A DNA stretch of 64,000 nucleotides from a virus. Made by a program: the position numbers and the translations under genes. The DNA is taken from IMG/VR virus record IMGVR_UViG_3300005913_000002. One strand, given 5' to 3'. Shown here in pieces: positions 1 to 64,000 of this stretch (positions within the stretch are counted from its first letter, which is position 1; each line of letters opens with the position of its first letter). The notes under the pieces are model-generated. The model was not told the origin of the DNA and ran no database searches. It saw only the letters and a list, made by a program, of their open reading frames with translations.

Positions 1-507
1 GTCAGAATCATAAACATTATAAGTGCTTACAATTTCTTTAGTTTCGCCAGAGATACTTACAGTTGTAGGGCCCGTCGGTAACCAATAGTATTTTTCAAAA
101 TTAACAAACTTATCCCAATTAATGTGCGGGTCGTAAGAGTATGTCTCAGGTGTTAATAATCTATTGTGGTTAGAAACATTGGCTCCTTCAAACTCTAATT
201 GATTCAACAAATCATCGTATGAAGTTGCTTTTTTAATTTTAAAAACATCATTAGTAACAACTAACGCAGGTTCTAATTGGTAATCTTGTTTTGATTTTAA
301 ATTAGAAGATATATAAAGATCTGCTAACGGATTATAAGTAGGAGTTATTTTACTACCTACCCAACCGTCAATGCGTTTAAGTGCTGGAGTTTGTATTAGT
401 TGATCAATAGTTCCAGATAAAAACTTATTGTTTTTTTCAGTTCTAAAAAGAACAGGCAACAAATTTATAGATTTTTTCAAACCTTTTTTGTTATTATTTT
501 GTGCCAT
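1..507 (-). CDS. Large baseplate wedge-type structural protein, N-terminal part (runs off the left edge)
   Basis: The ATG at 507-505 overlaps the TAA of the upstream gene (TAATG coupling). The frame reads MAQNNNKKGLKKSINLLPVLFRTEKNNKFLSGTIDQL...NWDKFVNFEKYYWLP and stays open to position 1. It lies directly after the gp6-like gene. Not in the ORF track because it is truncated. Confidence 0.7.
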   Translation of the reverse strand, partial: MAQNNNKKGLKKSINLLPVLFRTEKNNKFLSGTIDQLIQTPALKRIDGWVGSKITPTYNPLADLYISSNLKSKQDYQLEPALVVTNDVFKIKKATSYDDLLNQLEFEGANVSNHNRLLTPETYSYDPHINWDKFVNFEKYYWLPTGPTTVSISGETKEIVSTYNVYDSD

Positions 508-3500
508 TAATAAACTCCTGTGCTGTTAGTTAGTGCTGTTGTGGCGTTAATTTGAGTAGAAGTAATCGAATCAATAATTTCAATATCATCAATTGATGCT
601 CCGTTTACTAATATCTCATCTGATTGGCAAGTGATTTCATATAAACTACCGAATGGAACATTCGCCCTAGGTACAATAATAAAGTTTGTAATATCAGGAC
701 TCATTATGTTCATAACATATGTAGATAGTTCGCTAAAATTAAATGTCTGTCCAAACTCCCAATTTTCTAGAGCAAAAAATTGATCGATTACTAATAAAAT
801 TCTTGCTTTTAGATCGTTGTCTGTAGTAGGACGAGTGCTGTTTCTTACTGCTTTAAATGTTGCCTGTAAATTTCTAGTTGCTTTAGATCCAAACAATACT
901 TTATATTTTGCAGGTCTGTAAATAATTTGATCGCTTATAGATTTAATAGGTTCTAATGCAGCAGCATAGTTTTCTTCTAATGAAGAACTTGTAGGAGGTA
1001 ACGGTTCGTTACTGTTATCTTCTAACAACCAATTTCTGTATTTGATATCATAGTTAGCAGTTAATAAGTATACATCAATTATGTTAGACTTGCTTGGATC
1101 AATTCTTCTATTTTCACCGCTGTTATGCTTATAGTGAAATTTTAAATTTGATCGACCTTCTTTGGCAAAGTAAAGTGGTTCTAAAACAAACTCAGTACCA
1201 TTGTACGATTTGATTATATTTTCTGCAGGATTGTAAAAATAATAAAGATTGTCTACAGATTTTGCGTTAGACGGAACTGCTGCTTCAGTAGGATACGCAA
1301 GCACATTAGTACTATCAATTAATGAATATGTTTGATAATTGTCAGATCTTACAAAATAAACAAATTTATCTTTAAATGTAGTTTGTGTGCTAGTAGAAGC
1401 AGGAGCAACAATGTCTTCAAAACTATCAGGATTATCAATTTGATTATCATCTAATTCATCAAAGAAACTTACTTTAATTTTTTTAGGTTCAATATATCCA
1501 TCTGGTTCAATTACATTTTCTTCTACCTGCCATAAATGTCCTAATTTTAACGGAGTTCCGTCTAACGGATTATTATTAATTTTAAGAATTTCAACTTGAT
1601 CTTTTACTAAAGTATTTTTTGTAAAATCAAAATTTCTAGAAGTTTTATCAAAAAAGAACGCTGTTTCTTTTTTACTTTCAAATATATATTCAGTTGATCT
1701 ATATCGGACTGTATACCCAATACCGTTCCATACAAAGGCAAATAACCAACTAGAATCTAAGTTAGTATTAGTTGCATCTTTTTGGTAAGTTAATTTAAAA
1801 GGACTAGTAAGATCAAGATCAGTGTCGTTTATAATATACCAAGTACGAGTATCTTGTGCAAAGGAAAGACCAAAATTTCTTTTGGAATTACACAACCCTA
1901 CAATGTCTGCTTGTAAATTAAAACTTAATATAGTATCAAAAGAAGGTATAATTGCTTCTGCAATTGCACTAGATGGTACATGCTGAGTTAAAATTACAGG
2001 ACCAGTTCCGTTAGGCAATGCGCCTAGGCCGCCGTATGCACCGTCACCAATAACAGTTGCAACTTTAACCCATAAAATATCTTTAGTAGTATTGTCTTGA
2101 GTAGAAGTTAATTTTCCTGTAGGTAAAAAATACTGACCGGCAGGAGCAACAAATTTAATAAGACTACCTGCTGCTGCATATTGAAGATTATTTCCAGAAA
2201 ATATGCCAGTTTGTAAAGGAACATTATCTATAGATGATTTAAAATATCCAGTAGTTTGATTAGTACTTTTTGTCAGTTGTTGCCAAGATACTATAGGATC
2301 AGTTAATGCAGGGCGAGGCCAGTTTTCATAATAAAAATTCTTCATTGCTGCAGATTCCAGAGCAGGAATTAATTCAGTACTTAATGCAGAATATATTGCA
2401 TTGTTAGATGAAAATGTAAAATTAAAACTTTGAGTTACTGCATCTTTGTATATAATTCCGTCACTTCCAAAAATGTTAGTGCTGGAGTATTTTCCGCTTA
2501 CATCGCTCAATTCATAATACTTAGAAATTCCACTTGATATTCTGTTTATACTTTTAATTTTAATAATGTCAGAACTAGCAGTTAATGGAGCAATATTATA
2601 ATCTTCCGCAGTAATCATACGATTCTGTGTATAATATGATTGGGGGGCTTTTTGTTTAATACTTGCATTAGATTCACTTGCTTCACTATTTGAAACAGTG
2701 TATTGCAAACTTAATGTCATTGTTATAGTTTGAAGTTGTCCTGTTTTGTTAAAGTAAGGAACTTCAATTTGGACACCGTTAACTTGCTCTGGTTTAATGT
2801 AGTACTTTAATCCGTTACTTTGTCTATAAAATAAAGAGAACTGGCCTTTAGGTAAATTACCAAATGTGCCGTCTGCAAAATTTAAATCAATTTGATCGTT
2901 TTCTCTAGTAGTTACCGTATAGATATTTCTTTTGTCAATACTAGTACTGTTATAGATAATATTGTTACCTGTTAAAGAGTTAACTTTAGTCCATTCAGTG
3001 ACATAATTACCGTTAGCATCAAGTTGCCATAACCAAATATCGGCGTCATTGATATCGCTTGCATTAATTCCTACAATTTCATTAGGTACAGGATTATCTA
3101 AAGAAAAATTAGTAACATTTAAGGCACCTTGTCGGAAATGCACAAAAAATCCAGTATTAGGACTTGCACTTCCTTTGGCATCATTTTTAAAGATAAAGTT
3201 AAATGGACTGCCGGGAGCAGGCGTTGATTCGTTAATTACATTACTACTGCTGAATTCACAACTAGTAATTTCAAACGGCATGTTAACGCCGCCAATGACC
3301 TTTGTAAAAGAATATATAGGAACATCAGTGTTAGCGGAATTAATTTTGTATTGCTCTGTAGGTACACCGGCAATAGGTTTTTTATCGTAAGGTTTTCCAA
3401 AAACTACGCTTGCTGGCATTGCAGAATTTAATATAGATACGAATTGCTGATACCAATTTAAATTACTAGTGTCGTTCCAACCAATAATAGTATTTGCTAA

Positions 3501-3905
3501 GTTGCTACCGTTAGCATCAAACACATCGTCAGTAGTACTAATTGCAGTTAACTTTAATAAACCATTAGCAGGGTTATTTCTAGAAGCATTGTAATTAATT
3601 AACTGCGCAAGTCTTAGCACACTGTCTCTACGATCAGCAGTTTCTAAAAAGTTTTCACGAGCATTTAAATCAACACGAAAACTTAAATTTTGCCCTAAGT
3701 ATGCGATAAGATCAATAAGAGCAATATATTCGCTAGATTCAATATAATCATTAAAATCTTCAGGATATTTTTCTCTTAAGTACGCAATCATTGTTCTACG
3801 AACAGTTTCAAAGTCGTATGACTTAAAGTCCGCATTTTTATAAGATTGGTATACTTTTTTCCAATCTTCTGTTACTAATAATTTTGAGTTCGTTGCCGGT
3901 ATCAT
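507..3905 (-). CDS. gp6: Baseplate wedge subunit, T4 gp6-like (extended)
   Basis: N-terminal DFKSYDFETVR...FNDYIESSEYIALIDLIAY...ENFLETA.RRDSVLRLA and central FADGTFG...ESNASIKQKAP..Y.TQNRMITAEDY are gp6/baseplate-J type motifs. Adjacent to gp25. Confidence 0.85.
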   Translation of the reverse strand: MIPATNSKLLVTEDWKKVYQSYKNADFKSYDFETVRRTMIAYLREKYPEDFNDYIESSEYIALIDLIAYLGQNLSFRVDLNARENFLETADRRDSVLRLAQLINYNASRNNPANGLLKLTAISTTDDVFDANGSNLANTIIGWNDTSNLNWYQQFVSILNSAMPASVVFGKPYDKKPIAGVPTEQYKINSANTDVPIYSFTKVIGGVNMPFEITSCEFSSSNVINESTPAPGSPFNFIFKNDAKGSASPNTGFFVHFRQGALNVTNFSLDNPVPNEIVGINASDINDADIWLWQLDANGNYVTEWTKVNSLTGNNIIYNSTSIDKRNIYTVTTRENDQIDLNFADGTFGNLPKGQFSLFYRQSNGLKYYIKPEQVNGVQIEVPYFNKTGQLQTITMTLSLQYTVSNSEASESNASIKQKAPQSYYTQNRMITAEDYNIAPLTASSDIIKIKSINRISSGISKYYELSDVSGKYSSTNIFGSDGIIYKDAVTQSFNFTFSSNNAIYSALSTELIPALESAAMKNFYYENWPRPALTDPIVSWQQLTKSTNQTTGYFKSSIDNVPLQTGIFSGNNLQYAAAGSLIKFVAPAGQYFLPTGKLTSTQDNTTKDILWVKVATVIGDGAYGGLGALPNGTGPVILTQHVPSSAIAEAIIPSFDTILSFNLQADIVGLCNSKRNFGLSFAQDTRTWYIINDTDLDLTSPFKLTYQKDATNTNLDSSWLFAFVWNGIGYTVRYRSTEYIFESKKETAFFFDKTSRNFDFTKNTLVKDQVEILKINNNPLDGTPLKLGHLWQVEENVIEPDGYIEPKKIKVSFFDELDDNQIDNPDSFEDIVAPASTSTQTTFKDKFVYFVRSDNYQTYSLIDSTNVLAYPTEAAVPSNAKSVDNLYYFYNPAENIIKSYNGTEFVLEPLYFAKEGRSNLKFHYKHNSGENRRIDPSKSNIIDVYLLTANYDIKYRNWLLEDNSNEPLPPTSSSLEENYAAALEPIKSISDQIIYRPAKYKVLFGSKATRNLQATFKAVRNSTRPTTDNDLKARILLVIDQFFALENWEFGQTFNFSELSTYVMNIMSPDITNFIIVPRANVPFGSLYEITCQSDEILVNGASIDDIEIIDSITSTQINATTALTNSTGVY

Positions 3906-3929
3906 AGGTAAAACAATCCAGTTATGGTG

Positions 3930-3937
3930 TATTTATA
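3930..3937 (-). promoter_or_regulatory. T4-type late promoter (TATAAATA) for gp6
   Basis: Exact TATAAATA on the minus strand about 25 nt upstream of the gp6 start; a gp55 gene is present in the window. Confidence 0.75.
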
Positions 3938-3959
3938 GCAAAAATAAACTGGGTAGTTA

Positions 3960-4394
3960 TTACACTGCAAGGCCAGCATTTTTGTCAAATTTCAGGAGCA
4001 TATTCTCGCTAACATCCGATCCCGAGTATGTCAGTGTTAGTTCTATTAAGAATCCAAAGTCTTGTTCTACAATGTTAATAAATGTAGGAATTACTCTAGG
4101 ATCTGAATTGACTATTCTGTCAACATCCTCGGCAATAAACTGTCTAACAGTCGGAGTTAAAGGTTCAAAAATTAAATCCCATATGATAGAACCAAAGTTA
4201 GGATACATTAATCGTTCACCTTTGCGGGTGTTGAATTCGTTTAATATATCTTGTTTTATTAATTCAAAATCATATAGTTTGACATTGGTCGTAGACTCAT
4301 CTATCGTGCTAAATCCTTTATAAAACTGACTAATTTTAGTTTTAGATACGTTTTTAACGTTAGGAGGAGTAATAACCAAGTTCTTATATGCCAT
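3960..4394 (-). CDS. gp25: Baseplate wedge subunit gp25-like
   Basis: LIKQDILNEFNTRKGERLMYPNFGSIIWDLIFEP...DPRV is the GPW/gp25 signature. An AATAAATA late-promoter-like motif lies at 4409-4402. Confidence 0.9.
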   Translation of the reverse strand: MAYKNLVITPPNVKNVSKTKISQFYKGFSTIDESTTNVKLYDFELIKQDILNEFNTRKGERLMYPNFGSIIWDLIFEPLTPTVRQFIAEDVDRIVNSDPRVIPTFINIVEQDFGFLIELTLTYSGSDVSENMLLKFDKNAGLAV

Positions 4395-4412
4395 AGTTTA
4401 TTATTTATTTTA

Positions 4413-6671
4413 TTAATTTTTGGGCGGATAGTAGCCAGTTCTAATAGGATTACCGTTGCTATCAAGTACAGGATTGCCGTTACCATCAGTCCATACTTGA
4501 GCATCTTCTGGAATTTTTAACATCTGTGTTCTAATATAAGTTAGTTGATTTCTAACTTTGGCAGCAGCTTCTGCTTTAGTAATGTTTCCATCATTATTAG
4601 CATCTAGTCCTTTATTTTGTCTGTAAGCAGTAGAAGGACTACTGAATAACACATAGTCTAAAGGTTTACCAACTGCTCGTGGCCATAAAATCTGCATATA
4701 TAGATCTTCAAGCGTAGGAGCAGCAATTTTACGCACAGGACCTGCTTTAAAATATTTTAATACCCAGTCCATTTGTTCTACTCGTGTCATTACTGCCAAT
4801 GCATCAGTGGTAGTGCCAAGACCCCTGGCAGTAGAAGGAATAAACTGAATTAGTCCAGTTGCTCCTATACTATTTCTTATAGACGGACTTAATGTTCTAC
4901 CTGTTTCGAACGCCATACAGGCTAATAAATCTATAAATGAACAATTTAATTCTTTAGCAACTTCAATAGCTTTTTTAACAAATGCATGATCGTCTGCCCA
5001 ATTTTTAGGCATGTCTGCCCTATTGTAATTTGTAGGAGGATTTTCTTTAGTTGCAGGACTAGATGATGCTGCACTATAACTAGATTGTGCTTGTGATTTA
5101 GTAGGAACATCAGTAGTGCTATCGGTATTGACAGAATTAAATTGACTTTGATTAATCGATTCGTGATGGTCCCACGGCTCATGTGTCGGGACTCGTTTCA
5201 TAATAGACGAAATATCATCTGCTTTATAGAACTTGCCGTCATCCCATCCTTCATCTTTACTTCTGTTAGGAAGATTATATTTTGGTAATGCTGTTGGAAT
5301 TTCAGCAATTGAAGATACTGTTGATTTAGTTGCTTCTGCGGCTATCTGATCACTACTGTTCATGTGAATTACAGCAGCAGTTTCTGTGTAAGTACTTCCA
5401 GATTTAACATTAAAAATACCAGTCGATTGTTGGAACATTTGGTCGCCGGCTTTAACATTAATATTTGAAGACGATTGCTGGAACATATCTGATGCTGAAT
5501 ATAGATGCATCTTATTTCCGGCAGTTTGAAGTATTGAACCGTTTGCGCCCACATTGAGATCTTTACCCACAGAAACAGTATTATTTTTTACAATAGTTTC
5601 ATCAAGATTGCCTGAAAAGTTTATTTTACCGTTGTTATCTACAATGAGTGTATAATTGCCGCCTACATCTGCTTGAAAATTTTCACCTACTGAAATATTA
5701 AGATTTCTGCCTGCTTCAATATTAATATCTCTATCTGCTTTAAAATTAAAATCTGCTTCTGTATGCACACTGACGGAATCTTTTGCATATATATCAATTT
5801 TTCCTTGTCCAGTTAATTCAATCCATGCTGAACCAGATGCATTAGCAATATAAATTAAATCATGAGTATTATGCATTAATATCTGATGGCCTGTCCGAGT
5901 TCGAATTCTCACAAGTTCATTTTGGCCATCAGCATCTCCATCATCCATAACAAATGTACTACCACCCAATCTGCTAACTGGTTGAGGAGAACTAGATTGG
6001 TAACCTACAGAACCTTTTTTACCGTTAGGATCTAATGGGCCTGGCGTCGAAATGCCAAACACTTGACTAGGAACTTCTCGCCTTGCACTACTAGAAGTAA
6101 CTCCTCTCACTGAATCAGTAAGAAGGCCTTGTGCTAACAGTCTATCGGCAAAAGGATGAATAGGTTTTGTAAATGTATCAGGCTTTCCTATTGAAGTACT
6201 TCTAGTTCCTTTTAAAAATTCTGCAACTGGAAGATTTCTAGTGCCGTACTTTCTTTCTTGCGCCGCTGTAATTGCAACATTTTTACTAGCAGCAATTCCC
6301 GGAACCATATGATTTTGAAATCTATCGGCTACACACCCAAACCAATAGCCTTGATTAGGATCACCTTCAATAAAAATACACATAACAGTAGAACCAATAT
6401 CCGGAGGAACTGCCCAGAATCCATAACTTTTTTGTACGTCTTGCCAATTAGAAGAATCATTACCTTCAAATCTAATTGATGTAGATCCATGGAACGGACT
6501 TAGATATTGAACAATAAAAGTTTCGCTTTGAACATTTAGTTCACCTGTTGTAGGTTTAACTAGAACAACTTCTAATCCGCCCATATAGGTAGGGTCTTGG
6601 TGACTAGTTACAATACCAAGCCACGGTCCGGGACTAGGTAATTTTGAATGAGAACGGGAAGTTATTGGCAT
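4413..6671 (-). CDS. gp5: Baseplate hub/central spike gp5-like (OB fold, beta-helix repeats) with C-terminal lytic transglycosylase-like domain
   Basis: N-terminal DPTYMGGLEV...SYGFWAVPPDIGSTV OB fold, RIRTRTGHQI and VGGN-type beta repeats. C-terminal MAFETG...GATGLIQF..STA matches the SLT/lysozyme-like catalytic Glu and GLxQ motifs. Confidence 0.8.
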   Translation of the reverse strand: MPITSRSHSKLPSPGPWLGIVTSHQDPTYMGGLEVVLVKPTTGELNVQSETFIVQYLSPFHGSTSIRFEGNDSSNWQDVQKSYGFWAVPPDIGSTVMCIFIEGDPNQGYWFGCVADRFQNHMVPGIAASKNVAITAAQERKYGTRNLPVAEFLKGTRSTSIGKPDTFTKPIHPFADRLLAQGLLTDSVRGVTSSSARREVPSQVFGISTPGPLDPNGKKGSVGYQSSSPQPVSRLGGSTFVMDDGDADGQNELVRIRTRTGHQILMHNTHDLIYIANASGSAWIELTGQGKIDIYAKDSVSVHTEADFNFKADRDINIEAGRNLNISVGENFQADVGGNYTLIVDNNGKINFSGNLDETIVKNNTVSVGKDLNVGANGSILQTAGNKMHLYSASDMFQQSSSNINVKAGDQMFQQSTGIFNVKSGSTYTETAAVIHMNSSDQIAAEATKSTVSSIAEIPTALPKYNLPNRSKDEGWDDGKFYKADDISSIMKRVPTHEPWDHHESINQSQFNSVNTDSTTDVPTKSQAQSSYSAASSSPATKENPPTNYNRADMPKNWADDHAFVKKAIEVAKELNCSFIDLLACMAFETGRTLSPSIRNSIGATGLIQFIPSTARGLGTTTDALAVMTRVEQMDWVLKYFKAGPVRKIAAPTLEDLYMQILWPRAVGKPLDYVLFSSPSTAYRQNKGLDANNDGNITKAEAAAKVRNQLTYIRTQMLKIPEDAQVWTDGNGNPVLDSNGNPIRTGYYPPKN

Positions 6672-6672
6672 A

Positions 6673-9600
6673 TTATGTTATTGCGTTACCTTGATTATCT
6701 ACAACAGATGGTAATCCTAACCTTGCTCTTACAATAGGATCAGTGCCTGTGTAAGGAGGTGCATTAGGATCGTTTAAACTGTTAACTGCGGTATTCATGA
6801 GTTTATTTAAAGGCGAACCGACACTGCTGGATAAACTTCCAAATTGTGCAACTGCACTTTTGCCCATGTCTGATAAAGATAAGTTCGTTCCAGGATTACC
6901 TAATGCAGATTGTATATTTCCTGCAAGTCCCTCTATTGAGCCGCCTATGTTAGGCAACTTACTACCAATAGATAACAATGATGTTTTCATTCCTGCAACT
7001 ATATCAGTTACATTCGGTATTCCGGGGTTAAGTTGTTCTAGTTGTTTAGATATTGTATCAAATTTTCCAGAAGCAATATCTGCACCAGAGATACCTAAGG
7101 CGGCCAATGCAGATGCATTTCCGGCGGCGGCTTGGGGATTGTTACTAATTGCAATTGCCTGTGCTTCAGGTGAAAGTACTTTTAAATTAACGCCAAACAT
7201 ACTGGCATTACGCAGTGCTTGATCTACAGGGATACCTTTGGTTTTTGCATCAGCAATAACTGCGGTACGCTGTTCAGCAGACAGGGTAGATGCTACGCTT
7301 CTATTAGGCAATGCTGCAAGAGGAGCGTGAAGAAAAGGAGGAATTGATGGTAAGTTTTTAAAAGAGTCTACTCCCAAACTTCCCATAATAATACCTTGAT
7401 CTTTAGCCTTGTTAAGATCAGTATTTTTAGGTATTTCTTCTGCGGCTTGTTTTATTTGGTCTACTAACTTACTATCAACACCAGTAAGTTTAGATAACGC
7501 AGATGTATCGAGACCTAATTTAGCAGCGATCGAGCCGCCATTGGATTGAAATCCAAGAAGATTAACTCCAAACATACTGGCATTTCGTAATGCTTGATCT
7601 GCCGGAATTCCTTTTGTTTTTGCATCTGCAAGTACAGCATTCTTTTGAGCAGCAGTTAGACTGCCGCCACTGCCGCTTAGTCCCGGGATTGTAGGTGCAG
7701 TAATATTTCCTATTTTATCTTTAATACCACTCAGTGCGCCAGCAGGATCAAGAAATGCTGCACCAGTTAGAATTGGATTTCCAGAGCCATCTATAATAGA
7801 AGATCCATTTGCAGTTTTTAAAAATTCTTGTCCAGAAATACTAACTCCTGCAGCCAAGTTTGCAGCACCGGTTTTGATTGCTCCGGCGGTTTCTGAAAGA
7901 GATTTAGTTACATCAGTATTCAATAAAGAAGATGCATTGCTAGGGAGTAAGGAACTTGCAACCGAAGTTGCTTGATTTAACAATGATGCTGCACCTGTGC
8001 CTGCAAGTACTAATCCTGCTATTGACCCTACATCTAATTTCAGGCCGCCTTTAAGCAAATCGGAGCCGGCTAACACCGCACTTACACCAAATGCTGCCTT
8101 TGCTATTTGATTTAGTTTAGAAGATTCAGGTCCAGTAATTCCTGCAGGACTAGGAACTCCTCTACTGATCATTTTGTCAAGTTCAATGTTGTTTTCTTTG
8201 ACACCTTGTTGTGGTACTTCAGCAGGAGCACTGTCTTTTCTTGATTGCTCGCCAGGTTTTGATTCTATGTCATACTTAATAGGTAGCGGTTTCTTGCCTA
8301 TTTCATCATCAACTTGACCTGGAAATCTTATCAAGTTAAGTCGTTGTTTAAATATACCATTAGTAAACATGTGTTTAACTTTGATGACTTGATAAACTCC
8401 GCTGAACGGAACTAATTCAGAAAATTTATATTGTCCAGTAACGCTGTCAATATCTACTGGATTTCTAAAATTGATTCTACACAATACTGGTCCAAATTGA
8501 GGGGTTGCTTCTCCGTCAACTGTAAGACCTAGTTGTTTAAATCTTGCAAAATAATTTCCAATTCCCGACGTTGAAAGATAATACGGATCGCCTACTAGAT
8601 CTATTTCAGCCGTTAATAAATTAACACTTTCTAAAATTGCTTGGTGTGCATTATATGCCAATTGAAAGTACGGATCTGTTTTCGGAGCGCCTGCTCTTCC
8701 TTTGAAACTGCTAGAGTCTCCGTTAGCAACAAGTCCCGCTGTATCAAATTTAGATTCAGGAGCATCTTTTGAAAGACCGTTCGGTTGCTTAACTTGTACA
8801 TTATCAGAAGAGGCGGCGGCATCTTGCTTTTCCAATTTATCAGTATTGGCCATTTTAGGATTTGATGCTTGAAAGAATAAATGATTAAAATTTAATTTAA
8901 AATTAAGAACATCTATATTATTGCCAGTGTATATATAATTGTAAGTTCTTTTAACAAACGGTAATAATTCTTTTGCAGGAAATTTTTTAGACTGATAACC
9001 TGGCAATTTAGTATAATGAACCTTGTAAGGAACTACTAAGAATTGATATATGTGTTTGTGAATGTTCGTAGTAGTGTCGATTCCTAAAGGTAGTGTATTG
9101 ATTATTATTTGAAAATAATCAATCATGCCGTGTGCATCTTTTGCAGCATTTACGTCAGCCAATATTTCTTTTAAATAATGGCTATCACGAATAACCGCAG
9201 TAATAATATCAGTTATGTGACTGTCTTTTGCAAATTGAATTCTGCTTACTTGCGGATTTAATCTAAATTGTTCTGATTGAGTAGTTCCTCTGCCGCCTGT
9301 TACTGTAGAAACTTTTTCAGGAAATTTATATAAAGAATTTTCTCTTAAATTATTGTTGATAGATTTACCTGCTATCAAATTACCGTCACTGTTTTTTACA
9401 ATTTTGATATCTTTTCCGAGTTCAGGCATATTAGGAAAATAAATTTCATAAATGTCTCTTATAGTTTTAGTATTATCAGAATTTTTTTCTTTCTTTTCAC
9501 GTTCTTCTAAATGTTTGTTAACAATCGAAAATAAATTGTCTAAAACTTGTTTTACTGTATTACCTGTAAAAGATATGTCGGTATAAATTTCATTAGGATT

Positions 9601-10407
9601 GCCGTAACCGGCTTCGTTAAAAGGAATGGCTTTGCAATTGTATGTTGTTCCCTGCTCAGTTACATTCATTTCCGCACCAGTAAACTTAATAGGTATATAC
9701 TTAGTAGCATTTATTAGTTTTGGAGTAGGTAAATCAACATTGTCAGGATAACCAATAAATTCAATTTTTAATAAAAACGAAGCATTGAGATATCCTGTCC
9801 ATCCTGCGGCTAATGCCGTAGTATGTAGTGCTTCTATAAATCCATTTACACTAAATTGTTCAAATACATCAAATCTTACAGAAGTAGATAACGATGTGCC
9901 TGATTGTTCGGTAGGTGCAACTATAGAATCTATTTCTAAATTGTCAATAAAGAATTCGAATCGCCCTTGACTTTCTTTGTTAAATCCTTTAACAATATCA
10001 ACACCGCTTACATCATCTTCTCCAGGTATAATTTTTTTAATTTCAGTTGCCTCGTTGCCGCCGTTATCAAATATTAGTTCTGTTACTTCTTTTGTAGTTT
10101 TTATAGGAACTATATTAGAAGATATTGCATTAGGGCCTTTACCTTTAGTCGAAATAATAATATATTTTAATGTACTGTCTCTATAACTTTTAGGGTCTCG
10201 AATATTATTTGGTGTTAGCGCAGCCAATGTAAAATGATAGTTAACTGACCGGTAGTTGTTTAAAATATTAGGTTCTGAATTATTTGCTGTAGGATTATCA
10301 GAGAGTGCATTACTTGACGATTTATTAAGTAGTGCAGCAATGGCTTCACCTCCGTCGCCAGTCAAGTCTTGCTTACGCTCTGTAATGCCTGTTTGTTGTT
10401 TTGTCAT
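6673..10407 (-). CDS. Baseplate hub protein (gp27/Mu gp44-like N-terminal ~700 aa) with long Ala/Gly/Ser-rich C-terminal extension
   Basis: Sits between the gp53-like and gp5 genes. AEIDLVGDPYYL...FSGVYQVIKVKHMF.NG.FKQRL is the typical end of a hub/late-control-D-like fold. Confidence 0.6.
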   Translation of the reverse strand: MTKQQTGITERKQDLTGDGGEAIAALLNKSSSNALSDNPTANNSEPNILNNYRSVNYHFTLAALTPNNIRDPKSYRDSTLKYIIISTKGKGPNAISSNIVPIKTTKEVTELIFDNGGNEATEIKKIIPGEDDVSGVDIVKGFNKESQGRFEFFIDNLEIDSIVAPTEQSGTSLSTSVRFDVFEQFSVNGFIEALHTTALAAGWTGYLNASFLLKIEFIGYPDNVDLPTPKLINATKYIPIKFTGAEMNVTEQGTTYNCKAIPFNEAGYGNPNEIYTDISFTGNTVKQVLDNLFSIVNKHLEEREKKEKNSDNTKTIRDIYEIYFPNMPELGKDIKIVKNSDGNLIAGKSINNNLRENSLYKFPEKVSTVTGGRGTTQSEQFRLNPQVSRIQFAKDSHITDIITAVIRDSHYLKEILADVNAAKDAHGMIDYFQIIINTLPLGIDTTTNIHKHIYQFLVVPYKVHYTKLPGYQSKKFPAKELLPFVKRTYNYIYTGNNIDVLNFKLNFNHLFFQASNPKMANTDKLEKQDAAASSDNVQVKQPNGLSKDAPESKFDTAGLVANGDSSSFKGRAGAPKTDPYFQLAYNAHQAILESVNLLTAEIDLVGDPYYLSTSGIGNYFARFKQLGLTVDGEATPQFGPVLCRINFRNPVDIDSVTGQYKFSELVPFSGVYQVIKVKHMFTNGIFKQRLNLIRFPGQVDDEIGKKPLPIKYDIESKPGEQSRKDSAPAEVPQQGVKENNIELDKMISRGVPSPAGITGPESSKLNQIAKAAFGVSAVLAGSDLLKGGLKLDVGSIAGLVLAGTGAASLLNQATSVASSLLPSNASSLLNTDVTKSLSETAGAIKTGAANLAAGVSISGQEFLKTANGSSIIDGSGNPILTGAAFLDPAGALSGIKDKIGNITAPTIPGLSGSGGSLTAAQKNAVLADAKTKGIPADQALRNASMFGVNLLGFQSNGGSIAAKLGLDTSALSKLTGVDSKLVDQIKQAAEEIPKNTDLNKAKDQGIIMGSLGVDSFKNLPSIPPFLHAPLAALPNRSVASTLSAEQRTAVIADAKTKGIPVDQALRNASMFGVNLKVLSPEAQAIAISNNPQAAAGNASALAALGISGADIASGKFDTISKQLEQLNPGIPNVTDIVAGMKTSLLSIGSKLPNIGGSIEGLAGNIQSALGNPGTNLSLSDMGKSAVAQFGSLSSSVGSPLNKLMNTAVNSLNDPNAPPYTGTDPIVRARLGLPSVVDNQGNAIT

Positions 10408-10408
10408 A

Positions 10409-10708
10409 TTACAATCCTAACGAATCTCTAAGAGTTTGTAACTTAGGAAGATAAATTTCAATACCAGCAACAAGGTCAAATGTAGGATCTTTTAGAATAT
10501 TTCTATTTCTAACAGCAAACACCCACCACAAATTAACATCTTCATAAAGATCATATGCAAGTAAATCAGGACGATTCTCATATTGATTAGTTACTGTAAA
10601 AAGAATATCGTCTTTTTGATTAGGAAAAGATCTTAATGTAAGTACATCAAGATAACCGCCAGTTATCTCAGTAGCATAGTAAGGACTAGTTTTAGAATAT
10701 ATTGTCAT
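10409..10708 (-). CDS. Baseplate wedge gp53-like / LysM-type tail protein X
   Basis: YENRPDLLAYDLYEDVNLWWVFAVRN...DP motif is characteristic of gp53/tail-X proteins. Confidence 0.8.
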   Translation of the reverse strand: MTIYSKTSPYYATEITGGYLDVLTLRSFPNQKDDILFTVTNQYENRPDLLAYDLYEDVNLWWVFAVRNRNILKDPTFDLVAGIEIYLPKLQTLRDSLGL

Positions 10709-11976
10709 AGATAACCTTTTCCTGTGAATTCACCTGATAAAAATTTATCAACACTATAATTTTGTATTTCACGTCTACTGTAAATAGGTATTAAACTTAT
10801 TGCTAATACAGAAGATGTGGGTACTAAAGAATTTTCAAACGATGACTTAACCTGTATGTAATCAACTCCATCAGGCAAATCAAATTTAAAACTTTGTATA
10901 GCAACAGGAATATTTCTCAATTGATAATCTCCATACCCTTCTAAACGACATATGGGTGGGGGACTTCCGGCATTTTTATCTGTTCCGAACCGCATCTTAG
11001 TTAGCGCTCTTAATAAATGTTGAACTGCTAACCATTTTATACCATCTTGTTCATTTTGAACTGTAAATTTTCCGTTAATTTGTATAGCAGATACGCTGCT
11101 ATGCTTAAAGAAATATTGTGTATAATTGCTATGAAGAGGATTTACACTTCCATATTGTGCTTGAGTGTCGTAACTAATTTGAGGTGTGTACGGAAATAAC
11201 ACACCTCCTAGTTCAGATAACGACGAGGATTTACCTTTAAGATACTCTGTAGGTACTCTTATCATTACTCTTAAATCTTCAGCACCTGCCCATTTAGCAG
11301 AAGCAGGTTCTGGTTTGGTTAGTTGGGCGCCTGACGGAACTCCGGATGATCTTGGCGATGCAGTCGAATCTGCTTCGTCTGGGTTATTACCGGCAGCATA
11401 TGTTTCTGTACTATCTGCTTCGTCTGGGTTATTACCGGCAGGTGTATTGTTAGGGTCTGCCATTTTTTCAGCAGATTCAATATCAGTAGCAGATTCATTA
11501 GTTGCTTCTGGTGATTTAATAGTCGAAGTAGGGTCTGCTGCTTGGGCAGCATTTGCTTCTCCGTCTGCAACTTGGGCAGCAATATCCGCTTGTTCTTGTA
11601 CCGATATTGCTTCTTCTAATTCTCCGGCTTGCATGTCTACTTCAAAATATGTGGCAGCAGTAGAATTTCTTTCTGCATTTGCTTCGTCTGATTGTTGCTG
11701 CGCTGTGGCAATACGTTTTCGAGATTCCTGCATTGAAGTTTGTACTTCTACAAGCCTTGATTGCAAAGCAGGGTCGTTTGGATTTTGGTTTATTTGCGTG
11801 TTTAATGAATTAACTTCTCTAAGTTTGGCGGACTGTCCTTCGGTAGCAATAACATTTGTCAATGCCGCATATGCAGCATCAGATTTTGCTTTTGCGGCAT
11901 CATAAGCAGGTTTTGCAGCAGTGGCGGCTGCATTAGCATTTGCTAATCTTTGTTTAAGCGAGTCAATGTCGGCCAT
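10705..11976 (-). CDS. Tail tube initiator / baseplate-tube junction protein (gp48/gp54-like) with N-terminal coiled coil
   Basis: C-terminal GVLFPYTPQI...SPPPICRLEGYG...IPVAIQSFKFDLP resembles a tube-initiator fold. ATGA overlap with the gp53-like gene. Confidence 0.55.
   Translation of the reverse strand: MADIDSLKQRLANANAAATAAKPAYDAAKAKSDAAYAALTNVIATEGQSAKLREVNSLNTQINQNPNDPALQSRLVEVQTSMQESRKRIATAQQQSDEANAERNSTAATYFEVDMQAGELEEAISVQEQADIAAQVADGEANAAQAADPTSTIKSPEATNESATDIESAEKMADPNNTPAGNNPDEADSTETYAAGNNPDEADSTASPRSSGVPSGAQLTKPEPASAKWAGAEDLRVMIRVPTEYLKGKSSSLSELGGVLFPYTPQISYDTQAQYGSVNPLHSNYTQYFFKHSSVSAIQINGKFTVQNEQDGIKWLAVQHLLRALTKMRFGTDKNAGSPPPICRLEGYGDYQLRNIPVAIQSFKFDLPDGVDYIQVKSSFENSLVPTSSVLAISLIPIYSRREIQNYSVDKFLSGEFTGKGYL
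11368..11441. repeat. 29-bp exact direct repeat (2 copies, 45-bp period) encoding AGNNPDEAD
   Basis: ATCTGCTTCGTCTGGGTTATTACCGGCAG occurs at 11368-11396 and 11413-11441. Confidence 0.9.
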
Positions 11977-12027
11977 AAATATATTCCCTATACCTTATTT
12001 ACCACATAAAAAACCGTCATTAAATGG

Positions 12028-12057
12028 TTGACACACATGTGGCATATCTGCTACAAT
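12028..12057 (+). promoter_or_regulatory. Sigma70-type early promoter for gp55
   Basis: TTGACA (12028-12033), 18 nt spacer, extended -10 TG-C-TACAAT (hexamer 12052-12057). AGGGA RBS before ATG 12080. Confidence 0.8.
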
Positions 12058-12079
12058 ATTATAAAGGGACATTATAACT

Positions 12080-12979
12080 ATGACAATACTATCTCCAGGA
12101 CCAAAAGTTAGATATTTAAATAATAGAGATTTATTAGCAGAGATTCATAAAAGTAAAATTACTTTCAGCAGTTTCACCGATAAAAAATACAGTCAACACG
12201 ATATTATTTTAACTAATTTAGATAAAATTAATCGACTTACAGTCACTGATGCTAAAAGAGCACAGGCTAAACGAATAGGATTGTTGGCGTTTAATAAGGC
12301 CAGAGCAGAAGGAGATAAAAAAGTAAAGTTAGCAGAACTTACTCAGGACTATAAAACTATACAAAAAGTCGACTTAGTATTTCGAATTATGACATTTGAT
12401 CATATACCGCTAGCACCGGGACGTAAAAAAACAGTCAAGAGTACTGCAGACAGTCACGATAAGGTAAATTTTCCTCCTTTCCAACACTGGAAATACAATG
12501 ATAACGACGAACTTGTGTGTGTAGGTAAAAGTCATTGGAAAGGTGATCTAGACAAAGGATATTTTAGTAAAGAACATGGCAGAATTACTGAAAATCTTGG
12601 CAAAATGTTTATTAAACTTTCCGAACGATATGCACAACGTAGCAACTGGCGTGGTTATACTTATAATGAAGAAATGCGTGGACAAGCAATTCTACAGTTA
12701 AGTCAAATAGGATTACAGTTCGACGAATCAAAATCAGAAAATCCGTTTGCTTATTATACAGCGGCTGTTACTAATTCGTTTACTAGAGTACTAAACATTG
12801 AGAAAAAAAATCAAAATATTCGAGATGATATGCTGGAAATTAATGGGTTCACTCCAAGTATGACAAGACAATACCGTGATGAGTATGCGGAAGAAACTGC
12901 AAGGCAAGCAGAATTGTATAAAAACTTTAGAATGCCTAAATCGGAAGAAACAGATATCGAAAGCGGAACTGAAACTTGA
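12080..12979 (+). CDS. gp55: Late-transcription sigma factor, T4 gp55-like
   Basis: YLNNRDLLAEI at the N-terminus and NWRGYTYNEEM...FDESKSENPFAYYT....NSF.RVLNIEKK in the core; lies next to gp47/gp46 as in T4-like phages. Confidence 0.9.
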   Translation: MTILSPGPKVRYLNNRDLLAEIHKSKITFSSFTDKKYSQHDIILTNLDKINRLTVTDAKRAQAKRIGLLAFNKARAEGDKKVKLAELTQDYKTIQKVDLVFRIMTFDHIPLAPGRKKTVKSTADSHDKVNFPPFQHWKYNDNDELVCVGKSHWKGDLDKGYFSKEHGRITENLGKMFIKLSERYAQRSNWRGYTYNEEMRGQAILQLSQIGLQFDESKSENPFAYYTAAVTNSFTRVLNIEKKNQNIRDDMLEINGFTPSMTRQYRDEYAEETARQAELYKNFRMPKSEETDIESGTET

Positions 12980-13004
12980 CATTATTATATCAGCATGCTA
13001 CACT
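12976..13004 (+). promoter_or_regulatory. Sigma70-type early promoter for the gp47-gp46 operon
   Basis: TTGACA (12976-12981, overlapping the gp55 stop), 17 nt spacer, extended -10 TG-C-TACACT (hexamer 12999-13004), then a GGGAG RBS. Confidence 0.8.
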
Positions 13005-13027
13005 ATTAAATAGGGAGACTATTGTTA

Positions 13028-14041
13028 ATGGCTTTGTTTAAAAAAGTAGCGTGTTTTACAGACATACATTTTGGTTTAAAATCAAATTCAGCAACTCATA
13101 ATCAAGATTGTGAAGACTTTGTAGATTGGTTTATTGAAAACGCAAAACGAGAAGGTTGCGAAACTTGTATTTTTCTTGGCGATTGGCATCATAATCGCAA
13201 CTCGATTAATCTAACTACCTTAGATGCAAGCATTAGAAGTTTAGAAAAACTAGGTGCAGCATTCGAACAATTCTTTTGGTTCCCTGGTAATCACGATTTG
13301 TTTTACAAAGACAAACGAACTATTCACAGTGCTGCGTTCGGACATCATATTCCGGGTGTCACTGTAGTTGATAAAGTTACTACTATTGACGACGTAACCC
13401 TTGTTCCTTGGCTAGTAAGTGATGAATGGCGAGATATTACCAAGATCAAGAGCAAATATATGTTTGGGCATTTTGAATTACCTTTGTTCTACATGAACGC
13501 CATGGTACAAATGCCTGATCACGGTGAACTGCAAGCAGAACACTTTCATTATCAAGACTATGTGTTCAGTGGTCACTTCCACAAACGGCAAAATAAAGGA
13601 AAAGTTTGGTACATTGGCAATGCTTTCCCCCATAACTTTGCAGATACATGGGATGACGAGCGTGGCATGATGACACTAGAATGGGGCGGTGTGCCTCAAT
13701 TCATCGATTGGGAAGATGCTCCTAAATTTAGATCTGTAAAATTAAGCAGACTAATTGATGAAGAATCTTCGTTGATGAAAAATAAAATGTACATCAAAGT
13801 TGGATTAGATATCGATATCAGTTTTGAAGAAGCAAATTTTATTAAAGAAACATTTGTAGACAAATATGATATTAGAGAAATAAGTCTAATTCAAGAAAAA
13901 GAAAATTTAGATTCTATTTTAGATGATCAAACCGAAACAAAATTTGAAAGTGTAGATCAAATTGTTACAGATCAATTAGTGAATATCGATTCAAATTCAT
14001 TTGATAAAAAATTATTACTTTCAATTTATAACAACCTATGA
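13028..14041 (+). CDS. gp47: Recombination endonuclease subunit (Mre11/SbcD-like), gp47
   Basis: Metallophosphoesterase motifs DIHFG, LGDWHH, GNHD, GHF and SGHFH. ATG 13028 is the likely start (the track starts at TTG 13022). Confidence 0.93.
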   Translation: MALFKKVACFTDIHFGLKSNSATHNQDCEDFVDWFIENAKREGCETCIFLGDWHHNRNSINLTTLDASIRSLEKLGAAFEQFFWFPGNHDLFYKDKRTIHSAAFGHHIPGVTVVDKVTTIDDVTLVPWLVSDEWRDITKIKSKYMFGHFELPLFYMNAMVQMPDHGELQAEHFHYQDYVFSGHFHKRQNKGKVWYIGNAFPHNFADTWDDERGMMTLEWGGVPQFIDWEDAPKFRSVKLSRLIDEESSLMKNKMYIKVGLDIDISFEEANFIKETFVDKYDIREISLIQEKENLDSILDDQTETKFESVDQIVTDQLVNIDSNSFDKKLLLSIYNNL

Positions 14042-15822
14042 CTTTCAAACTCAATAATATAACTGTGAAAAATTTCATGAGTGTAGGCAATCAAACTCAG
14101 GCAGTTGATTTTGATAAAGCACAACTTACACTTGTATTAGGTGAAAACGTAGACTTAGGTGGAGATGATAGCGGCAGTCGAAATGGTACAGGTAAAACAA
14201 CTATTATTAATGCGCTTTCGTATGCATTGTATGGCCAGGCGCTAACCAATATTAAAAAAGAAAACTTAATTAACAAGACAAATGGGAAACATATGCTTGT
14301 TACTGTAGAGTTTGATACTAACGGGCAGGCTTTTCGAATTGAAAGAGGGCGTAAACCCAATGTACTAAAGTTTTTTGTAAATGATCAAGAGCAAAAAACA
14401 GAAGATCAAGACGAAAGTCAAGGCGATAGTCGAGAAACGCAAAAGTCTATTGAGCAATTGTTAGGCATGAGTCATACAATGTTTAAGCATTTAATTGCGT
14501 TAAACACTTATACTGAACCTTTTCTTTCAATGCGAGCAGCAGATCAGAGAGAAGTTATTGAACAATTGCTAGGCATTACACTACTGTCAGAAAAAGCAGA
14601 ACGATTAAAACAAGAAGTAAAGATTACAAAAGATGCTATTCAACAAGAAACATTCAGAATCGAAGGTGTTAAAACTGCGAACGAGAATGTACAGAAATCC
14701 ATTGACAGTTTGGGCATTAAAAGTTCGGCCTGGGAAACAAAAACAAACGAAGACCTCGAAAAGTTAGGAAGAGCAATACTACAATTAGAAAATGTAGACA
14801 TTGACGAAGAACTATTGCTTCATGAAAATCTAAAAGAATGGCTTTCAGATACTTCTACTGTTAAAGAATTGAATAAACAGCGGGCAACTCTTGAAAGTGC
14901 TAAGATACAGGCTGATAAATCAGTTAGCAAATATACTAGCGCTGTAGAAACCCTTGCAAATAAACAATGTCCGGCATGTGAGCAAGAACTACATGACTAC
15001 AAGCATGAAGAAATGTTACTTAAAGCACAAAAAGATCTAGAAGACAGTTTAATCTATGCAGATAAAGTTAATGTAGGTTTGTTGTCTATCAAAGAAACTA
15101 TTGATGCAATTGGAGATTTAGGAAGGCGGCCTGAAACATTTTATGAAACAGAAGCCGAAGCACTAGGTCATAAAAACAATCTTAATAGTTTAGAAACTAG
15201 TTTAACAAATAAAGTTGCAGAATTGAATCCGTATAAAGAACAAGTAGAAGAACTTAAACAGACTGCGCTACAAGTAATCAATTGGAATATCATTAACGAA
15301 TTAACTAAAACTAAAGATCATCAAGAGTTTTTGTTAAAGTTGTTGACTAATAAAGATAGTTTTATTCGTAAAAAGATTATTGACCAGAATTTAAGTTATC
15401 TAAACAAACGATTAGGATATTATATTTCTAAAATGGGATTGCCACATCAAGTAAAATTTCAAAATGATTTAAACGTTGAAATTACACAACTTGGACAAGA
15501 CCTTGACTTTGATAACTTATCACGTGGTGAACGTAACAGACTTATTTTAAGTCTAAGTTGGGCATTCCGAGATGTTTGGGAAGGACTTTACCAACAGGTT
15601 AATTTATTGTTCATTGACGAACTTATAGATGCAGGAATGGACAGTGCAGGTGTAGAATCCGGACTTGCTGTTCTAAAGAAGATGGCACGTGAACGCAATA
15701 AGAATATATACTTGATCAGTCACAAAGACGAGTTAGTGGGGCGAGTTAACACTGTACTTAAGGTTATCAAAGAGAACGGATTTACTTCTTACTCAAATGA
15801 TGCCGATCATATCGAGCATTAA
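14038..15822 (+). CDS. gp46: Recombination ATPase subunit (Rad50/SbcC-like), gp46
   Basis: KNFMSVG, Walker A NGTGKTT, coiled coil with zinc hook CPAC, signature LSRGE, Walker B LFIDE, ISH. ATGA overlap with gp47. Confidence 0.95.
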   Translation: MTFKLNNITVKNFMSVGNQTQAVDFDKAQLTLVLGENVDLGGDDSGSRNGTGKTTIINALSYALYGQALTNIKKENLINKTNGKHMLVTVEFDTNGQAFRIERGRKPNVLKFFVNDQEQKTEDQDESQGDSRETQKSIEQLLGMSHTMFKHLIALNTYTEPFLSMRAADQREVIEQLLGITLLSEKAERLKQEVKITKDAIQQETFRIEGVKTANENVQKSIDSLGIKSSAWETKTNEDLEKLGRAILQLENVDIDEELLLHENLKEWLSDTSTVKELNKQRATLESAKIQADKSVSKYTSAVETLANKQCPACEQELHDYKHEEMLLKAQKDLEDSLIYADKVNVGLLSIKETIDAIGDLGRRPETFYETEAEALGHKNNLNSLETSLTNKVAELNPYKEQVEELKQTALQVINWNIINELTKTKDHQEFLLKLLTNKDSFIRKKIIDQNLSYLNKRLGYYISKMGLPHQVKFQNDLNVEITQLGQDLDFDNLSRGERNRLILSLSWAFRDVWEGLYQQVNLLFIDELIDAGMDSAGVESGLAVLKKMARERNKNIYLISHKDELVGRVNTVLKVIKENGFTSYSNDADHIEH

Positions 15823-15828
15823 TACTAA

Positions 15829-16119
15829 ATGTTAGAGAAATATACAGAGATTTATAAAGAGTTCTTGGAAAAAGTCACAGAGTTGCATAATGCACACATT
15901 GGCTTTACTCAAAAACCAACAAATAAATCTTGTAGACGTTTAAGAAAGGCCATAGGCCAGTTAAAAGAACATATGAATCCGTTTAGGATGGAAGTATTTC
16001 AATTACAAAAAGAGTATAGTGAAATTCAAAAACAAATTTGGCTTGATCATAAAGAACAGATCCGTTTAAAGACAGAAGCCAAAGAACAAAGAAAACTTTT
16101 AAAGGAAAATAAAAAATGA
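15829..16119 (+). CDS. Small basic helical protein, possible divergent Hc1-like paralog
   Basis: In the operon, with an ATGA overlap to the next gene. FTQKPTNKSCRRLRKAIGQLK parallels FAAGNTAAGTRARKALAEMSK. Confidence 0.55.
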   Translation: MLEKYTEIYKEFLEKVTELHNAHIGFTQKPTNKSCRRLRKAIGQLKEHMNPFRMEVFQLQKEYSEIQKQIWLDHKEQIRLKTEAKEQRKLLKENKK

Positions 16120-16313
16120 GTACACAAAATGAACTTCAATCAGCGTTTGATGCATACATGGCAGAAGATGCAAAATTTGCTGCAGGTAATACGGCAGCAG
16201 GAACTCGTGCTCGTAAAGCACTTGCAGAAATGAGCAAGGCTGTCAAGGCACGTCGCAACGAAATCACAGCAGAAAAGAATGCTCGTGTTGAAACAAAAAA
16301 GGCTGCACAGTAA
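16116..16313 (+). CDS. Histone H1-like Hc1-family small DNA-binding protein
   Basis: KF.AGN.AAGTRARKAL.E..K..KA.R.E motif of the short Hc1-like family; AAGGA RBS. Confidence 0.75.
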   Translation: MSTQNELQSAFDAYMAEDAKFAAGNTAAGTRARKALAEMSKAVKARRNEITAEKNARVETKKAAQ

Positions 16314-16742
16314 TTGACTTGGACTTATCAAGGCAGTATAATTAATGAATTGCCCGAAGATTGTGTTGGATTTGTATATCTTATCTCTAACACAATTACC
16401 GGGCGTAAGTATATTGGTAAGAAATTAGCAAAATTTAGTAAAACGACCTACAAGACTGTAAAGTTAAAGAACGGCACAAAGAAGAAAAAAAAGATTCGAG
16501 GCAAAATTGAATCAGACTGGCAAACATATTATGGCTCGAGTCCTAATCTAACAACAGACGTTGTAGCATTAGGCACAGATAAATTCACTAGAGAAATCCT
16601 CTATTACTGTAAATCAAAATCAGAAACATCTTACATTGAGGCTCGAGAACAATTCGAGCGCAAAGTATTAGAATCCGACGAATACTATAACGGACATATA
16701 CAAGTCCGTGTCCATGGCTCTCACATAAAATCTAAAATTTAA
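16314..16742 (+). CDS. Stand-alone GIY-YIG (Seg-like) nuclease, catalytic domain only
   Basis: GFVYLISN...RKYIGKK, YYGSS, F.REIL, E(AREQ) and YYN motifs. TTG start directly after the Hc1 stop. No C-terminal DNA-binding module. Confidence 0.8.
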   Translation: MTWTYQGSIINELPEDCVGFVYLISNTITGRKYIGKKLAKFSKTTYKTVKLKNGTKKKKKIRGKIESDWQTYYGSSPNLTTDVVALGTDKFTREILYYCKSKSETSYIEAREQFERKVLESDEYYNGHIQVRVHGSHIKSKI

Positions 16743-17225
16743 GGCACCTTAAGCGGTAACAAGCAAGCGTCGGCAAATATCGGACGCCCTAAACCTGGAT
16801 TACGAATCGCAGGGATGGAAAACTCTCGCCGCTAAGAGTACTCAACTACTACCCGAAAGGATGAAGATCGCTAATCAAGACCTGCGATTTAGTTGTTTGA
16901 AGAGAATTGAATAGGCAAAAAGATGTAGGGTTTAACAAACGCCTACAGTGTTGTGCAATAAGATAGTGTTTAATGCATAACATGCCGTTGTAATAAGACA
17001 AGACGAGCAGGTATCGGACAACCGCCTGTGTTAAGTAGAAATACTTTGTAGTTTTAACACTATGTGGCTGCGCTACTCAGATAATGCAGATTTTTTTCTT
17101 TGCCCTGTGCGGGCGAAGTGTGACCACTTAATCTAGATAATAGTTTAAGTGCTTCGCATATCATTATTACTTCATTTATAACAGTTCGAGCGATAGCAAA
17201 GAACAGATGTACGCAGTACATCTTA
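16743..17225 (+). ncRNA. Candidate large structured non-coding RNA (family not recognised)
   Basis: About 480 nt without a credible ORF in a densely coded genome, visibly GC-richer than its flanks. It has at least 10 stems with G-U pairs, GAAA tetraloops, and a pseudoknot-like pairing (16805-16813 with 16881-16889; 16843-16848 with 16890-16895). Confidence 0.6.
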
Positions 17226-17229
17226 TTAA

Positions 17230-17237
17230 TATAAATA
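17230..17237 (+). promoter_or_regulatory. T4-type late promoter TATAAATA
   Basis: Exact consensus, upstream of the AAGGA RBS and ATG 17268. Confidence 0.8.
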
Positions 17238-17267
17238 ATCATGTTCGCTATTAAGGAAACAAACATC

Positions 17268-17783
17268 ATGCGTATAGATCAAATATTATCCGAATCTGCT
17301 ATTCGAGAATTAAATGAAGGTCCTGGATGGGATGCTGCTAAAGCAGGTATCAAAGGAGTTGCCAAAGGCATAGGTCAAGTAGCCAAAGGTGCTGCAATGG
17401 GTGTTCCTGGAGTAGTGGGCGGTGTTGCCAAAGGTGCTGGCGCAGTAGCAGGTGGTATTGCTGGTATGGGCAAGGCAGCAAAGCAGGGTTATAATGCAGG
17501 CAAATCAGCAGTAGCAGGTAACCCAACTACTGCAACAAATAAAGTTAACCCAGCAATGGGACAATCTACACAACAACTTGCAGCAGTTTCAAATTATAGA
17601 CAAACAAAAGATTTAGTTGCCAAATTAGATAAAAAAAGCAAGCAAAGAATTCTTGCTATCCTTGCACAAGACTTAGGTATTACAAATCAAGCAGCACCAG
17701 TTAAGAAGACTGTTAGTAAAATGGCTCCTCCCGGAACGCCGGCAGCAAAGCCTAAAGTAGTGCGTGGCGGCAAAGCAGTTTAA
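17268..17783 (+). CDS. Gly/Ala/Lys-rich late protein, possible internal head protein
   Basis: Late promoter plus AAGGAA RBS favour ATG 17268 (MRIDQILSE...) over 17241. Contains amphipathic GxAKG repeats. Confidence 0.6.
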   Translation: MRIDQILSESAIRELNEGPGWDAAKAGIKGVAKGIGQVAKGAAMGVPGVVGGVAKGAGAVAGGIAGMGKAAKQGYNAGKSAVAGNPTTATNKVNPAMGQSTQQLAAVSNYRQTKDLVAKLDKKSKQRILAILAQDLGITNQAAPVKKTVSKMAPPGTPAAKPKVVRGGKAV

Positions 17784-17998
17784 AAGAACGGCAATCCGCT
17801 TTTCTTAGTAGTTTCCATATTGTCCTTAATGATGATGTTAAGGACTTCTAAATCATCAGGTGCTAGATTGTATGCTTCGGATATAGTCATACCGCCCCTC
17901 ATATACCAACAAAGCCTGAATAGATTGTCTTTTAAGGCTTTTGTCTCTTTTTCCATTTTCCTACTCAGTTCGTCAATCTCTTCCAAACTGAGAGACAA
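17780..17998 (-). CDS. gp51-like baseplate/tail assembly chaperone; probably the C-terminal part of a frameshift product
   Basis: LCWYMRGGMTISEAYNL motif. Only a TTG start with no clear RBS; reachable by a -1 slip from the upstream ORF. Confidence 0.6.
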   Translation of the reverse strand: MSLSLEEIDELSRKMEKETKALKDNLFRLCWYMRGGMTISEAYNLAPDDLEVLNIIIKDNMETTKKSGLPFF

Positions 17999-18003
17999 AA
18001 GCC

Positions 18004-18870
18004 TTATTCGAAAAAATTTGAAGGATCGAAACTGATTGGATATTCAATAGTGTCTGTGTCAACACCTTGTGCTCGAATTTCATCGTTAACAGGTATAGTC
18101 AATGGTTTAATAGTGTTGATTTCTCTCAAGGCATCAATATGGTCTTTTACTTTACTAAAGGTAGCCTTGTCAACATTGTTCATAAACTCTTGAATGTGTT
18201 GTTGATTAGTAACTTGGCCGGCAGCAGAATCTACTTGGTAAACAGAATTATTGATAATTCCCACAGTCAATTGATTTAATTTAGCAAAACTGTTTTTAAA
18301 TGTTTCTAACTTTTGATCATCAGGAATACTATCGTCAGCAGCAAGTTGAATTAATTTCTGTGTTTCAAAAGTCTGTACAGCACTAGCACTCATTACACGA
18401 TAGTTAATAGGCTTTACATAAAGTGTAAGATCATCATTGATAGGCACAACGGGATCCCAAGTAATTTGAGCATTTAATTGATCTAATAACACTCGTAAAT
18501 CTAAAGAATAATCTGCTTCAAACTCTTTAATCACTAACGGTACATTCATCTTTTCGCCATATGTAGCAATACGAATAGCAATTAAGATAACATCTAAATC
18601 CAAGTTAGGACATGCCCATGCATTTTTAATATTAGGCATACAGTGCTGAATAACATCCACAACTGCCTGTCCATTCATTAATGCATCTGGAATTTTCAGT
18701 GCAAGTTCGTCTTGCGCAGTCATTGAAAATACAGGAAACTCTCCATTTTCAGAAACATCAATAGATCCGGCATCCCAATATTGTCCTCCGCTAGGTAAGC
18801 GAATGTAAATCTTAGGTTGTCTCATAAGATTCATTAATGGGTTTTGACTATTAGTCTGCTGTGGAACCAT
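18004..18870 (-). CDS. Baseplate hub assembly protein gp26-like / tail assembly chaperone
   Basis: RQPKIYIRLPSGG...MTAQDEL...DLDVILIAIRIATYGE is a gp26-type motif; GGAG RBS. Ends in a T-TTT-TTC slippery site. Confidence 0.7.
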   Translation of the reverse strand: MVPQQTNSQNPLMNLMRQPKIYIRLPSGGQYWDAGSIDVSENGEFPVFSMTAQDELALKIPDALMNGQAVVDVIQHCMPNIKNAWACPNLDLDVILIAIRIATYGEKMNVPLVIKEFEADYSLDLRVLLDQLNAQITWDPVVPINDDLTLYVKPINYRVMSASAVQTFETQKLIQLAADDSIPDDQKLETFKNSFAKLNQLTVGIINNSVYQVDSAAGQVTNQQHIQEFMNNVDKATFSKVKDHIDALREINTIKPLTIPVNDEIRAQGVDTDTIEYPISFDPSNFFE

Positions 18871-18883
18871 GTTTATATTCTCC

Positions 18884-18920
18884 GATAAATAACTGAGTAT
18901 AACTCAGTGTATTATTTATA
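18884..18920. promoter_or_regulatory. Overlapping opposed late promoters flanking a palindrome
   Basis: GATAAATA on plus (18884-18891), TATAAATA on minus (18920-18913), with ACTGAGT-ATA-ACTCAGT (18892-18908) between them. Confidence 0.65.
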
Positions 18921-18946
18921 TACGCATAGAACTTGGGATTTTAACT

Positions 18947-21097
18947 ATGGCAGACGTAACTGGTAGAATAGGTGACAACGAAGTCGAATTAAACAATGCG
19001 GCTACGGAAACAACCCTAAAGGCTTTGCTGCTAGCATCTGCTGGTTCCGTTAAAGAAATGAAGAAGTTGGCCAAACTTGCTGAAAAGGCAGGAATGGATG
19101 CTAGAGCAGTTGAACAAGCAGAACAAGCAGTTACTGCCCTGGGTAAGAACTCATCATTAAGTGCAGGCTCCTTACTTAAACTTAATCCTTTGTTCTACGG
19201 CCTTGGCAAAGGAGCACAATTTTTAGGAACTGTTGTAGGAGATGTTGCAGCCAGTGCATTTAAAACAGCAGGTAATCTAACAAACTTAGCCGGTTCATTA
19301 GTTGACGGAGCAGGTGCTGCCAGCGATCTAGCAGGTGCGTTTAAAGATTTGCCACTTGGTATTGGTCTAGTTGCAGGCGCATTTCAAAAGTTATTGCAGT
19401 TACAGGAAGCAGAATTAGAAACCTACAGACAACTTACTAAAGCAGGTGTTAACTTTGGTGGCTCACTGACTACTATTAGAGTTGAAGCATTATCGCTAGG
19501 ACTTACACTTGAACAATTTGGAACTGTTTTATCAAACAATTCTGTTGCATTGGCTAGTATGGGTGCAGGAGCAGAAGACGGTTCAAAGAATTTCGTAAGA
19601 TTAGCAAAAGATTTAAGAAATTCTCCTATGGGAGAACAATTGAGAGCACTAGGATTATCGGCAGAAGAAACTGCAAACGGATTAGCCAACTACATTAAAA
19701 TGACTGGCGGACGGACAGCAGACGAAATGCGTAATACTAAAGGGTTATCAGAGGCAGCAGGATCCTACATGAAACAACTCGACATGTTGGCTACTATAAC
19801 TGGTAAGAGTAGAGAAGAACAAGAAAAAGCCCTACAAGAAGCCCAACAAAATGCAGCGTTTGAAGCATACCTGCAGACATTAGATGAAGATGGTCGTAAA
19901 AAAGCAATGGCAGGCCTATCGCAAGCACTGGCAGTAGGCGGCAAAAGTGCAGTACAAAGTTTGCAAGCAAAGTTAATGAATTTGCCAGATATGACAGACG
20001 CATCGCAAACATTTAGAGCAACAATGGGCAATGCTGCTCAAGGTATAGATCGAATAGCATCTGACATACAAAATAGCGGTAAAACAATAGACGATGTTAA
20101 TCGTTCAGGCGCTGCTGCTATGGCAGGATCTTTTAAAGACATTAAACAGTTTGGAACTACATTAGTTAGTGCAATGAGTATGATGAGTGGACCAACTGCT
20201 GAAGCCATTATGACTGCACAGGCAAACTATAATAGAGCATTGAAGCAAGGTGCAAAATCGCAAGAAGATTTAATAAAACTGCAAAACGACGTTACAAAAG
20301 CACAAGACCGTGCTAAAACTGAAGCAGCCGCGGCAGCAGAATCAGAAAAAGCAATGAGAGATCTCGGAAGAGATGTCTATATGGCATTGCTTCCTGTTAT
20401 TAAAGATTTAACAAAGTTTGCAAATGATTTAGTACAAGACTTTAAAGGAATGTCCGGTAAAGTTTTGCCTGAGGTAGAAGCAGGACTAAGAAAAATTACA
20501 GATTGGATTAAAAGTTTTATCAATCCTGCAACTCGAGACAAGGCAATTAAAGATCTTACTGACGGGCTTACTGATATTTTATCAAAAGTATTCCAAGCAG
20601 TGTGGGATAAATTTAGTATATTTGGTAAAGCAGCACAAGAAGACCCTACTGTTATGCAACCTAATCAAGCACCGGCTGCGGCAAACGGAGCGGTGTTAAG
20701 CGGTCCAAGATCTGGATTTGATGCAATACTACACGGTACAGAAGCAGTAGTTCCTTTACCAGATGGTAGAACTATTCCTGTACAATTAGACATGTCTATG
20801 CCTAGTGCTACAAATTTCCAGCAGCCAGATATAGCAGGTCTAGTAGCAGAAATGCAAAAGACAATGAAATCACAACAGGCAAATCCTTTTGAAAAGTTTG
20901 AAAATTCTTTGGCAGAATTATTTGCACCGAAAGAAAATAACGAACCTGATGTTGTAGGTAAAAATTTACTTAGCGAACTACAAACGTTAAATAAGCAAAC
21001 AGCAGAAATGTTATCTTACGTTCGTGACACCGCAGACACAGGACGCAGAAGCATTGATGCATTAAGAGGATTATCCGGAAATTTATATCCGGTCTAA
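18947..21097 (+). CDS. Tape measure / baseplate hub gp29-like protein
   Basis: 716 aa, helical and rich in Ala/Leu/Gly/Gln; C-terminal LHGTEAVVPLP motif common in tape-measure tails; adjacent to the gp26/gp51-like pair. Confidence 0.65.
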   Translation: MADVTGRIGDNEVELNNAATETTLKALLLASAGSVKEMKKLAKLAEKAGMDARAVEQAEQAVTALGKNSSLSAGSLLKLNPLFYGLGKGAQFLGTVVGDVAASAFKTAGNLTNLAGSLVDGAGAASDLAGAFKDLPLGIGLVAGAFQKLLQLQEAELETYRQLTKAGVNFGGSLTTIRVEALSLGLTLEQFGTVLSNNSVALASMGAGAEDGSKNFVRLAKDLRNSPMGEQLRALGLSAEETANGLANYIKMTGGRTADEMRNTKGLSEAAGSYMKQLDMLATITGKSREEQEKALQEAQQNAAFEAYLQTLDEDGRKKAMAGLSQALAVGGKSAVQSLQAKLMNLPDMTDASQTFRATMGNAAQGIDRIASDIQNSGKTIDDVNRSGAAAMAGSFKDIKQFGTTLVSAMSMMSGPTAEAIMTAQANYNRALKQGAKSQEDLIKLQNDVTKAQDRAKTEAAAAAESEKAMRDLGRDVYMALLPVIKDLTKFANDLVQDFKGMSGKVLPEVEAGLRKITDWIKSFINPATRDKAIKDLTDGLTDILSKVFQAVWDKFSIFGKAAQEDPTVMQPNQAPAAANGAVLSGPRSGFDAILHGTEAVVPLPDGRTIPVQLDMSMPSATNFQQPDIAGLVAEMQKTMKSQQANPFEKFENSLAELFAPKENNEPDVVGKNLLSELQTLNKQTAEMLSYVRDTADTGRRSIDALRGLSGNLYPV

Positions 21098-21100
21098 ATT

Positions 21101-22777
21101 ATGTCTTGGAAAAAGTACTTCACCCCCGTTACAGTTAATGCTTCTGGCACAAAAAGTCCAATTAGCGGCGCAGACTCCGCATACGGACCTACCGGAAGCA
21201 AAGCAAATTATAGTTCATACTTGCCGGATGTCTATTCAGGACATCCAAATCGTATTGAAAGATATAATCAATACGATACTATGGATATGGATAGCGAAGT
21301 TAATGCTGCGCTAGATATTCTTGCAGAATTTTGTTCTCAAACTAACGACGAAAATTCTACACCATTTAACATCTTCTTTAAAGAACAGGCAACTCCTACA
21401 GAAGTTAAAATTATTAAACGATCATTGCAGCAATGGACTCGATTAAACAAGTTTCAAAAAAGAATTTTTAAAATTGTACGTAGTGCATTTAAATACGGAG
21501 ATTGTTTTTTTATTCGTGACCCGGAAACACGAGCATGGATGCATGTAGATCCTAGCAAAGTTGATAAAATTATTGTCAACGAAAGCGAAGGTAAAAAGCC
21601 TGAACAATATGTTGTTCGTGATATTAATCCGAACTTTATGAATCTAAGCTCAACTCAGATCAATGCTAACGCTACAAATGCTACTACTCCTACTGCGTAC
21701 AGTGGCGGCGGTAATAAAAATATGGTAGGATCTAGTCCTACCAATACTGGAAATAGATTTGGTGTAAATCAAAATCAATGGGCAATTGATGCAGAACATG
21801 TGGTACATTTGTCAATGAGCGAGGGAATGGACAATAATTTTCCGTTTGGAAATAGTCTATTAGAAAGCATTTTTAAAGTTTACAAGCAGAAAGAACTGCT
21901 TGAAGACGCTATTATTATCTATCGTATACAACGTGCGCCAGAGCGTAGAGTGTTTTATATTGATGTAGGTAATATGCCAAGTCACTTGGCAATGGGATTT
22001 GTTGAGCGTGTGAAAAACGAAGTAAATCAACGACGCATCCCAAGTGTAACTGGAGGAGGACAAAGCGTTGTAGATGCTAGTTACAATCCGTTAAGTATCA
22101 ACGAAGATTACTTTTTCCCACAAACTTCTGAAGGTAGGGGTTCTAAAGTTGAAGTTCTTCCAGGCGGTACTAACTTAGGAGAAATTGATGATCTTAGATA
22201 TTTTACTAATAAGTTGTTTCGTGCTCTACGCATACCTAGCAGTTATCTTCCGACCGGGCCTGACGACGGAGGATCTTCGTTCAATGATGGTAGAGTTGGA
22301 ACAGCATACATTCAAGAATTACGATTCAACAAGTACTGCGAGCGTCTCCAAAGTCTCTTAAACGAGAATTTTGATATTGAATTTAAAGATTACTTAATGC
22401 ATAAAGGCATTAACTTTGATCCTAATATATTTGAATTACAATTTAATCCACCACAAAACTTTGCTTCATACCGTCAAACAGAAATGGATACTGCAAGAAT
22501 TTCTAGTTATAGCGCAGTTATTGCAGTTCCTTTTATTAGCAAACGGTTTGCATTAAAACGATTCTTAGGTCTTTCATTAGAAGAAATGGCTGAGAACGAG
22601 GAAATGTGGAAAGAAGAAAATGGTCTATCTGCTAAACAAGTACCAGCAGCCGCTGAACTGCGTGGTGCAGGCATTACAGCAGGCGGAATGGATATAGATA
22701 CTGAAGATTTAAGTCAAGCAGAAGAAATACCTCCAGAAGATTTAGGTGGTGCAGAAACACTACCGCCGCAACAATAA
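21101..22777 (+). CDS. gp20: Portal vertex protein
   Basis: LLEDAIIIYRIQRAPERRVFYIDVGNMP, EDYFFPQ..EGRGSKVEVLPGG.NLGEIDDLRYF..KL.RAL.IP and ELRF.KY..RLQ are T4 gp20 hallmarks. Confidence 0.97.
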   Translation: MSWKKYFTPVTVNASGTKSPISGADSAYGPTGSKANYSSYLPDVYSGHPNRIERYNQYDTMDMDSEVNAALDILAEFCSQTNDENSTPFNIFFKEQATPTEVKIIKRSLQQWTRLNKFQKRIFKIVRSAFKYGDCFFIRDPETRAWMHVDPSKVDKIIVNESEGKKPEQYVVRDINPNFMNLSSTQINANATNATTPTAYSGGGNKNMVGSSPTNTGNRFGVNQNQWAIDAEHVVHLSMSEGMDNNFPFGNSLLESIFKVYKQKELLEDAIIIYRIQRAPERRVFYIDVGNMPSHLAMGFVERVKNEVNQRRIPSVTGGGQSVVDASYNPLSINEDYFFPQTSEGRGSKVEVLPGGTNLGEIDDLRYFTNKLFRALRIPSSYLPTGPDDGGSSFNDGRVGTAYIQELRFNKYCERLQSLLNENFDIEFKDYLMHKGINFDPNIFELQFNPPQNFASYRQTEMDTARISSYSAVIAVPFISKRFALKRFLGLSLEEMAENEEMWKEENGLSAKQVPAAAELRGAGITAGGMDIDTEDLSQAEEIPPEDLGGAETLPPQQ

Positions 22778-22795
22778 TTTGGAATAAATAGTATT

Positions 22796-23035
22796 ATGCT
22801 ACTAAACGAATTCATTTATTTTAACAAAGAAAGTGCAGATTTAGATTCTGACGATCGCTATGAACCATTAGATGACAGTAGTGTAATAACATCTAAAGAT
22901 ACTAGAAAAACTAGACTTACACTAAGGATGATAAACGATTTAAGAAAAGCAGGAGATGTAAGAGAAGCCGAACAAAAAGAACATCTTAAGTTTGTAAAAA
23001 TCATGTACGCTACACCTGTTGAACCTGCGGTATAA
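22796..23035 (+). CDS. Small head-module protein (gp67/gp68 position)
   Basis: Lies between the portal and core genes, preceded by AATAAATA (22783-22790); DTRKTRLTL..IN.LRK motif. Confidence 0.65.
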   Translation: MLLNEFIYFNKESADLDSDDRYEPLDDSSVITSKDTRKTRLTLRMINDLRKAGDVREAEQKEHLKFVKIMYATPVEPAV

Positions 23036-23209
23036 TAACTATCTATATAACTTTTTGAATTAGAATATTAAATATTTTAGTCAAAAATTCACACTATAAT
23101 CTCTTTTTTACCAAAAACGAGCCGTTTTTGGCCTGTTTCGCATAAGTATTAGCGCTTGGTTGTAAATATATAGGACAGCCTTGCCAATCTAATTAAAGGA
23201 GAACCCGCA

Positions 23210-24100
23210 ATGTCTAACAAGTTTGAAGAACTATTAGATCTTCTTGTCAACGAGGAAATGGATAAGGCAAATGAATTATTCCACGAAATCGTTGTAGAGA
23301 AGAGTAGAGAAATTTACGAAAATATGATTGCTGAAGAAGCAGAAGACGATGAAGAAGATGAAGACGACGCAGTAGAAGAAGCCATGGACGATGAAGACGA
23401 CATGGAAGAGTCTATTGAAGAAGAAACAACCCTAGAAATCGGCGGCGACGCTAGCGATGACTTTGTATCTGATGTCCAAGACGATGATGCAATGGGCATG
23501 GACAGTGATATGGCCGGCGATTTAGGCGACGAAGGCGAAGGTTCTGAAGAAGAACGTATTGCTGACTTAGAAGACGCACTAGAACAATTGAAAGCCGAGT
23601 TTGAACAACTAATGGCAGGCGAAGAAAACGAACCAGAACACGACGACATGGAAATGGACGACGAAGAAGGTGATGATGACATGGACGACGAAGAATCTGA
23701 TGACGAGGGAGAAAATCCTTTTGCTAAAGAAAGCGTTCGTGAATATGTTGAAAAAGTTTCCGACGGTCACGGAGTTGAGAAAAAAGGTCGTACAGACTCA
23801 CCAGACAATGGTAAGAGTCCAGTAAGTACTGCTAAAGGTAAGCCAACAACAGGCGCAACTGCACACAACATCTTAGGTAGCAAGTCTACTGAAGCAGGTG
23901 GCAAGGGCGGTCAAGGTCTAGTTGGTAATGTTAAAGGCGAATATACTAAAGGTGTTGAAAAGAACATCACAGGTAGCGCTAAAACAAAAATGCCACAAGG
24001 TAACACCCTAAGTAAAGTTGCCGCAGGTCATGGCGCAGAGAGAAAAGGTACTAGCGAAACTGGTGCTTATACTAAATCTCCTGCAGACCGAGCACAATAA
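23210..24100 (+). CDS. Highly acidic prohead core/scaffold-like protein
   Basis: AAGGAG RBS; Asp/Glu-rich N-terminal two thirds and a basic Gly-rich tail; lies directly before gp21. Confidence 0.7.
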   Translation: MSNKFEELLDLLVNEEMDKANELFHEIVVEKSREIYENMIAEEAEDDEEDEDDAVEEAMDDEDDMEESIEEETTLEIGGDASDDFVSDVQDDDAMGMDSDMAGDLGDEGEGSEEERIADLEDALEQLKAEFEQLMAGEENEPEHDDMEMDDEEGDDDMDDEESDDEGENPFAKESVREYVEKVSDGHGVEKKGRTDSPDNGKSPVSTAKGKPTTGATAHNILGSKSTEAGGKGGQGLVGNVKGEYTKGVEKNITGSAKTKMPQGNTLSKVAAGHGAERKGTSETGAYTKSPADRAQ

Positions 24101-24113
24101 TTAGGAAAATAGG

Positions 24114-24749
24114 ATGAAACAACTTTCATATCTAAGAGAGCATTTAAGTTTTGATCAGGCGAGAGTAGTCTTAGAGTCTGATGACAAGGACGGTAAGAAT
24201 CTATACTTGAAGGGAATTGCTATTCAAGGCGGTATCCGAAATGCCAACCAGCGGGTTTATCCAGTAAATGAGATTGCTAACGCTGTAAAAACTTTAAATG
24301 ATCAAATTCAGAGTGGTTATTCTGTTTTAGGTGAAGTTGATCATCCTGATGATTTAAAAGTAAATTTAGACCGTGTATCCCATATGATTACAGATATGTG
24401 GATGGACGGCCCAAATGGCTATGGAAAGATGAAAATCCTTCCTACCCCAATGGGTAACTTAGTTCGCACAATGCTTGAAAGCGGCGTAAAACTTGGCGTA
24501 AGTTCTAGAGGTAGCGGTAACGTTAATGAAGGTTCTGGCGAAGTAGCAGATTTTGAGATTATTACTGTTGACGTAGTTGCTCAACCAAGTGCTCCTGGTG
24601 CTTATCCTACACCTGTTTATGAACATATCATGAACATGCGTGGAGGTAACAAAGCATTTACAGTAGCGCAAGAAGTGAAAGAAGATCCAAAGGCCCAGAA
24701 GTATCTACGAGAGGCGATGCTTCATATTATTAACGGGTTAAAAACCTAA
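24114..24749 (+). CDS. gp21: Prohead maturation protease
   Basis: RNANQRVYP, GEVDHP, VSH, GVSSRG.G and D.VAQPSAPGAY are T4 gp21 family motifs. Confidence 0.95.
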   Translation: MKQLSYLREHLSFDQARVVLESDDKDGKNLYLKGIAIQGGIRNANQRVYPVNEIANAVKTLNDQIQSGYSVLGEVDHPDDLKVNLDRVSHMITDMWMDGPNGYGKMKILPTPMGNLVRTMLESGVKLGVSSRGSGNVNEGSGEVADFEIITVDVVAQPSAPGAYPTPVYEHIMNMRGGNKAFTVAQEVKEDPKAQKYLREAMLHIINGLKT

Positions 24750-24761
24750 GGAGACCAAAAA

Positions 24762-25865
24762 ATGTTGGACGCATTCAAACAATTGGTCGAAAGTGGCGTG
24801 ATGTCAGAAGACGTAAAGTCTGAGATTGAAGGCGCTTTTACCCAACGTATTCAAGAGAATCGCGACCAAGTCACTGCCGAACTTCGTGAAGAGTTTGCTC
24901 AAAAATACAGCCATGATAAGGCTGTTATGGTTGAAGCACTTGACAAGATGATCGGTGAGAGATTGGCCGCAGAAATGGCCGAGTTAGCAGAAGATAAGAA
25001 TGCCCTAGTGGAAGCAAAGGTTACTTATCAACGCAAAATGACAGGTGATGCTAAAATATTAGAATCATTTATCATGAAACAACTTGGTAAAGAATTAGTA
25101 GAATTCCAAAGCGATCGTGATAAAGTTGCTGAGAATTTTTCTAAGTTAGAGAACTTTATTGTAGGTGCTCTAGCAAGAGAAATCAACGAGTTTGCAATTG
25201 ACAAGCGTGATTTAGCAGAAACGAAAGTTAAGTTAGTCCGTGAAGCAAAAAACAAGTTTGGAGAAATCAAAGCGCAATTTATTAAGCGTAGTGCTGCAAT
25301 TGTTGAAAACACAGTTACTAAAAAATTAACTTCTGAGATGAAACAACTCAAAGAAGATATTGATAGTGCCCGTGAAAACGCATTTGGACGCCGCTTATTT
25401 GAAGCATTTGCTCAAGAGTTTGGTACAAGTTATCTAAACGAAAAATCTGAAACAAGTAAATTGTTGAAGGTTATCGAGAAGAAAGAACTTGAACTAGCAG
25501 AAGCAAGGGCTGCTGTTAATGAAAAAACACATTTAGTAGAATCTAAGGACCGCGAAATTCGTGTTGCCTATGATATTGCTAAACGTAAAGAAGTAATGGC
25601 AGAAATGCTAGCACCATTAGGTGCTGAGCAAAAAAGTATTATGAAAGAATTGCTAGAGTCTGTACAGACTGCAAAACTTAGTGATACTTTTGACAAATAC
25701 CTACCAGCAGTTATGGAAGGTGCAGTTAAGAAAACTACTAAGGTGCAAACCAAAGAAGTTATTACTGAAAGCACAGAAGTAACTGGAGACCGGGAACAAA
25801 AGACAGCCGAGGTAGGCTTAAAAGAAAACATCTTAGACATCCGCAAATTAGCGGGTCTAAAATAA
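24762..25865 (+). CDS. gp22: Prohead core scaffolding protein
   Basis: Coiled-coil Glu/Lys-rich protein between protease and major capsid protein; AAGGAG RBS. Confidence 0.8.
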   Translation: MLDAFKQLVESGVMSEDVKSEIEGAFTQRIQENRDQVTAELREEFAQKYSHDKAVMVEALDKMIGERLAAEMAELAEDKNALVEAKVTYQRKMTGDAKILESFIMKQLGKELVEFQSDRDKVAENFSKLENFIVGALAREINEFAIDKRDLAETKVKLVREAKNKFGEIKAQFIKRSAAIVENTVTKKLTSEMKQLKEDIDSARENAFGRRLFEAFAQEFGTSYLNEKSETSKLLKVIEKKELELAEARAAVNEKTHLVESKDREIRVAYDIAKRKEVMAEMLAPLGAEQKSIMKELLESVQTAKLSDTFDKYLPAVMEGAVKKTTKVQTKEVITESTEVTGDREQKTAEVGLKENILDIRKLAGLK

Positions 25866-25890
25866 ACTTAATTCAAGGAGAAGACATAAA

Positions 25891-27066
25891 ATGTCACAAT
25901 TATTAAACGAAAGATGGTCAGAGACCAAAGACGCTCTGCTTGAAGGCCTACAAGGTACCAAGAGATCCGTAATGGCAACAACTCTTGAGAATACTCGCAA
26001 GTATTTGGCTGAAAGCGCAACTGCTGGTGCAACAAGTTCCGGCAACATTGCAACATTAAACCGTGTTATTTTACCGGTTATCAGACGTGTTATGCCGACT
26101 GTTATTGCTAACGAAATCGTTGGTGTACAGCCTATGACAGGTCCAGTTGCACAAATTCACACTCTACGTGTTCGTTATGCTGATAGCGGCGACGGCATTG
26201 TAGCAGGTGACGAGGCATTAAGTCCATTCAAGATCGCTGCTGCTTATTCTGGTAACAACGTTGATGCAACTCCAAAGGCGCAAACAACTGCTGTTCTAGA
26301 AGGTCGGCCAGGCAAGCGTATGAGCATTCAAATCTTGAAAGCACCAGTTGAAGCGAAGACACGTAAGTTAAGCGCACGCTGGACTTTTGAGGCTGCACAA
26401 GATGCACAATCCATGCAAGGTATTGACATTGAAGCAGAAATTATGGCTGCTCTAGCACAAGAAATTACTGCTGAAATTGACCAAGAAGTACTAGCAAGTC
26501 TACGTTCTTTAGGTTCAGTTGAGCAGACATATGACCAGGCTGCTGTAAGTGGTACTGCTACATTTGTTGGTGATGAGCATGCTGCTTTAGCGATTCAAAT
26601 CAACCGTGTTGCTAACTTGATTGCTCAGCGTACACGTCGTGGTTCTGCTAACTGGGCAGTTGTATCTAACCAGGCTCTAACGATCCTTCAGTCTGCTACA
26701 ACTAGCGCATTTGCACGTACTACAGAAGGTACATTTGAAGCACCTACAAACACTAAGTTTGTTGGTACATTAAACAACAGCATGAGAATTTATGTTGATG
26801 CTTACATGAGTGATGCAGATGACAACAACCAAGTATTAGTTGGATACAAAGGTACAAGCGAAGCAGATGCTGCTGCGTTCTACTGCCCATATATTCCTCT
26901 AATGAGTTCTGGTGTTGTGCTAGATCCAGCAACATTCGAACCAGTAGTTGGCTTTATGACACGTTACGGATATGTTGAGTTAACAAACACAGCATCTTCA
27001 CTAGGTAACGCTGCTGATTACTTAGGTAAAGTTGCTATCACTAGCGCTAACGTAAGTTTCCGTTAA
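25891..27066 (+). CDS. gp23: Major capsid protein
   Basis: RRVMP..IANEIVGVQPMTGP, VEAKTRKL.ARWT.EAAQD, E.TAEIDQE and FYCPYIPL...DP.TFEP.VGF.TRYG. Confidence 0.97.
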   Translation: MSQLLNERWSETKDALLEGLQGTKRSVMATTLENTRKYLAESATAGATSSGNIATLNRVILPVIRRVMPTVIANEIVGVQPMTGPVAQIHTLRVRYADSGDGIVAGDEALSPFKIAAAYSGNNVDATPKAQTTAVLEGRPGKRMSIQILKAPVEAKTRKLSARWTFEAAQDAQSMQGIDIEAEIMAALAQEITAEIDQEVLASLRSLGSVEQTYDQAAVSGTATFVGDEHAALAIQINRVANLIAQRTRRGSANWAVVSNQALTILQSATTSAFARTTEGTFEAPTNTKFVGTLNNSMRIYVDAYMSDADDNNQVLVGYKGTSEADAAAFYCPYIPLMSSGVVLDPATFEPVVGFMTRYGYVELTNTASSLGNAADYLGKVAITSANVSFR

Positions 27067-27090
27067 TCTTTAATTAGATAAAAGGCAAAT

Positions 27091-27115
27091 AAAAACCCGC
27101 TTCGGCGGGTTTTTT
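27091..27115 (+). terminator. Rho-independent terminator after gp23
   Basis: AAAAACCCGC-TTCG-GCGGGTTTTTT: UUCG-capped stem with a U tract. Confidence 0.92.
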
Positions 27116-27211
27116 GTTAAATACAGTGTCATTAATCGTGCCTACACTTGAGTAGGACTTATGCAGAATTGACCCGCTGCGTAGACCTAGAACGTTTTAA
27201 AGGAGAAACAA

Positions 27212-27625
27212 ATGGGACGTCCAACTAACAAACGCTATTTTAGCGCAAATACAGATAATAATATTAAAGTTCAATTTCACAATGGTTCCGCTAGTGTTGC
27301 AGGATATATTGTAAAACAAAGAGGTAGTAAAACTTTTGTTTGCTCTGATGGTTCATTGCAAAAAACATGCAGATTAGTTGATAAAGCATCTGCTGCGATC
27401 GCTGCTGGCGAAATGACAATTACTTTTCAATTAGACGGCGGAAGTGCGGTACGTGCAGTTAAAATGGCCGGTCGTGTAATGACTGCTAATGACGGTGCTC
27501 GTTATCCGTGGAACTTTAGCGTATCTTCAATTGATGGAGCCGCCCGTGTTGAAGAAGCAGGCACATCTACAGTTGCTGTTACTACAGCAACAGGTACTAC
27601 AAACTTTGAAGGCGACGCAGAGTAA
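27212..27625 (+). CDS. Putative virion structural protein (possible capsid decoration)
   Basis: Has its own late promoter (TTAAATA 27117-27123), AAGGAG RBS and terminator; immediately after the capsid gene. Confidence 0.6.
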   Translation: MGRPTNKRYFSANTDNNIKVQFHNGSASVAGYIVKQRGSKTFVCSDGSLQKTCRLVDKASAAIAAGEMTITFQLDGGSAVRAVKMAGRVMTANDGARYPWNFSVSSIDGAARVEEAGTSTVAVTTATGTTNFEGDAE

Positions 27626-27643
27626 ATTACTTAGATGTAATTT

Positions 27644-27668
27644 AAAAAAGGGCTTCGGCCCTTTTCTT
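27644..27668 (+). terminator. Rho-independent terminator
   Basis: AAAAGGGC-TTCG-GCCCTTTTCTT. Confidence 0.88.
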
Positions 27669-27704
27669 ATTTACGGCTAAATATGTTAAAGGAATCTGAC
27701 CGCC

Positions 27705-28745
27705 ATGGCATTAGACGTTATAAGATATACAGGTGATTTAAAGTTAGCCACTGCTCGTGGAGGAACTATTACACTCGATACGGGTGTAAACACTGGAACA
27801 GTTGTTATAACTGGTAGTTTAAATGTTTTAGGCAATCAGACTAGTTTTGCAGCAACTAATACTAACATTCAAGATAATATTCTTTTACTTAATGCAGGCG
27901 AAACAAATTCATATGTAACATACGGTTCGGCAGGTCTTGCAATCGATAGAGGTAGTAGAGATAGCACAACATCGTCTGCAAGAATATTATTCAATGAAGA
28001 TACCTGGGTATGGACAAAAAACAATGGAACTACTTCTTCTAATGCAGGAAGTTGGTCTATAACTGTTGGTAACGGTGTTTCACAAAAAGGCAGCGCTTTA
28101 AGATTATCTTCTTTGATGCTAGATTATTCAGGAGTTGTTGATTCTAGCACTACTACCAACAGAATGATTCTGTTAGGAAATAGCGGACAACCAGAAATGT
28201 TGTCAGTTATAGGACAGCAAAATTATGCTTCTCGAGTAACACATCCTAATGATATTCCAAATAAAGAATATGTAGATAACAGACCTTTTTCAGGAACTGC
28301 TACTAGTTCATTAACTTCTTTAGAACTAAGACAAGGTAACACATATGTTACTGTATCAGACGACAGCGTATCAGGACTACCGAGTAAAGTAACTACATAC
28401 ATTGACGGAGTTAGTCAATTCTTAGTTCAAGGTAGCGGTATTACAATGCAAGGCATTGCTATTGTAAATCGTACTCTAAGAACAACTACAGCCAATACAG
28501 ACTTAACGTTACAAACTTTTGGCACAGGCACTACAGTAGTAAATAACGGTATATCAATTGGTGTATCTTCTACTGCTCCATTTAGAAGCCAAGGCTCTGT
28601 AAAGATTTATTCTACATCAACATTAGGCGCAGGTAGTACAGGATTGTTATTTGTTGCAGATGACAACAGAACATCACCATCTACAGAAGTTAGAGGTGAA
28701 TTAATATCTGCAAGAAAAGCATTGGTATTTTCAATTATATTTTAA
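27705..28745 (+). CDS. Virion structural protein (fibre-associated)
   Basis: Thr/Ser/Gly-rich beta protein with ITGSLNVLG...IQDNILLLN.GE and DIPNKEYVD fibre-type motifs; CTAAATA upstream. Confidence 0.6.
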   Translation: MALDVIRYTGDLKLATARGGTITLDTGVNTGTVVITGSLNVLGNQTSFAATNTNIQDNILLLNAGETNSYVTYGSAGLAIDRGSRDSTTSSARILFNEDTWVWTKNNGTTSSNAGSWSITVGNGVSQKGSALRLSSLMLDYSGVVDSSTTTNRMILLGNSGQPEMLSVIGQQNYASRVTHPNDIPNKEYVDNRPFSGTATSSLTSLELRQGNTYVTVSDDSVSGLPSKVTTYIDGVSQFLVQGSGITMQGIAIVNRTLRTTTANTDLTLQTFGTGTTVVNNGISIGVSSTAPFRSQGSVKIYSTSTLGAGSTGLLFVADDNRTSPSTEVRGELISARKALVFSIIF

Positions 28746-28754
28746 GGATTTAAG

Positions 28755-29072
28755 ATGGCTATCGCAAACGCACAACTTATCGCAACGGACAAAACAGAAG
28801 TATTTGTTTCAACAGGCGAAAACGCAATTACTTGTTTAATTTTTTGCAATACAAGTTCTACAGACGACGAAGTTACAATTTGGGTTGTTCCATCAAGTCA
28901 ACCTGCTGGCGATGCTAACATGATTATTAATGCAATGCCAGTTCCTGCCGGAGAAACATTTAGTATTGATACAGAAAGATTTATTTTAAGTGATAGCGAC
29001 AGTGTTCAAGCACAGGCAACGCAAAATAATTTAATTACTGCTACAGTGAGTTATGTTGCAACAGGGCAATAA
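28755..29072 (+). CDS. Small beta-sandwich virion protein
   Basis: AAGGA RBS; resembles 36563..36949 (VPAGETF..DTERFIL...DSVQA versus IPPNDSA...GKMILEAQDSIRA). Confidence 0.65.
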   Translation: MAIANAQLIATDKTEVFVSTGENAITCLIFCNTSSTDDEVTIWVVPSSQPAGDANMIINAMPVPAGETFSIDTERFILSDSDSVQAQATQNNLITATVSYVATGQ

Positions 29073-29074
29073 CA

Positions 29075-29809
29075 ATGAAATTTTATAAAAGAAAAAATTT
29101 AGATGACGGAAACGTAAGCAATGATTCTTTTGCTCTAACCGCAGCAGGTCGTTTGATAACTGATTTAACTGCCAGTATACAAGTACCTGCAGGTACTGTT
29201 GGACAACGTCCGTCAGGCGCTACAGAATATAATCAAATAAGATACAATACACAATTATTTGATTTAGAAGCATCAGTAAGAGGATTGTGGGAAAGAGTTA
29301 GAACAGTTCGTCCTGCCTTAATGAATGTTCAAAATTTAGGAAGTGGTAACTACTACAGTACATTTTTTGGTCCTTTAAATCCTAGCTATCAACTGTCATA
29401 TGATGCGGGCGCTGAAAACATATCAGTTTATGTTGATAATGTTTTTCAAATTCCAGGCACTAATTATGATTTAACAACTGATCCTAGTCCTGCATCAGCA
29501 GTAACTACTGGAACAACTGCTGCAAGTTCGTTGACTAATAATATTCTTTATCTAGACACTGTGGTCAATGTTCAGCCTGGAACAGTAGTTTCAGGATCGG
29601 CAGGAATCAATTCAGGAACAACTGTTGTTCAGACTATCACTGGAACATTTAACGTACAAATTAGTGAACCTGTAATTGGTGATGTTAATGCCGGAACATC
29701 ATTAACTTTTACATATTATACCGGAACGTATGTTCAGTTTTCAGGTGAAGTTCCTGCAAAACCTGTTGTAGTAATACAAGGTATCGACGGCTACTTCCCA
29801 CCTGGTTAA
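29075..29809 (+). CDS. Virion structural protein
   Basis: VPAGTVGQRP...IRYNT motif typical of T4-like fibre/baseplate accessory proteins. Confidence 0.6.
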   Translation: MKFYKRKNLDDGNVSNDSFALTAAGRLITDLTASIQVPAGTVGQRPSGATEYNQIRYNTQLFDLEASVRGLWERVRTVRPALMNVQNLGSGNYYSTFFGPLNPSYQLSYDAGAENISVYVDNVFQIPGTNYDLTTDPSPASAVTTGTTAASSLTNNILYLDTVVNVQPGTVVSGSAGINSGTTVVQTITGTFNVQISEPVIGDVNAGTSLTFTYYTGTYVQFSGEVPAKPVVVIQGIDGYFPPG

Positions 29810-29840
29810 TAGTCCTATTTAACCCAAAAAAATTAAATCC

Positions 29841-29848
29841 GATAAATA
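29841..29848 (+). promoter_or_regulatory. Late promoter (GATAAATA) before a structured leader of about 90 nt
   Basis: Late-promoter-like motif followed by hairpins and an AAGGAG RBS. Confidence 0.6.
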
Positions 29849-29941
29849 GTAGTGATGTCATGTTTTGGCAGTTGTCGCTACTGTGGTAAACCCGCAATGT
29901 AAGGTGGTTATCCGTGAAACTCGGAGGTTGAAGGAGTTAGT

Positions 29942-32900
29942 ATGGCCGTAGGTCGAATTACAGGCCCGTTACTCGCAAGCAATTTGCGTCGTGACGGAAT
30001 AGATATCGCAGTTGAAACAGACCTGTTATACATTAATGTTGTTGATGGCCGTATTGGTATCAAAACAGATTCTCCTAGAACCGAGTTAGATGTTAACGGC
30101 ACGTTAACTACTAAAGTATTAATTGCAGACACTGCTACAATTGGACTAGTTACAATTGAAAGTTCTACGTCTAGCAGCACAATTTCCACACTGTTTGGCG
30201 ATATTAATATCAATCCGGGTGGCGGCGACGTTCTAAATATCAATTCTGATACATATGTTGACGGAGATGTTTATGCAACTGGTAATTTCTTTGCTCAAGG
30301 AAACATTAGACTAGGTGATACTACTGGGACCGATGTAATCAGTTTCTTAGGCGAAATTAACACAGACATCCTTCCTTATCTTAGTACAGGAACATATGTA
30401 ACTACCGAAACTGAAAGTGGAACAGTTACTAACTTTATTACTAACACAGAAATTATTTCTGAATATAGTTTAGGTAATACAAGTTCGTATTGGAAAAATT
30501 CTTATCTAGACAACATATATACTAGAAGTATAGATACATTTACAACCGAAACTTCTACTAGTACCACAGCAACTTACGATATACAGTTCTTTCCTGATAT
30601 TCCGTTGTTAGAAAGATCTTTAAACAAGAGTGTTAGTATTAATGGTGATATTCGTGTTTACGGCAATAATCCAGTTGGCACATTTCCTACTGTTAATAAT
30701 ATTTTATATGTTAACGAAAATGGTAGCGACGACAATGACGGTCGAGCAATGGACTCAAGTCGTGCATGCCGTACTATAACTGGCGCCACTCGTAGTCCGT
30801 ATTTTAAACAAGGTACTGTTATTAAAGTGTCTCCCGGATACTATGCAGAAGATAATCCTATTCCGTTATTGCCTTATACTTCTGTTGTTGGAGATAGTTT
30901 ACGTGCAGTATTTGTTGAACCGTTAAACAACACTTTAGATTTGTTTCATGTTAATTCAGGTGTGTATATAACTGGTATGACAATGCTGAATTTAAGTCGA
31001 GGCGAAGTTACAAGATATAAACCAGGCGGTGCGGGAACATATACTACAGGTGCGTACTGTGTTGCATTTCCGCCTAGGTTAGATAATCCAATTGAGTTGT
31101 TTCACAGTCCGTATATTCAAAACTGTACTAATCAATCAGGTCCTTGGTTGTTTGACGGCACAATGTTTGTCCCAAATCAAACAGTTCAACTTCCATTAGT
31201 AGTTACAACATCCAGTTACGAAGCAAATACAACTACTATACTAGTAACAGTCAAACCAGAAATTACGGCTCAGCAAATCGAAGTTGGCATGGCAGTAAAC
31301 GGTACAGGTATTTTAATTGAAGATGATATTACTATTGCAACAGTAGTAGCAATTGAAAATCCTGATACAAATTTTCAAGCGGCAAAAACTCTTTTAGATT
31401 TAAACAAAACATTTATTCAGTCTGAAGTAGTTGCATGGGTTAATGAAACTTATCCTTCTTTATCTTATGACGACGACAAATGTGCAAGAGATGTAGGCTA
31501 CATTGTTGACGCACTAGCAAATGATGCAATTATTGGCGGAAATTTGAAAACAGTAGAAGCAGGTCGTTCGTATTACGAAGGCAATACTGAAATTTTAGGT
31601 AATGAATTGCAACCTACAATTGCATCATTTGGAAGAATTAACGACTTAGCGTTAGATGTAATTTCTAACACATCAACGATTTCAGTTACTTCTGGAACAT
31701 TAATAGCACAAACATTTGATGAAGAACAACTAGGCGGAGAAATAGCATCCGATAACATTACATCATTAGTTGTATTGCTACAAGATATTTTACAAAATCA
31801 ATCCGGGTATGAAAATGCAGCCGCCTTGTTAAATGCTAACAGAGGTTTCTTACAAGCAGAAACAGTTGCATTTGTAAATGAAACATATGTCGGTCAACCT
31901 ATTCCAAGTTTTACATATGACCAAGATAAATGTTTTAGAGATGTCGGATACATTATTGATGCAATTGGAACAGATTTAATTTACGGCGGCAATGAACAAA
32001 GTGTTACAGCAGGAGAAGCATACGCCGGCGGATCTGCAATTATAGGTGAAGTAGATGAAACAGTTGCCGGATTTACATATCTAGCATCATTGGTTAGAGA
32101 TGTAGTACTACAAAATCAAATCATTGATGGATATCAAAATACATTAACTCAAACTACAACATCAACGCTAGTAGGCACTAATGCATCTGTTGAAGCAATG
32201 ACTAATAATGTTGCTTTGATTAATTCATTAATACAAGGAACTGCAGGATCATCTCCTACAGTTATAAACAACGGACAGATAACTACTAATCAAGGCATTT
32301 TGGATAGTTATGCCCTATTAGAAGCCAACAAAGAATTTTTGCAAACTGAAGTAGTTAATTATATCAATGTATCATTTACTAATTTAGATTTTGTTTATAA
32401 TGCGGATAAGTGTGAAAGAGATACTGGATTAATTGTTGACAGCCTTTCAATGGATTTGTTGTATCAAAGTAATAGTAACTCAACATTTGCCGGACTTCAA
32501 TACTGGAATCAAGATAATTTTGCAAGTGAAATTGCAGGAGAAGTTACTACAACTACTAATGCATTTGCATATGCAAGCAATATTTGCCAAGACATCATAC
32601 AAAATTTTACTGTTACTCCGTTCCAAACTGATATTGACCAAGACTTTAGCACAACTGCTTCTACTACAGCAGAAGCAATTGCATTGTCAACTAACTTTAA
32701 CAAAATAATAGATATTATTACAAATGGTCCAGCAGGAATAACTGACGATATTGTACCAAACGATGTAGCATCTAATTCAGATAATATTGTTTGGGCAGTA
32801 GAAAATTTAACTAAAAATAAAGAATTCATTCAAGAAGAAGTTGTAGCCTGGGTAGAAGCAAATAAAGATTCAGGGTTTGTGTACGATCAAGAATTATGTC

Positions 32901-35900
32901 GTAGAGATGCAGGATATATTGTTGACTGTGTAACTTTAGATTTATTACATGGCGGCAATAGACAAAGTATTCAAGCAGGTGTATATTACTACGGATACGA
33001 TAGCACAAGTACAGTATTAATTAACGAAATTCCTCAAACTGTTGCTGCATATGCATACATGAAACAACTAATTGAAAAAGTTGTTCAACGCATTTCTGCC
33101 ACTAAAACGTATCAATCAGAAGTTGAACAAAATTTAGATACTACTGGTGCAACATTACAAGAAGCAAGATTTATTTCTAATAATTTAGATATCATTAGAA
33201 ATATTATTAGACAAGGTCCCAATGTTGCTCCTCCTAAAGTACCGTTGCCTACAACTGCAAGCACATTGCCTAACGTTTTTAATGCTTATCGATTATTAAA
33301 TGCAAATAGAGATTTTATTAAAGCAGAAGTTGTTGCATATGTAGATACTACTTTTATTCAACCTTACGAATTTAGATATAATGAACCTAAATGTTTCCGT
33401 GACGTAGGACTTATTATAGATTCAATTGCATTTGATATTACTAGACGATCAAATGTAAATTCATTAGAAGCGGGATTGGCATACTGGGACGGAGCAGTAA
33501 GTGTTATTGATGGGCAGTTAGGAGAAACTGCTGGAGCAATACAGTATACAAAAAATTTAGCGTTAGAAATTATTGCCAATAATCCAGTAACATCTTTTTA
33601 TCAAACTACTCGTGAGATATTAATACCTGGCACAAGTTCTACAACTGTAACTTCATTAGTATCTCAAATTATTAATCCGGAATTAAACGGAGGCGGTATT
33701 GCACGAAACTTAGTAGACAGTAATTTTAATGCAATTACTACTATTATTAAAGAAGGACCTGCGTTTGCACCGTTTAGTACAGAATCAACACTAACACAAT
33801 TTATTATACATTTAAGTACTTCTACAATTGCTACAGCAACTAATGATCTTATGTACTTTGGTGAAGTTACTACATACCCTGTTGAAGATAAAAAAATGCC
33901 AGGAGAATGGAGCGAAAACGGTTTTGCAGATCGTCGTCTTAATCCAAATGGTTCTGGAGGTGGAGCCTTAGTTGACGGTAACGCTCCAAGCCGTACAAGT
34001 CCAATTCAATCATTTGTGTTTGATGCGTTCACGCAAATTACGCAAGGCGGCCGAGGAATACATATTATTAACGAAGGTTATGCACAGTTGGTTTCGGTGT
34101 TTACTATTTTCTGCGATCAAGCAGTAACTGTAGAAAGTGGAGGCATTGCATCTGTTACAAACTCAAACAATAACTTTGGTGATTTGACATTATTAGCAAC
34201 AGGGTATGGTCCGAGAAAATTTGGCGGTACTATATATAATCCTAAAAATATTGCATACAACCCAGTAGATAATATATTTGAACCTAATGAATATTTTCCG
34301 TTAGGTTATTTTCCAACTAATCAACAAATTTGCGTATTTGTTCCTGATCCTGACAATCGTCCACATATTAGTTTAGTAATGGAAATTCAACCTCCTGATA
34401 AATTTGTAAATTATGATAACGAAGTTGTTCCTTATGTTAATGCTGAAGGATTTCCAGGATTTTTAACTGCTATTGCTAATACAACAACATTAACTACAAG
34501 TAGTTACACTATTAGCGGTATTGACACTACTGGCATTGCTGTAGGTCAAACAATATATGTAAGAGATCAATTTGGATACCAAGCAGACGATAATGGCGAA
34601 GGAGAGCAATACATTACTACTGGTACAACAGTTGTTGATGTTACTTTTCAAACTATACATTTAAGTAATCCAATTAATCAGGGTGGCGGCCAGTATGATA
34701 ATCCGTTCTACTTTAATATATATGCTTGCGGTAACGCTTACTACAACGTACTAACAAGTATTATTGCATCTAGTCCTTATCCAACAGGACAGAGTAAAAT
34801 TCTTGGACAAGAAACTGAAACTATCTCAGCAATCAATTATATGAAAGCAGTTACAAACAATGTTATTCAAAATATTGCAATGACTGCTACATTTTCATCT
34901 GCTACTATACAAGTAATTGATACAAGTTTACCGGGCGGCAATAATGCATTAGGACTAATTGAATCTAATATAGGTATCATTACTAATGTTATTCTGTCAG
35001 GACCCCAAGCAGCCCCTGAAGTTGCAACAACTGGGACTGCAATTCCTTTTAAAGAAAATATTGTTCAATTGATAGAAAAAAATAGATATTTTATCATGGA
35101 CGAAGTAGTTGGATTTGTTGATACTACTTTTGGCGGATTTCAATACAATGAAATAAAATGTGAAAGAGATACCGGATTAATTGTTGAAGCGTTGGCATTT
35201 GACTTGTTGTACGAAGGTACTTCACAAAGTACATTTGCCGGACTACAATATTGGAATCAAGGTAACTATACCGGTTCAGTTGTAGATGAGATTACTACTA
35301 CTACTGATGCAATTAATTATGCAAAAAGCCTTTCAGTAAGTATTGTACAAGCAGCATCAAATTCTACTGTTGCACAAACTGTGTCTAATAGATTTGATGA
35401 TATCACTAATTTGTTGACAAACGGTATAGACGGTGTAACTGATACTATAATTTCTAATAGTACTGCTACTTCTGATTCAAATATTATAGCAGGGTATGAT
35501 GCATTGATTGCAAACAAATCAGCAATTCAAACAAATACTATAAATTGGATTAATGCCAACTACCCTGGATTTAGTTACGATACTGTTACTTGCGAACGTG
35601 ACGTAGGATACATTATCGACAGTGTTGCATTTGATTTATTACATGGTGGCAACAAACAAAGCATAACAAGCGGAGTTTATTACTACGGTTACACGGGCAG
35701 TACTGCTATACCGAATGAAATACCTCAAACTACTGCTGCATATAATTTTATTAAAGCAATAGTAGGTGATATTGTAACAGGCACACCGATTAGTCCTAAG
35801 TTTCAATCTGCTGTAGCACAAGTTACTAACTTAGAACCTGCTACTGAAACAGAAGCAGTTATTATTAGATCAAATGTTGATTTAATTACAAATATTATTA

Positions 35901-36544
35901 ACACAGGCCCTGTAGGAATTTCTCAAGTACCAATTGGGTTGACTGCATCAACTTCAACTGCTGTACAACAAGCATTTGATTTGCTAATTGCAAATAAAGA
36001 ATTTATTAAAGCAGAAGTTATTGCATATATTGACAACGAGTTTGGTAGTTTTGAATATAACAGACAAAAATGTCGAAGAGATGTTGGATTAATTATTAAT
36101 GCTTTACAAGCAGATATTTTATCTGGCGGTAATTTTAGAGCAGTAGAAGCAGCAAAAACTTATTACTCTAAAGAAGGTACTTATCATATTGTTACATTAG
36201 AAGACAATGTAAGAGATCAATTATTATTTGTTGATGGTTGTACAGTAAACTTCTATCAACGTTCATACATGAGTGCTAGTGGCTACTTGTTTGAATATTG
36301 TGGCGCAGGCACTAACTACGGTGCTTTACCCCAAGTAGGCAGAGTTGATCCAAATCAGAGCAAGGAAGTAGTTCAGTTAAATAATGGTAAGGTGTTCTTT
36401 ACATCAACAGACCAAAACGGAGATTTCCGAATTGGTCCTGGTTTAGTAATTAGTCAAGCAACTGGCGTGCTAAGTGGAAGAACATTTGAGAAGAGTTTAT
36501 TTGCACAGATGACACCATTCATCTTAGCAGTTGAAGCAGGTTAA
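29942..36544 (+). CDS. Giant virion protein (2200 aa): beta-helix-like scaffold with 8 phycobiliprotein/globin-like repeat domains
   Basis: YVNENGSDDNDG...ACRTI and SPYIQNCT scaffold motifs; 8 copies of Y(D/N)xxxCxRDxG; C-terminal GKVFFTSTDQNGDFRIG. Confidence 0.75.
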   Translation: MAVGRITGPLLASNLRRDGIDIAVETDLLYINVVDGRIGIKTDSPRTELDVNGTLTTKVLIADTATIGLVTIESSTSSSTISTLFGDININPGGGDVLNINSDTYVDGDVYATGNFFAQGNIRLGDTTGTDVISFLGEINTDILPYLSTGTYVTTETESGTVTNFITNTEIISEYSLGNTSSYWKNSYLDNIYTRSIDTFTTETSTSTTATYDIQFFPDIPLLERSLNKSVSINGDIRVYGNNPVGTFPTVNNILYVNENGSDDNDGRAMDSSRACRTITGATRSPYFKQGTVIKVSPGYYAEDNPIPLLPYTSVVGDSLRAVFVEPLNNTLDLFHVNSGVYITGMTMLNLSRGEVTRYKPGGAGTYTTGAYCVAFPPRLDNPIELFHSPYIQNCTNQSGPWLFDGTMFVPNQTVQLPLVVTTSSYEANTTTILVTVKPEITAQQIEVGMAVNGTGILIEDDITIATVVAIENPDTNFQAAKTLLDLNKTFIQSEVVAWVNETYPSLSYDDDKCARDVGYIVDALANDAIIGGNLKTVEAGRSYYEGNTEILGNELQPTIASFGRINDLALDVISNTSTISVTSGTLIAQTFDEEQLGGEIASDNITSLVVLLQDILQNQSGYENAAALLNANRGFLQAETVAFVNETYVGQPIPSFTYDQDKCFRDVGYIIDAIGTDLIYGGNEQSVTAGEAYAGGSAIIGEVDETVAGFTYLASLVRDVVLQNQIIDGYQNTLTQTTTSTLVGTNASVEAMTNNVALINSLIQGTAGSSPTVINNGQITTNQGILDSYALLEANKEFLQTEVVNYINVSFTNLDFVYNADKCERDTGLIVDSLSMDLLYQSNSNSTFAGLQYWNQDNFASEIAGEVTTTTNAFAYASNICQDIIQNFTVTPFQTDIDQDFSTTASTTAEAIALSTNFNKIIDIITNGPAGITDDIVPNDVASNSDNIVWAVENLTKNKEFIQEEVVAWVEANKDSGFVYDQELCRRDAGYIVDCVTLDLLHGGNRQSIQAGVYYYGYDSTSTVLINEIPQTVAAYAYMKQLIEKVVQRISATKTYQSEVEQNLDTTGATLQEARFISNNLDIIRNIIRQGPNVAPPKVPLPTTASTLPNVFNAYRLLNANRDFIKAEVVAYVDTTFIQPYEFRYNEPKCFRDVGLIIDSIAFDITRRSNVNSLEAGLAYWDGAVSVIDGQLGETAGAIQYTKNLALEIIANNPVTSFYQTTREILIPGTSSTTVTSLVSQIINPELNGGGIARNLVDSNFNAITTIIKEGPAFAPFSTESTLTQFIIHLSTSTIATATNDLMYFGEVTTYPVEDKKMPGEWSENGFADRRLNPNGSGGGALVDGNAPSRTSPIQSFVFDAFTQITQGGRGIHIINEGYAQLVSVFTIFCDQAVTVESGGIASVTNSNNNFGDLTLLATGYGPRKFGGTIYNPKNIAYNPVDNIFEPNEYFPLGYFPTNQQICVFVPDPDNRPHISLVMEIQPPDKFVNYDNEVVPYVNAEGFPGFLTAIANTTTLTTSSYTISGIDTTGIAVGQTIYVRDQFGYQADDNGEGEQYITTGTTVVDVTFQTIHLSNPINQGGGQYDNPFYFNIYACGNAYYNVLTSIIASSPYPTGQSKILGQETETISAINYMKAVTNNVIQNIAMTATFSSATIQVIDTSLPGGNNALGLIESNIGIITNVILSGPQAAPEVATTGTAIPFKENIVQLIEKNRYFIMDEVVGFVDTTFGGFQYNEIKCERDTGLIVEALAFDLLYEGTSQSTFAGLQYWNQGNYTGSVVDEITTTTDAINYAKSLSVSIVQAASNSTVAQTVSNRFDDITNLLTNGIDGVTDTIISNSTATSDSNIIAGYDALIANKSAIQTNTINWINANYPGFSYDTVTCERDVGYIIDSVAFDLLHGGNKQSITSGVYYYGYTGSTAIPNEIPQTTAAYNFIKAIVGDIVTGTPISPKFQSAVAQVTNLEPATETEAVIIRSNVDLITNIINTGPVGISQVPIGLTASTSTAVQQAFDLLIANKEFIKAEVIAYIDNEFGSFEYNRQKCRRDVGLIINALQADILSGGNFRAVEAAKTYYSKEGTYHIVTLEDNVRDQLLFVDGCTVNFYQRSYMSASGYLFEYCGAGTNYGALPQVGRVDPNQSKEVVQLNNGKVFFTSTDQNGDFRIGPGLVISQATGVLSGRTFEKSLFAQMTPFILAVEAG

Positions 36545-36562
36545 GAATAAAGGAAACATATT

Positions 36563-36949
36563 ATGGCATTAATTCCATTAAACACATTTAAGACAAAAAC
36601 AAGAGTTTTAGATACAAATACAACAGCATCAGTATATGTTGCACCAATTGGCGTTACATCTATTGTGTTAATGGCTCAAGTTGCAAACACAGATCCTAGT
36701 GCATCTCACACTATTACATTTAGTCATCACAGACGATTTAGAGTATTGCCAGATGCACAAGGAAATAACGCACAAGATCCTAACGTTACTACAGAATTAG
36801 TAATGGACTTTGAAATTCCGCCAAATGATTCTGCAAGTTTAATTACTGGTAAAATGATTTTAGAAGCACAAGATAGTATTCGTGCATACGCAGACTCAAA
36901 CGGTCCTCTAAAACTTGTATTAAGTATCTTAGAAACAGCCAATAACTAA
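36563..36949 (+). CDS. Small beta-sandwich virion protein, paralog of 28755..29072
   Basis: AAGGAA RBS; shares the motif pattern of 28755..29072. Confidence 0.65.
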   Translation: MALIPLNTFKTKTRVLDTNTTASVYVAPIGVTSIVLMAQVANTDPSASHTITFSHHRRFRVLPDAQGNNAQDPNVTTELVMDFEIPPNDSASLITGKMILEAQDSIRAYADSNGPLKLVLSILETANN

Positions 36950-36980
36950 TAGTAATTTTTGATTTTTAAAGAGAACACTA

Positions 36981-39900
36981 ATGCCACGTTTATTAAGTAA
37001 TAGAAGACCTGTATTAAGACCAGAAGATTTAAAAGAAGATCGATGGGATTATCTAAATTTAGAAAATGCACAACCTGCATTAGGAGTAGCACCTACGGCT
37101 AATGAAGGTTATACATTACAAACTGACGAAGATGGCAAAGTAACTTGGACAAATACGTTAGGTAGGTTAGCGTTTGAAGATCAAACAATTACTGCGACTG
37201 AAAACGGTACAGACATTACTATAAGTGGCATCGATACAGAATCTGAAATTATTTTAAGTCCGTTTCAACGACTACAAATAAATGGCGACGCAGTAGTTAC
37301 TGGTGATTTTACAGTAGAAGGAAATCCTTTAGGTACTTATCCTATTGTTCCGCAAACATTATATGTTACTCCTGATGGCGATGATAGAAATGACGGATCT
37401 GCATTAGATGCAAGTCGTGCGTGTCGTACTATTAGTGGTGCTGTTCGTAGTCCTTTGTACATTCCGGGAACATCTATTAAAGTTGCAGCAGGCGCATACT
37501 TTGAAGATAATCCAATTCCTTTAAAACCTTATACTTCTGTTGTTGGTAACGATTTACGGACAACTTTTATTGAACCGTTAAATAAAGATTTAGATTTATT
37601 TCACGTAAACAGTGGCGTTTATATTGCTCAGATGCAAATGCGTAATTTACGCAGGGGCGAAGTAGAACGATATGCACCTGGCGGCGCAGGCACGTATACT
37701 ACAGGTGCTTATGCAGTGGCATTTCCGCCGAGCCTGGATAATCCAATTGACTTATACCATTCTCCTTACATTCAAAACTGTACTAACCAATCCGGGCCTT
37801 GGCTAAAAGATGGAACAATGTTTGTTCCAAACCAAACTGTACAAATTCCTTTAGGCGCAGGGACTAGTACATGGGTCGCTAATCAATCTACTATTACTGT
37901 GACATTGTACACAGGAACAGTTGCAGTTGGCATGGCAGTAAACGATGAAGCAAACGAAGGATACCGTAACGCTCAATTGTTACTACAAAGAAATAAAACA
38001 TTCTTACAAAGTCAAGTAGTTGCTTGGATTAATAATGAGTATCCAGGTTTAGATTACAACCAAGATTCGTGCTATCGTGATGTAGGGTTTATTATTGATG
38101 CAGTATCAGGAGATGCTAGATTTGGCGGAAATAAACGAAGTATTGAAGCAGGCTTAGCATACTGGAGCGGTGTAACAACATTAATTCCTGGAGAAATAAA
38201 TGAAACTGCAAATGCAATTCAATATTTAAAATCCATATCTGCAGATGTTGTTATTAACAATGCAACATCAGTTACTTTATACAGCACATCTACTAATCAA
38301 GTTATAGATTTAAATCTTGATAAAGGTTCAGTTGTACAAACACGTATTGCTACAAGTTATGATTTAATTTCTACTATCGTAACTAACGGAGAAATCGCAG
38401 TACCTAATACAGTAGATGATTTAGTAGGATTAATATATCCTACAGGGCTAAGTCCTAATGAAGTTAACGTAGCATCTACTGTTACATCAGTTAACATGAT
38501 TGCTCAAAATACTTACGAAGTAATGTTAAGTAGGCCAACTGTGGCTGCAAGTGATGATGCAAGAATTTATTTTGGATACACTACTACCTATCCTTACTTA
38601 GATGCAGAAGTTCCGCCGGAGTGGCAAGTTGATGACGGCGAACAATACGCTATTAGAACTTTAGATCCAACCGGTGCTGGAGGTGGAGCCCTAGTTGACG
38701 GTAACGCTCCCAGTGAGCGTAGCCCAATTCAATCATTTGTGTTTGATGCGTTCACGCAATTGAACCAAGGTGGTAATGGTATACATATTATCAACAACGG
38801 CTACGCACAGTTAGTTTCTGTGTTTACAATTTTTTGCTCTAACGCAGTTATTGTTGAAAATGGAGGCATTGCTTCCATTACTAACTCTAACAGTAACTTT
38901 GGTGATACATGTTTAACTGCTAAAGGATTAGGCAAACTTGCAAGTCAAGGATTTGTCCGAAACCCCGCATACCCTACAAACGTTCCAAACGGAGAATATT
39001 ATCCGCTAGGTTTTTGGCCAAACAGTCAGCAAATGGAAGTATTTCTTCCTAACGATCTAGATCGTCCGCACATCGGTCAAGTTATGGAAGTAGTTCCACC
39101 TGATACATATATTGATTTTGCAGGAAATCGTGTTCCGTATGTTAATGAAGTAGGATATCCTGGTTACTTGGTCTCTACTTCTAATACCGGTTCTATTACA
39201 ACTAGCAGTTATATTATTAGCGGCATTGATGTTACTAACATTGCAGTAGGTCATACTCTGTATATTCGAGATGTATATGGTTCTGAAGTTCATCCAGAAA
39301 CTGGAGAACCTTATGTAACTACTGGTACTCAAGTTGTTGATGTACAATTTAAAACAGTAGTTTTAGACCGTCCAATTCTAAACGGATATACTGACACTAA
39401 TTTTAATTATTTTAATCTGTATTTTGCAGGAAATGCTTACTACACAGTGTTATCTAGCACAATCGATAGTGCGCTATCATCGACTGTGTCTAATCAAGTT
39501 ACTCTAGTACCCGGACAAGAAACTACAACAAGTTTAGCAGTAAGTTATGCTAAAGATATTGCATTAAGAGTTATTCAAAATGTTCCTATAACTGGATTTG
39601 TGTACGACAAAGTAAAATGTGCTCGAGATACTGGTATTATTGTAGACACAGTTGTTGCAGATTTAATGTTTAGCGGTACAGGACCATTTACTCAAGCAAA
39701 CTTTTCTGGATTGCAATATTGGAATCAAGATGGGTATGTCGGCGATATTGCTAACGAATTAACCACTACTACTAATGCAATCAAATACGTAAAAGAACTA
39801 GCCTATAACGTTGTATTAGGTAACACAACTTCTACACCTTATCAATCTACTGTAACGCAAAATTTAAGTTTACCAGTTGCTACAGGCACAGAAGCCTCTG

Positions 39901-42900
39901 CAATCAGAACTGATTTTCAAGTTATCATAGACATATTGGAAAATGGCACTGCTGGCGTAACTGATATTGTAGTTGCAAATGGAATCGATATATTAAATGC
40001 AGATGCACAAAAGGCCTACGATTTATTACAAATTAATAAAAGTTTTATTCAAGCAGAAGCAGTTGCTTATGTAGAAAGTACTAAAGAAAGCGGATTTGAA
40101 TACGATCAAGAAAAATGCCTACGTGATGTAGGATATATGATTGATTCAGTCGCCCACGATACTTTATACGGCGGAAATAGACAGGCGATTCAAAGCGGTG
40201 TATTCTATTACGGATTCTCAAATACTCAAAGTGCGGTCGAAAACGAACAAGCACAAACTTCAGCAGCGTTTAATAAACTAAAAGAAATTATTCCTCTTAT
40301 TATTACTAATGTAGAAATTACTCCTACTATTAATAATACAGCAACTCAGATAACAAATTTAACAAGTTCTACTATTGCAGTTGCAGGTATTACTAATAAT
40401 ATTATAAGTTTAATAACTGATATAATTACAGAAGGACCAGATGTAGCAATTGAAGGATTGCCAATTGGCCAAACACGAACTACTAATATAGATACAGAAG
40501 CAGCCGCAACTATACTTCTTGCAAACAGAGACTTTATTAAATCAGAGACTATTGCATGGGTAGACAAATATTACGGAACAGGTTTTGTTTATGATCAAGC
40601 CAAATGCTACCGTGATACCGGGTTAATTGTTGATGCTATCGCAACTGACTTATTGTATCCTACTGATGAAAAAAGTCAAACTACTTTTGCTGGATTGCAG
40701 TATTGGAACCAAGCAGGGTATATTGGAGACATTTCTAGAGAACTTACTACTACAACTAATGCAATTAAGTATGCAAAAACTGTAGCAGCCGAAGTTGTTC
40801 AAGGAATTACTACAGGTACAAGATACCAAAGCACTGTTACACAAAATGCAGCAAGCACTTTTGCAACTGCTGTTGAAGGAAATATTGTTGCGGCAGATTT
40901 TGATGTGATTATTGACATTTTAGTTGACGGTACTGCCGGTGTAACTGACAAAATCGTTCCAAATGGTGTACAATCTATCGACACTGCAACAATTAATGCA
41001 TACACATTACTTGTTAACAATAAAGAATATATTCAAAGCGAAACTATTGCTTATATTGAAGCAACTAAATTTGATTACGACGAAGAAAAATGTTATAGAG
41101 ATAGTGGTCTAATTGTAGACGCTATTGCATTAGATTTATTATACCCAACTGATACTTACAGTCAGTCAACTTTTGCAGGCCTTCAGTACTGGGATCAGAA
41201 CGGTTACACAGGTAGCATTGCTGGAGAATTAACAACAACTACTAATGCTATTACTTACGTCAGCGCTCTTGCACAATTAATTGTTCAAAATGATGAAAGC
41301 GGCACACGCTACCAGAGTACTGTTACTCAAAATACAAGTTTAGATGCAGCATCGTCGGCTGCTGCGTTAATAATTGATACTGATTTTGCAGTAATCACTG
41401 ATATATTAACTAACGGCACTGATGGAGTAACGGATACTATTGTTCCTAACAATATTGCGGAAAGCACTGTTACTGATGTTATTAATGCTTACAATTTATT
41501 AGTTCTTAACAAAGAATATCTGCAAGCCGAAGCAGTTGCATATGTAGAAAGCACAAAGACTAGTGAGTTCGAATATGATCAAGAGTTATGTTTCCGTGAT
41601 ATTGGATACATAGTTGACTCAGTTGCATTTGATTTACTGCACAGCGGAAATAAACAAGCAGTTCAAAGTGGTGTTTACTACTACAGTTTTAATGCCAACA
41701 GCACAGCAATTCCTAACGAAATTCCACAGACTCTGCAGGCATTTAACTTTATTAAAGAAATATCTCAGCGCATTGTAACAAATACAACTGGAACAAATTA
41801 TCAAAGTACTGTTACTCAAAATACTAGTTTAACTGCTGCAACAAGTTTTGAATCAGAAATTTTAGGAAGAGCAATTAATACTATTACTAATATTATTAGT
41901 GATGGACCTAGCGTAGTAACTGCAAAAACTCCTATTAGTTTAGATGCTAGCGGCGATGTAAACAAACTTCGTGCAGCATTGATACTAGAAATCAATAGAG
42001 ATTATATTCAAGCAGAAACTGTTGCATTTGTAAATCAAACTCAGCGATTTATATACGATCAAGAGTTATGTTTCCGTGATGTCGGATACATGGTTGACTC
42101 AGTTGCGTTTGACTTATTGCATCCTTTACATGACGGTATACCTAGTAATAGACAGGCAATTCAAAGCGGTGTATACTATTACGGTTTTAGTGATACATCA
42201 AGTGCAATTGCAGGAGAAATACCACAAACTACTGCGGCGTATAATTTTATTAAAGGATTATTGCCATACGTTGTAACAGGCGAAAATGCAATTCCTCAGC
42301 AGCCGTTTATTACACAAACTACAAGTACATCAGTGGGTACAAGTAATGAAATTTTAGATGTTCAAAATAGTATTGATACTATTGTAAACATCATTAATAA
42401 CGGTCCTGGAGTTGCAAACGAAAAAGTACCTGTAAGTTTAACAAAAGACACTAGTACAGATGTATATAATGCATATCAATTGCTGGTTGCTAACAGACAG
42501 TTTATACAAGAAGAAACTATTGCTTATATTAATAATAATTTTAAATTTGGAAGTTATCAAAATATTACTGAACAAGTATTTGATTACGATCTTAGTGGCG
42601 GCGAACGAGCATTAACTTCATTGGAAGAAAAATTTGATATTATTGCTGATATTATTAAGGATGGTGCAGACTCAAGTCCAACAATACGTAAGCCTAGACA
42701 GTATGTTGATAGCAACCAAGGTGTATTAAATGCTAGAAGATTATTAGAAAAGAATAGAAACTTTATTCAAGAAGAAGTTGTTGCCTATGTTGATAATTTA
42801 TGGCCTAGCAAGTTTAGTTACGATCCTGTTAAATGTAGTCGTGACACAGGATTAATTGTTGATGCACTTGCTCAAGATATATTATTTGACGGCAACACCC

Positions 42901-45900
42901 AATCGACATTTGCCGGGTTACAGTATTGGAATCAAGATACTGTACTTTTTCCTAGTGAGCAAACAACAACAACTAATGCTGTTCGTTATCTAAAAGATAT
43001 TGCAACAAAGGTAATAACAAATAACACTAGCGGTTACAGATACTCTACTAGTACACAGATTGAAAATACAAGTACTGCAACAATTGCTGTAATTTCTAAT
43101 ATACAGGCAGGATTTGATCTTATAATCGACATCTTAGAAAATGGAACAGCCAGAATTACTGACCGTATTGTTCCGAATAATTTAAATCAAAGTGAAATAT
43201 TGGCTGTTCGTTCTGCATACGAATCATTGCAGTCCAATAAGAGTTCAATACAAACCGAAGTTGTTGAATATATCGATCAAACAAATAATTTTGTTTACGA
43301 TGAGGCAAAATGTTTTCGTGACACTGGGTTAATTGTTGATGCTATTGCATTAGATATGAAGTATCCGACTACTGGCGACAGTCAATCAACATTTGCAGGT
43401 TTACAGTATTGGAATCAAGGCGGATACACTGGGTCAATTGCTAGTGAATTAACCACTACTACAAATGCAATTAATTATCTAAGCGGTCTTGCACAAAAAG
43501 TTATTGTTAATAGTCTAACTGGTACTCGTTATCAATCTACAGTTACTCAAACAACTAGTACAAGTGTAGGTACCGCAGCCGAATCTGCAATTATTGGTAC
43601 TAACTTTACATTTATTACTGATATTTTAACAACAGGCACAACAGGAATTACTGATTTAATTGTTCCAAATGGCAGACCAAGTCTAAATGCTAATGTTTCT
43701 AATGCATACAATTTGCTAATTGAAAACAAAGAATATTTACAAGCAGAAGTAGTTGCATATGTAGAAAGCACTAAAGAGGAAGGATTTGAATACAATCAAG
43801 ATAAATGTTTCCGTGATGTAGGATACATGGTAGATAGTGTTGCATTTGATCTAGTACATGGAGGAAATAAACAAAGTATACAAAGTGGTTTTTATTATTA
43901 CGGATACGATTCAACAAGCACAGCAATTGTTAACGAAATACCTCAAACAACTGCTGCTTACAATAGAATTAAAGAAATTATACCGTTTATTGTTCAGAAC
44001 GAAATTGTATCTGTAAGTCAAGGCAACACAGCAACGCAGGTAACATATATGTTACCTGCTACTATAACACAGGTAGGCGTACTACAAACTAAAATTGATA
44101 GAATTACTGAAATAATTAACAATGGTCCAAGTGCTGCTCCTGAATTAGAACCAATAAGTTTAACTGCTGATACTGATCCGTTAGTAGATCGTGCATATGA
44201 TATTTTAGTTGCAAACAGAGATTTTATTAAAGCAGAAATAGTTGCATATGTTAATCAACAATTTACTGGATTTGAATATGATAGAGAAAAATGTTTCCGT
44301 GATGTAGGTTACATGTTAGATTCTGTAAGTTTTGATCTGTTGTATAGTGGTAACAGGCAGGCTGTGCAAAGTGGTGTTTATTATTACGGATACGATTCAA
44401 CAAGCACAGCAATACCAAAAGAAATTCCTCAAACAACTGCTGCTTACAATTTCATTGAAAGAATTGTGGGAGATATTGTAACTGGTACATTAATAACAAC
44501 TCCACAACAATATACTGTTGTTCAAGTTGTTAGCGATGATGTAGCAAGCGAAGATGAAGCACAAATGATTCGTGACAATGTAAACTTTATTAATTCAATT
44601 ATAGAATTTGGTCCAGATCAAGTTACGGTTAAGGAACCAATTAGTATTACAGAAACACAAGACGTAAAAATGCGAAATGCTGCATATTTGTTAAATGCTA
44701 ACAGAGAATTTATTCGTGCAGAAACAATTGCATTTATTAATAACACATATCAAACTGGTTTCTTATATGATAAAACTAAGTGCCAACGTGATACTGGATT
44801 AATTGTTGATAGCATTGCATTTGACTTATTGCACGACGGTGTGACTGAAAGTACATTTGCCGGATTGCAATATTGGAATCAAGATACATATGTTGGGTCA
44901 GTAAGAGGCGAAATTACAACAACTACAAATTCTATCCGTTACATTAAAGAATTAGTAGCAGATGTAATTGTTAACAATGAAATTAGTTCAACTGTTGGTA
45001 ATACTGCTACTCAAAATACAAGTTTACCTGCAACTACCGTTGGTATTGCAACGTTAGTAACAGGCAATGTTGATATTATTTTAAATATTTTAGCAAATGG
45101 CACGGCAGGAGTAACAGATATTATTGTTCCTGATAGTACTTCTTCTAATAGAGAAGATATTAATCGTGGATATAACTTATTAATGGCAAATAAAGAATTT
45201 ATCCAAGATGAAGTAATTGCCAGAATTGATTATGACAACACTGAATTTGATTATGATAGAACAGTTTGCCGCCGAGATATAGGATACATTGTTGATAGTC
45301 TAGCATTTGACTTGTTGCACGAAGGCAATAGACAAAGTGTAACAAGCGGAGTTTACTATTATGGATTTGATGCAGCCGACACCGTAATCGATAATCAAGT
45401 TTCTCAAACAACTGCTGCGTATGATAGAATTAAAGATATTGTAGGAAGTATTGTTAAAGCAGAAGCAGTTAATCAAACATATCAATATAAAGTTAAACAA
45501 GTATTGAGTACGAATACTGCTACTGATTCAGAAGTAGTTGTTTTACAAGAAAAAATTGACATCATTACTGACATTATTAACAACGGTCCAGAACAAGCAG
45601 GAGCACAAACTCCAATCGATCATGTTGCAAGTACAAGTACTTCAGTTATTAATGCATTTGATTTATTAATTGCAAATAAAAACTTTATTAAAGCAGAAGT
45701 TGTTGCATATATTGATGCGAAATATACTGATACTCCTAATTATGACAGAGATAAGTGTTATAGAGATGTAGGCGCTATTATTGATGCAGTAGGTTACGAT
45801 GTTGCTTATGGCGGTAATTATAATTCAGTTAATACAGGTAACGGTTATTTTAATAGAAAAGGTCAGTATCATATTGTTCGATTAGAACAAAACGTTACTG

Positions 45901-46226
45901 ATCCTACATTGTTTATTGATGGTGCTACTGTAAGATTTTATCAGCAGAGTTATATTTCCGCAAGTGGATATTTGTTTGAGTATGTTGGTGCCGGTACACA
46001 GTACGGAGCGTTACCACAAGTTGGTAAGGCTGATCCTGTACAAGAGAGAGAAGTAGTTCAGTTAAATAATGGTAAGGTGTTCTTTACATCAACAGACCAA
46101 AACGGAGACTTTAGAATTGGCCCAACGCTGGTTATTAGTCAAAGCACTGGTGTGTTGGCAGGTCGTACATTCGAGAAGAGTTTGTATGCTACAATGACAC
46201 CGTTTATCTTAGTGGTAGGAGCATAA
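36981..46226 (+). CDS. Giant virion protein (3081 aa), paralog of 29942..36544, with 14 phycobiliprotein/globin-like repeat domains
   Basis: Same scaffold motifs as its paralog; 14 copies of Y(D/N)xxxCxRDxG. Confidence 0.75.
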   Translation: MPRLLSNRRPVLRPEDLKEDRWDYLNLENAQPALGVAPTANEGYTLQTDEDGKVTWTNTLGRLAFEDQTITATENGTDITISGIDTESEIILSPFQRLQINGDAVVTGDFTVEGNPLGTYPIVPQTLYVTPDGDDRNDGSALDASRACRTISGAVRSPLYIPGTSIKVAAGAYFEDNPIPLKPYTSVVGNDLRTTFIEPLNKDLDLFHVNSGVYIAQMQMRNLRRGEVERYAPGGAGTYTTGAYAVAFPPSLDNPIDLYHSPYIQNCTNQSGPWLKDGTMFVPNQTVQIPLGAGTSTWVANQSTITVTLYTGTVAVGMAVNDEANEGYRNAQLLLQRNKTFLQSQVVAWINNEYPGLDYNQDSCYRDVGFIIDAVSGDARFGGNKRSIEAGLAYWSGVTTLIPGEINETANAIQYLKSISADVVINNATSVTLYSTSTNQVIDLNLDKGSVVQTRIATSYDLISTIVTNGEIAVPNTVDDLVGLIYPTGLSPNEVNVASTVTSVNMIAQNTYEVMLSRPTVAASDDARIYFGYTTTYPYLDAEVPPEWQVDDGEQYAIRTLDPTGAGGGALVDGNAPSERSPIQSFVFDAFTQLNQGGNGIHIINNGYAQLVSVFTIFCSNAVIVENGGIASITNSNSNFGDTCLTAKGLGKLASQGFVRNPAYPTNVPNGEYYPLGFWPNSQQMEVFLPNDLDRPHIGQVMEVVPPDTYIDFAGNRVPYVNEVGYPGYLVSTSNTGSITTSSYIISGIDVTNIAVGHTLYIRDVYGSEVHPETGEPYVTTGTQVVDVQFKTVVLDRPILNGYTDTNFNYFNLYFAGNAYYTVLSSTIDSALSSTVSNQVTLVPGQETTTSLAVSYAKDIALRVIQNVPITGFVYDKVKCARDTGIIVDTVVADLMFSGTGPFTQANFSGLQYWNQDGYVGDIANELTTTTNAIKYVKELAYNVVLGNTTSTPYQSTVTQNLSLPVATGTEASAIRTDFQVIIDILENGTAGVTDIVVANGIDILNADAQKAYDLLQINKSFIQAEAVAYVESTKESGFEYDQEKCLRDVGYMIDSVAHDTLYGGNRQAIQSGVFYYGFSNTQSAVENEQAQTSAAFNKLKEIIPLIITNVEITPTINNTATQITNLTSSTIAVAGITNNIISLITDIITEGPDVAIEGLPIGQTRTTNIDTEAAATILLANRDFIKSETIAWVDKYYGTGFVYDQAKCYRDTGLIVDAIATDLLYPTDEKSQTTFAGLQYWNQAGYIGDISRELTTTTNAIKYAKTVAAEVVQGITTGTRYQSTVTQNAASTFATAVEGNIVAADFDVIIDILVDGTAGVTDKIVPNGVQSIDTATINAYTLLVNNKEYIQSETIAYIEATKFDYDEEKCYRDSGLIVDAIALDLLYPTDTYSQSTFAGLQYWDQNGYTGSIAGELTTTTNAITYVSALAQLIVQNDESGTRYQSTVTQNTSLDAASSAAALIIDTDFAVITDILTNGTDGVTDTIVPNNIAESTVTDVINAYNLLVLNKEYLQAEAVAYVESTKTSEFEYDQELCFRDIGYIVDSVAFDLLHSGNKQAVQSGVYYYSFNANSTAIPNEIPQTLQAFNFIKEISQRIVTNTTGTNYQSTVTQNTSLTAATSFESEILGRAINTITNIISDGPSVVTAKTPISLDASGDVNKLRAALILEINRDYIQAETVAFVNQTQRFIYDQELCFRDVGYMVDSVAFDLLHPLHDGIPSNRQAIQSGVYYYGFSDTSSAIAGEIPQTTAAYNFIKGLLPYVVTGENAIPQQPFITQTTSTSVGTSNEILDVQNSIDTIVNIINNGPGVANEKVPVSLTKDTSTDVYNAYQLLVANRQFIQEETIAYINNNFKFGSYQNITEQVFDYDLSGGERALTSLEEKFDIIADIIKDGADSSPTIRKPRQYVDSNQGVLNARRLLEKNRNFIQEEVVAYVDNLWPSKFSYDPVKCSRDTGLIVDALAQDILFDGNTQSTFAGLQYWNQDTVLFPSEQTTTTNAVRYLKDIATKVITNNTSGYRYSTSTQIENTSTATIAVISNIQAGFDLIIDILENGTARITDRIVPNNLNQSEILAVRSAYESLQSNKSSIQTEVVEYIDQTNNFVYDEAKCFRDTGLIVDAIALDMKYPTTGDSQSTFAGLQYWNQGGYTGSIASELTTTTNAINYLSGLAQKVIVNSLTGTRYQSTVTQTTSTSVGTAAESAIIGTNFTFITDILTTGTTGITDLIVPNGRPSLNANVSNAYNLLIENKEYLQAEVVAYVESTKEEGFEYNQDKCFRDVGYMVDSVAFDLVHGGNKQSIQSGFYYYGYDSTSTAIVNEIPQTTAAYNRIKEIIPFIVQNEIVSVSQGNTATQVTYMLPATITQVGVLQTKIDRITEIINNGPSAAPELEPISLTADTDPLVDRAYDILVANRDFIKAEIVAYVNQQFTGFEYDREKCFRDVGYMLDSVSFDLLYSGNRQAVQSGVYYYGYDSTSTAIPKEIPQTTAAYNFIERIVGDIVTGTLITTPQQYTVVQVVSDDVASEDEAQMIRDNVNFINSIIEFGPDQVTVKEPISITETQDVKMRNAAYLLNANREFIRAETIAFINNTYQTGFLYDKTKCQRDTGLIVDSIAFDLLHDGVTESTFAGLQYWNQDTYVGSVRGEITTTTNSIRYIKELVADVIVNNEISSTVGNTATQNTSLPATTVGIATLVTGNVDIILNILANGTAGVTDIIVPDSTSSNREDINRGYNLLMANKEFIQDEVIARIDYDNTEFDYDRTVCRRDIGYIVDSLAFDLLHEGNRQSVTSGVYYYGFDAADTVIDNQVSQTTAAYDRIKDIVGSIVKAEAVNQTYQYKVKQVLSTNTATDSEVVVLQEKIDIITDIINNGPEQAGAQTPIDHVASTSTSVINAFDLLIANKNFIKAEVVAYIDAKYTDTPNYDRDKCYRDVGAIIDAVGYDVAYGGNYNSVNTGNGYFNRKGQYHIVRLEQNVTDPTLFIDGATVRFYQQSYISASGYLFEYVGAGTQYGALPQVGKADPVQEREVVQLNNGKVFFTSTDQNGDFRIGPTLVISQSTGVLAGRTFEKSLYATMTPFILVVGA

Positions 46227-46227
46227 C

Positions 46228-47943
46228 GTGGCAGCATTATTAAGTGGAAGAGTTAAAAACCCAACGTCAACTGATGGATTCATCGGTCTAAGCGAAACAC
46301 AAGTAGCGTTGGGTAATACTCCCAGAGATGATACTGGTTATGCTATCATTACAATAAACAATATTGCCACTTATACAAACAAGTTACAACAACTTCAATT
46401 TGCTACAGACAATTCTACTGAAACTAGAATAACTAGTCAATTACCTGACGGTAATATAATAATTGAAACTACCGGAACTGGCACTATCTACTTGTTAGGT
46501 AATGTTAGTATTCCAATATTAGATGCTCAAACTGCATTTAAAGGGCCTGTTCAAGCAGCAACTATTGAAGATGTAGACCTTATTGGCGGTGCTCCTTCTA
46601 CAGTTGATGGAGTTGATCTCGAGTTAGAAAATAGAATATTAGTTAGAGCACAAACTGATCCGGCTCAGAATGGTATATACATTGTAAGTTTTGTAGGATC
46701 AGGAGCAAACGGCACTTGGTCAAGAGCGTCTGATAATAATACGGCTGACAAAATGGCATCTGCTATTGTTAGTGTGCAAGGTGGAGATACATTATCAGGA
46801 AGGTATTTTTATACAGATTTTTTACCCAATCAAGAACTCGATGTTGATCCTGTTGCATGGTATCAATTGATTGCTGATTTTAAAGATCAATTTATAGAAA
46901 ACAAAAATATTGACAACTCATCAATTGGATTTTTTAATCCAGGTTATGGTGGATTTAACGATCTCAGAGCAGTTAGTACAACTACATCAACTGGCACAGA
47001 TAGTGGCGCATTATTAGTATACGGCGGAGCAGGCATCGGCGGCGACGTTAATATTGACGGACTTACAAAAGTTTGGAATTCGACAAGTGCAACTTCTACC
47101 TTTACAGGTGCTATGCAAATAGCAGGAGGTTTAGGTGTTAACGGCGCAATTTATGCTCGATCAATATATGTTGACGGAGTACCACTAGATGAACCTTTTT
47201 GGAATGGTGGACAAATAACTAGTCCGTTCTATGTGGCTAACATCGAAGGCGCAACAAGCACCATGACAGGTGCATTAAAAGTACTCGGCGGCGCAGGCAT
47301 AGGCGGTGCATTGTATGTAGGCGAAAGTATTACATTAGAAAGTCCTAATCAAGTTGATAGTGTTTACTTTCGTATGCGAAATACTGCAACTAACGGACAA
47401 AGTTACACATGGAGAGTAGGCGGAAATAACTTTGCAGGCCAAAGTGGTGCCAACTTAAATGAAGGCGGTCTAACTTTATATAATGACACAAACAATACAT
47501 ACCGTTTAGCAATAACAAAAGGTACAGGAAACCTGCTTGTAGGTGCTCAAACAGACAACGGAACAGACAAATTACAAGTGTCCGGTAGTGTCCGATTCGG
47601 AGACGGTCAACTGTTTACTCGTAGTACCAGCATAAATAACACTAGTACTACAGTTATAGACAGTTTTCCTGCCGCAACTTACAGAACTGCAAAGTTATTA
47701 GTGCAAGTTGCTGACGGAATTGGGTCCGGAGCCAAGTTCCATGTAGTTGAGATCGTAACTTTACTTGATAATGACGGAAACGTTTACAAGTCAGAATACG
47801 GTATTATTACAACAGGAGGGTCGTCGGGAGAGTTTGCAGTAGATTATAATGTAGGTGGTAACGGATTAGTTAGACTATTATTCACAGCAGACCAAACAAC
47901 GGCAAAATTGGTAAAAGTCTTAAGGACAGCAATAAGCAGGTAA
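46228..47943 (+). CDS. Tail fibre-type protein
   Basis: GTG start. DGV.L...RILV.AQTDPAQNGIY...W.RA.D fibre domain, STxTGALxVxGGxGI repeats, C-terminal IDSF.A.TYRTAK.LVQ domain. Confidence 0.7.
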   Translation: MAALLSGRVKNPTSTDGFIGLSETQVALGNTPRDDTGYAIITINNIATYTNKLQQLQFATDNSTETRITSQLPDGNIIIETTGTGTIYLLGNVSIPILDAQTAFKGPVQAATIEDVDLIGGAPSTVDGVDLELENRILVRAQTDPAQNGIYIVSFVGSGANGTWSRASDNNTADKMASAIVSVQGGDTLSGRYFYTDFLPNQELDVDPVAWYQLIADFKDQFIENKNIDNSSIGFFNPGYGGFNDLRAVSTTTSTGTDSGALLVYGGAGIGGDVNIDGLTKVWNSTSATSTFTGAMQIAGGLGVNGAIYARSIYVDGVPLDEPFWNGGQITSPFYVANIEGATSTMTGALKVLGGAGIGGALYVGESITLESPNQVDSVYFRMRNTATNGQSYTWRVGGNNFAGQSGANLNEGGLTLYNDTNNTYRLAITKGTGNLLVGAQTDNGTDKLQVSGSVRFGDGQLFTRSTSINNTSTTVIDSFPAATYRTAKLLVQVADGIGSGAKFHVVEIVTLLDNDGNVYKSEYGIITTGGSSGEFAVDYNVGGNGLVRLLFTADQTTAKLVKVLRTAISR

Positions 47944-47961
47944 AATGTTAAGGATTAAGAA

Positions 47962-50900
47962 ATGGCAAACATAAAAGATTTCGTCGTAAAACAAGGCATA
48001 GTTGCAGAAGGGACCGCAGCGTCCAATAACACTGCAACTGGTGCATTACTTGTAGGCGGCGGAGCGGGTATAGGCGGTAACGTCAACATTGGTGGTTATA
48101 TTAAAAGGCAGGGAGATGTAACTAGCGATACACACAGTCTAGGTGCGCAATTATCTTTTAGAGATGCGGTATTCACTGATAGTTTAGTAACAGGCAGATC
48201 AGCCTGGGGTATTGTAAACTATTTTGGCAATCCACAATTAGATACAATCAGTGAAGATGCAACATACACTAACGCTACTAACATCTTTATTAAAGGTCCT
48301 GCTCAAGCAGTTGCTGGCGGCAATTTAACAATTGAAAAGTCTTGGGCATTATATGCTAGTTCAGGTAGTTTTTATATTGGTGAAACAAGTGGCAGTACAA
48401 GTACTGCGGCTGGCCAAGCATTACAGATAGCAGGCGGTGTTAGTTTTGGCAACGGAATTTACGGCGCAGGTGGCGGAAGTCTATTCGGTTACTACGAAAT
48501 TGATGGTAGCCAAGTTTTAACAAAGGCAACACAAAACGTAGGTCTTGCAGAATTTCCAGACGGCATTTTAATATCAACTTCTACGCAAGCAGTTAGCACA
48601 GCAACAGGAGCATTAGTTCTTTCAAACGGCGGCGGCATTGGCGTTGCAGGCAATGTATATGTAGGTGGATACTTAGCAGTATTAACAACTGCAACAATTT
48701 TAGGCACAGAAAATGCATCCAGCACATCAACTGGAGCGTTAAGACTCGAAGGCGGTCTAGGCATAGGGCAAGATCTGTTTGCACAAAACGGCGTCTTTGT
48801 TTCTGGAAATTCAAATACTAGCACGGTCGGCGGCAACAGTGTTCAAATTACTAGTGGTGGCGGCCTAGGTGTTAGCGGGTCTGCATTAATTCAAGGTCTA
48901 GTATACTTAGAAAACACTACAGACTCAGATGCTGTTGACACAGGTGCATTGGTTGTACGAGGCGGTGTTGGAATTGAACAAAATTTAACAGTTAATACTG
49001 TTGATATTGTAGGTACAACCTTAGCAACTGATGAAAGTTCAGGTGCATTAACAGTTGCAGGCGGCGTAGGAATTGCTGGTAATTTAGTAATTGGTGCTAC
49101 TGACAGTTCTACTGGAACTACTGCATCAAATGCATTAGTTGTAGCAGGCGGCGGATACTTTGGCGGCGATTTGTCAGTTAAAGGAACAACAGTAATTGAA
49201 GGAGACCTATTACTATTAGGTATAGGTACACAAGTCACAATTAATTCAACAAATACTTACATTGTTGATCCGTTAGTCGAAATTGGCGGCGGTATAGATG
49301 GTTCTATGCTAACTGTTCCAGATGTATATGACAAAGGTTTATTAATACATTATCAAAATGCAGCAAGTACAGTAACAGATTGGCGTGCATTTATTGGTCT
49401 AGAAAACACTACTGAACGCTTTATCTTTAAAACAGATATTGATCCTAGCGTAGAAGGTGAAGATCCCTTTGGCGATTATTATAACAGCGGTACCTGGAGT
49501 ACATTAGAAGCAGGTAGTTTAGTTTTAAGAAATGATTTAACAGTTAACGGAACAGCAAATGTTACCGGATCTGCTGAGTTTGAAAATACTGTAACATTTA
49601 CTAGTGCAGCATTTTCATCGACACAAATTTTAGATAATGCGTTACAAGTTCCAAATGGCGGCATTGGCGCAAGATATTTGTACATTGAAGAATCTGGTTT
49701 TATTAAAAATGCTGAAATTCTAACAACTGGTACAATTAACAATAACATCGGCGGATTGTTTACTAATACTTTCCAGTTTGCTAACTTAACTGAGGCAAAC
49801 AGTACTGACACCGGCGCAGTAACAGTTGGTGGCGGCGTTGGTATTGGTGGTAATTTATATGTTGGCGGCAATCAAGTACTGTACGGAACATTATCTATTA
49901 CAGATGAAACACAATCTGTAGACAGTAGTACAGGAGCATTAACTGTTCTTGGTGGTGTTGGCGTTGGTAAGAATCTAAATGTAGGCGGAACTGTTGCAAT
50001 TACAGACGCAACTAACAGTACCGGTACTGATAATGGTGCGTTGACTGTGGCAGGCGGCGCCGGCATTGCAGGTGATGTATATGTCGGCGGCTTTATTGTA
50101 GCAACTAACACTGTAACTGTTTATCAATTAATTGTCACAAGCGAAGAAGATAGCACAGCAACAGATAATGGTGCTGTAACTATTGCAGGCGGCATAGGTG
50201 TTGGCAAAACTATAAATGCAGATAGAATTAATGTTCAAACTGCTAGTATTAACAGCGGAACAAGTTCTACTTCAACTAATACAGGTGATTTAGTAGTTAC
50301 TGGTGGTGCAGGTATCGGTGAAAACTTACATGTAGGAAATAATCTACAAGTTTACTCAACATTAACATCAATAAGCACTAATACAGGTGCATTAGTAGTC
50401 GAAGGCGGTGCCGGCATCGGTAAAGATGTCTACATTGGTGGTAAAATTACTAGAAACGGTGAAGTTACTGTAAGCCAATTAAACTTGGGCGGTGCAGCAC
50501 TAGCAATTTCGACCTCTACATATATAGACGAACTGTCAAGCGGCACACCTAGCAGTTTAGCAATTAATAGTTTTGGTCGTCCTACAATTGTAGGAACATT
50601 AAATCCAACATGGGGCGATGCTTCTACATTATATATCGATAATGCTCCGCAATTTACAGGTGGAGCCGATGCTACACGCAAGTGGGCCGCATTCGTTAAT
50701 CAGGGTGCAGTAAAAATTGCAACTGGCACAGTTAACAACGGTACTACAAATAGTGGTGCATTACAAGTTGTTGGTGGTGTTGGCGTTGGCGGTTCACTAA
50801 CCGTTGGTGGAAAAGTTAAAGCAAACACTGTTGAAGTTGGATCTAACTTAATTAGTTCTCCGGGAATTACAGGTAAGAGCGATGCAACTGCTGCAACTAT

Positions 50901-51186
50901 TGATACATATGTAGGTAACGAATTTACTACAGCAAAATATCTAGTACAAGTTAATGATTTAGGAACACCTAACAAGTTCCATGTTGTAGAATTAATGGTA
51001 ACATATGATGGCAGTGCTGCAACCAGCGGCGTTTATATCAGTCAATACGGTATTATTACAAACACAGGCGAATTGGGCACGTTTGATGTCACTTACAATT
51101 TAGGTGATATCAATGTTATCTTTACACCAAACTATACTCCAGTAAGTATGAGTATACGAGCGGTGCGATTTGCAATCATAACTTAA
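47962..51186 (+). CDS. Tail fibre-type protein with many STxTGALxVxGGxG repeats
   Basis: N-terminal KDFVVKQG; more than 10 GALxVxGGxG repeats; C-terminal domain paralogous to 46228..47943 (KFHVVE, YGIIT). Confidence 0.7.
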   Translation: MANIKDFVVKQGIVAEGTAASNNTATGALLVGGGAGIGGNVNIGGYIKRQGDVTSDTHSLGAQLSFRDAVFTDSLVTGRSAWGIVNYFGNPQLDTISEDATYTNATNIFIKGPAQAVAGGNLTIEKSWALYASSGSFYIGETSGSTSTAAGQALQIAGGVSFGNGIYGAGGGSLFGYYEIDGSQVLTKATQNVGLAEFPDGILISTSTQAVSTATGALVLSNGGGIGVAGNVYVGGYLAVLTTATILGTENASSTSTGALRLEGGLGIGQDLFAQNGVFVSGNSNTSTVGGNSVQITSGGGLGVSGSALIQGLVYLENTTDSDAVDTGALVVRGGVGIEQNLTVNTVDIVGTTLATDESSGALTVAGGVGIAGNLVIGATDSSTGTTASNALVVAGGGYFGGDLSVKGTTVIEGDLLLLGIGTQVTINSTNTYIVDPLVEIGGGIDGSMLTVPDVYDKGLLIHYQNAASTVTDWRAFIGLENTTERFIFKTDIDPSVEGEDPFGDYYNSGTWSTLEAGSLVLRNDLTVNGTANVTGSAEFENTVTFTSAAFSSTQILDNALQVPNGGIGARYLYIEESGFIKNAEILTTGTINNNIGGLFTNTFQFANLTEANSTDTGAVTVGGGVGIGGNLYVGGNQVLYGTLSITDETQSVDSSTGALTVLGGVGVGKNLNVGGTVAITDATNSTGTDNGALTVAGGAGIAGDVYVGGFIVATNTVTVYQLIVTSEEDSTATDNGAVTIAGGIGVGKTINADRINVQTASINSGTSSTSTNTGDLVVTGGAGIGENLHVGNNLQVYSTLTSISTNTGALVVEGGAGIGKDVYIGGKITRNGEVTVSQLNLGGAALAISTSTYIDELSSGTPSSLAINSFGRPTIVGTLNPTWGDASTLYIDNAPQFTGGADATRKWAAFVNQGAVKIATGTVNNGTTNSGALQVVGGVGVGGSLTVGGKVKANTVEVGSNLISSPGITGKSDATAATIDTYVGNEFTTAKYLVQVNDLGTPNKFHVVELMVTYDGSAATSGVYISQYGIITNTGELGTFDVTYNLGDINVIFTPNYTPVSMSIRAVRFAIIT

Positions 51187-51191
51187 CATAC

Positions 51192-51219
51192 AGGGCAACT
51201 TAGTTGCCCTTTTTTATTT
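51192..51219 (+). terminator. Rho-independent terminator
   Basis: AGGGCAAC-TTA-GTTGCCCT followed by a T run. Confidence 0.85.
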
Positions 51220-51222
51220 TGG

Positions 51223-51230
51223 TATAAATA
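51223..51230 (+). promoter_or_regulatory. T4-type late promoter TATAAATA
   Basis: Exact consensus right after the terminator and upstream of ATG 51273. Confidence 0.8.
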
Positions 51231-51272
51231 CTCGAATAATATACATCGCCGTCATGTGGAAAGGGAAACTGA

Positions 51273-54200
51273 ATGGCACAAGCAGATTTCATCGTTAAAA
51301 ACGGTGCAGTAATTCTTAATGGGTTAACTGCCACCTCAACAAGTACAACATCGGGTGCCTTGGTAATTCAAGGCGGTATTGCTACATCAGGGCAATCAAC
51401 ATTTGGTGGCAATTTAAACATTGTAAACACTACTACCGCAGTATCAGACACTACTGGTGCGTTAACTGTAGTAGGCGGAGTGGGTATTACTGGTGACTTA
51501 TGGGTCAAAGGAGTAAATCTTACTCAAAGTGATCCTCATGTAGTTTATGTTTCCGAGTCAGGCAATGATGCAAACGACGGGTTATTGCCGCAGTCTTCAG
51601 TACAAACAATTAAACAAGGTTTAATTTTAGCCAGAAATATATATGATACTACTGGTCAGGGTGCAGATGTTAGTTTACACGCAGGTGTGTACGTAGAAGA
51701 ATTTCCGTTATATGTATCAACAGGTACTGCTGTTAAAGGAGCAGGACTTCGTCAAGTAACAGTTCGTCCTACTACTGCTACAAATACTTTTACGGGTTTT
51801 TTGCTAGACGGCGAAACAACTATCAGCGACTTTGCTATTACAAGTTTTTATAAACCTGGTTATGCATTTGCTTATGCTCCTAATGCAAAAATTACAACAC
51901 GCAGTCCTTACGTTGAGCGTTTTTCCGTAATTACAAGAGGTTCAAACCCTACTGCTAACGATCCGTATGGATACGATAGCAACGACGCAGGCGGCGGCGC
52001 ATACTTAGATGGAAGTCAAGTTGATAAATCTTCATTAGAAGCAGCATTTTTATTCAACGAAGCCACGTTTATTACTCCTAGTTCTACTGCTATCTACGCA
52101 ACTAACGGAACTAGAGTTGAATTACTAAACGGATTTAGTTACTTCAGCGAAAAAGGTATTCACTTTGAAAGTGGATCAGAAGGTTGGGGCGGAGCAGGTC
52201 AAACTAAATTACGTCTCGCTAATACTACAGGCACATTTGCTGTAGGTGATTTCTTATACTACAAAGGTTCTACAGGAACCGTAGTTGCTAGTGGTGAAAT
52301 TGCTGCTGTAGATTCTGATTATATCTACATCGATGGAAAAGCATCTGGATTTATTGAGTCAGCAGACCGTGCTGGAAAAGTTGTTAACGTTTACGGCAAC
52401 ACTGAAATCAGCAGTTTTCAGCGTAAAATTGGTAACGGATCTGTGCATTTTACAACAGATGGTGATTTATTAGACATTGTTAGTGATGCCGATCTTCAAT
52501 ATGGTACAGGTGCATATACATTAGAAGCATGGGTATTTTTAGATCAAGGTGGTAGAACACAACAGATCTTTAACAAAGGTACTACTGTAGCCACTGAATT
52601 TGGTTTATATATCGACTCTGCTAATAAAGTAACTGGTCAACATAGTAGTACATTAATGACAGGTACTAGTGTATTGAGCACAGGCACTTGGTACCACGTT
52701 GCCTTATCAAGAGATACTGGAAATAATTTATACTTGTTTGTAGACGGAGGATTAGAAGCGACCGATACTTCTACTGCAAATACTACAAACGGTGAAAGTT
52801 TAACAATTGGTGGTAAAACTGGAGTTGCTAGCAACTCAATTAGAGGTTATATTGACGAAGCACGAGTAAGTTCAGTTGCTAGATATACAGCCGGCTTTAC
52901 TCCGTTAACAATTTCTTTTAATTCTGACATCAGCACTACTGTTCTAATCCACGGTGATGGTGCAGATACAAGCATTGATATTAAAGATGACGGCCAAGGT
53001 TCTCAAAATGTTTACACAACAACTGCAACAAGTGAAGATTCAGTAATTGCTAGTGCGCAGGCTATTATTCTTGCAGACTATAGACAATTTGGCGGTGAAT
53101 TGCGCTCAATTGGTTCTGCAGTCTGTTACGGCAACTACGGTATATACGCAGATGGTGAAGGTGTTGACCTAAAAGCAATTGCATTTAACATGAGTTATAT
53201 TGGATCAGGAAAAGATCTATCCAATGACGCTACTTTAGCAGTTCAAGCAAATGAAATTATTAGTCTAAATGGTGCTAAGGTATACTATCAAACAGTTGAC
53301 CATATTGGAGATTTTAGAGTTGGACCTGAATTCCGTATTAATCAACGTACAGGTAACGTTGACTTTGGAACTGCTAACTTCCGGTTAGGCCCGTTATCTA
53401 GTTTAACAGTTAGTGACGGTGTTAATGCTGTTGTTGTACAACCTAGTAGCATTTCAGTAGGATCGCTGTTGCTTGGCGGCAATAGAATACAAACTATTAG
53501 CGGCAACTTAATTTTAGATCCTAATGGAAGTTTAACTACAATTGAAAGTGATTTACAAGTAAATGGCGGCTTAAACTTTACAGGACAATTTTTAGCAACT
53601 AGTGTAGCAAACAGTACTAGTACTACTACTGGTGCTATTGTCGTTAGTGGCGGCATTGGTCTTGCAAAAGATTTATATGTTGGAGGAAATGCAACTGTTG
53701 CTGGAAATTTAATAGTTAAAGGATTAACTACTACAGTTAATAGTACTCAAACAAGTATCAGCGATCCTGTATTAGATTTAGGTACTGGAGCAGATAATAC
53801 TGATATTGAAATTAATGATGGATGGGATCGAGGATTATTATTTCATTACAACACATCGCCCACTCAAAGTGTAGCAAGTTATACTAGAAGTTTCTTTGGT
53901 ATGGACAATGCTTCTGAGGATCTTGTTTACAAAGTTGGAGTTGCTAACGGAACACTTACTTCATTAGATCCTGACTTCTCTTCATTAGGAAGTTACGGCG
54001 GTGCAAAATTTGGTCGTCTATATTTAGAATTATTAACTCCTGGGTCTCCTAGTGACGGCGCACTAGTAGTTAAAGGCGGCGGCAGTATTGCCGGTGAGTT
54101 GTATGTACAAAATACTCAAGTAGTTACTACTGGAACTATAAATCAATATGCAGTAACTGAAGCAATTGGCGGAGAAGACATTGATGTAGACGTTAATATA

Positions 54201-57200
54201 GGAATAGTAACTTTTACAAATACTTCTACTTTACAATCAGTAACTAGTAGAGGAAGTCAAACTGACCAAATTGTCTACTTTACAAATACTACAAATTCAT
54301 TTAATACTATAACTGGTGCTGTAGTAATTACAGGCGGACTAGGTGTAGGTCAAGATATACACGCAGAAGACATTTATTCTAACGGTGCGTTAGTTGTTAC
54401 AGAAGGCACAATTGGTGCATTAGGTATTACTGCACTATATGCAGGAACTGACACTGCTGTTAGCAGCCAAACAGGTATTGTTTACGTATGGAGCACTTCT
54501 ACTTTAGAAACAGTAACGTCTAGGGGAAGTTCTACTAGTCACATTATAACATTTACTAATACTGAAGAATCTACTGCAACAGATAACGGTTCAGTAGTTG
54601 TTTCCGGAGGTGTTGGAGTTGGTGGTAATTTAAATGCAAGTCAAATATTTGCAAATGTTGGATATTTTATCGGTGGCAATTCTTCAGTATCAGAAACTAC
54701 TGGCGATTTAATTGTAACAGGTGGCGCTGGTATCGGTGAAAATTTAAACATTGCTGGAATTACAACTGTACTATCCAATCAATCATCTATTGATACATCA
54801 ACAGGTGCATTGTTAGTAGTAGGCGGCGTTGGCATTGGTCAAGATCTAAATGTAGAAGGTGAAATTACAAGCAATATCGGACAATTAACTTTGAATGGTA
54901 TATCATCGTTAATTAATGCAACATCAAATTTAGATATTACTGGTGGAAGTAATTTAGGAATTACATCAGTAGGACAACTAACTATCGGTTCTTCTTTAGC
55001 AGTGGTATTTACTGATACAAGTGTAGTATATATTAACGGAACAGTAAATGCAACTAACAGCGGATCAGGAGCATTAGTCGTAGCAGGCGGCGCCGGGTTT
55101 GGCGGCAACATTTACGCAGCAAATATTTTCTCAAATAACAGCCAAGTAATTACTAGTGCAAACTTAGGTGCGTTTGGTGTAACGTCATTAACTACTGGTT
55201 CAGGAATATCAATATCTACGACAACTGGCGCAGTAATAATTGAATCAATTGACACATTACAAGATGTAACCAACAGATGGTCAACTACAACAAATATAGT
55301 TACTATACAAAATGATACAGCAGCAAGCAATACTGCAACCGCAGCATTAATTGTTCAGGGAGGCGGCATCGCAAGTGATAGTTTGTATACTAATTTTGCA
55401 ATTGTTGGAACTAATTTACAAGTTGACGGTAGCGCACAAATAAATGATGTATCTGATGCAAGCAACGAAACTACAGGAGTATTAACTGTTGCCGGCGGCG
55501 TTGGCGTTGCAAAGAGTTTATGGGCCGCAGCATTGTATGACGACGGCCAGCGTGTTGTAACTAAGATTAATCCTAATTCTGGACCTGGTATTACAATCAC
55601 TGACGAAATTGGTATTGGAACAGCAACAAGTTTTACAATTAATAATGCAGGTGTTATTGCTGCTGTTGGTAGTGCGTACATTGGAATAAGTTCAGCAACA
55701 GGTATCGTTACAATTACTAACTTAGGTGTACAAACTCTAACCGCAGGTACAGATACAAGTGTAAGTAGATCAACTGGTACTGTGACAATTTGGAGCACTA
55801 GTACATTGCAATCAGTAACTAATAGAGGTGCAACAACTGATAACGCAATAAGCATTACTAACACTACAGATGCTAATACTTCCACTGCCGGGGCATTAAT
55901 TGTTGGCGGTGGCGCCGGAGTTGCTAAGAATTTAATTGTTGGCGGTAATGCTGCTGTTTACGGCAATCTACAGGTATACGGTAAGCAGACTTATGTAAAT
56001 TCAACTCAAACTGTAATTACTGATCCGGTAATCGGAGTAGGTGCAGGAATAGACAACAGCAATTTAGGTGTTAATGATGGTTTAGATCGTGGTATATTGA
56101 TGCACTACAATACTACTGCTACTGAAAACATATTCTACGACAATCATGCCTTCTTAGGTATGGACAATGCTACACAAACGCTTGTGTATAAAACAGATGT
56201 TTACCCAGAAGGAGTTCAAGAATTTCCTGCACTATTCTCCAACACAGGCTCATTTGGATTAGCACAGTTTGGTGGATTGTCCTTAACAAATAACACAGTT
56301 GCTTCAAATACATCAACTGGCGCTTTAACTGTAGATGGCGGTGTCGGCATTGGTGGAGCATTGTATGTTAAAGATGCAATTTTTGTTAACGGCAATCAAG
56401 TTCTCACATCAGGCGGTGGAGGCGGTAGCGGATATGTAGAAGCATTGTATGCAGGAACAGATACCGCAGTTAGTGCAAATGCAGGTGAAGTTACAATATG
56501 GAACACAAGTACGCTTCATTCTGTTACTGAACGAGGTAATCAAACTGCGTTTAATATAATTATTGGAAATGTAACTACTGCATCAAATGCAACTGAAAAT
56601 GGTGCATTTAAGGTATCAGGAGATACAATTCTAAGTAAGAGCGCATTTATTGTAAACAATGCAATTTTAGGTGCAGAACTTCCTGCAGCATCTGATTCGA
56701 ATGCAAATTTATTCTTACCATTTAGAGGAACCCCGGGTACTTATAGAAATTATGTAGAATTACAAGCAGTTAATGCAAACGACGTTTCAAATTTAGATGG
56801 CGGCGCATTTATTAAATTTCGTACAAGCACAACAGCAGCATACGGTCCGGAAATTGGTGGCGTTAGGCGTGCAAGTGGCGATGGCGATTTTGTAATTAGA
56901 ACAGGTAGTAACACACCGCAAGATAGAGTCACTGTTAAAGATGACGGCGACGTTGTAATGACTGGCGATTTATCTGCCGGTAGTTTACAAAACACTCCGG
57001 TCGGTAGTGTAACATCTAGCACAGCAAGATTTACAACTCTCGAAGCCAACGGCGCAGTTAAACTTACTAACACTACAGAAGCAACTAGTTCAGTAGACGG
57101 CGCAGTAGTTGTTGGCGGCGGCTTGGCAGTAGGTTCTAACATTGTTGTTGGACCTGGTGCAGAAACAAGAGGAGTTAAAAATGCTAACATTTATGCTAGC

Positions 57201-57617
57201 GGATCATTCACAACAGCCGGCGACGCCCAAGCAGGTACATATGTTTTACGAAAATCTTTAGGAACTACATCACTTATTGCATTAACAACTGATGAAGGAA
57301 TAGTAGGAACTACTAATCAAATAACTTTGCTTGACAATTCTTCTTACACTTTTAAAGTGTTAGTGACTGCAAGAGCAACTGCTTCGAGCAATGGCGGTGC
57401 GTGGGAATTTAACGGAGTTATTACTAGAGATACTGGTGCAGGATCGACTAATATGAGAATTGTAAACAAAACTAAAATATGGTCAAGTTTAACTGGGTAC
57501 GATGTTGAAGTTGTAGCAGACACTGCAAATGGGTCTTTGCAAGTTAGTGCAAAAGGCCATGACAGTAATTTTGTTAGATTCGTTGCAAGAGTAGATACTG
57601 TAGAAGTAACTACCTAA
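51273..57617 (+). CDS. Long tail fibre-type protein with LamG/concanavalin-A-like domain
   Basis: YVSESGNDANDG scaffold; YTLEAWV...TWYHVALSR...LFVDG...GYIDEARVS LamG motif; GALxVxGGxG and STLQSVTxRG repeats. Confidence 0.75.
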   Translation: MAQADFIVKNGAVILNGLTATSTSTTSGALVIQGGIATSGQSTFGGNLNIVNTTTAVSDTTGALTVVGGVGITGDLWVKGVNLTQSDPHVVYVSESGNDANDGLLPQSSVQTIKQGLILARNIYDTTGQGADVSLHAGVYVEEFPLYVSTGTAVKGAGLRQVTVRPTTATNTFTGFLLDGETTISDFAITSFYKPGYAFAYAPNAKITTRSPYVERFSVITRGSNPTANDPYGYDSNDAGGGAYLDGSQVDKSSLEAAFLFNEATFITPSSTAIYATNGTRVELLNGFSYFSEKGIHFESGSEGWGGAGQTKLRLANTTGTFAVGDFLYYKGSTGTVVASGEIAAVDSDYIYIDGKASGFIESADRAGKVVNVYGNTEISSFQRKIGNGSVHFTTDGDLLDIVSDADLQYGTGAYTLEAWVFLDQGGRTQQIFNKGTTVATEFGLYIDSANKVTGQHSSTLMTGTSVLSTGTWYHVALSRDTGNNLYLFVDGGLEATDTSTANTTNGESLTIGGKTGVASNSIRGYIDEARVSSVARYTAGFTPLTISFNSDISTTVLIHGDGADTSIDIKDDGQGSQNVYTTTATSEDSVIASAQAIILADYRQFGGELRSIGSAVCYGNYGIYADGEGVDLKAIAFNMSYIGSGKDLSNDATLAVQANEIISLNGAKVYYQTVDHIGDFRVGPEFRINQRTGNVDFGTANFRLGPLSSLTVSDGVNAVVVQPSSISVGSLLLGGNRIQTISGNLILDPNGSLTTIESDLQVNGGLNFTGQFLATSVANSTSTTTGAIVVSGGIGLAKDLYVGGNATVAGNLIVKGLTTTVNSTQTSISDPVLDLGTGADNTDIEINDGWDRGLLFHYNTSPTQSVASYTRSFFGMDNASEDLVYKVGVANGTLTSLDPDFSSLGSYGGAKFGRLYLELLTPGSPSDGALVVKGGGSIAGELYVQNTQVVTTGTINQYAVTEAIGGEDIDVDVNIGIVTFTNTSTLQSVTSRGSQTDQIVYFTNTTNSFNTITGAVVITGGLGVGQDIHAEDIYSNGALVVTEGTIGALGITALYAGTDTAVSSQTGIVYVWSTSTLETVTSRGSSTSHIITFTNTEESTATDNGSVVVSGGVGVGGNLNASQIFANVGYFIGGNSSVSETTGDLIVTGGAGIGENLNIAGITTVLSNQSSIDTSTGALLVVGGVGIGQDLNVEGEITSNIGQLTLNGISSLINATSNLDITGGSNLGITSVGQLTIGSSLAVVFTDTSVVYINGTVNATNSGSGALVVAGGAGFGGNIYAANIFSNNSQVITSANLGAFGVTSLTTGSGISISTTTGAVIIESIDTLQDVTNRWSTTTNIVTIQNDTAASNTATAALIVQGGGIASDSLYTNFAIVGTNLQVDGSAQINDVSDASNETTGVLTVAGGVGVAKSLWAAALYDDGQRVVTKINPNSGPGITITDEIGIGTATSFTINNAGVIAAVGSAYIGISSATGIVTITNLGVQTLTAGTDTSVSRSTGTVTIWSTSTLQSVTNRGATTDNAISITNTTDANTSTAGALIVGGGAGVAKNLIVGGNAAVYGNLQVYGKQTYVNSTQTVITDPVIGVGAGIDNSNLGVNDGLDRGILMHYNTTATENIFYDNHAFLGMDNATQTLVYKTDVYPEGVQEFPALFSNTGSFGLAQFGGLSLTNNTVASNTSTGALTVDGGVGIGGALYVKDAIFVNGNQVLTSGGGGGSGYVEALYAGTDTAVSANAGEVTIWNTSTLHSVTERGNQTAFNIIIGNVTTASNATENGAFKVSGDTILSKSAFIVNNAILGAELPAASDSNANLFLPFRGTPGTYRNYVELQAVNANDVSNLDGGAFIKFRTSTTAAYGPEIGGVRRASGDGDFVIRTGSNTPQDRVTVKDDGDVVMTGDLSAGSLQNTPVGSVTSSTARFTTLEANGAVKLTNTTEATSSVDGAVVVGGGLAVGSNIVVGPGAETRGVKNANIYASGSFTTAGDAQAGTYVLRKSLGTTSLIALTTDEGIVGTTNQITLLDNSSYTFKVLVTARATASSNGGAWEFNGVITRDTGAGSTNMRIVNKTKIWSSLTGYDVEVVADTANGSLQVSAKGHDSNFVRFVARVDTVEVTT

Positions 57618-57626
57618 AAATAAACA

Positions 57627-57634
57627 TATAAATA
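57627..57634 (+). promoter_or_regulatory. T4-type late promoter TATAAATA
   Basis: Exact consensus 21 nt upstream of ATG 57656. Confidence 0.8.
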
Positions 57635-57655
57635 TTGGATAAGAGTTAGAAAACT

Positions 57656-60600
57656 ATGGCAATAAATTTTGATACCAACACACCAGGCAGCGTAACGCTT
57701 AAATCGCCGTCAACGGGCACTGTTACCTTAACATTACCTGATACTGCTAATACCAGCGGTTGGCAACTAGTATTAGCAGATAACACAGGCACATTAGAAT
57801 TTGTGCCTCCTGGCACCGGCGCAAGCGGCGTAGCAGGTGTAGACGGTGCTACCGGTGCTACTGGTCCTATTGGTGCAAGCGGAGCAACTGGCGCTACTGG
57901 CCCAGTGGGCGCAAGCGGCGCAGCAGGAGCAAACGGATCTACCGGTGCTACAGGTCCTATTGGTTCAACTGGGTTAAGCGGTACAGTAGGTAACGCAGGC
58001 TCAACCGGTGCTACAGGATTTACTGGTGCTACAGGAGCAACCGGTGCTACAGGATTTACTGGTGCAACAGGCGGCATTGGTGCTACGGGCGCTGCAGGCG
58101 GCGCAGGTTCAGCAGGAGCAACAGGTGCTAGCGGATTGGGGTACGATGTTACATCTACAACTAGTCATCCAACAGCAGTAGGTACTAGAACTTTTACTGT
58201 TAACAAAGCAAATGCTTATGTAATTGGCGGCCGAGTACAAATTACTTCTACAGCAGTTCCTACAAACTATATTCAAGGTACTGTTACGGGTATTGTGGGA
58301 TTAAACATAACTGTTAGTGTAGATTCAGTAGCAGGTTTTCCGGGCCAAACTTACAGTTCTTGGAAATTTTCAGTTGCCGGCCTAAACGGAACAACAGGCG
58401 CTACTGGGCAAACAGGTGCATTCGGATCAACAGGTGCAACTGGTCCGGGCGGTAATACAGGTAATGACGGTGCTACTGGTGCTACCGGTATTCAGGGTAA
58501 CCAAGGATCAACAGGTGCTACAGGTCCTCAGGGAGCAAGCGGCTCAGCCGGTGGCGCAGGAAACCAAGGTTCGACAGGAGCAACTGGTTATACTGGAACT
58601 ACAGGTGCTACTGGTGCAACTGGTTTACAGGGAACAACCGGTGCTACAGGACCGAGCGGAGTCGGCGGCACTACGGGCGCAACTGGTTTTAATGGATCAA
58701 CCGGTGCTACAGGTCCTAGAGGAGCAGGAACATGGACTCCTATTTTAGGAACAGGAGTATCATCTACTGATTATACAGTGTTTACAAAAACTGGTGGATC
58801 AAACGGTGCTTGGGATGTTCATGTATATTCAGCAGAAGGATTTGTAAGAGGTGCCGCAGTTGCAGCAAGAGCAGGCGGGACTGCTACTTATCGTGTGATG
58901 TTTGGTTTAAACAGTGATCCTGCTGCAAATGCAAGTTTCTCTTCAATTGATTATTCATACTACATGAATAACGGTTCTGTTGCAATTTATGAAAGCGGAG
59001 CAAGTGTAGCAGGTAGTTGGGGAACATATACTACTTCAACAGAATTTCAAATTACTTACGATGGATATTTTGTAAGGTATTACAAAGACGGAGTAATGCA
59101 GAGAGAAGTTTCCCGTATAATGGGAACTGCATTATATTTTGATAGTTCGTTTAACTATACAAATAATTCATTAACTAATGTGTCATTTGGTATGGCTGGC
59201 GAGTTAGGCCCTGAAGGTGCTGCTGGTGCAGGTATTGGTGCTGGCGGAGCAAACCAAGTTATCTATAAAGATAGTGGAAACTTATTTGCTGGTAGTAATA
59301 ATTTAACATTTGATGGTTCAAATTTAAATATCGGTGGCGCATTACAGTTTGACGGTAAAATAAACTGGGATAGTACTACTGGTACCACGCAAAAAGGTTC
59401 TCCAACTATTGCGTTTCACAGTGTTCGAAGCGGACTAAAACATCCCAGTTACTTGGACGAAAACTTCTTAAGCGGAAGTAACAACATCAATGTTTACAAT
59501 AACTCTGGTGGTAGTAATGTAACTATTACTCGAACAGCAAATAACTCAACTATTAATGCTCCTACTACTAGCGGATATGTTTTAACAATTAATCATACAG
59601 GAACTGTTGCAAGTCCTGGGTTTGGTGGTTTTAACTTTGCCGTAGGTACTAGAGCCAATGCAATTTTAGTTTCAACTTTTACAGCGAAATTACCAACAGG
59701 CAGAACAATTAACTGGGGTTCTAATGCCATCGGTACTAACGGAACAAGTTACTGGTTAACTAATAATACAGGCACAGGCAAGTGGGAAGAATATTCTTAT
59801 GTTGTTATATGTGGCAATAGTGGTAGTTTTAGTAGTACTCACTTTTTCTATGTAACTGGCGGTGCAGCACCTAGTGCAGGAGCACCATTAACTTGGTATT
59901 TGGCAAGCAGTGCAATTTATGATGTAACTGATCAAAGAAGCGATGTACTTTATCTAGATCGTGTCGGCAGCACCCCTAACATCAAAGGATACGGTGAAGG
60001 ACAGATCATTATTGATGGATCTACTACTGGCAAGGGTGTTTATCTAAATCATTATGTAAATGGCAACGTCTATGCTGCAAGTGGCGGCGGCAAACTAGCA
60101 GTAGGTGGTGGTACTGGTCCGACGTATACATTAGATGTTTACGGTACAGGTGCAGTTAGAGATTACTTCCGTATTACCAATGCTGGTGGCGCACAGAAAC
60201 TGTTAATGGGTAACCAAGATAGCAGCGGCACTAATAATCCTAATATTATTACAGCGGCTAACGGTACGCTGTCATTTGGAACAGGAAACACTTGGGCTAC
60301 TAGTGGCGGCACTGTTAGTAATTTTGCAACTTTTGCAAGTGCAGGAGCAACAATTGTAGCAGGATCAGGTACAACACCTGCTCTAAAAATTAACCCAGGC
60401 GGAAACAGTTGGAGTGAAGGTATTCGAATTAATCCTAGCCCAGGTGGTTGGTCCGGACTATATCTCCCTTCTACAGCAGACGTTACCGGCGGCACATGGT
60501 TAATAGGTAAAGCAGGCGGACTTGCCAACCAGTTCATCTTAATGAAGAACGGATTTACTGGATCTGTAGCAGTACGCTCAGATGCTGCCTTTGACGTAAG

Positions 60601-63600
60601 TTCGACTACAGGTAGATTTACATTTGGTTATAATCCGTATGTAGGTACAAATCAAATATGGCACGCAGGAAACTTAACTGATGCAAGTCAGTTGGGCAAC
60701 AGTGGCGGATATGTCGGCGCTGGCGGCATTGCAACATTTCAATATGTAAGAACAACAGGCGGCGGCCTTGCTGATACTTCTGGAACATCATCAGCACTAA
60801 GAATCTATGCTCCTGGAGGAGCAGCATACGCTACTGGAACTAATGCAGTAACTGGTGCTATTAAAATTCGGTTACCGCAGTATCGTTCATCTACAATGAT
60901 GAGAATGACTGTCAAGATTTTCGAATACGCTGGTGGAACTGGTGCAGGAACTAGTAGAAGTATCGAACTAGGCGGATACAACTATGGTCCAGGCGGCTGG
61001 TATAACACTTTTGCTACACAAGAAACTGACGGTGGCGGAAACATTAATGTACGCTTCGGACATGACGGAACGAAAAATGCTATCTGGATTGGAGAAACCG
61101 GAACAGTATGGTCATACCCACAAATTTTTGTTACAGAGTTTCAAGCAGGGTACAATAATTTTGGATATACACAATGGGTAGACGGCTGGTCGGTTAGTAT
61201 AGACAGTAGTTTTGGTACAGTTGAAACCAACATAACTGCTGCAAGAATTCACACTAGCGATAACCTAACTAACCTAAGTCAGTTGACTAACGGTCCTAGT
61301 TTTGTATCTGCATACTATACAGGACCTACTGACTTCCGTGGTGGCGATCACATGTTTACATCTGAAGGAACTGGCGCCAGCACTATCAACAACAGCACCT
61401 ATGCTCTACAAGTTGGTCCCTTTAACAATCGTATTACAACTGCAAACAGTTACTACGGCGGTATTGCGTTTAACCATTTGTTAAACTACAGCGGCGGTAC
61501 ATTAAACGACGACAGCACAAGTTATAATACTTCGCCGCATGCATGGATAGGTTTGCGATTGCATGATACTCCTGGTAGCGAACGAAGTTTCTTAGTATTT
61601 GCTACCAAGCCAGGTACTGGTACTAGTAATGCTGGCGCAGACATACCTAACGAACGTATGACAATTGATCCAGTTAATGGATATGTTGGTATTAATGTAC
61701 CTGATCCTACTCATAGATTACATGTTAACGGTGACGTTCGTTTCCAAGGCAATAGTCGTGCGTACTTTGGTCCTAATAGTACATGGGGTGCAGATTTAAT
61801 TATCGGCGGCAATGGTAGAACTGACGCTACTAAGTCTACTGTGGCGGCAACTAATGGAAATTTACACATTGACGCTGCTAACGGCTATGATTTGTACTTA
61901 AACTATTACAGCGGCCGTCCTATATATGCAAGAGGCAGCAATACAAACTGGGACAGTGGTAATTTAAGTAATTTAAGTCAGTTGACTAACGGTCCGGGAT
62001 TTATTACATCGAGCGGTTCAGCAGGCAGCATCAGTGGTGTCACTATTGATCGTATTGTTTACGGACAAAATTCTACTAAAACAACAGAAACCGGGTTAAC
62101 ACAAGCACTTTCTTCTGGATTCTATAACGCCTATAACAACGGTACTCCTACAGGTACATGGTATACTGCAATACATGTTCGCCATACTAACACTGGTAAT
62201 AATTACGGCGGCCAGATTGCAATGAGTTTCTACAACGACGGTGATATTTACAATCGTCGCATTGAAAACGGCAGTTACAGTACTTGGCGTAAAATTTGGA
62301 ACAACTTTAATTTAACTAACCTAAGTCAGTTGACTAACGGACCTGGATTTTTAGGCAAGTTTGGTAATACTTATTATCAATTAGATACATGGTTGCAAGG
62401 TACAGGAACACACGGCTTATATTTTCCAAGCAGTGGAGCAGGAACACACTTCCATCCTAACCCTGCAACTTACGGTTCATTCTTAGTCCAAGGAAGCAAG
62501 AACGGATATTGGGGCCAGATGTATTTGACCAGCACAGGTCAGCAGGGTATGATGACCTCCGGAAACCTTGTTGGCTGGTACAATCATAGCGGTGGATGGA
62601 AGTTCCGTTTCAACAGCGGTGATGTGTTCTACGTCTATAGTGCATCAAACGGAGGCGGCTCTGCAAGAACAGTATGGCATAATGGTAACTTAACTAACCT
62701 AAGTCAATTGACTAACGGACCGGGCTTTGTTACAGGAGCAAGTCAGTCATTAAGTTACAGAGGAGCAATAACAGGCGGCTCTCAAACAGAAGGAGTATTA
62801 AACTCCGGTTGGTACACAGTAAACGAATCAGGATATGGCACATTCTTGTTCCATATGGGCGGCGCCACTTCATCTACTCGTAGTGTTCAAATGTATTTCC
62901 ACTACGATGATCGCATGTGGATTAGAACTGGACGAAACAGTGAAACACAATGGGACGGTGTTGGAAGATATTCTAGATTAGTATGGACCAATGGATCATT
63001 GACTAACCTAAGTCAATTGACTAACGGACCGGGATTTGTTTCAAGTGGGAGCAGTCCTACATTCCAGGAAGTTTATGTCAACGGTTGGTTCCGTAACAAC
63101 ACTAGTGGCAACGGTTTATATAACCAGGGAAACGCAAACCACTGGTATGCAAGCGCAGGCAACTACTGGGACACTGGGCTAACTACGTCTGGCGGTATTA
63201 GACTGCGTATTGGTTATAATGGTACGGTTAGAGGACACTTATATTGTGATACTAGCAGCAACTCAGGTCTATTAAACCAAAGCGGCTCGTGGAAAGTTCG
63301 TGTTAATGGTAGCGACACTGAAATTTACGATCTGTTATATTGGAATGATGGCCGTGGATACATCTTCTACGATAGAAACAATACTGGTTATTATGTAGAC
63401 CCTGCAAGTACATCTAACCTTAACGTTATTAACAATGAAGGTCAATATGGTAGATGGTGGGAACCAAAGGGCGTAGGTGGCAACAGCGGTAACGGTGGCC
63501 ACGCATATAGAATTTTCCAAGAAGGCGGTGGCTGGGGATTTCCATATCCTGACTTACGTATTGCATTCCATACTGGTATTAAGTTTGGTGCAAACACAAG

Positions 63601-64000
63601 TTATGAAGGTATGCGTTTCTACACTGATTACGATATGAGTAGTCGTGTTATGCAGGTCAACGGTGGTTCGAACTATATCTACATGGACCGCTGGATTAAC
63701 GTTGCTGGTAGCCAAGGTATATTTTCTGGTACCAACGGTGCCCACTTTTATCCAAATAACGCAACTTACGGAGCATGGAGAGTAGACGGAACACGAAATG
63801 GTTGGTGTGGTATACACTTTACTACTAGTGTAGCGTTAATGATGAATAACAATGACGGTGGTATTCATCGAGAAGGTGATGGATGGAAGTTTTATTTTAG
63901 TGGTAATAACATTTATGCAAGAGGAGAAGTTACTGCTTACTGGTCAGATCGTAGATTAAAACAAGATATTACTCCGTTAACAAAAGGTTCTGGTCTAGAA
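57656..64000 (+). CDS. Long distal tail fibre (over 2100 aa, truncated at window end): collagen-like shaft, modular domains, start of a peptidase S74-type intramolecular chaperone
   Basis: ATG 57656 (MAINFDTNTPG...). The same frame reads ...ARGEVTAYWSDRRLKQDITPL at the window end (SDxRLK autocleavage motif), and all six internal repeats are in this frame. Absent from the ORF track, consistent with having no stop in the window. Confidence 0.85.
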   Translation, partial: MAINFDTNTPGSVTLKSPSTGTVTLTLPDTANTSGWQLVLADNTGTLEFVPPGTGASGVAGVDGATGATGPIGASGATGATGPVGASGAAGANGSTGATGPIGSTGLSGTVGNAGSTGATGFTGATGATGATGFTGATGGIGATGAAGGAGSAGATGASGLGYDVTSTTSHPTAVGTRTFTVNKANAYVIGGRVQITSTAVPTNYIQGTVTGIVGLNITVSVDSVAGFPGQTYSSWKFSVAGLNGTTGATGQTGAFGSTGATGPGGNTGNDGATGATGIQGNQGSTGATGPQGASGSAGGAGNQGSTGATGYTGTTGATGATGLQGTTGATGPSGVGGTTGATGFNGSTGATGPRGAGTWTPILGTGVSSTDYTVFTKTGGSNGAWDVHVYSAEGFVRGAAVAARAGGTATYRVMFGLNSDPAANASFSSIDYSYYMNNGSVAIYESGASVAGSWGTYTTSTEFQITYDGYFVRYYKDGVMQREVSRIMGTALYFDSSFNYTNNSLTNVSFGMAGELGPEGAAGAGIGAGGANQVIYKDSGNLFAGSNNLTFDGSNLNIGGALQFDGKINWDSTTGTTQKGSPTIAFHSVRSGLKHPSYLDENFLSGSNNINVYNNSGGSNVTITRTANNSTINAPTTSGYVLTINHTGTVASPGFGGFNFAVGTRANAILVSTFTAKLPTGRTINWGSNAIGTNGTSYWLTNNTGTGKWEEYSYVVICGNSGSFSSTHFFYVTGGAAPSAGAPLTWYLASSAIYDVTDQRSDVLYLDRVGSTPNIKGYGEGQIIIDGSTTGKGVYLNHYVNGNVYAASGGGKLAVGGGTGPTYTLDVYGTGAVRDYFRITNAGGAQKLLMGNQDSSGTNNPNIITAANGTLSFGTGNTWATSGGTVSNFATFASAGATIVAGSGTTPALKINPGGNSWSEGIRINPSPGGWSGLYLPSTADVTGGTWLIGKAGGLANQFILMKNGFTGSVAVRSDAAFDVSSTTGRFTFGYNPYVGTNQIWHAGNLTDASQLGNSGGYVGAGGIATFQYVRTTGGGLADTSGTSSALRIYAPGGAAYATGTNAVTGAIKIRLPQYRSSTMMRMTVKIFEYAGGTGAGTSRSIELGGYNYGPGGWYNTFATQETDGGGNINVRFGHDGTKNAIWIGETGTVWSYPQIFVTEFQAGYNNFGYTQWVDGWSVSIDSSFGTVETNITAARIHTSDNLTNLSQLTNGPSFVSAYYTGPTDFRGGDHMFTSEGTGASTINNSTYALQVGPFNNRITTANSYYGGIAFNHLLNYSGGTLNDDSTSYNTSPHAWIGLRLHDTPGSERSFLVFATKPGTGTSNAGADIPNERMTIDPVNGYVGINVPDPTHRLHVNGDVRFQGNSRAYFGPNSTWGADLIIGGNGRTDATKSTVAATNGNLHIDAANGYDLYLNYYSGRPIYARGSNTNWDSGNLSNLSQLTNGPGFITSSGSAGSISGVTIDRIVYGQNSTKTTETGLTQALSSGFYNAYNNGTPTGTWYTAIHVRHTNTGNNYGGQIAMSFYNDGDIYNRRIENGSYSTWRKIWNNFNLTNLSQLTNGPGFLGKFGNTYYQLDTWLQGTGTHGLYFPSSGAGTHFHPNPATYGSFLVQGSKNGYWGQMYLTSTGQQGMMTSGNLVGWYNHSGGWKFRFNSGDVFYVYSASNGGGSARTVWHNGNLTNLSQLTNGPGFVTGASQSLSYRGAITGGSQTEGVLNSGWYTVNESGYGTFLFHMGGATSSTRSVQMYFHYDDRMWIRTGRNSETQWDGVGRYSRLVWTNGSLTNLSQLTNGPGFVSSGSSPTFQEVYVNGWFRNNTSGNGLYNQGNANHWYASAGNYWDTGLTTSGGIRLRIGYNGTVRGHLYCDTSSNSGLLNQSGSWKVRVNGSDTEIYDLLYWNDGRGYIFYDRNNTGYYVDPASTSNLNVINNEGQYGRWWEPKGVGGNSGNGGHAYRIFQEGGGWGFPYPDLRIAFHTGIKFGANTSYEGMRFYTDYDMSSRVMQVNGGSNYIYMDRWINVAGSQGIFSGTNGAHFYPNNATYGAWRVDGTRNGWCGIHFTTSVALMMNNNDGGIHREGDGWKFYFSGNNIYARGEVTAYWSDRRLKQDITPLTKGSGLE
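57811..58725 (+). repeat. Collagen-like Gly-X-Y repeats (GAT-rich) in two blocks
   Basis: GATGATGPIGASGATG... at about 57811-58140 and 58379-58725, including an exact duplication of ACCGGTGCTACAGGATTTACTGGTGC. Confidence 0.85.
60671..63037 (+). repeat. Six dispersed in-frame 42-bp repeats (NLTNLSQLTNGPGF) with palindromic core AGTCA(A/G)TTGACT
   Basis: Copies start at 60671 (degenerate), 61262, 61961, 62309, 62687 and 62996. Confidence 0.9.

What the first reader, a model, noticed from the sequence alone, without database searches (positions are those of the whole stretch)
16314..17225. Minimal GIY-YIG nuclease directly followed by a structured RNA of about 480 nt: possible ribonucleoprotein system
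Seen: the 142-aa GIY-YIG protein has only the catalytic domain plus a Lys-rich insert (KTTYKTVKLKNGTKKKKKIRGK). It lacks the C-terminal DNA-recognition modules that Seg/I-TevI homing endonucleases normally carry. The longest non-coding gap of the window starts at its stop codon and is packed with stems: 16767-71/16783-87, 16794-97/16810-13, 16822-26/16835-39, CC-GAAA-GG 16853-60, 16924-29/16942-47, 16949-57/16974-82, 17008-11/17025-28, 17028-34/17054-60 (with inner AAGTA-GAAA-TACTT), 17098-105/17111-18, 17125-31/17145-51 and 17205-12/17216-23. G-U wobbles and GNRA loops favour a plus-strand RNA, co-transcribed with the gp47-gp46-Hc1-nuclease operon. Known: HEARO/omega RNAs partner with HNH/IscB nucleases. 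Inference: this may be an analogous, undescribed GIY-YIG + RNA pair (RNA-guided or RNA-regulated nuclease), a new large phage ncRNA or ribozyme class, or a structured replication origin.
Basis: partly seen in the sequence, partly recalled or inferred. Interest (0 to 1): 0.88.

Follow-up and report, generated by a model that had tools for sequence, protein, structure and literature searches.

The report
Full-length Polynucleobacter-1 twin-box phage RNA
The gene-free stretch behind a small DNA-cutting enzyme gene of this uncultured T4-like freshwater phage encodes a real, knotted non-coding RNA of about 480 bases whose first third is an orphan motif catalogued in 2010. It sits next to a small DNA-cutting enzyme in phages and a small DNA-joining enzyme in bacteria, and carries one 7-letter word twice, but nothing shows that it guides the nuclease.

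Summary
Window 16314-16742 encodes a 142-aa catalytic-domain-only GIY-YIG nuclease. The 498-nt gap behind it is a plus-strand structured RNA: 80 base pairs in 18 helices, 4 of them pseudoknotted, 96% paired across 38 relatives, 57 pairs with compensatory changes.

It is not a new family. Positions 16762-16898 match Rfam RF01718 (Polynucleobacter-1, 115 bits). The 2010 authors already noted its place behind this gene family (PSSM2_218 homologs).

Tested here beyond Rfam:
- The conserved RNA runs about 480 nt.
- It carries two direct "boxes" (17079-85 and 17135-41) that are identical in 111 of 114 relatives across 12 identical variants.
- In sister phages the GIY-YIG gene is replaced in place by a PD-(D/E)XK resolvase-like nuclease.
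- In freshwater Burkholderiales the same RNA sits between a DUF6641 gene and a 188-aa catalytic-domain-only tyrosine recombinase.

The RNA-guided-nuclease reading found no support. There is no guide-like end, no covarying target in two complete genomes, and no protein-box co-variation. The nuclease family is also widespread in phages that were not found to carry the RNA.

Function stays unknown; a cofactor or regulator of junction-processing enzymes is my best guess (about 40%). This scan has already met the same family on other genomes.

The parts
13022..15822 (+). gp47/SbcD-like (13022-14041) and gp46/SbcC-like (14038-15822) recombination nuclease genes. They form the upstream part of the same-strand gene row.
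   Evidence: Pfam Metallophos, SMC_N and AAA_23. PHROG SbcD 3e-64 and SbcC 3e-100. The order gp47 > gp46 > (Hc1) > nuclease > RNA > hub< is conserved in about 80 loci.
16116..16313 (+). 65-aa Hc1-like (histone H1-like) gene directly before the nuclease gene
   Evidence: PF07432 Hc1, E 9.9e-12. It is kept in some relatives whichever nuclease follows (L297 and L298).
16314..16742 (+). 142-aa stand-alone GIY-YIG nuclease gene (catalytic domain plus a basic beta-hairpin insert)
   Evidence: PF19835 2e-31. phrog_447, mislabelled 'NAD synthetase'. Homolog of P-SSM2 PSSM2_218: 33% identity, E 2e-18. The model matches the I-TevI catalytic domain.
16750..17223 (+). Full structured RNA, about 475 nt. 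The first conserved pairing starts 10-12 nt after the stop codon. The last hairpin ends 8 nt before the late promoter.
   Evidence: Alignment A1. 80 pairs in 18 helices, 96.0% paired against 80.0% in shuffles (0 of 500) and 34-40% when slid. 57 pairs have changes on both sides.
16762..16898 (+). 5' domain = Rfam RF01718 Polynucleobacter-1. Helices: P1 16767-71/16783-87, P2 16795-801/16805-12, P3 16823-25/16836-38, P4 16843-48/16890-95, P5 16853-54/16859-60, P6 16866-71/16884-89.
   Evidence: cmscan 115.2 bits (gathering score 37), E 3e-26, model positions 1-141 of 141. Covariation per helix.
16754..16831 (+). Pseudoknot PK0: 16754-57 pairs with the P3 loop, 16828-31
   Evidence: Mutual information for 16753/16832 and 16755/16830. 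All 4 pairs show changes on both sides; 90% paired (helix 1).
16951..17063 (+). 3' core. Long hairpin Hb (16951-61/16970-80), whose loop 16963-69 pairs with 17057-63 (PK1). H-type knot Hc (16987-90/17019-22) crossed by Hd (17009-12/17024-27) and He (17001-04/17051-54).
   Evidence: helices 11-15. PK1: 7 of 7 pairs with double changes, 98% paired. He: 4 of 4. Hb: 10 of 11.
17033..17046 (+). Clade-specific inserted hairpin (AAGUA-GAAA-UACUU)
   Evidence: Present only in the window, L005, L007, L009, L022, L035 and L064; absent in the other rows of A1.
17075..17086 (+). Twin-box copy 1: invariant A-CUC, then the 7-nt box 17079-17085 (AGAUAAU here), then G. It is preceded by a GUG(A/G)C-type constant motif.
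   Evidence: The box is identical to copy 2 in 111 of 114 distinct relatives, with 12 identical variants. At least 45 parsimony changes occur in step.
17098..17118 (+). GC-rich hairpin Hf between the two boxes
   Evidence: 8 pairs, 95.7% paired, 2 with double changes (helix 16).
17131..17142 (+). Twin-box copy 2: invariant A-UCU, then the 7-nt box 17135-17141 (AGAUAAU), then A. It is preceded by GUGUGAC.
   Evidence: The flanks CUC and UCU are invariant and different in 109 of 109 sequences, which argues against gene conversion.
17206..17222 (+). Terminal hairpin Hi, the likely 3' end or terminator of the RNA
   Evidence: 7 of 7 pairs with double changes, 96.9% paired (helix 18).
17231..17238 (+). 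T4-type late promoter word TATAAATA for the next gene (ORF 17268-17783; ribosome-binding site AAGGAA at 17253-58)
   Evidence: Read from the sequence. ATAAATA follows the terminal hairpin in most relatives. That this word is the T4 late-promoter consensus is my own knowledge.

Best explanation
**What it is (near certain).** Window 16750-17223 (+) is the full-length form of the orphan Polynucleobacter-1 RNA.
- It has an RF01718 5' domain.
- It has an uncatalogued 3' core with three further pseudoknot helices, which are absent from the 141-position Rfam model.
- It has two identical 7-nt boxes in direct orientation, 47-59 nt apart in nearly all relatives (one at 74).
- It ends in a hairpin just before the late promoter of the next gene.
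- It lies at the 3' end of the same-strand row gp47-gp46-(Hc1)-small nuclease, so it is probably made as the tail of that transcript. No internal promoter was found. Co-transcription is inferred, not shown.

**How it works (inferred, about 40%).** The RNA is a cofactor or regulator of the small enzyme encoded next to it, which cuts or rejoins DNA.
- In this phage that enzyme is a GIY-YIG nuclease.
- In sister phages it is a PD-(D/E)XK protein of a family annotated as Holliday-junction resolvase.
- In bacterial islands it is a catalytic-domain-only tyrosine recombinase.
- The RNA would offer two equivalent single-stranded heptamers to two equivalent partners, either the subunits of a dimeric enzyme or two identical nucleic-acid strands.

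It is not a CRISPR- or omega-type guide RNA with a programmable end.
For: **Identity**
- RF01718 scores 115 bits.
- About 480 nt are conserved in 54+ IMG/VR relatives.
- The structure has 80 pairs, 96% paired, 57 compensatory, with 0 of 500 shuffles reaching it.
- G-U pairs fix the strand.

**Linkage to a nuclease in phages**
- RNA-first search: 65 true RNA loci. 55 have GIY-YIG and 4 have PDDEXK_15 upstream (all but one on the same strand). 4 lie at contig edges and 2 are weak hits.
- Protein-first search: 70 of 71 GIY-YIG loci have the RNA.
- PDDEXK_15 loci: 15 of 28 have the RNA. In 8 the full-length RNA starts 13-27 nt after the stop codon.
- The two nucleases exclude each other. No GIY-YIG lies in any PDDEXK_15 locus. 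The complete genomes G006 and G007 have one GIY-YIG and no PDDEXK_15; G011 and G012 are the reverse.
- The PDDEXK_15 family is annotated as Holliday-junction resolvase in cultured phages.

**Bacterial copies**
- RF01718 scores 89-94 bits in Polynucleobacter and Oxalobacteraceae genomes and a MAG.
- DUF6641 lies divergently upstream in 27 of 30 loci.
- A 188-aa tyrosine recombinase (PF00589 covering residues 6-176) lies downstream in 16 of 18 loci that could be judged, at 42-92% protein identity.

**Twin boxes**
- They are identical in 111 of 114 sequences, with 12 identical variants and at least 45 joint changes.
- They are also present in PDDEXK_15-type and bacterial copies.
- All three partner enzymes lack a separate DNA-binding domain.
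Against: - Nothing shows a physical contact.
- Gene order is frozen in phages: gp47 > gp46 > nuclease > RNA > hub< in nearly all loci. An in-place swap of the nuclease would therefore keep adjacency without any functional tie.
- A recombinase next to an island-borne RNA may simply be the island's mobility gene.
- The GIY-YIG family is present in 500+ phage records (cyanophages, Melnitz, phiN3, ACP17). No RF01718 match lies beside it in the four I scanned, so the enzyme probably does not need this RNA.
- No GIY-YIG column tracks the boxes beyond phylogenetic background.
- In L128 and L106 the RNA is rearranged relative to the nuclease.
- The extra length of the basic hairpin in the RNA-linked clade is only 6-9 residues.
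Confidence: 0.45

Rival explanations
1. Independent trans-acting non-coding RNA (for example host take-over, decoy or sponge). It merely occupies the 3' untranslated slot at the end of the recombination operon, where early and late transcription converge. The neighbouring nuclease is irrelevant. The twin boxes bind a host factor or host RNA that differs between host strains.
For: - Synteny is frozen, so adjacency needs no function.
- The nuclease family is widespread, and the four other phages scanned show no RF01718 beside it.
- There is no protein-box co-variation.
- No phage-encoded complement of the boxes exists in two complete genomes, so any nucleic-acid reader must lie outside the phage.
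- The 3' twin-box core also occurs with a different 5' region that is not RF01718 (L038, L049, L063, L304), as expected of a modular RNA.
Against: - The RNA starts 10-27 nt after the nuclease stop codon whichever nuclease fold is present.
- In a wholly different bacterial context its neighbour is again a minimal DNA strand-cleaving enzyme.
- A host reader that changes at four positions among close relatives is hard to picture.
Confidence: 0.35
2. One reading: an RNA-guided GIY-YIG nuclease, analogous to IscB or TnpB with omega RNA, in which a variable RNA segment base-pairs with a DNA target that the protein then cuts.
For: - The nuclease is minimal and has no DNA-recognition domain.
- Nuclease and RNA are tightly adjacent.
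- The RNA contains short variable words.
- Other catalytic-domain-only enzymes sit beside the same RNA.
Against: - Neither end carries a variable guide; both ends are conserved helices.
- The only variable words are 7 nt long and internal.
- Those 7-mers are neither depleted nor enriched in the genome.
- They have no covarying complement or third copy in nine genomes or within +-3 kb.
- The protein does not co-vary with them.
- Homologs in the four other phages scanned have no RF01718 beside them.
Confidence: 0.07
3. Re-pairing device. The two identical boxes are take-off and landing sites for a nascent strand copied from the RNA or its DNA. This is the logic of telomerase templates, retroviral R repeats, DRT2 template jumping and the T4 gene 60 hop. 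The reader of box 2 is then the complement just made on box 1.
For: - It explains identity in direct orientation without any separate covarying partner.
- It explains why a mismatch between the copies is almost never seen.
- The resemblance to those systems is from my own knowledge, not tested here.
Against: - No reverse transcriptase (PF00078) was found in five related contigs, though these are only 16-35% complete.
- The unit length varies (47-59 nt in nearly all relatives, one at 74) with no multiple-of-three rule, and a concatemer is not an open frame in 86 of 114 sequences.
- No one-box or three-box alleles occur, except one deletion variant, L091.
- No polymerase is known to do this in T4-like phages.
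Confidence: 0.05
4. An element at the DNA level (replication origin, recombination site or promoter cluster), or a mobile intron-like or homing cassette made of a nuclease gene plus a ribozyme.
For: - Interchangeable small nucleases of GIY-YIG and PD-(D/E)XK type next to one structured RNA recall homing-endonuclease genes in group I introns (my own knowledge).
- A 7-nt identity is the size of a tyrosine-recombinase overlap region (my own knowledge).
- The element sits beside recombination genes.
Against: - Strand-specific G-U pairs and 57 compensatory pairs point to a folded single strand.
- No group I or group II intron model matches, even at E up to 10.
- No host gene is interrupted.
- The GUGAC-spacer-box module is not repeated elsewhere in the genomes, so it is not a general promoter.
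- Direct repeats 47-59 bp apart are probably too close for recombinase excision (my own knowledge).
- The GIY-YIG gene is a single-copy conserved gene in two complete genomes and across cyanophages (T4-GC 213), not a sporadic homing gene.
Confidence: 0.05

Closest known systems
Polynucleobacter-1 RNA motif (Rfam RF01718; Weinberg et al. 2010, Genome Biol 11:R31, PMC2864571)
   Same: The 5' 137 nt match the model end to end at 115 bits. The RNA lies downstream of the same gene family (GOS11034 / PSSM2_218, which is this GIY-YIG protein). The habitat is the same (fresh water, Burkholderiales). The authors' own alignment already runs into a 3' 'tail' with a pseudoknot.
   Different: - Rfam models only 141 positions.
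- The 2010 supplementary note and alignment I read do not name the gene as a nuclease and do not mention the twin boxes, the PD-(D/E)XK replacement or the DUF6641 / mini-recombinase cassette.
- The authors said they found it in no purified phage.
- The function is still unknown.
Omega RNA / HEARO with IscB, and reRNA with TnpB (RNA-guided nucleases of IS200/605 elements)
   Same: A structured RNA of a few hundred nt is encoded next to a compact nuclease gene.
   Different: Those RNAs carry a programmable guide at one end, and their proteins have RNA-binding parts (my own knowledge). Here both ends are conserved helices, the variable words are internal 7-mers with no target found, and the nuclease is a 142-aa GIY-YIG domain that the four other phages scanned encode without RF01718 beside it.
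IS110 bridge RNA (Durrant et al. 2024)
   Same: A structured RNA with two internal recognition loops works with a recombinase. The two sites share an identical core (my own knowledge).
   Different: - Bridge-RNA loops differ from each other (target against donor) and match the element ends and the target. Here the two words are identical, and no matching DNA site covaries.
- The enzyme there is a DEDD transposase, not a tyrosine recombinase or a nuclease.
Type III toxin-antitoxin RNAs (ToxI/ToxN, CptIN)
   Same: The RNA has about two direct repeat units that evolve in concert and is encoded beside a nuclease gene (my own knowledge).
   Different: - The antitoxin repeats are whole 36-45-nt units placed upstream of an endoribonuclease gene (my own knowledge).
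- Here only a 7-nt word and a short constant motif are repeated, inside a 480-nt non-repetitive RNA that lies downstream of a GIY-YIG or PD-(D/E)XK nuclease gene.
Large ornate phage-associated RNAs (GOLLD, ROOL)
   Same: Size class (400-800 nt), many pseudoknots, phage-borne, function unknown (my own knowledge).
   Different: No sequence or model match. Those RNAs tend to lie near tRNA genes (my own knowledge). This one lies behind a nuclease gene, and the window holds no tRNA.

Membership tests
Rfam RF01718 Polynucleobacter-1 RNA | Covariance-model score at or above the curated gathering score (37 bits), full-length match | tested here: met
   115.2 bits, model positions 1-141 of 141, window 16762-16898 (+).
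Rfam RF01718 Polynucleobacter-1 RNA | The consensus helices are kept through compensatory changes | tested here: met
   P1, P2, P3, P4 and P6 are 87-99% paired and each has pairs with changes on both sides; P5 is invariant (helices 2-9).
Rfam RF01718 Polynucleobacter-1 RNA | Located downstream of genes of family GOS11034 / homologs of P-SSM2 PSSM2_218 (Weinberg 2010 supplement) | tested here: met
   The GIY-YIG protein aligns with PSSM2_218 at 33% identity, E 2e-18.
RNA-guided nuclease systems (IscB/TnpB with omega RNA; HEARO) | A variable guide segment at one RNA end that matches DNA targets | tested here: not met
   Both ends are conserved pairings (PK0 and terminal hairpin). The internal 7-nt boxes have no covarying complement or extra copy in nine genomes.
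RNA-guided nuclease systems (IscB/TnpB with omega RNA; HEARO) | Nuclease and RNA are obligately linked across the protein family | tested here: not met
   Linkage is 97-99% inside this freshwater clade. The protein occurs in 500+ phage records, and no RF01718 match lies beside it in the four scanned (Melnitz, V45v66, phiN3, ACP17).
RNA-guided nuclease systems (IscB/TnpB with omega RNA; HEARO) | The protein binds the RNA and cleavage depends on it | not testable with these tools
This needs biochemistry.
Group I intron carrying a homing-endonuclease gene | Group I ribozyme core (Rfam RF00028) and interruption of a host gene | tested here: not met
   No intron family matches in 16600-17400 at E up to 10. 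The flanking genes are complete and the next gene has its own late promoter.
Type III toxin-antitoxin | Tandem, near-identical RNA repeat units upstream of an endoribonuclease toxin gene | tested here: not met
   Only a 7-nt box and a short constant motif recur. The RNA lies downstream, and the protein has a GIY-YIG DNA-nuclease fold.
GIY-YIG nucleases (protein 16314-16742) | GIY and YIG motifs, conserved Arg, Glu and Asn, and the fold of the I-TevI catalytic domain | tested here: met
   PF19835, 2e-31. Invariant residues include F20-V21-Y22, Y33-I34-G35, R93, E109 and N126. Foldseek hit 1ln0_A, prob 0.95.
Seg/I-TevI-type homing endonucleases | C-terminal DNA-binding module and sporadic, mobile distribution | tested here: not met
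   142 aa with no C-terminal domain. Single copy in two complete genomes and present across cyanophages as T4-GC 213.

The most novel reading that the evidence does not exclude
The RNA is a symmetry-matched dual guide for enzymes that work on Holliday junctions or paired recombination sites.

- Its two identical heptamers would pair with the two identical like-polarity strands of a junction formed between homologous DNAs, or with the identical overlap regions of two recombination partners.
- It would thereby position a minimal, domain-less cutter or joiner: GIY-YIG, PD-(D/E)XK resolvase or mini tyrosine recombinase.

This single idea would explain four observations:
- why the two boxes must be identical;
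- why no separate covarying target exists;
- why the word can drift freely;
- why three unrelated enzymes that cleave or rejoin DNA sit beside the same RNA.
Probability: 0.08. Interest if true: 0.95.

Novelty: new member of a known kind. Interest (0 to 1): 0.55.

Why it matters
Polynucleobacter-1 has been an orphan entry in Rfam since 2010, and only its first 141 positions are modelled.

This window and its relatives add the following:
- The true unit is a multiply knotted RNA of about 480 nt, common in uncultured giant (about 350 kb) T4-like freshwater phages.
- The same RNA is also carried in Polynucleobacter and Limnohabitans chromosomes.
- It has a rare evolutionary signature: two direct copies of a heptamer that change only together.
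- Its neighbour is always a minimal enzyme that cuts or rejoins DNA, of three unrelated folds.

If the RNA proves to work with these enzymes, it would be a new way of coupling RNA to recombination. If it does not, it is still one of the larger unexplained phage RNAs.

The bacterial copies sit in cultured strains, which makes the question testable.

Tried and rejected
1. **DNA similarity to cultured phages.** None for the gap or the gene at blastn sensitivity.
2. **RF01718 next to homologs in cultured phages** (Melnitz, V45v66, phiN3, ACP17). None.
3. **Cis partner for the boxes.**
   - The only recurrent complement is the G/U-rich 16893-16902. It needs three G-U pairs, overlaps helix P4, and cannot explain identity between the boxes.
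   - No exact complement sits at a fixed offset within +-3-4 kb.
4. **Box 1 pairing with box 2** (RNAalifold's suggestion). Rejected: the rare variants GAAUAAU, GCAUAAU and ACAUGAA break it without compensation.
5. **Flanking stems that would put each box in a hairpin loop.** No excess over shuffled partners.
6. **Trans partner in the phage.** Nine genomes, including two complete ones (347 and 355 kb) with four different box variants: 178 homologous-site comparisons gave 2 chance matches.
7. **Self-avoidance.** The 7-mers are not depleted.
8. **Protein reader.** No GIY-YIG column tracks the boxes.
9. **Gene conversion.** Rejected, because the 3-nt flanks CUC and UCU stay different in 109 of 109 sequences.
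10. **Neo-like concatemer gene.** Rejected.
11. **Promoter-type module.** It is not repeated elsewhere. No sigma-70-like promoter lies inside the gap on the plus strand.
12. **Reverse transcriptase.** None in five partial contigs.
13. **T4 endonuclease VII homolog.** Not found in G006 or G007, but the control search was silent, so this is uninformative.
14. **DUF6641 fold.** No match. No PADLOC defence family matched any cassette protein.
15. **Twin-box RNA next to the closest cultured PDDEXK_15 homologs** (Pseudomonas phage Ettore, Salicola phage SCTP-2). Not found.
Full report
**Context.** The window is part of an uncultured T4-like phage.
- On the plus strand lie a gp55-type late sigma factor (12080-12979), gp47/SbcD (13022-14041), gp46/SbcC (14038-15822), a 96-aa ORF, a 65-aa Hc1-like protein (16116-16313) and the 142-aa GIY-YIG protein (16314-16742).
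- Then comes the gap, an ORF at 17268-17783, and a baseplate-hub gene on the minus strand.
- No whole genome is held for the window.
- Related IMG/VR contigs reach 347-355 kb and are rated complete.
- The closest cultured relative of the nuclease is in the OM43 phage Melnitz, at 53% identity.

**The protein.**
- PF19835 (SegE_GIY-YIG) matches residues 3-129 at E 2e-31. PHROG 447 carries the wrong label 'NAD synthetase'.
- GIY, YIG, Arg, Glu and Asn positions are invariant among relatives.
- An AlphaFold model built on 18 relatives (pLDDT 80.9) best matches the I-TevI catalytic domain. The Lys-rich segment forms a long beta-hairpin at residues 40-66.
- The family is not sporadic. tblastn finds it in at least 500 phage records, mostly cyanophages, one place per record, and in P-SSM2 it is PSSM2_218 / T4-GC 213.
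- All homologs have a basic stretch at the same place. The RNA-linked clade has 6-9 extra residues.

**The RNA is real, and its 5' part is known.**
- Rfam RF01718 (Polynucleobacter-1) matches 16762-16898 (+) end to end at 115 bits against a threshold of 37.
- Weinberg et al. [quoted passage not shown] They say they found it in no purified phage. Their alignment already extends into a 3' tail with a pseudoknot.
- PSSM2_218 is a homolog of the GIY-YIG protein here. The gene-RNA adjacency was therefore on record, though the gene was not recognised as a nuclease.

**Comparative structure.**
- A protein-based scan of IMG/VR returned 80 close homologs at 68-87% identity. By nhmmer, 70 of the 71 with enough downstream sequence carry the RNA right after the stop codon.
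- I aligned the window gap with 37 of these (A1).
- From mutual information and RNAalifold I derived 80 pairs in 18 helices. These include four crossing helices:
  - PK0: 16754-57 with the P3 loop, 16828-31.
  - PK1: the loop of the long hairpin, 16963-69, with 17057-63.
  - He (17001-04/17051-54) and Hd (17009-12/17024-27), both crossing Hc (16987-90/17019-22).
- Counts on A1:

| Measure | Value |
|---|---|
| Cells paired | 96.0% |
| Cells paired in shuffles | 80.0% (0 of 500 shuffles reach the observed value) |
| Pairs with changes on both sides | 57 |
| Covariation score | 0.461, against 0.05-0.10 when partners are slid by 1-3 columns |

- Near-invariant G-U pairs fix the plus strand.
- The first conserved pairing begins 10-12 nt after the stop codon. 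The last hairpin (17206-12/17216-22, 7 of 7 pairs compensatory) is followed by TATAAATA (17231-38). From my own knowledge this is the T4 late-promoter word. It precedes the ribosome-binding site and ATG of the next gene.
- No sigma-70-like promoter lies inside the gap on the plus strand. Co-transcription with the upstream row is therefore the simplest reading, but it is inferred.

- Nine of the eleven stems are confirmed. Two are clade-specific or compete with the conserved pseudoknot.
- The gap is not the longest ORF-poor stretch of the window.

**Twin boxes.**
- Two segments are identical in their central 7 nt in 111 of 114 distinct family members:
  - A-CUC-[7 nt]-G at 17075-86;
  - A-UCU-[7 nt]-A at 17131-42.
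- There are 12 identical variants: AGAUAAU, GGAUAAU, GGAUGAU, AGAUGAU, AGAUGAA, AGAUGAG, ACAUGAA, GCAUAAU, GGAUGAA, GAAUAAU, GAAUGAU and UGGUAAU.
- On a tree built from the rest of the RNA, the box changes at least 45 times, always in both copies. Position 1 changes 29 times, position 5 changes 16, position 7 changes 11 and position 2 changes 5.
- These rates are ordinary for unconstrained columns, whose median is 18. The oddity is the lock-step, not the speed.
- The 3-nt flanks (CUC against UCU) are invariant and different in all 109 sequences. Gene conversion is therefore not the cause; selection for identity is.
- A short constant motif of the GUGAC type precedes each box at a fixed distance.
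- The boxes are 47-59 nt apart in nearly all relatives (one at 74), with no rule of three.
- The Polynucleobacter chromosomal copy printed in the 2010 supplement has AGCGAAA twice. Bacterial copies show eight identical variants, with looser identity at positions 1 and 7.

**Search for a reader of the boxes. All tests were negative.**
- No complement at a fixed place in cis.
- Box-to-box pairing is not compensated.
- No supported flanking stems.
- No covarying complement or extra copy at any homologous site. This covered nine genomes, two of them complete, whose boxes differ at positions 1, 2 and 5.
- No depletion of the word in the genome.
- No GIY-YIG column tracks the box.
- The module is not a repeated promoter-like motif.
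- A concatemer of the unit is not an open frame.
- No reverse transcriptase in five partial contigs.

**The neighbour is interchangeable.**
- I searched IMG/VR from the RNA side, using a pattern taken from the 3' core. This gave 65 true RNA loci:
  - 55 have the GIY-YIG gene upstream;
  - 4 have instead a 171-173-aa PDDEXK_15 protein (PF24608, E 1e-25 to 3e-29);
  - 4 lie at contig edges;
  - 2 are weak hits.
- Starting from the PDDEXK_15 protein, 28 loci gave:
  - 8 with the full RNA beginning 13-27 nt after the stop codon;
  - 7 with the 3' core about 200 nt after it;
  - 9 with only a weak match to the terminal part about 1.1 kb downstream;
  - 4 with nothing.
- None of those 28 loci has a GIY-YIG gene.
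- The complete genomes G006 and G007 have one GIY-YIG and no PDDEXK_15. G011 and G012 show the reverse.
- The surrounding order gp47 > gp46 > (Hc1) > nuclease > RNA > hub< is the same for both. This is an in-place, non-orthologous replacement.
- PDDEXK_15 homologs in cultured large phages are annotated as Holliday-junction resolvases. That annotation is untested.
- The swap fits a shared role for both nucleases in processing recombination intermediates, next to gp46/gp47. Because the synteny is frozen, it does not prove that the RNA needs the nuclease.

**Bacterial copies.**
- A pattern from the Polynucleobacter-type sequence found 30 contigs of freshwater Burkholderiales, including cultured Polynucleobacter and Limnohabitans strains.
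- RF01718 scores 89-94 bits in the four I scanned.
- 27 of 30 have a DUF6641 gene divergently upstream.
- 16 of 18 loci that could be judged have, downstream on the RNA strand, a 188-aa tyrosine recombinase. It consists of the catalytic domain alone (PF00589 over residues 6-176). Proteins are down to 42% identical, so the trio is conserved as a unit.
- No GIY-YIG or PDDEXK_15 gene lies in these loci.
- DUF6641 gave a confident model (pLDDT 81.7) with no fold match and no defence-system match.
- No covarying extra copy of the box flanks the cassette within the 8 kb held.

**Modularity.** Several phage relatives (for example L038, L049, L063, L304) keep the 3' twin-box core but lack an RF01718 match. 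The core is therefore the more widespread part.

**Interpretation.**
- Certain: a member of the Polynucleobacter-1 family in its full-length form.
- Probable but inferred: it is made as the 3' tail of the recombination-nuclease transcript.
- Open: its function. I put about 40-45% on a working relationship with the adjacent enzyme that cuts or joins DNA. The grounds are tight adjacency, three unrelated minimal enzymes in two kinds of genome, and a twofold-repeated word that would suit a dimeric enzyme or two identical strands.
- About 35% goes to an unrelated trans-acting RNA that only shares a frozen slot.
- The strict RNA-guided-nuclease reading gets under 10%.
- The boldest reading that the data do not exclude is a dual guide matched to the twofold sequence symmetry of Holliday junctions or paired recombination sites. 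I give it about 8%.

**Earlier notes of this scan.** One note describes the DUF6641 / mini-recombinase cassette and several mention PDDEXK neighbours. I reached the twin boxes, the PDDEXK replacement and the bacterial cassette before reading those notes, and I tested each here. They agree with my results. A note that cultured E. coli and Salmonella phages carry a relative was not tested.

Noticed in passing
window 58749-60162 and about 60538-63553: Two ORF-poor stretches longer than the gap under study (1.4 kb and up to 3 kb without ORFs of 80 aa or more; only scattered ORFs of 35-69 aa on both strands). No Rfam match at E 0.01 and no DNA match in cultured phages.
   Followed up: partly
window 16116-16313: A 65-aa protein matching the chlamydial histone H1-like family Hc1 (PF07432, E 1e-11) sits between gp46 and the nuclease gene. 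It is kept in some relatives whichever nuclease follows.
   Followed up: no
window 16314-16342: A near-consensus sigma-70-type promoter (TTGACT, 17 nt, TATAAT; 11 of 12 matches) overlaps the TTG start codon of the GIY-YIG gene. A transcript from it would start inside the ORF. Conservation was not checked.
   Followed up: no
window 16805-16813 and 16881-16889: The 3' strand of P2 is the exact complement of the 3' strand of P6, giving a 9-bp alternative pairing. About half of the relatives (CCUGCG type) keep it and the GCCGCG type do not, so it is at most a clade-specific alternative fold.
   Followed up: partly
L178:3963-4484, L104:6472-6987, L285-L312: In sister phages a PDDEXK_15 (PF24608) resolvase-like nuclease replaces the GIY-YIG gene at the same place in front of the RNA. 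The two genes exclude each other.
   Followed up: yes
L334:5708-7709 and L313-L342 (Polynucleobacter, Limnohabitans and other Burkholderiales): A conserved bacterial trio: DUF6641 gene (divergent), Polynucleobacter-1 RNA with twin boxes, and a 188-aa tyrosine recombinase that has only the catalytic domain. In L323 a tRNA gene lies about 4 kb downstream.
   Followed up: partly
L091:8274-8640: A family member with a single box. The segment from the pseudoknot strand through box 1 and the GC hairpin is deleted. It may be a decaying copy, or a deletion between the repeated GUGAC-box modules.
   Followed up: no
L128 (RNA 4304-4572 +, GIY-YIG 4006-3581 -): A rearranged locus in which the RNA's 3' core lies between Hc1 and the GIY-YIG gene on the opposite strand. 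Its two boxes differ at two positions (AGCGAAU against UGCGAAG).
   Followed up: no
window 12080-12979: The gp55-type late sigma factor is 299 aa (phrog_12791, E 1e-83). This is much longer than T4 gp55, which is about 185 aa from my own knowledge, so it has an N-terminal extension.
   Followed up: no
L343 (Pseudomonas phage Ettore) 978-2296: Next to the closest cultured PDDEXK_15 homolog lies a 1.3-kb stretch annotated only with tiny ORFs of 31-52 aa, between the baseplate hub and the resolvase gene. No twin-box RNA of this family was detected there by pattern or profile.
   Followed up: partly

Follow-up and report, generated by a model that had tools for sequence, protein, structure and literature searches.

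Arrays of phycobiliprotein-like globin domains in two giant proteins, probably tail fibres, of a jumbo T4-like phage

The window, the whole 64,000-nt stretch of DNA that was analysed, has two giant ORFs separated by a small one. Their features are as follows:

29942..36544, + strand: giant fibre-type protein 1 (P0001), 2200 aa, with 8 phycobiliprotein-like repeats (ORF and translation)
30665..31138, + strand: N-terminal non-repeat part of protein 1, aa 242-399, which has a homologous counterpart at the N-terminal end of protein 2; best stretch of phrog_29288
31355..33748, + strand: repeats 1-5 of protein 1, Cys at aa 514, 664, 824, 986 and 1151 (repeat HMM, each E 2e-46 to 3e-62)
34004..34207, + strand: central non-repeat core of protein 1, aa 1355-1422, dividing the two repeat arrays; best stretch of phrog_5342, 'tail fiber protein'
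34733..35038, + strand: partial repeat of protein 1, C-terminal half only, HMM positions 81-156 (repeat HMM, E 2.5e-11)
35033..36427, + strand: repeats 6-8 of protein 1; repeat 8 is of the 'terminal' subtype and continues into the C-terminal domain (motif count, alignment, HMM)
36230..36535, + strand: C-terminal domain of protein 1, aa 2097-2198, common to cyanophage tail fibre proteins; phrog_3442 and phrog_17885, 'tail fiber protein'
36563..36949, + strand: small ORF between the two giants, 128 aa; phrog_1276 at 2.4e-10
36981..46226, + strand: giant fibre-type protein 2 (P0002), 3081 aa, with 14 phycobiliprotein-like repeats (ORF and translation)
37944..38426, + strand: repeat 1 of protein 2 (Cys364), alone between two non-repeat parts (repeat HMM, E 2.2e-52)
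38730..38930, + strand: central non-repeat core of protein 2, aa 584-650, a recurrence of the protein 1 segment; best stretch of phrog_5342
39492..42425, + strand: repeats 2-7 of protein 2, subtypes B A B B A A (motif count, alignment, HMM)
42444..42698, + strand: truncated repeat of protein 2, matching HMM positions 2-34 (first helices) and 114-154 (last helix)
42708..46112, + strand: repeats 8-14 of protein 2, subtypes B B A A B A and then the terminal type (motif count, alignment, HMM)
44166-44648, + strand: repeat 11 of protein 2, the domain modelled with AlphaFold
45921..46214, + strand: conserved C-terminal domain of protein 2, aa 2981-3078; phrog_3442 and phrog_17885

The ORFs and a count of C-x-R-D motifs bear out a sequence-only reading of this DNA, which had reported proteins of 2200 and 3081 aa with 8 and 14 repeats, each bearing the motif. 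The eight motif cysteines of protein 1 are the five given above and residues 1740, 1884 and 2044, and the codon of Cys514 lies at nt 31481, where that reading had placed the Cys of the first copy; protein 2 has 14 motifs. Within arrays the motifs are spaced by 144-166 aa and the repeat unit has ~160 aa. The 22 units of the window are 25-52% identical to each other, with Y38, C43, R45, D46, G48, D57 and Y73 invariant in their alignment. When all six frames of the window were scanned with the repeat HMM, every repeat fell inside the two giant ORFs. The truncated repeat at 42444-42698, whose Cys-helix region (the middle of the profile) found no match in the HMM scan, accounts for a Cys-to-Cys gap of 255 aa in protein 2.

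Both giants match PHROG families of tail fibre or virion structural proteins: phrog_5342 (3.6e-107 for protein 1, 2.2e-121 for protein 2) and phrog_4527 (1.6e-88 and 3.3e-117, respectively). The N-terminal non-repeat part of protein 1 is probably beta-helix-like, to judge from its sequence, and the equivalent part of the relative P0017 has a DUF1565 match. The small ORF gave no significant Pfam family and no lyase-like family. From the PHROG matches, GenBank annotations and the place of the genes in the structural module we infer that both giants are located in the virion.

A survey of the repeat family found 3-39 copies per protein in phage structural proteins of 700-6400 aa. Fibre proteins of T4-like cyanophages (S-PM2 p091, B23 gp322 and the S-CAM1 tail protein; PHROGs 5342, 4527 and 701) belong to the same family. 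S-PM2 p091 and B23 gp322 feature five C-x-R-D repeats each, and BFVD models of the cyanophage proteins match the model of the window repeat at TM 0.75-0.88. Their annotation is limited to tail fibre or structural protein, and no description of a globin or phycobiliprotein nature of these phage fibre repeats was found in the literature. The capsid protein sets the window phage apart from these cyanophages: with 67-72% identity to that of Rak2/PBECO4-type jumbo phages, it shows that by capsid the phage is not a cyanomyovirus.

The AlphaFold model of one repeat (pLDDT 85.8, pTM 0.82) has six helices, phycobiliproteins (PBPs) having been part of the AlphaFold training. VIA-align superposes model residues 1-147 on residues 31-177 of PBP beta chains, with Z 17.3 and rmsd 1.9 A over 132 residues and all six helices in order. 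The 50 top entries shown are PBPs, bar one titled only 'Bacterial fluorescent protein'. An exhaustive fold search of 48,161 chains with the same model has PBPs or the ApcE bilin domain at ranks 1-8 (Z 12.6-15.6), followed by photocobilins (Z 11.8), sensor globins (~11) and haemoglobins (6-8); the best Foldseek E-value is only 2.6e-3. The fold check on single repeats that the sequence-only reading had suggested thus returns a globin-like PBP fold. In a two-domain model (43185-44162) the linkers are at low confidence.

The same reading had noticed a gap-free match from KCARD to GG with an approximate sequence of phycocyanin alpha. Its counterpart, from K-C-x-R-D to G-G, is reproduced by HMMER against the PDB, where a profile built from window repeats only has phycocyanin alpha as its two best hits out of 177,635 sequences. 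An alignment of real PBPs (A2), used in place of the approximate sequence, shows no variation at C84, R86 and D87. Comparison of the window repeats to 12 real PBPs with hhalign gives 73% (P 3e-5), while 265 diverse repeats of the family give 93.7% against the PBP profile (P 1.9e-7) over 97 columns, with their Cys on Cys84. Reversed-profile controls remain below 1%, and block shuffles score at most 31.8 versus 45.9 for the real profile. The window's own repeats fall below the PF00502 cut-off (best E 0.04). P0160 exceeds the gathering score of this family (27.0 bits versus 22.2, profile positions 26-149), and so do P0074 (3.6e-20), P0017 (3.9e-13), P0021 (2.1e-8) and a relative with 90% MCP identity (25.9 bits). 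Both the profile-profile and the Pfam comparison proposed earlier are therefore in favour of homology.

Convergence would require an unrelated helical repeat with a chance C-x-R-D, the motif having drawn AlphaFold to the PBP fold. It would accommodate the Foldseek E-value, the identity of only 12-16% between repeats and PBPs, and the behaviour of the PBP HMM, most of whose signal resides in the motif: 131 of 1546 repeats are hit at E ≤ 1e-3 (reversed sequences, 0 at E ≤ 0.01) and only 2 when the motif is masked. This origin is nevertheless highly improbable. Masked repeats still yield 22 hits at E ≤ 0.1, compared to 2 in the reversed control, and some HMM alignments extend over PBP positions 40-159. 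The hhalign match beats all motif-keeping shuffles, family members pass the curated Pfam threshold over the stretch from profile position 26 to 149, and the structural superposition keeps six helices in order.

Light-harvesting PBPs (PF00502; C-phycocyanin, phycoerythrin, allophycocyanin and the ApcE bilin domain) and the phage repeats share the six-helix globin core, a similar domain length and C-x-R-D on the equivalent helix, followed by a conserved Gly at position 102. The C-x-R-D site on helix E holds the bilin in PBPs. The X-Y hairpin, which serves alpha/beta pairing in PBPs, is missing from the repeats, whose model consists of the globin core A-H. Asp13, Arg93 and Tyr97, which act at the alpha/beta interface, are invariant in the PBP alignment but not kept in the repeats, where Arg93 is replaced by Asp; Arg79/80 is not kept either. 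Because the hairpin and Arg93/Tyr97 of light-harvesting PBPs are absent, the repeats are bare bilin-globin cores and not whole PBP subunits. With this correction the initial claim, arrays of globin-fold PBP-like domains with the attachment Cys, stands. In addition, PBPs are free 160-aa subunits whereas the repeats are covalently linked copies within phage proteins. It is very likely that the phage is a T4-like jumbo myovirus and that both ORFs code for structural proteins of the tail-fibre type, composed of non-repeat segments and 22 flexibly linked homologues of bilin-binding globins (PBPs and the BBAGs described below) that have the six-helix A-H core without X-Y hairpin and C-x-R-D on helix E.

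The attachment Cys is retained in all 22 window copies and is otherwise scarce, as had been noted at the outset: 22 of the 36 cysteines of both proteins are in the motif. Among 1527 repeats of the family Cys is found in 96.1%, Arg in 96.3%, Asp in 98.9% and the whole triad in 94%, and the triad was lost jointly 14 times versus 0.024 expected under independence. The most conserved family positions, Asp58 (99%) and Tyr74 (98%), have to our knowledge no PBP counterpart. The invariant repeat positions include no conserved proximal histidine, which argues against haem as the ligand of the pocket. A pocket that binds haem or a metal, or a Cys that cross-links the fibre through inter-chain disulfides, would fit the globin fold, the score of haem-binding sensor globins and the presence of one conserved Cys per domain, but is unlikely: bilin-binding PBPs and photocobilins outscore all haem globins, Arg-Asp beside Cys is a bilin signature, and a disulfide role leaves the joint loss of Arg, Asp and Cys unexplained.

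A search for bilin genes, also suggested by the sequence-only reading, found adjacent haem oxygenase (HO) and bilin reductase (FDBR) genes in close relatives. Since the 64-kb window itself has no HO or FDBR, we infer the cassette of its phage from relatives with 79-90% MCP identity. Of 18 large relatives with the repeats, 6 have the cassette, among them all three that are at least 80% complete. Conversely, 7 of 10 large contigs chosen for FDBR have the repeats (5/5 at completeness of at least 55%), and repeats and cassette are both found in 4/4 records at least 90% complete; these counts leave out many repeat-bearing cyanophages. The co-occurring contigs are mostly from one clade, the others being G011/G012 (79% MCP identity) and the clearly separate lineage G014, so the association represents few independent events. 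Unlike for PBPs, the relatives provide no CpeT- or CpeS-type lyase and no photosynthetic context, psbA being absent from 18/18 of the large repeat-bearing ones. Among cultured phages the nearest homologue of their FDBR is a PcyX-type gene in Pelagibacter phage Mosig, which has HO and PcyX and no such repeats.

Exactly such adjacent two-gene cassettes, hemO with pcyX or pcyA, were described in phages (Ledermann/Frankenberg-Dinkel; PMC11480375; bioRxiv 10.1101/2020.02.13.942896 for large freshwater phages). Their role in phages of heterotrophs was called enigmatic, a BBAG partner being one possibility named (PMC11480375). These papers describe the enzymes and no phage-encoded acceptor protein; the fibre repeat proteins are a candidate acceptor for phage-made bilins. 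BBAGs, bilin biosynthesis-associated globins of heterotrophic bacteria and some cyanobacteria, are PBP paralogues, and BBAG-1 and BBAG-3 carry CXRD and attach bilin without lyases (Rockwell, Martin and Lagarias 2023, PMC10151467). Their link to HO and FDBR genes outside photosynthesis matches the lyase-free phage genomes with this cassette, a likeness drawn from the published description of BBAGs.

The domains would probably be loaded with a linear tetrapyrrole while phage assembly goes on in the infected cell. Phage HO and ferredoxin-dependent FDBR would supply this bilin, which would bind to the Cys without lyase in the manner of BBAG-1 and BBAG-3. The outcome would be a fibre studded with bilins, with light sensing for adsorption, photoprotection or domain stabilisation as candidate roles of the pigment. 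Phage particles may carry bilins because each domain keeps the attachment site and relatives encode bilin-making enzymes; we know of no report of coloured phage particles. Triad conservation, the cassette of the relatives and the precedent of BBAG self-attachment favour bilin binding. The whole proposal, from fold and homology to lyase-free loading, is tentative, with slightly less than an even chance of being correct.

A purely structural exaptation is a serious possibility, although somewhat short of an even chance. Beads derived from a bilin-globin would set fibre length or flexibility and keep C-x-R-D for folding or for inter-domain or inter-chain contacts, with no chromophore. The 3-39 copies per fibre-type protein are those expected for a length-setting module, and the low-confidence linkers, the top conservation of Asp58 and Tyr74, which are not PBP bilin residues, the lack of lyase in relatives and a Mosig cassette that is useful without these domains point in the same direction. 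Against it, the only role known for Cys84, Arg86 and Asp87 in PBPs is that of chromophore ligands (PMC10151467), a structural reason for a single Cys in a protein outside the cell is not easily given, the triad is not lost piecemeal, and every near-complete relative has the bilin pathway despite the absence of psbA. The fibre domains differ from BBAGs in their organisation: BBAGs are single soluble proteins encoded beside FDBR, while the phage domains form tandem fibre arrays, which in relative G001 lie ~145 kb from the cassette.

Proteins 1 and 2 are very probably fibre-type proteins built of tandem bilin-globin cores, the repeats of ~160 aa, in which the C-x-R-D site has been retained. Their ORFs are found in the window together with the following features.

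25891-27066, major head protein of T4 type, the upstream bound of proteins 1 and 2 in the structural module
29942-36544, + strand, ORF of protein 1, 2200 aa with 8 C-x-R-D motifs
29942-31354, 33749-35032, 36981-37943, 38427-39491 and both C-termini, non-repeat segments with motifs shared by the two proteins
34733-35038, half copy of the repeat, from the repeat-HMM scan
36981-46226, + strand, ORF of protein 2, 3081 aa with 14 C-x-R-D motifs
42444-42698, truncated copy, matched by the repeat profile at its initial helices and its final helix but not in the Cys-bearing middle
51273-57617, baseplate wedge genes, the downstream bound of proteins 1 and 2, with a giant baseplate-wedge-like ORF (2114 aa, phrog_13163, 1.1e-154)
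57656-64000, giant ORF of more than 2115 aa that runs off the window end

The sequence-only reading had counted 8 and 14 repeats, each with C-x-R-D, and the motif is indeed present in 22 of 22; the Cys codon that it placed at nt 31481 in the first copy is that of Cys514 of protein 1. Motif cysteines, spaced by 144-166 aa within the arrays, account for 22 of the 36 cysteines of the two proteins. The aligned units are 25-52% identical to each other and share the invariant residues Y38, C43, R45, D46, G48, D57 and Y73. All full copies detected in a six-frame scan of the window with the repeat HMM lie inside proteins 1 and 2. A gap of 255 aa between Cys1697 and Cys1952 is explained by the truncated repeat at 42444-42698, which has lost the middle that would bear the Cys.

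Two repeat subtypes, A (C-x-R-D-V-G-Y ... S-G-V-Y-Y-Y-G) and B (C-x-R-D-T-G-L ... F-A-G-L-Q-Y-W-N-Q), occur besides a terminal subtype and a few odd repeats. Repeats 2-13 of protein 2 (39492-45623) are ordered B A B B A A B B A A B A, and the order B-A is found in protein 1 at repeats 3-4 and 6-7. Written as brackets, the protein 2 order reads (), (()), (()), (). This bracket-like arrangement suggests either that B-A cassettes were inserted between an existing B and A or that B pairs with A by folding back. Proteins 1 and 2 have homologous N-terminal, central and C-terminal non-repeat segments, with motifs such as G-G-A-L-V-D-G-N-A-P-S and Y-L-F-E-Y-x-G-A-G-T, and at the sequence level the globin arrays look like insertions that split up a single beta-helix-like fibre scaffold. 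The N-terminal part of a relative's protein matches DUF1565. The repeat family counts 1457 representatives (50%-identity clusters) at E <= 1e-3 and 640 at E <= 1e-30, its members reaching 6382 aa and 39 repeats per protein.

Both proteins match phrog_5342 (3.6e-107 for protein 1, 2.2e-121 for protein 2) and further tail-fibre or virion-structural PHROGs (4527, 701, 3442 and 17885). These profile matches, combined with the position in the structural module, assign them to a putative tail-fibre or virion structural type. Pfam gave nothing meaningful on the whole proteins, and no phycobiliprotein (PBP)-like repeats were found in the giant ORFs 51273-57617 and 57656-64000. A tblastn search with protein 1 of 50,697 phage records matched 252, all from cyanophages or uncultured marine viruses, the matched cyanophage genes being annotated as tail-fibre or virion-structural; megablast of the protein 1 ORF against the phage collection gave no match, and a 50-mer taken from the window had no exact counterpart in IMG/VR. 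S-PM2 p091 and B23 gp322 have five C-x-R-D repeats each, and a second S-PM2 giant protein carries them too.

In its major capsid protein the virus shares 67-72% identity with proteobacterial jumbo phages (PBECO4 type, Vibrio phage 2.275.O, Sinorhizobium phage Phosso), and complete IMG/VR relatives with 79-90% capsid identity have genomes of 330-380 kb; the virus is therefore taken to be a jumbo myovirus. Its virion module appears mosaic, since the capsid is nearest to proteobacterial jumbo phages and the fibres match, among cultured phages, only cyanophage proteins. The repeat was also found on 14 GTDB MAG contigs, none of them cyanobacterial, whose labels include Sphingobacteriaceae, Crocinitomicaceae, Rhodobacteraceae, Chitinophagales, Verrucomicrobiales, a Poseidoniaceae archaeon and others; these (L261-L274) are most likely phage contigs mis-binned into MAGs. 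An ordinary cyanophage was rejected, despite the 252 cyanophage-type matches of protein 1, because of the proteobacterial-phage-like capsid, the absence of psbA in 18 of 18 repeat-bearing relatives and the non-cyanobacterial MAG matches.

The proposed likeness to phycobiliproteins held in profile comparisons. Searched against the PDB, the 22-repeat profile has phycocyanin alpha as its top two matches (E 0.049 and 0.26), with the alignment on the Cys84 helix; a phmmer search of the PDB with protein 1 returned nothing. Twelve real PBP chains encoded on cyanobacterial plasmids (phycocyanin, phycoerythrin and allophycocyanin) served as the PBP reference; C84, R86, D87, R93, Y97 and G102 are invariant in them. 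In hhalign the window repeats scored 73% against these chains (P 3e-5), and a deeper profile of 265 family repeats less than 45% identical to each other scored 93.7% (P 1.9e-7) over 97 columns, with repeat positions 7-104 on PBP 38-143 and the repeat Cys falling on PBP Cys84. Reversed profiles stayed below 1%, and 60 block shuffles, some of them keeping the motif, scored at most 31.8 compared to 45.9 for the real alignment. Family members also pass the PF00502 threshold, namely P0160, a 157-aa fragment (27.0 bits versus 22.2, profile positions 26-149), the giant family proteins P0074, P0017 and P0021 (3.6e-20, 3.9e-13 and 2.1e-8) and a repeat of the relative G005, which has 90% capsid identity (25.9 bits). 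The window's own repeats remain below that threshold, the best E being 0.04, in 1 of 22.

Of the 1546 repeats, a PBP HMM detected 131 with E <= 1e-3, in some cases across PBP positions 40-159, and no reversed repeat at E <= 0.01. With the motif masked it kept 2 matches at 1e-3 and 22 at 0.1, the reversed control giving 2 at 0.1, so most but not all of its signal resides in C-x-R-D. Convergence with PBPs is highly improbable when this concentration of the signal is weighed against the scores of the motif-keeping shuffles and the predicted fold.

The globin fold postulated for the repeat was borne out by prediction. Repeat 11 of protein 2 (44166-44648), modelled with AlphaFold2 from an alignment of the 22 window repeats only, gave six helices with pLDDT 85.8 and pTM 0.82. 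The best 50 PDB matches in Foldseek are nearly all PBPs (TM 0.62-0.69, best E 2.6e-3); these E-values being weak, VIA-align Z-scores and the make-up of the hit list were relied on. VIA-align superimposed model residues 1-147 on residues 31-177 of PBP beta chains with Z 17.3 and an rmsd of 1.9 A over 132 residues. An exhaustive fold search of 48,161 representative chains placed PBPs and the ApcE bilin domain at ranks 1-8 (Z 12.6-15.6), followed by the bilin-binding photocobilins (Z 11.8), whose globin domains are presumably related to the photoglobin/BBAG-2 lineage, globin-coupled sensors (about 11), RsbR (10.6) and haemoglobins (6-8). This order agrees with the published tree of bilin-binding globins (PMC10151467). 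In the model of a B-A pair (43185-44162) both domains have the six helices, and the linker between them is of low confidence (pLDDT 69.7, pTM 0.65). Matches in BFVD (TM 0.75-0.88) are to giant structural proteins from cyanophages and uncultured phages, and no likeness to globins or PBPs is described for any of these proteins. A feature search of the ESM Atlas gave no useful information, its scores to unnamed viral clusters not exceeding 0.84. The repeat is thus predicted to be a globin-like helical core (A, B, E, F, G, H), and in comparison to PBPs the model lacks the N-terminal X-Y hairpin.

In 22 of 22 repeats the C-x-R-D residues correspond in the alignments to PBP C84, R86 and D87, the chromophore site in helix E. 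Retention among 1527 family repeats is 96.1% for Cys, 96.3% for Arg, 98.9% for Asp and 94% for all three together, and the whole triad was lost 14 times versus 0.024 expected under independence; judged by these counts a strong constraint acts on the triad jointly. That the pocket takes another ligand, or that the Cys forms disulfides, is unlikely, and a disulfide role would leave the joint loss of Arg and Asp unexplained. Other positions differ from PBPs: the invariant Arg93 is a conserved Asp in the repeats, Tyr97 corresponds to a variable position, and the PBP combination Asp13/Arg93/Tyr97 is not found. In PBPs the X-Y hairpin and these three residues serve alpha/beta pairing. Several pocket and interface residues of PBPs are not conserved in the repeats, which counts against bilin binding.

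Phycobiliprotein-type globins are light-harvesting subunits. Since 2023 such globins are also known as soluble BBAGs (bilin biosynthesis-associated globins) without known function, found in heterotrophic bacteria and some cyanobacteria, of which BBAG-1 and BBAG-3 have a CXRD motif and attach bilin without lyases (PMC10151467). Compared by description, the repeats correspond to the definition of a PBP-paralogous globin with CXRD (BBAG-1/BBAG-3 types) published there; the repeat domain itself belongs to a known superfamily. The association with haem oxygenase (HO) and ferredoxin-dependent bilin reductase (FDBR) genes outside a photosynthetic context is seen in some relatives (psbA absent in 18 of 18), there at the level of the genome and not of neighbouring genes.

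Bilin genes, which the sequence-only reading had expected to be worth seeking elsewhere in the genome, were found in relatives and not in the window, where tblastn detected neither HO nor FDBR, a result that counts against bilin binding. Among the 18 contigs with repeats that measure 100 kb or more, 6 have HO (PF01126) and FDBR (PF05996) genes side by side, hereafter the cassette: 3/3 of those at least 80% complete, 2/4 at 60-79% and 1/11 below. Conversely, when 10 further large contigs were picked by their PcyX-like FDBR, 7 had the repeats (5/5 when at least 55% complete). Repeats and cassette are both present in each of the four records with a completeness of 90% or more (G001, G014, G024 and G028). 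G014 stands apart as a lineage of its own, with only 37% capsid identity; one clade holds most of the others, so that independent co-occurrence events are few. Fibre repeats and cassette are not adjacent in the relatives' genomes. That HO and FDBR never occur without the repeats was rejected, as Pelagibacter phage Mosig has the cassette without repeats, which also counts against bilin binding. Of the cognate bilin lyases of PBPs (CpcE/F, CpcS/U and CpcT types), those sought were CpeT (PF06206), which 10 relatives lack, and CpeS (PF09367), which 5 lack, with a positive Synechococcus control; the window ORFs next to proteins 1 and 2 include no lyase-like family.

The purpose of phage hemO plus pcyX/pcyA genes was called enigmatic, a BBAG partner being named as one possibility (PMC11480375), and a pair of this type is also found in large freshwater methanotroph phages (bioRxiv 10.1101/2020.02.13.942896). 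Points for bilin binding are the triad constraint, the bilin genes of relatives, the lyase-free CXRD BBAGs and these enigmatic phage cassettes. The domains would attach bilin by themselves at the Cys, the supply coming from the phage cassette or from the host; the support is circumstantial and self-attachment is a serious possibility somewhat short of even. The fibres of the jumbo clade and of many T4-like cyanophages (S-PM2) would then be biliproteins with dozens of chromophores per virion, made by the phage's own HO and bilin reductase or supplied by a cyanobacterial host. Covalent or tight bilin binding in virions may occur but is tentative. A fibre module that is purely structural and carries no pigment comes close to bilin loading in likelihood; it fits the absence of the lyases sought and the Mosig cassette, and less readily the constraint on the triad. 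A light-sensing role of bilin fibres in adsorption is less likely than bilin binding and rather improbable. The S-PM2 fibre proteins are members of the repeat family, and a tie between fibre bilins and the light-dependent adsorption of S-PM2 and P-HM2 is speculative.

To our knowledge no coloured virions are known, a further point against bilin binding. No account of fibres of phages with PBP-like or globin domains turned up in a full-text search covering PMC papers under open licence and bioRxiv. A PBP-type domain with an intact bilin site is very probably the main building block of these phage fibre proteins and, if bilin is bound, the enigmatic hemO/pcyX cassettes gain a phage-encoded acceptor. 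It becomes testable why phages, including those of non-photosynthetic hosts, carry HO and bilin reductase genes and what makes the adsorption of some cyanophages light-dependent; cultured carriers of the repeats, such as S-PM2, exist. If no pigment is bound, a globin-fold module in tail fibres would still be the first of its kind, and it bears on the origin of phycobiliproteins.

In G001 (328 kb) the cassette lies amid genes for Hsp20, ClpS, CsgF/CsgG (curli secretion channel), FecR-domain and PA14-domain proteins (HO and FDBR gene neighbourhood at 4641-11601 of L088, which is G001:158000-170000), an auxiliary gene set that is unusual for a phage. The complete 383-kb relative G024 (IMGVR_UViG_3300042868_005134) has short ORFs of 296, 381 and 750 aa with 1-2 PBP-like domains each (101697-102158, 225984-226418 and 51695-52546), which may represent the fibre domain in a soluble, BBAG-like form.
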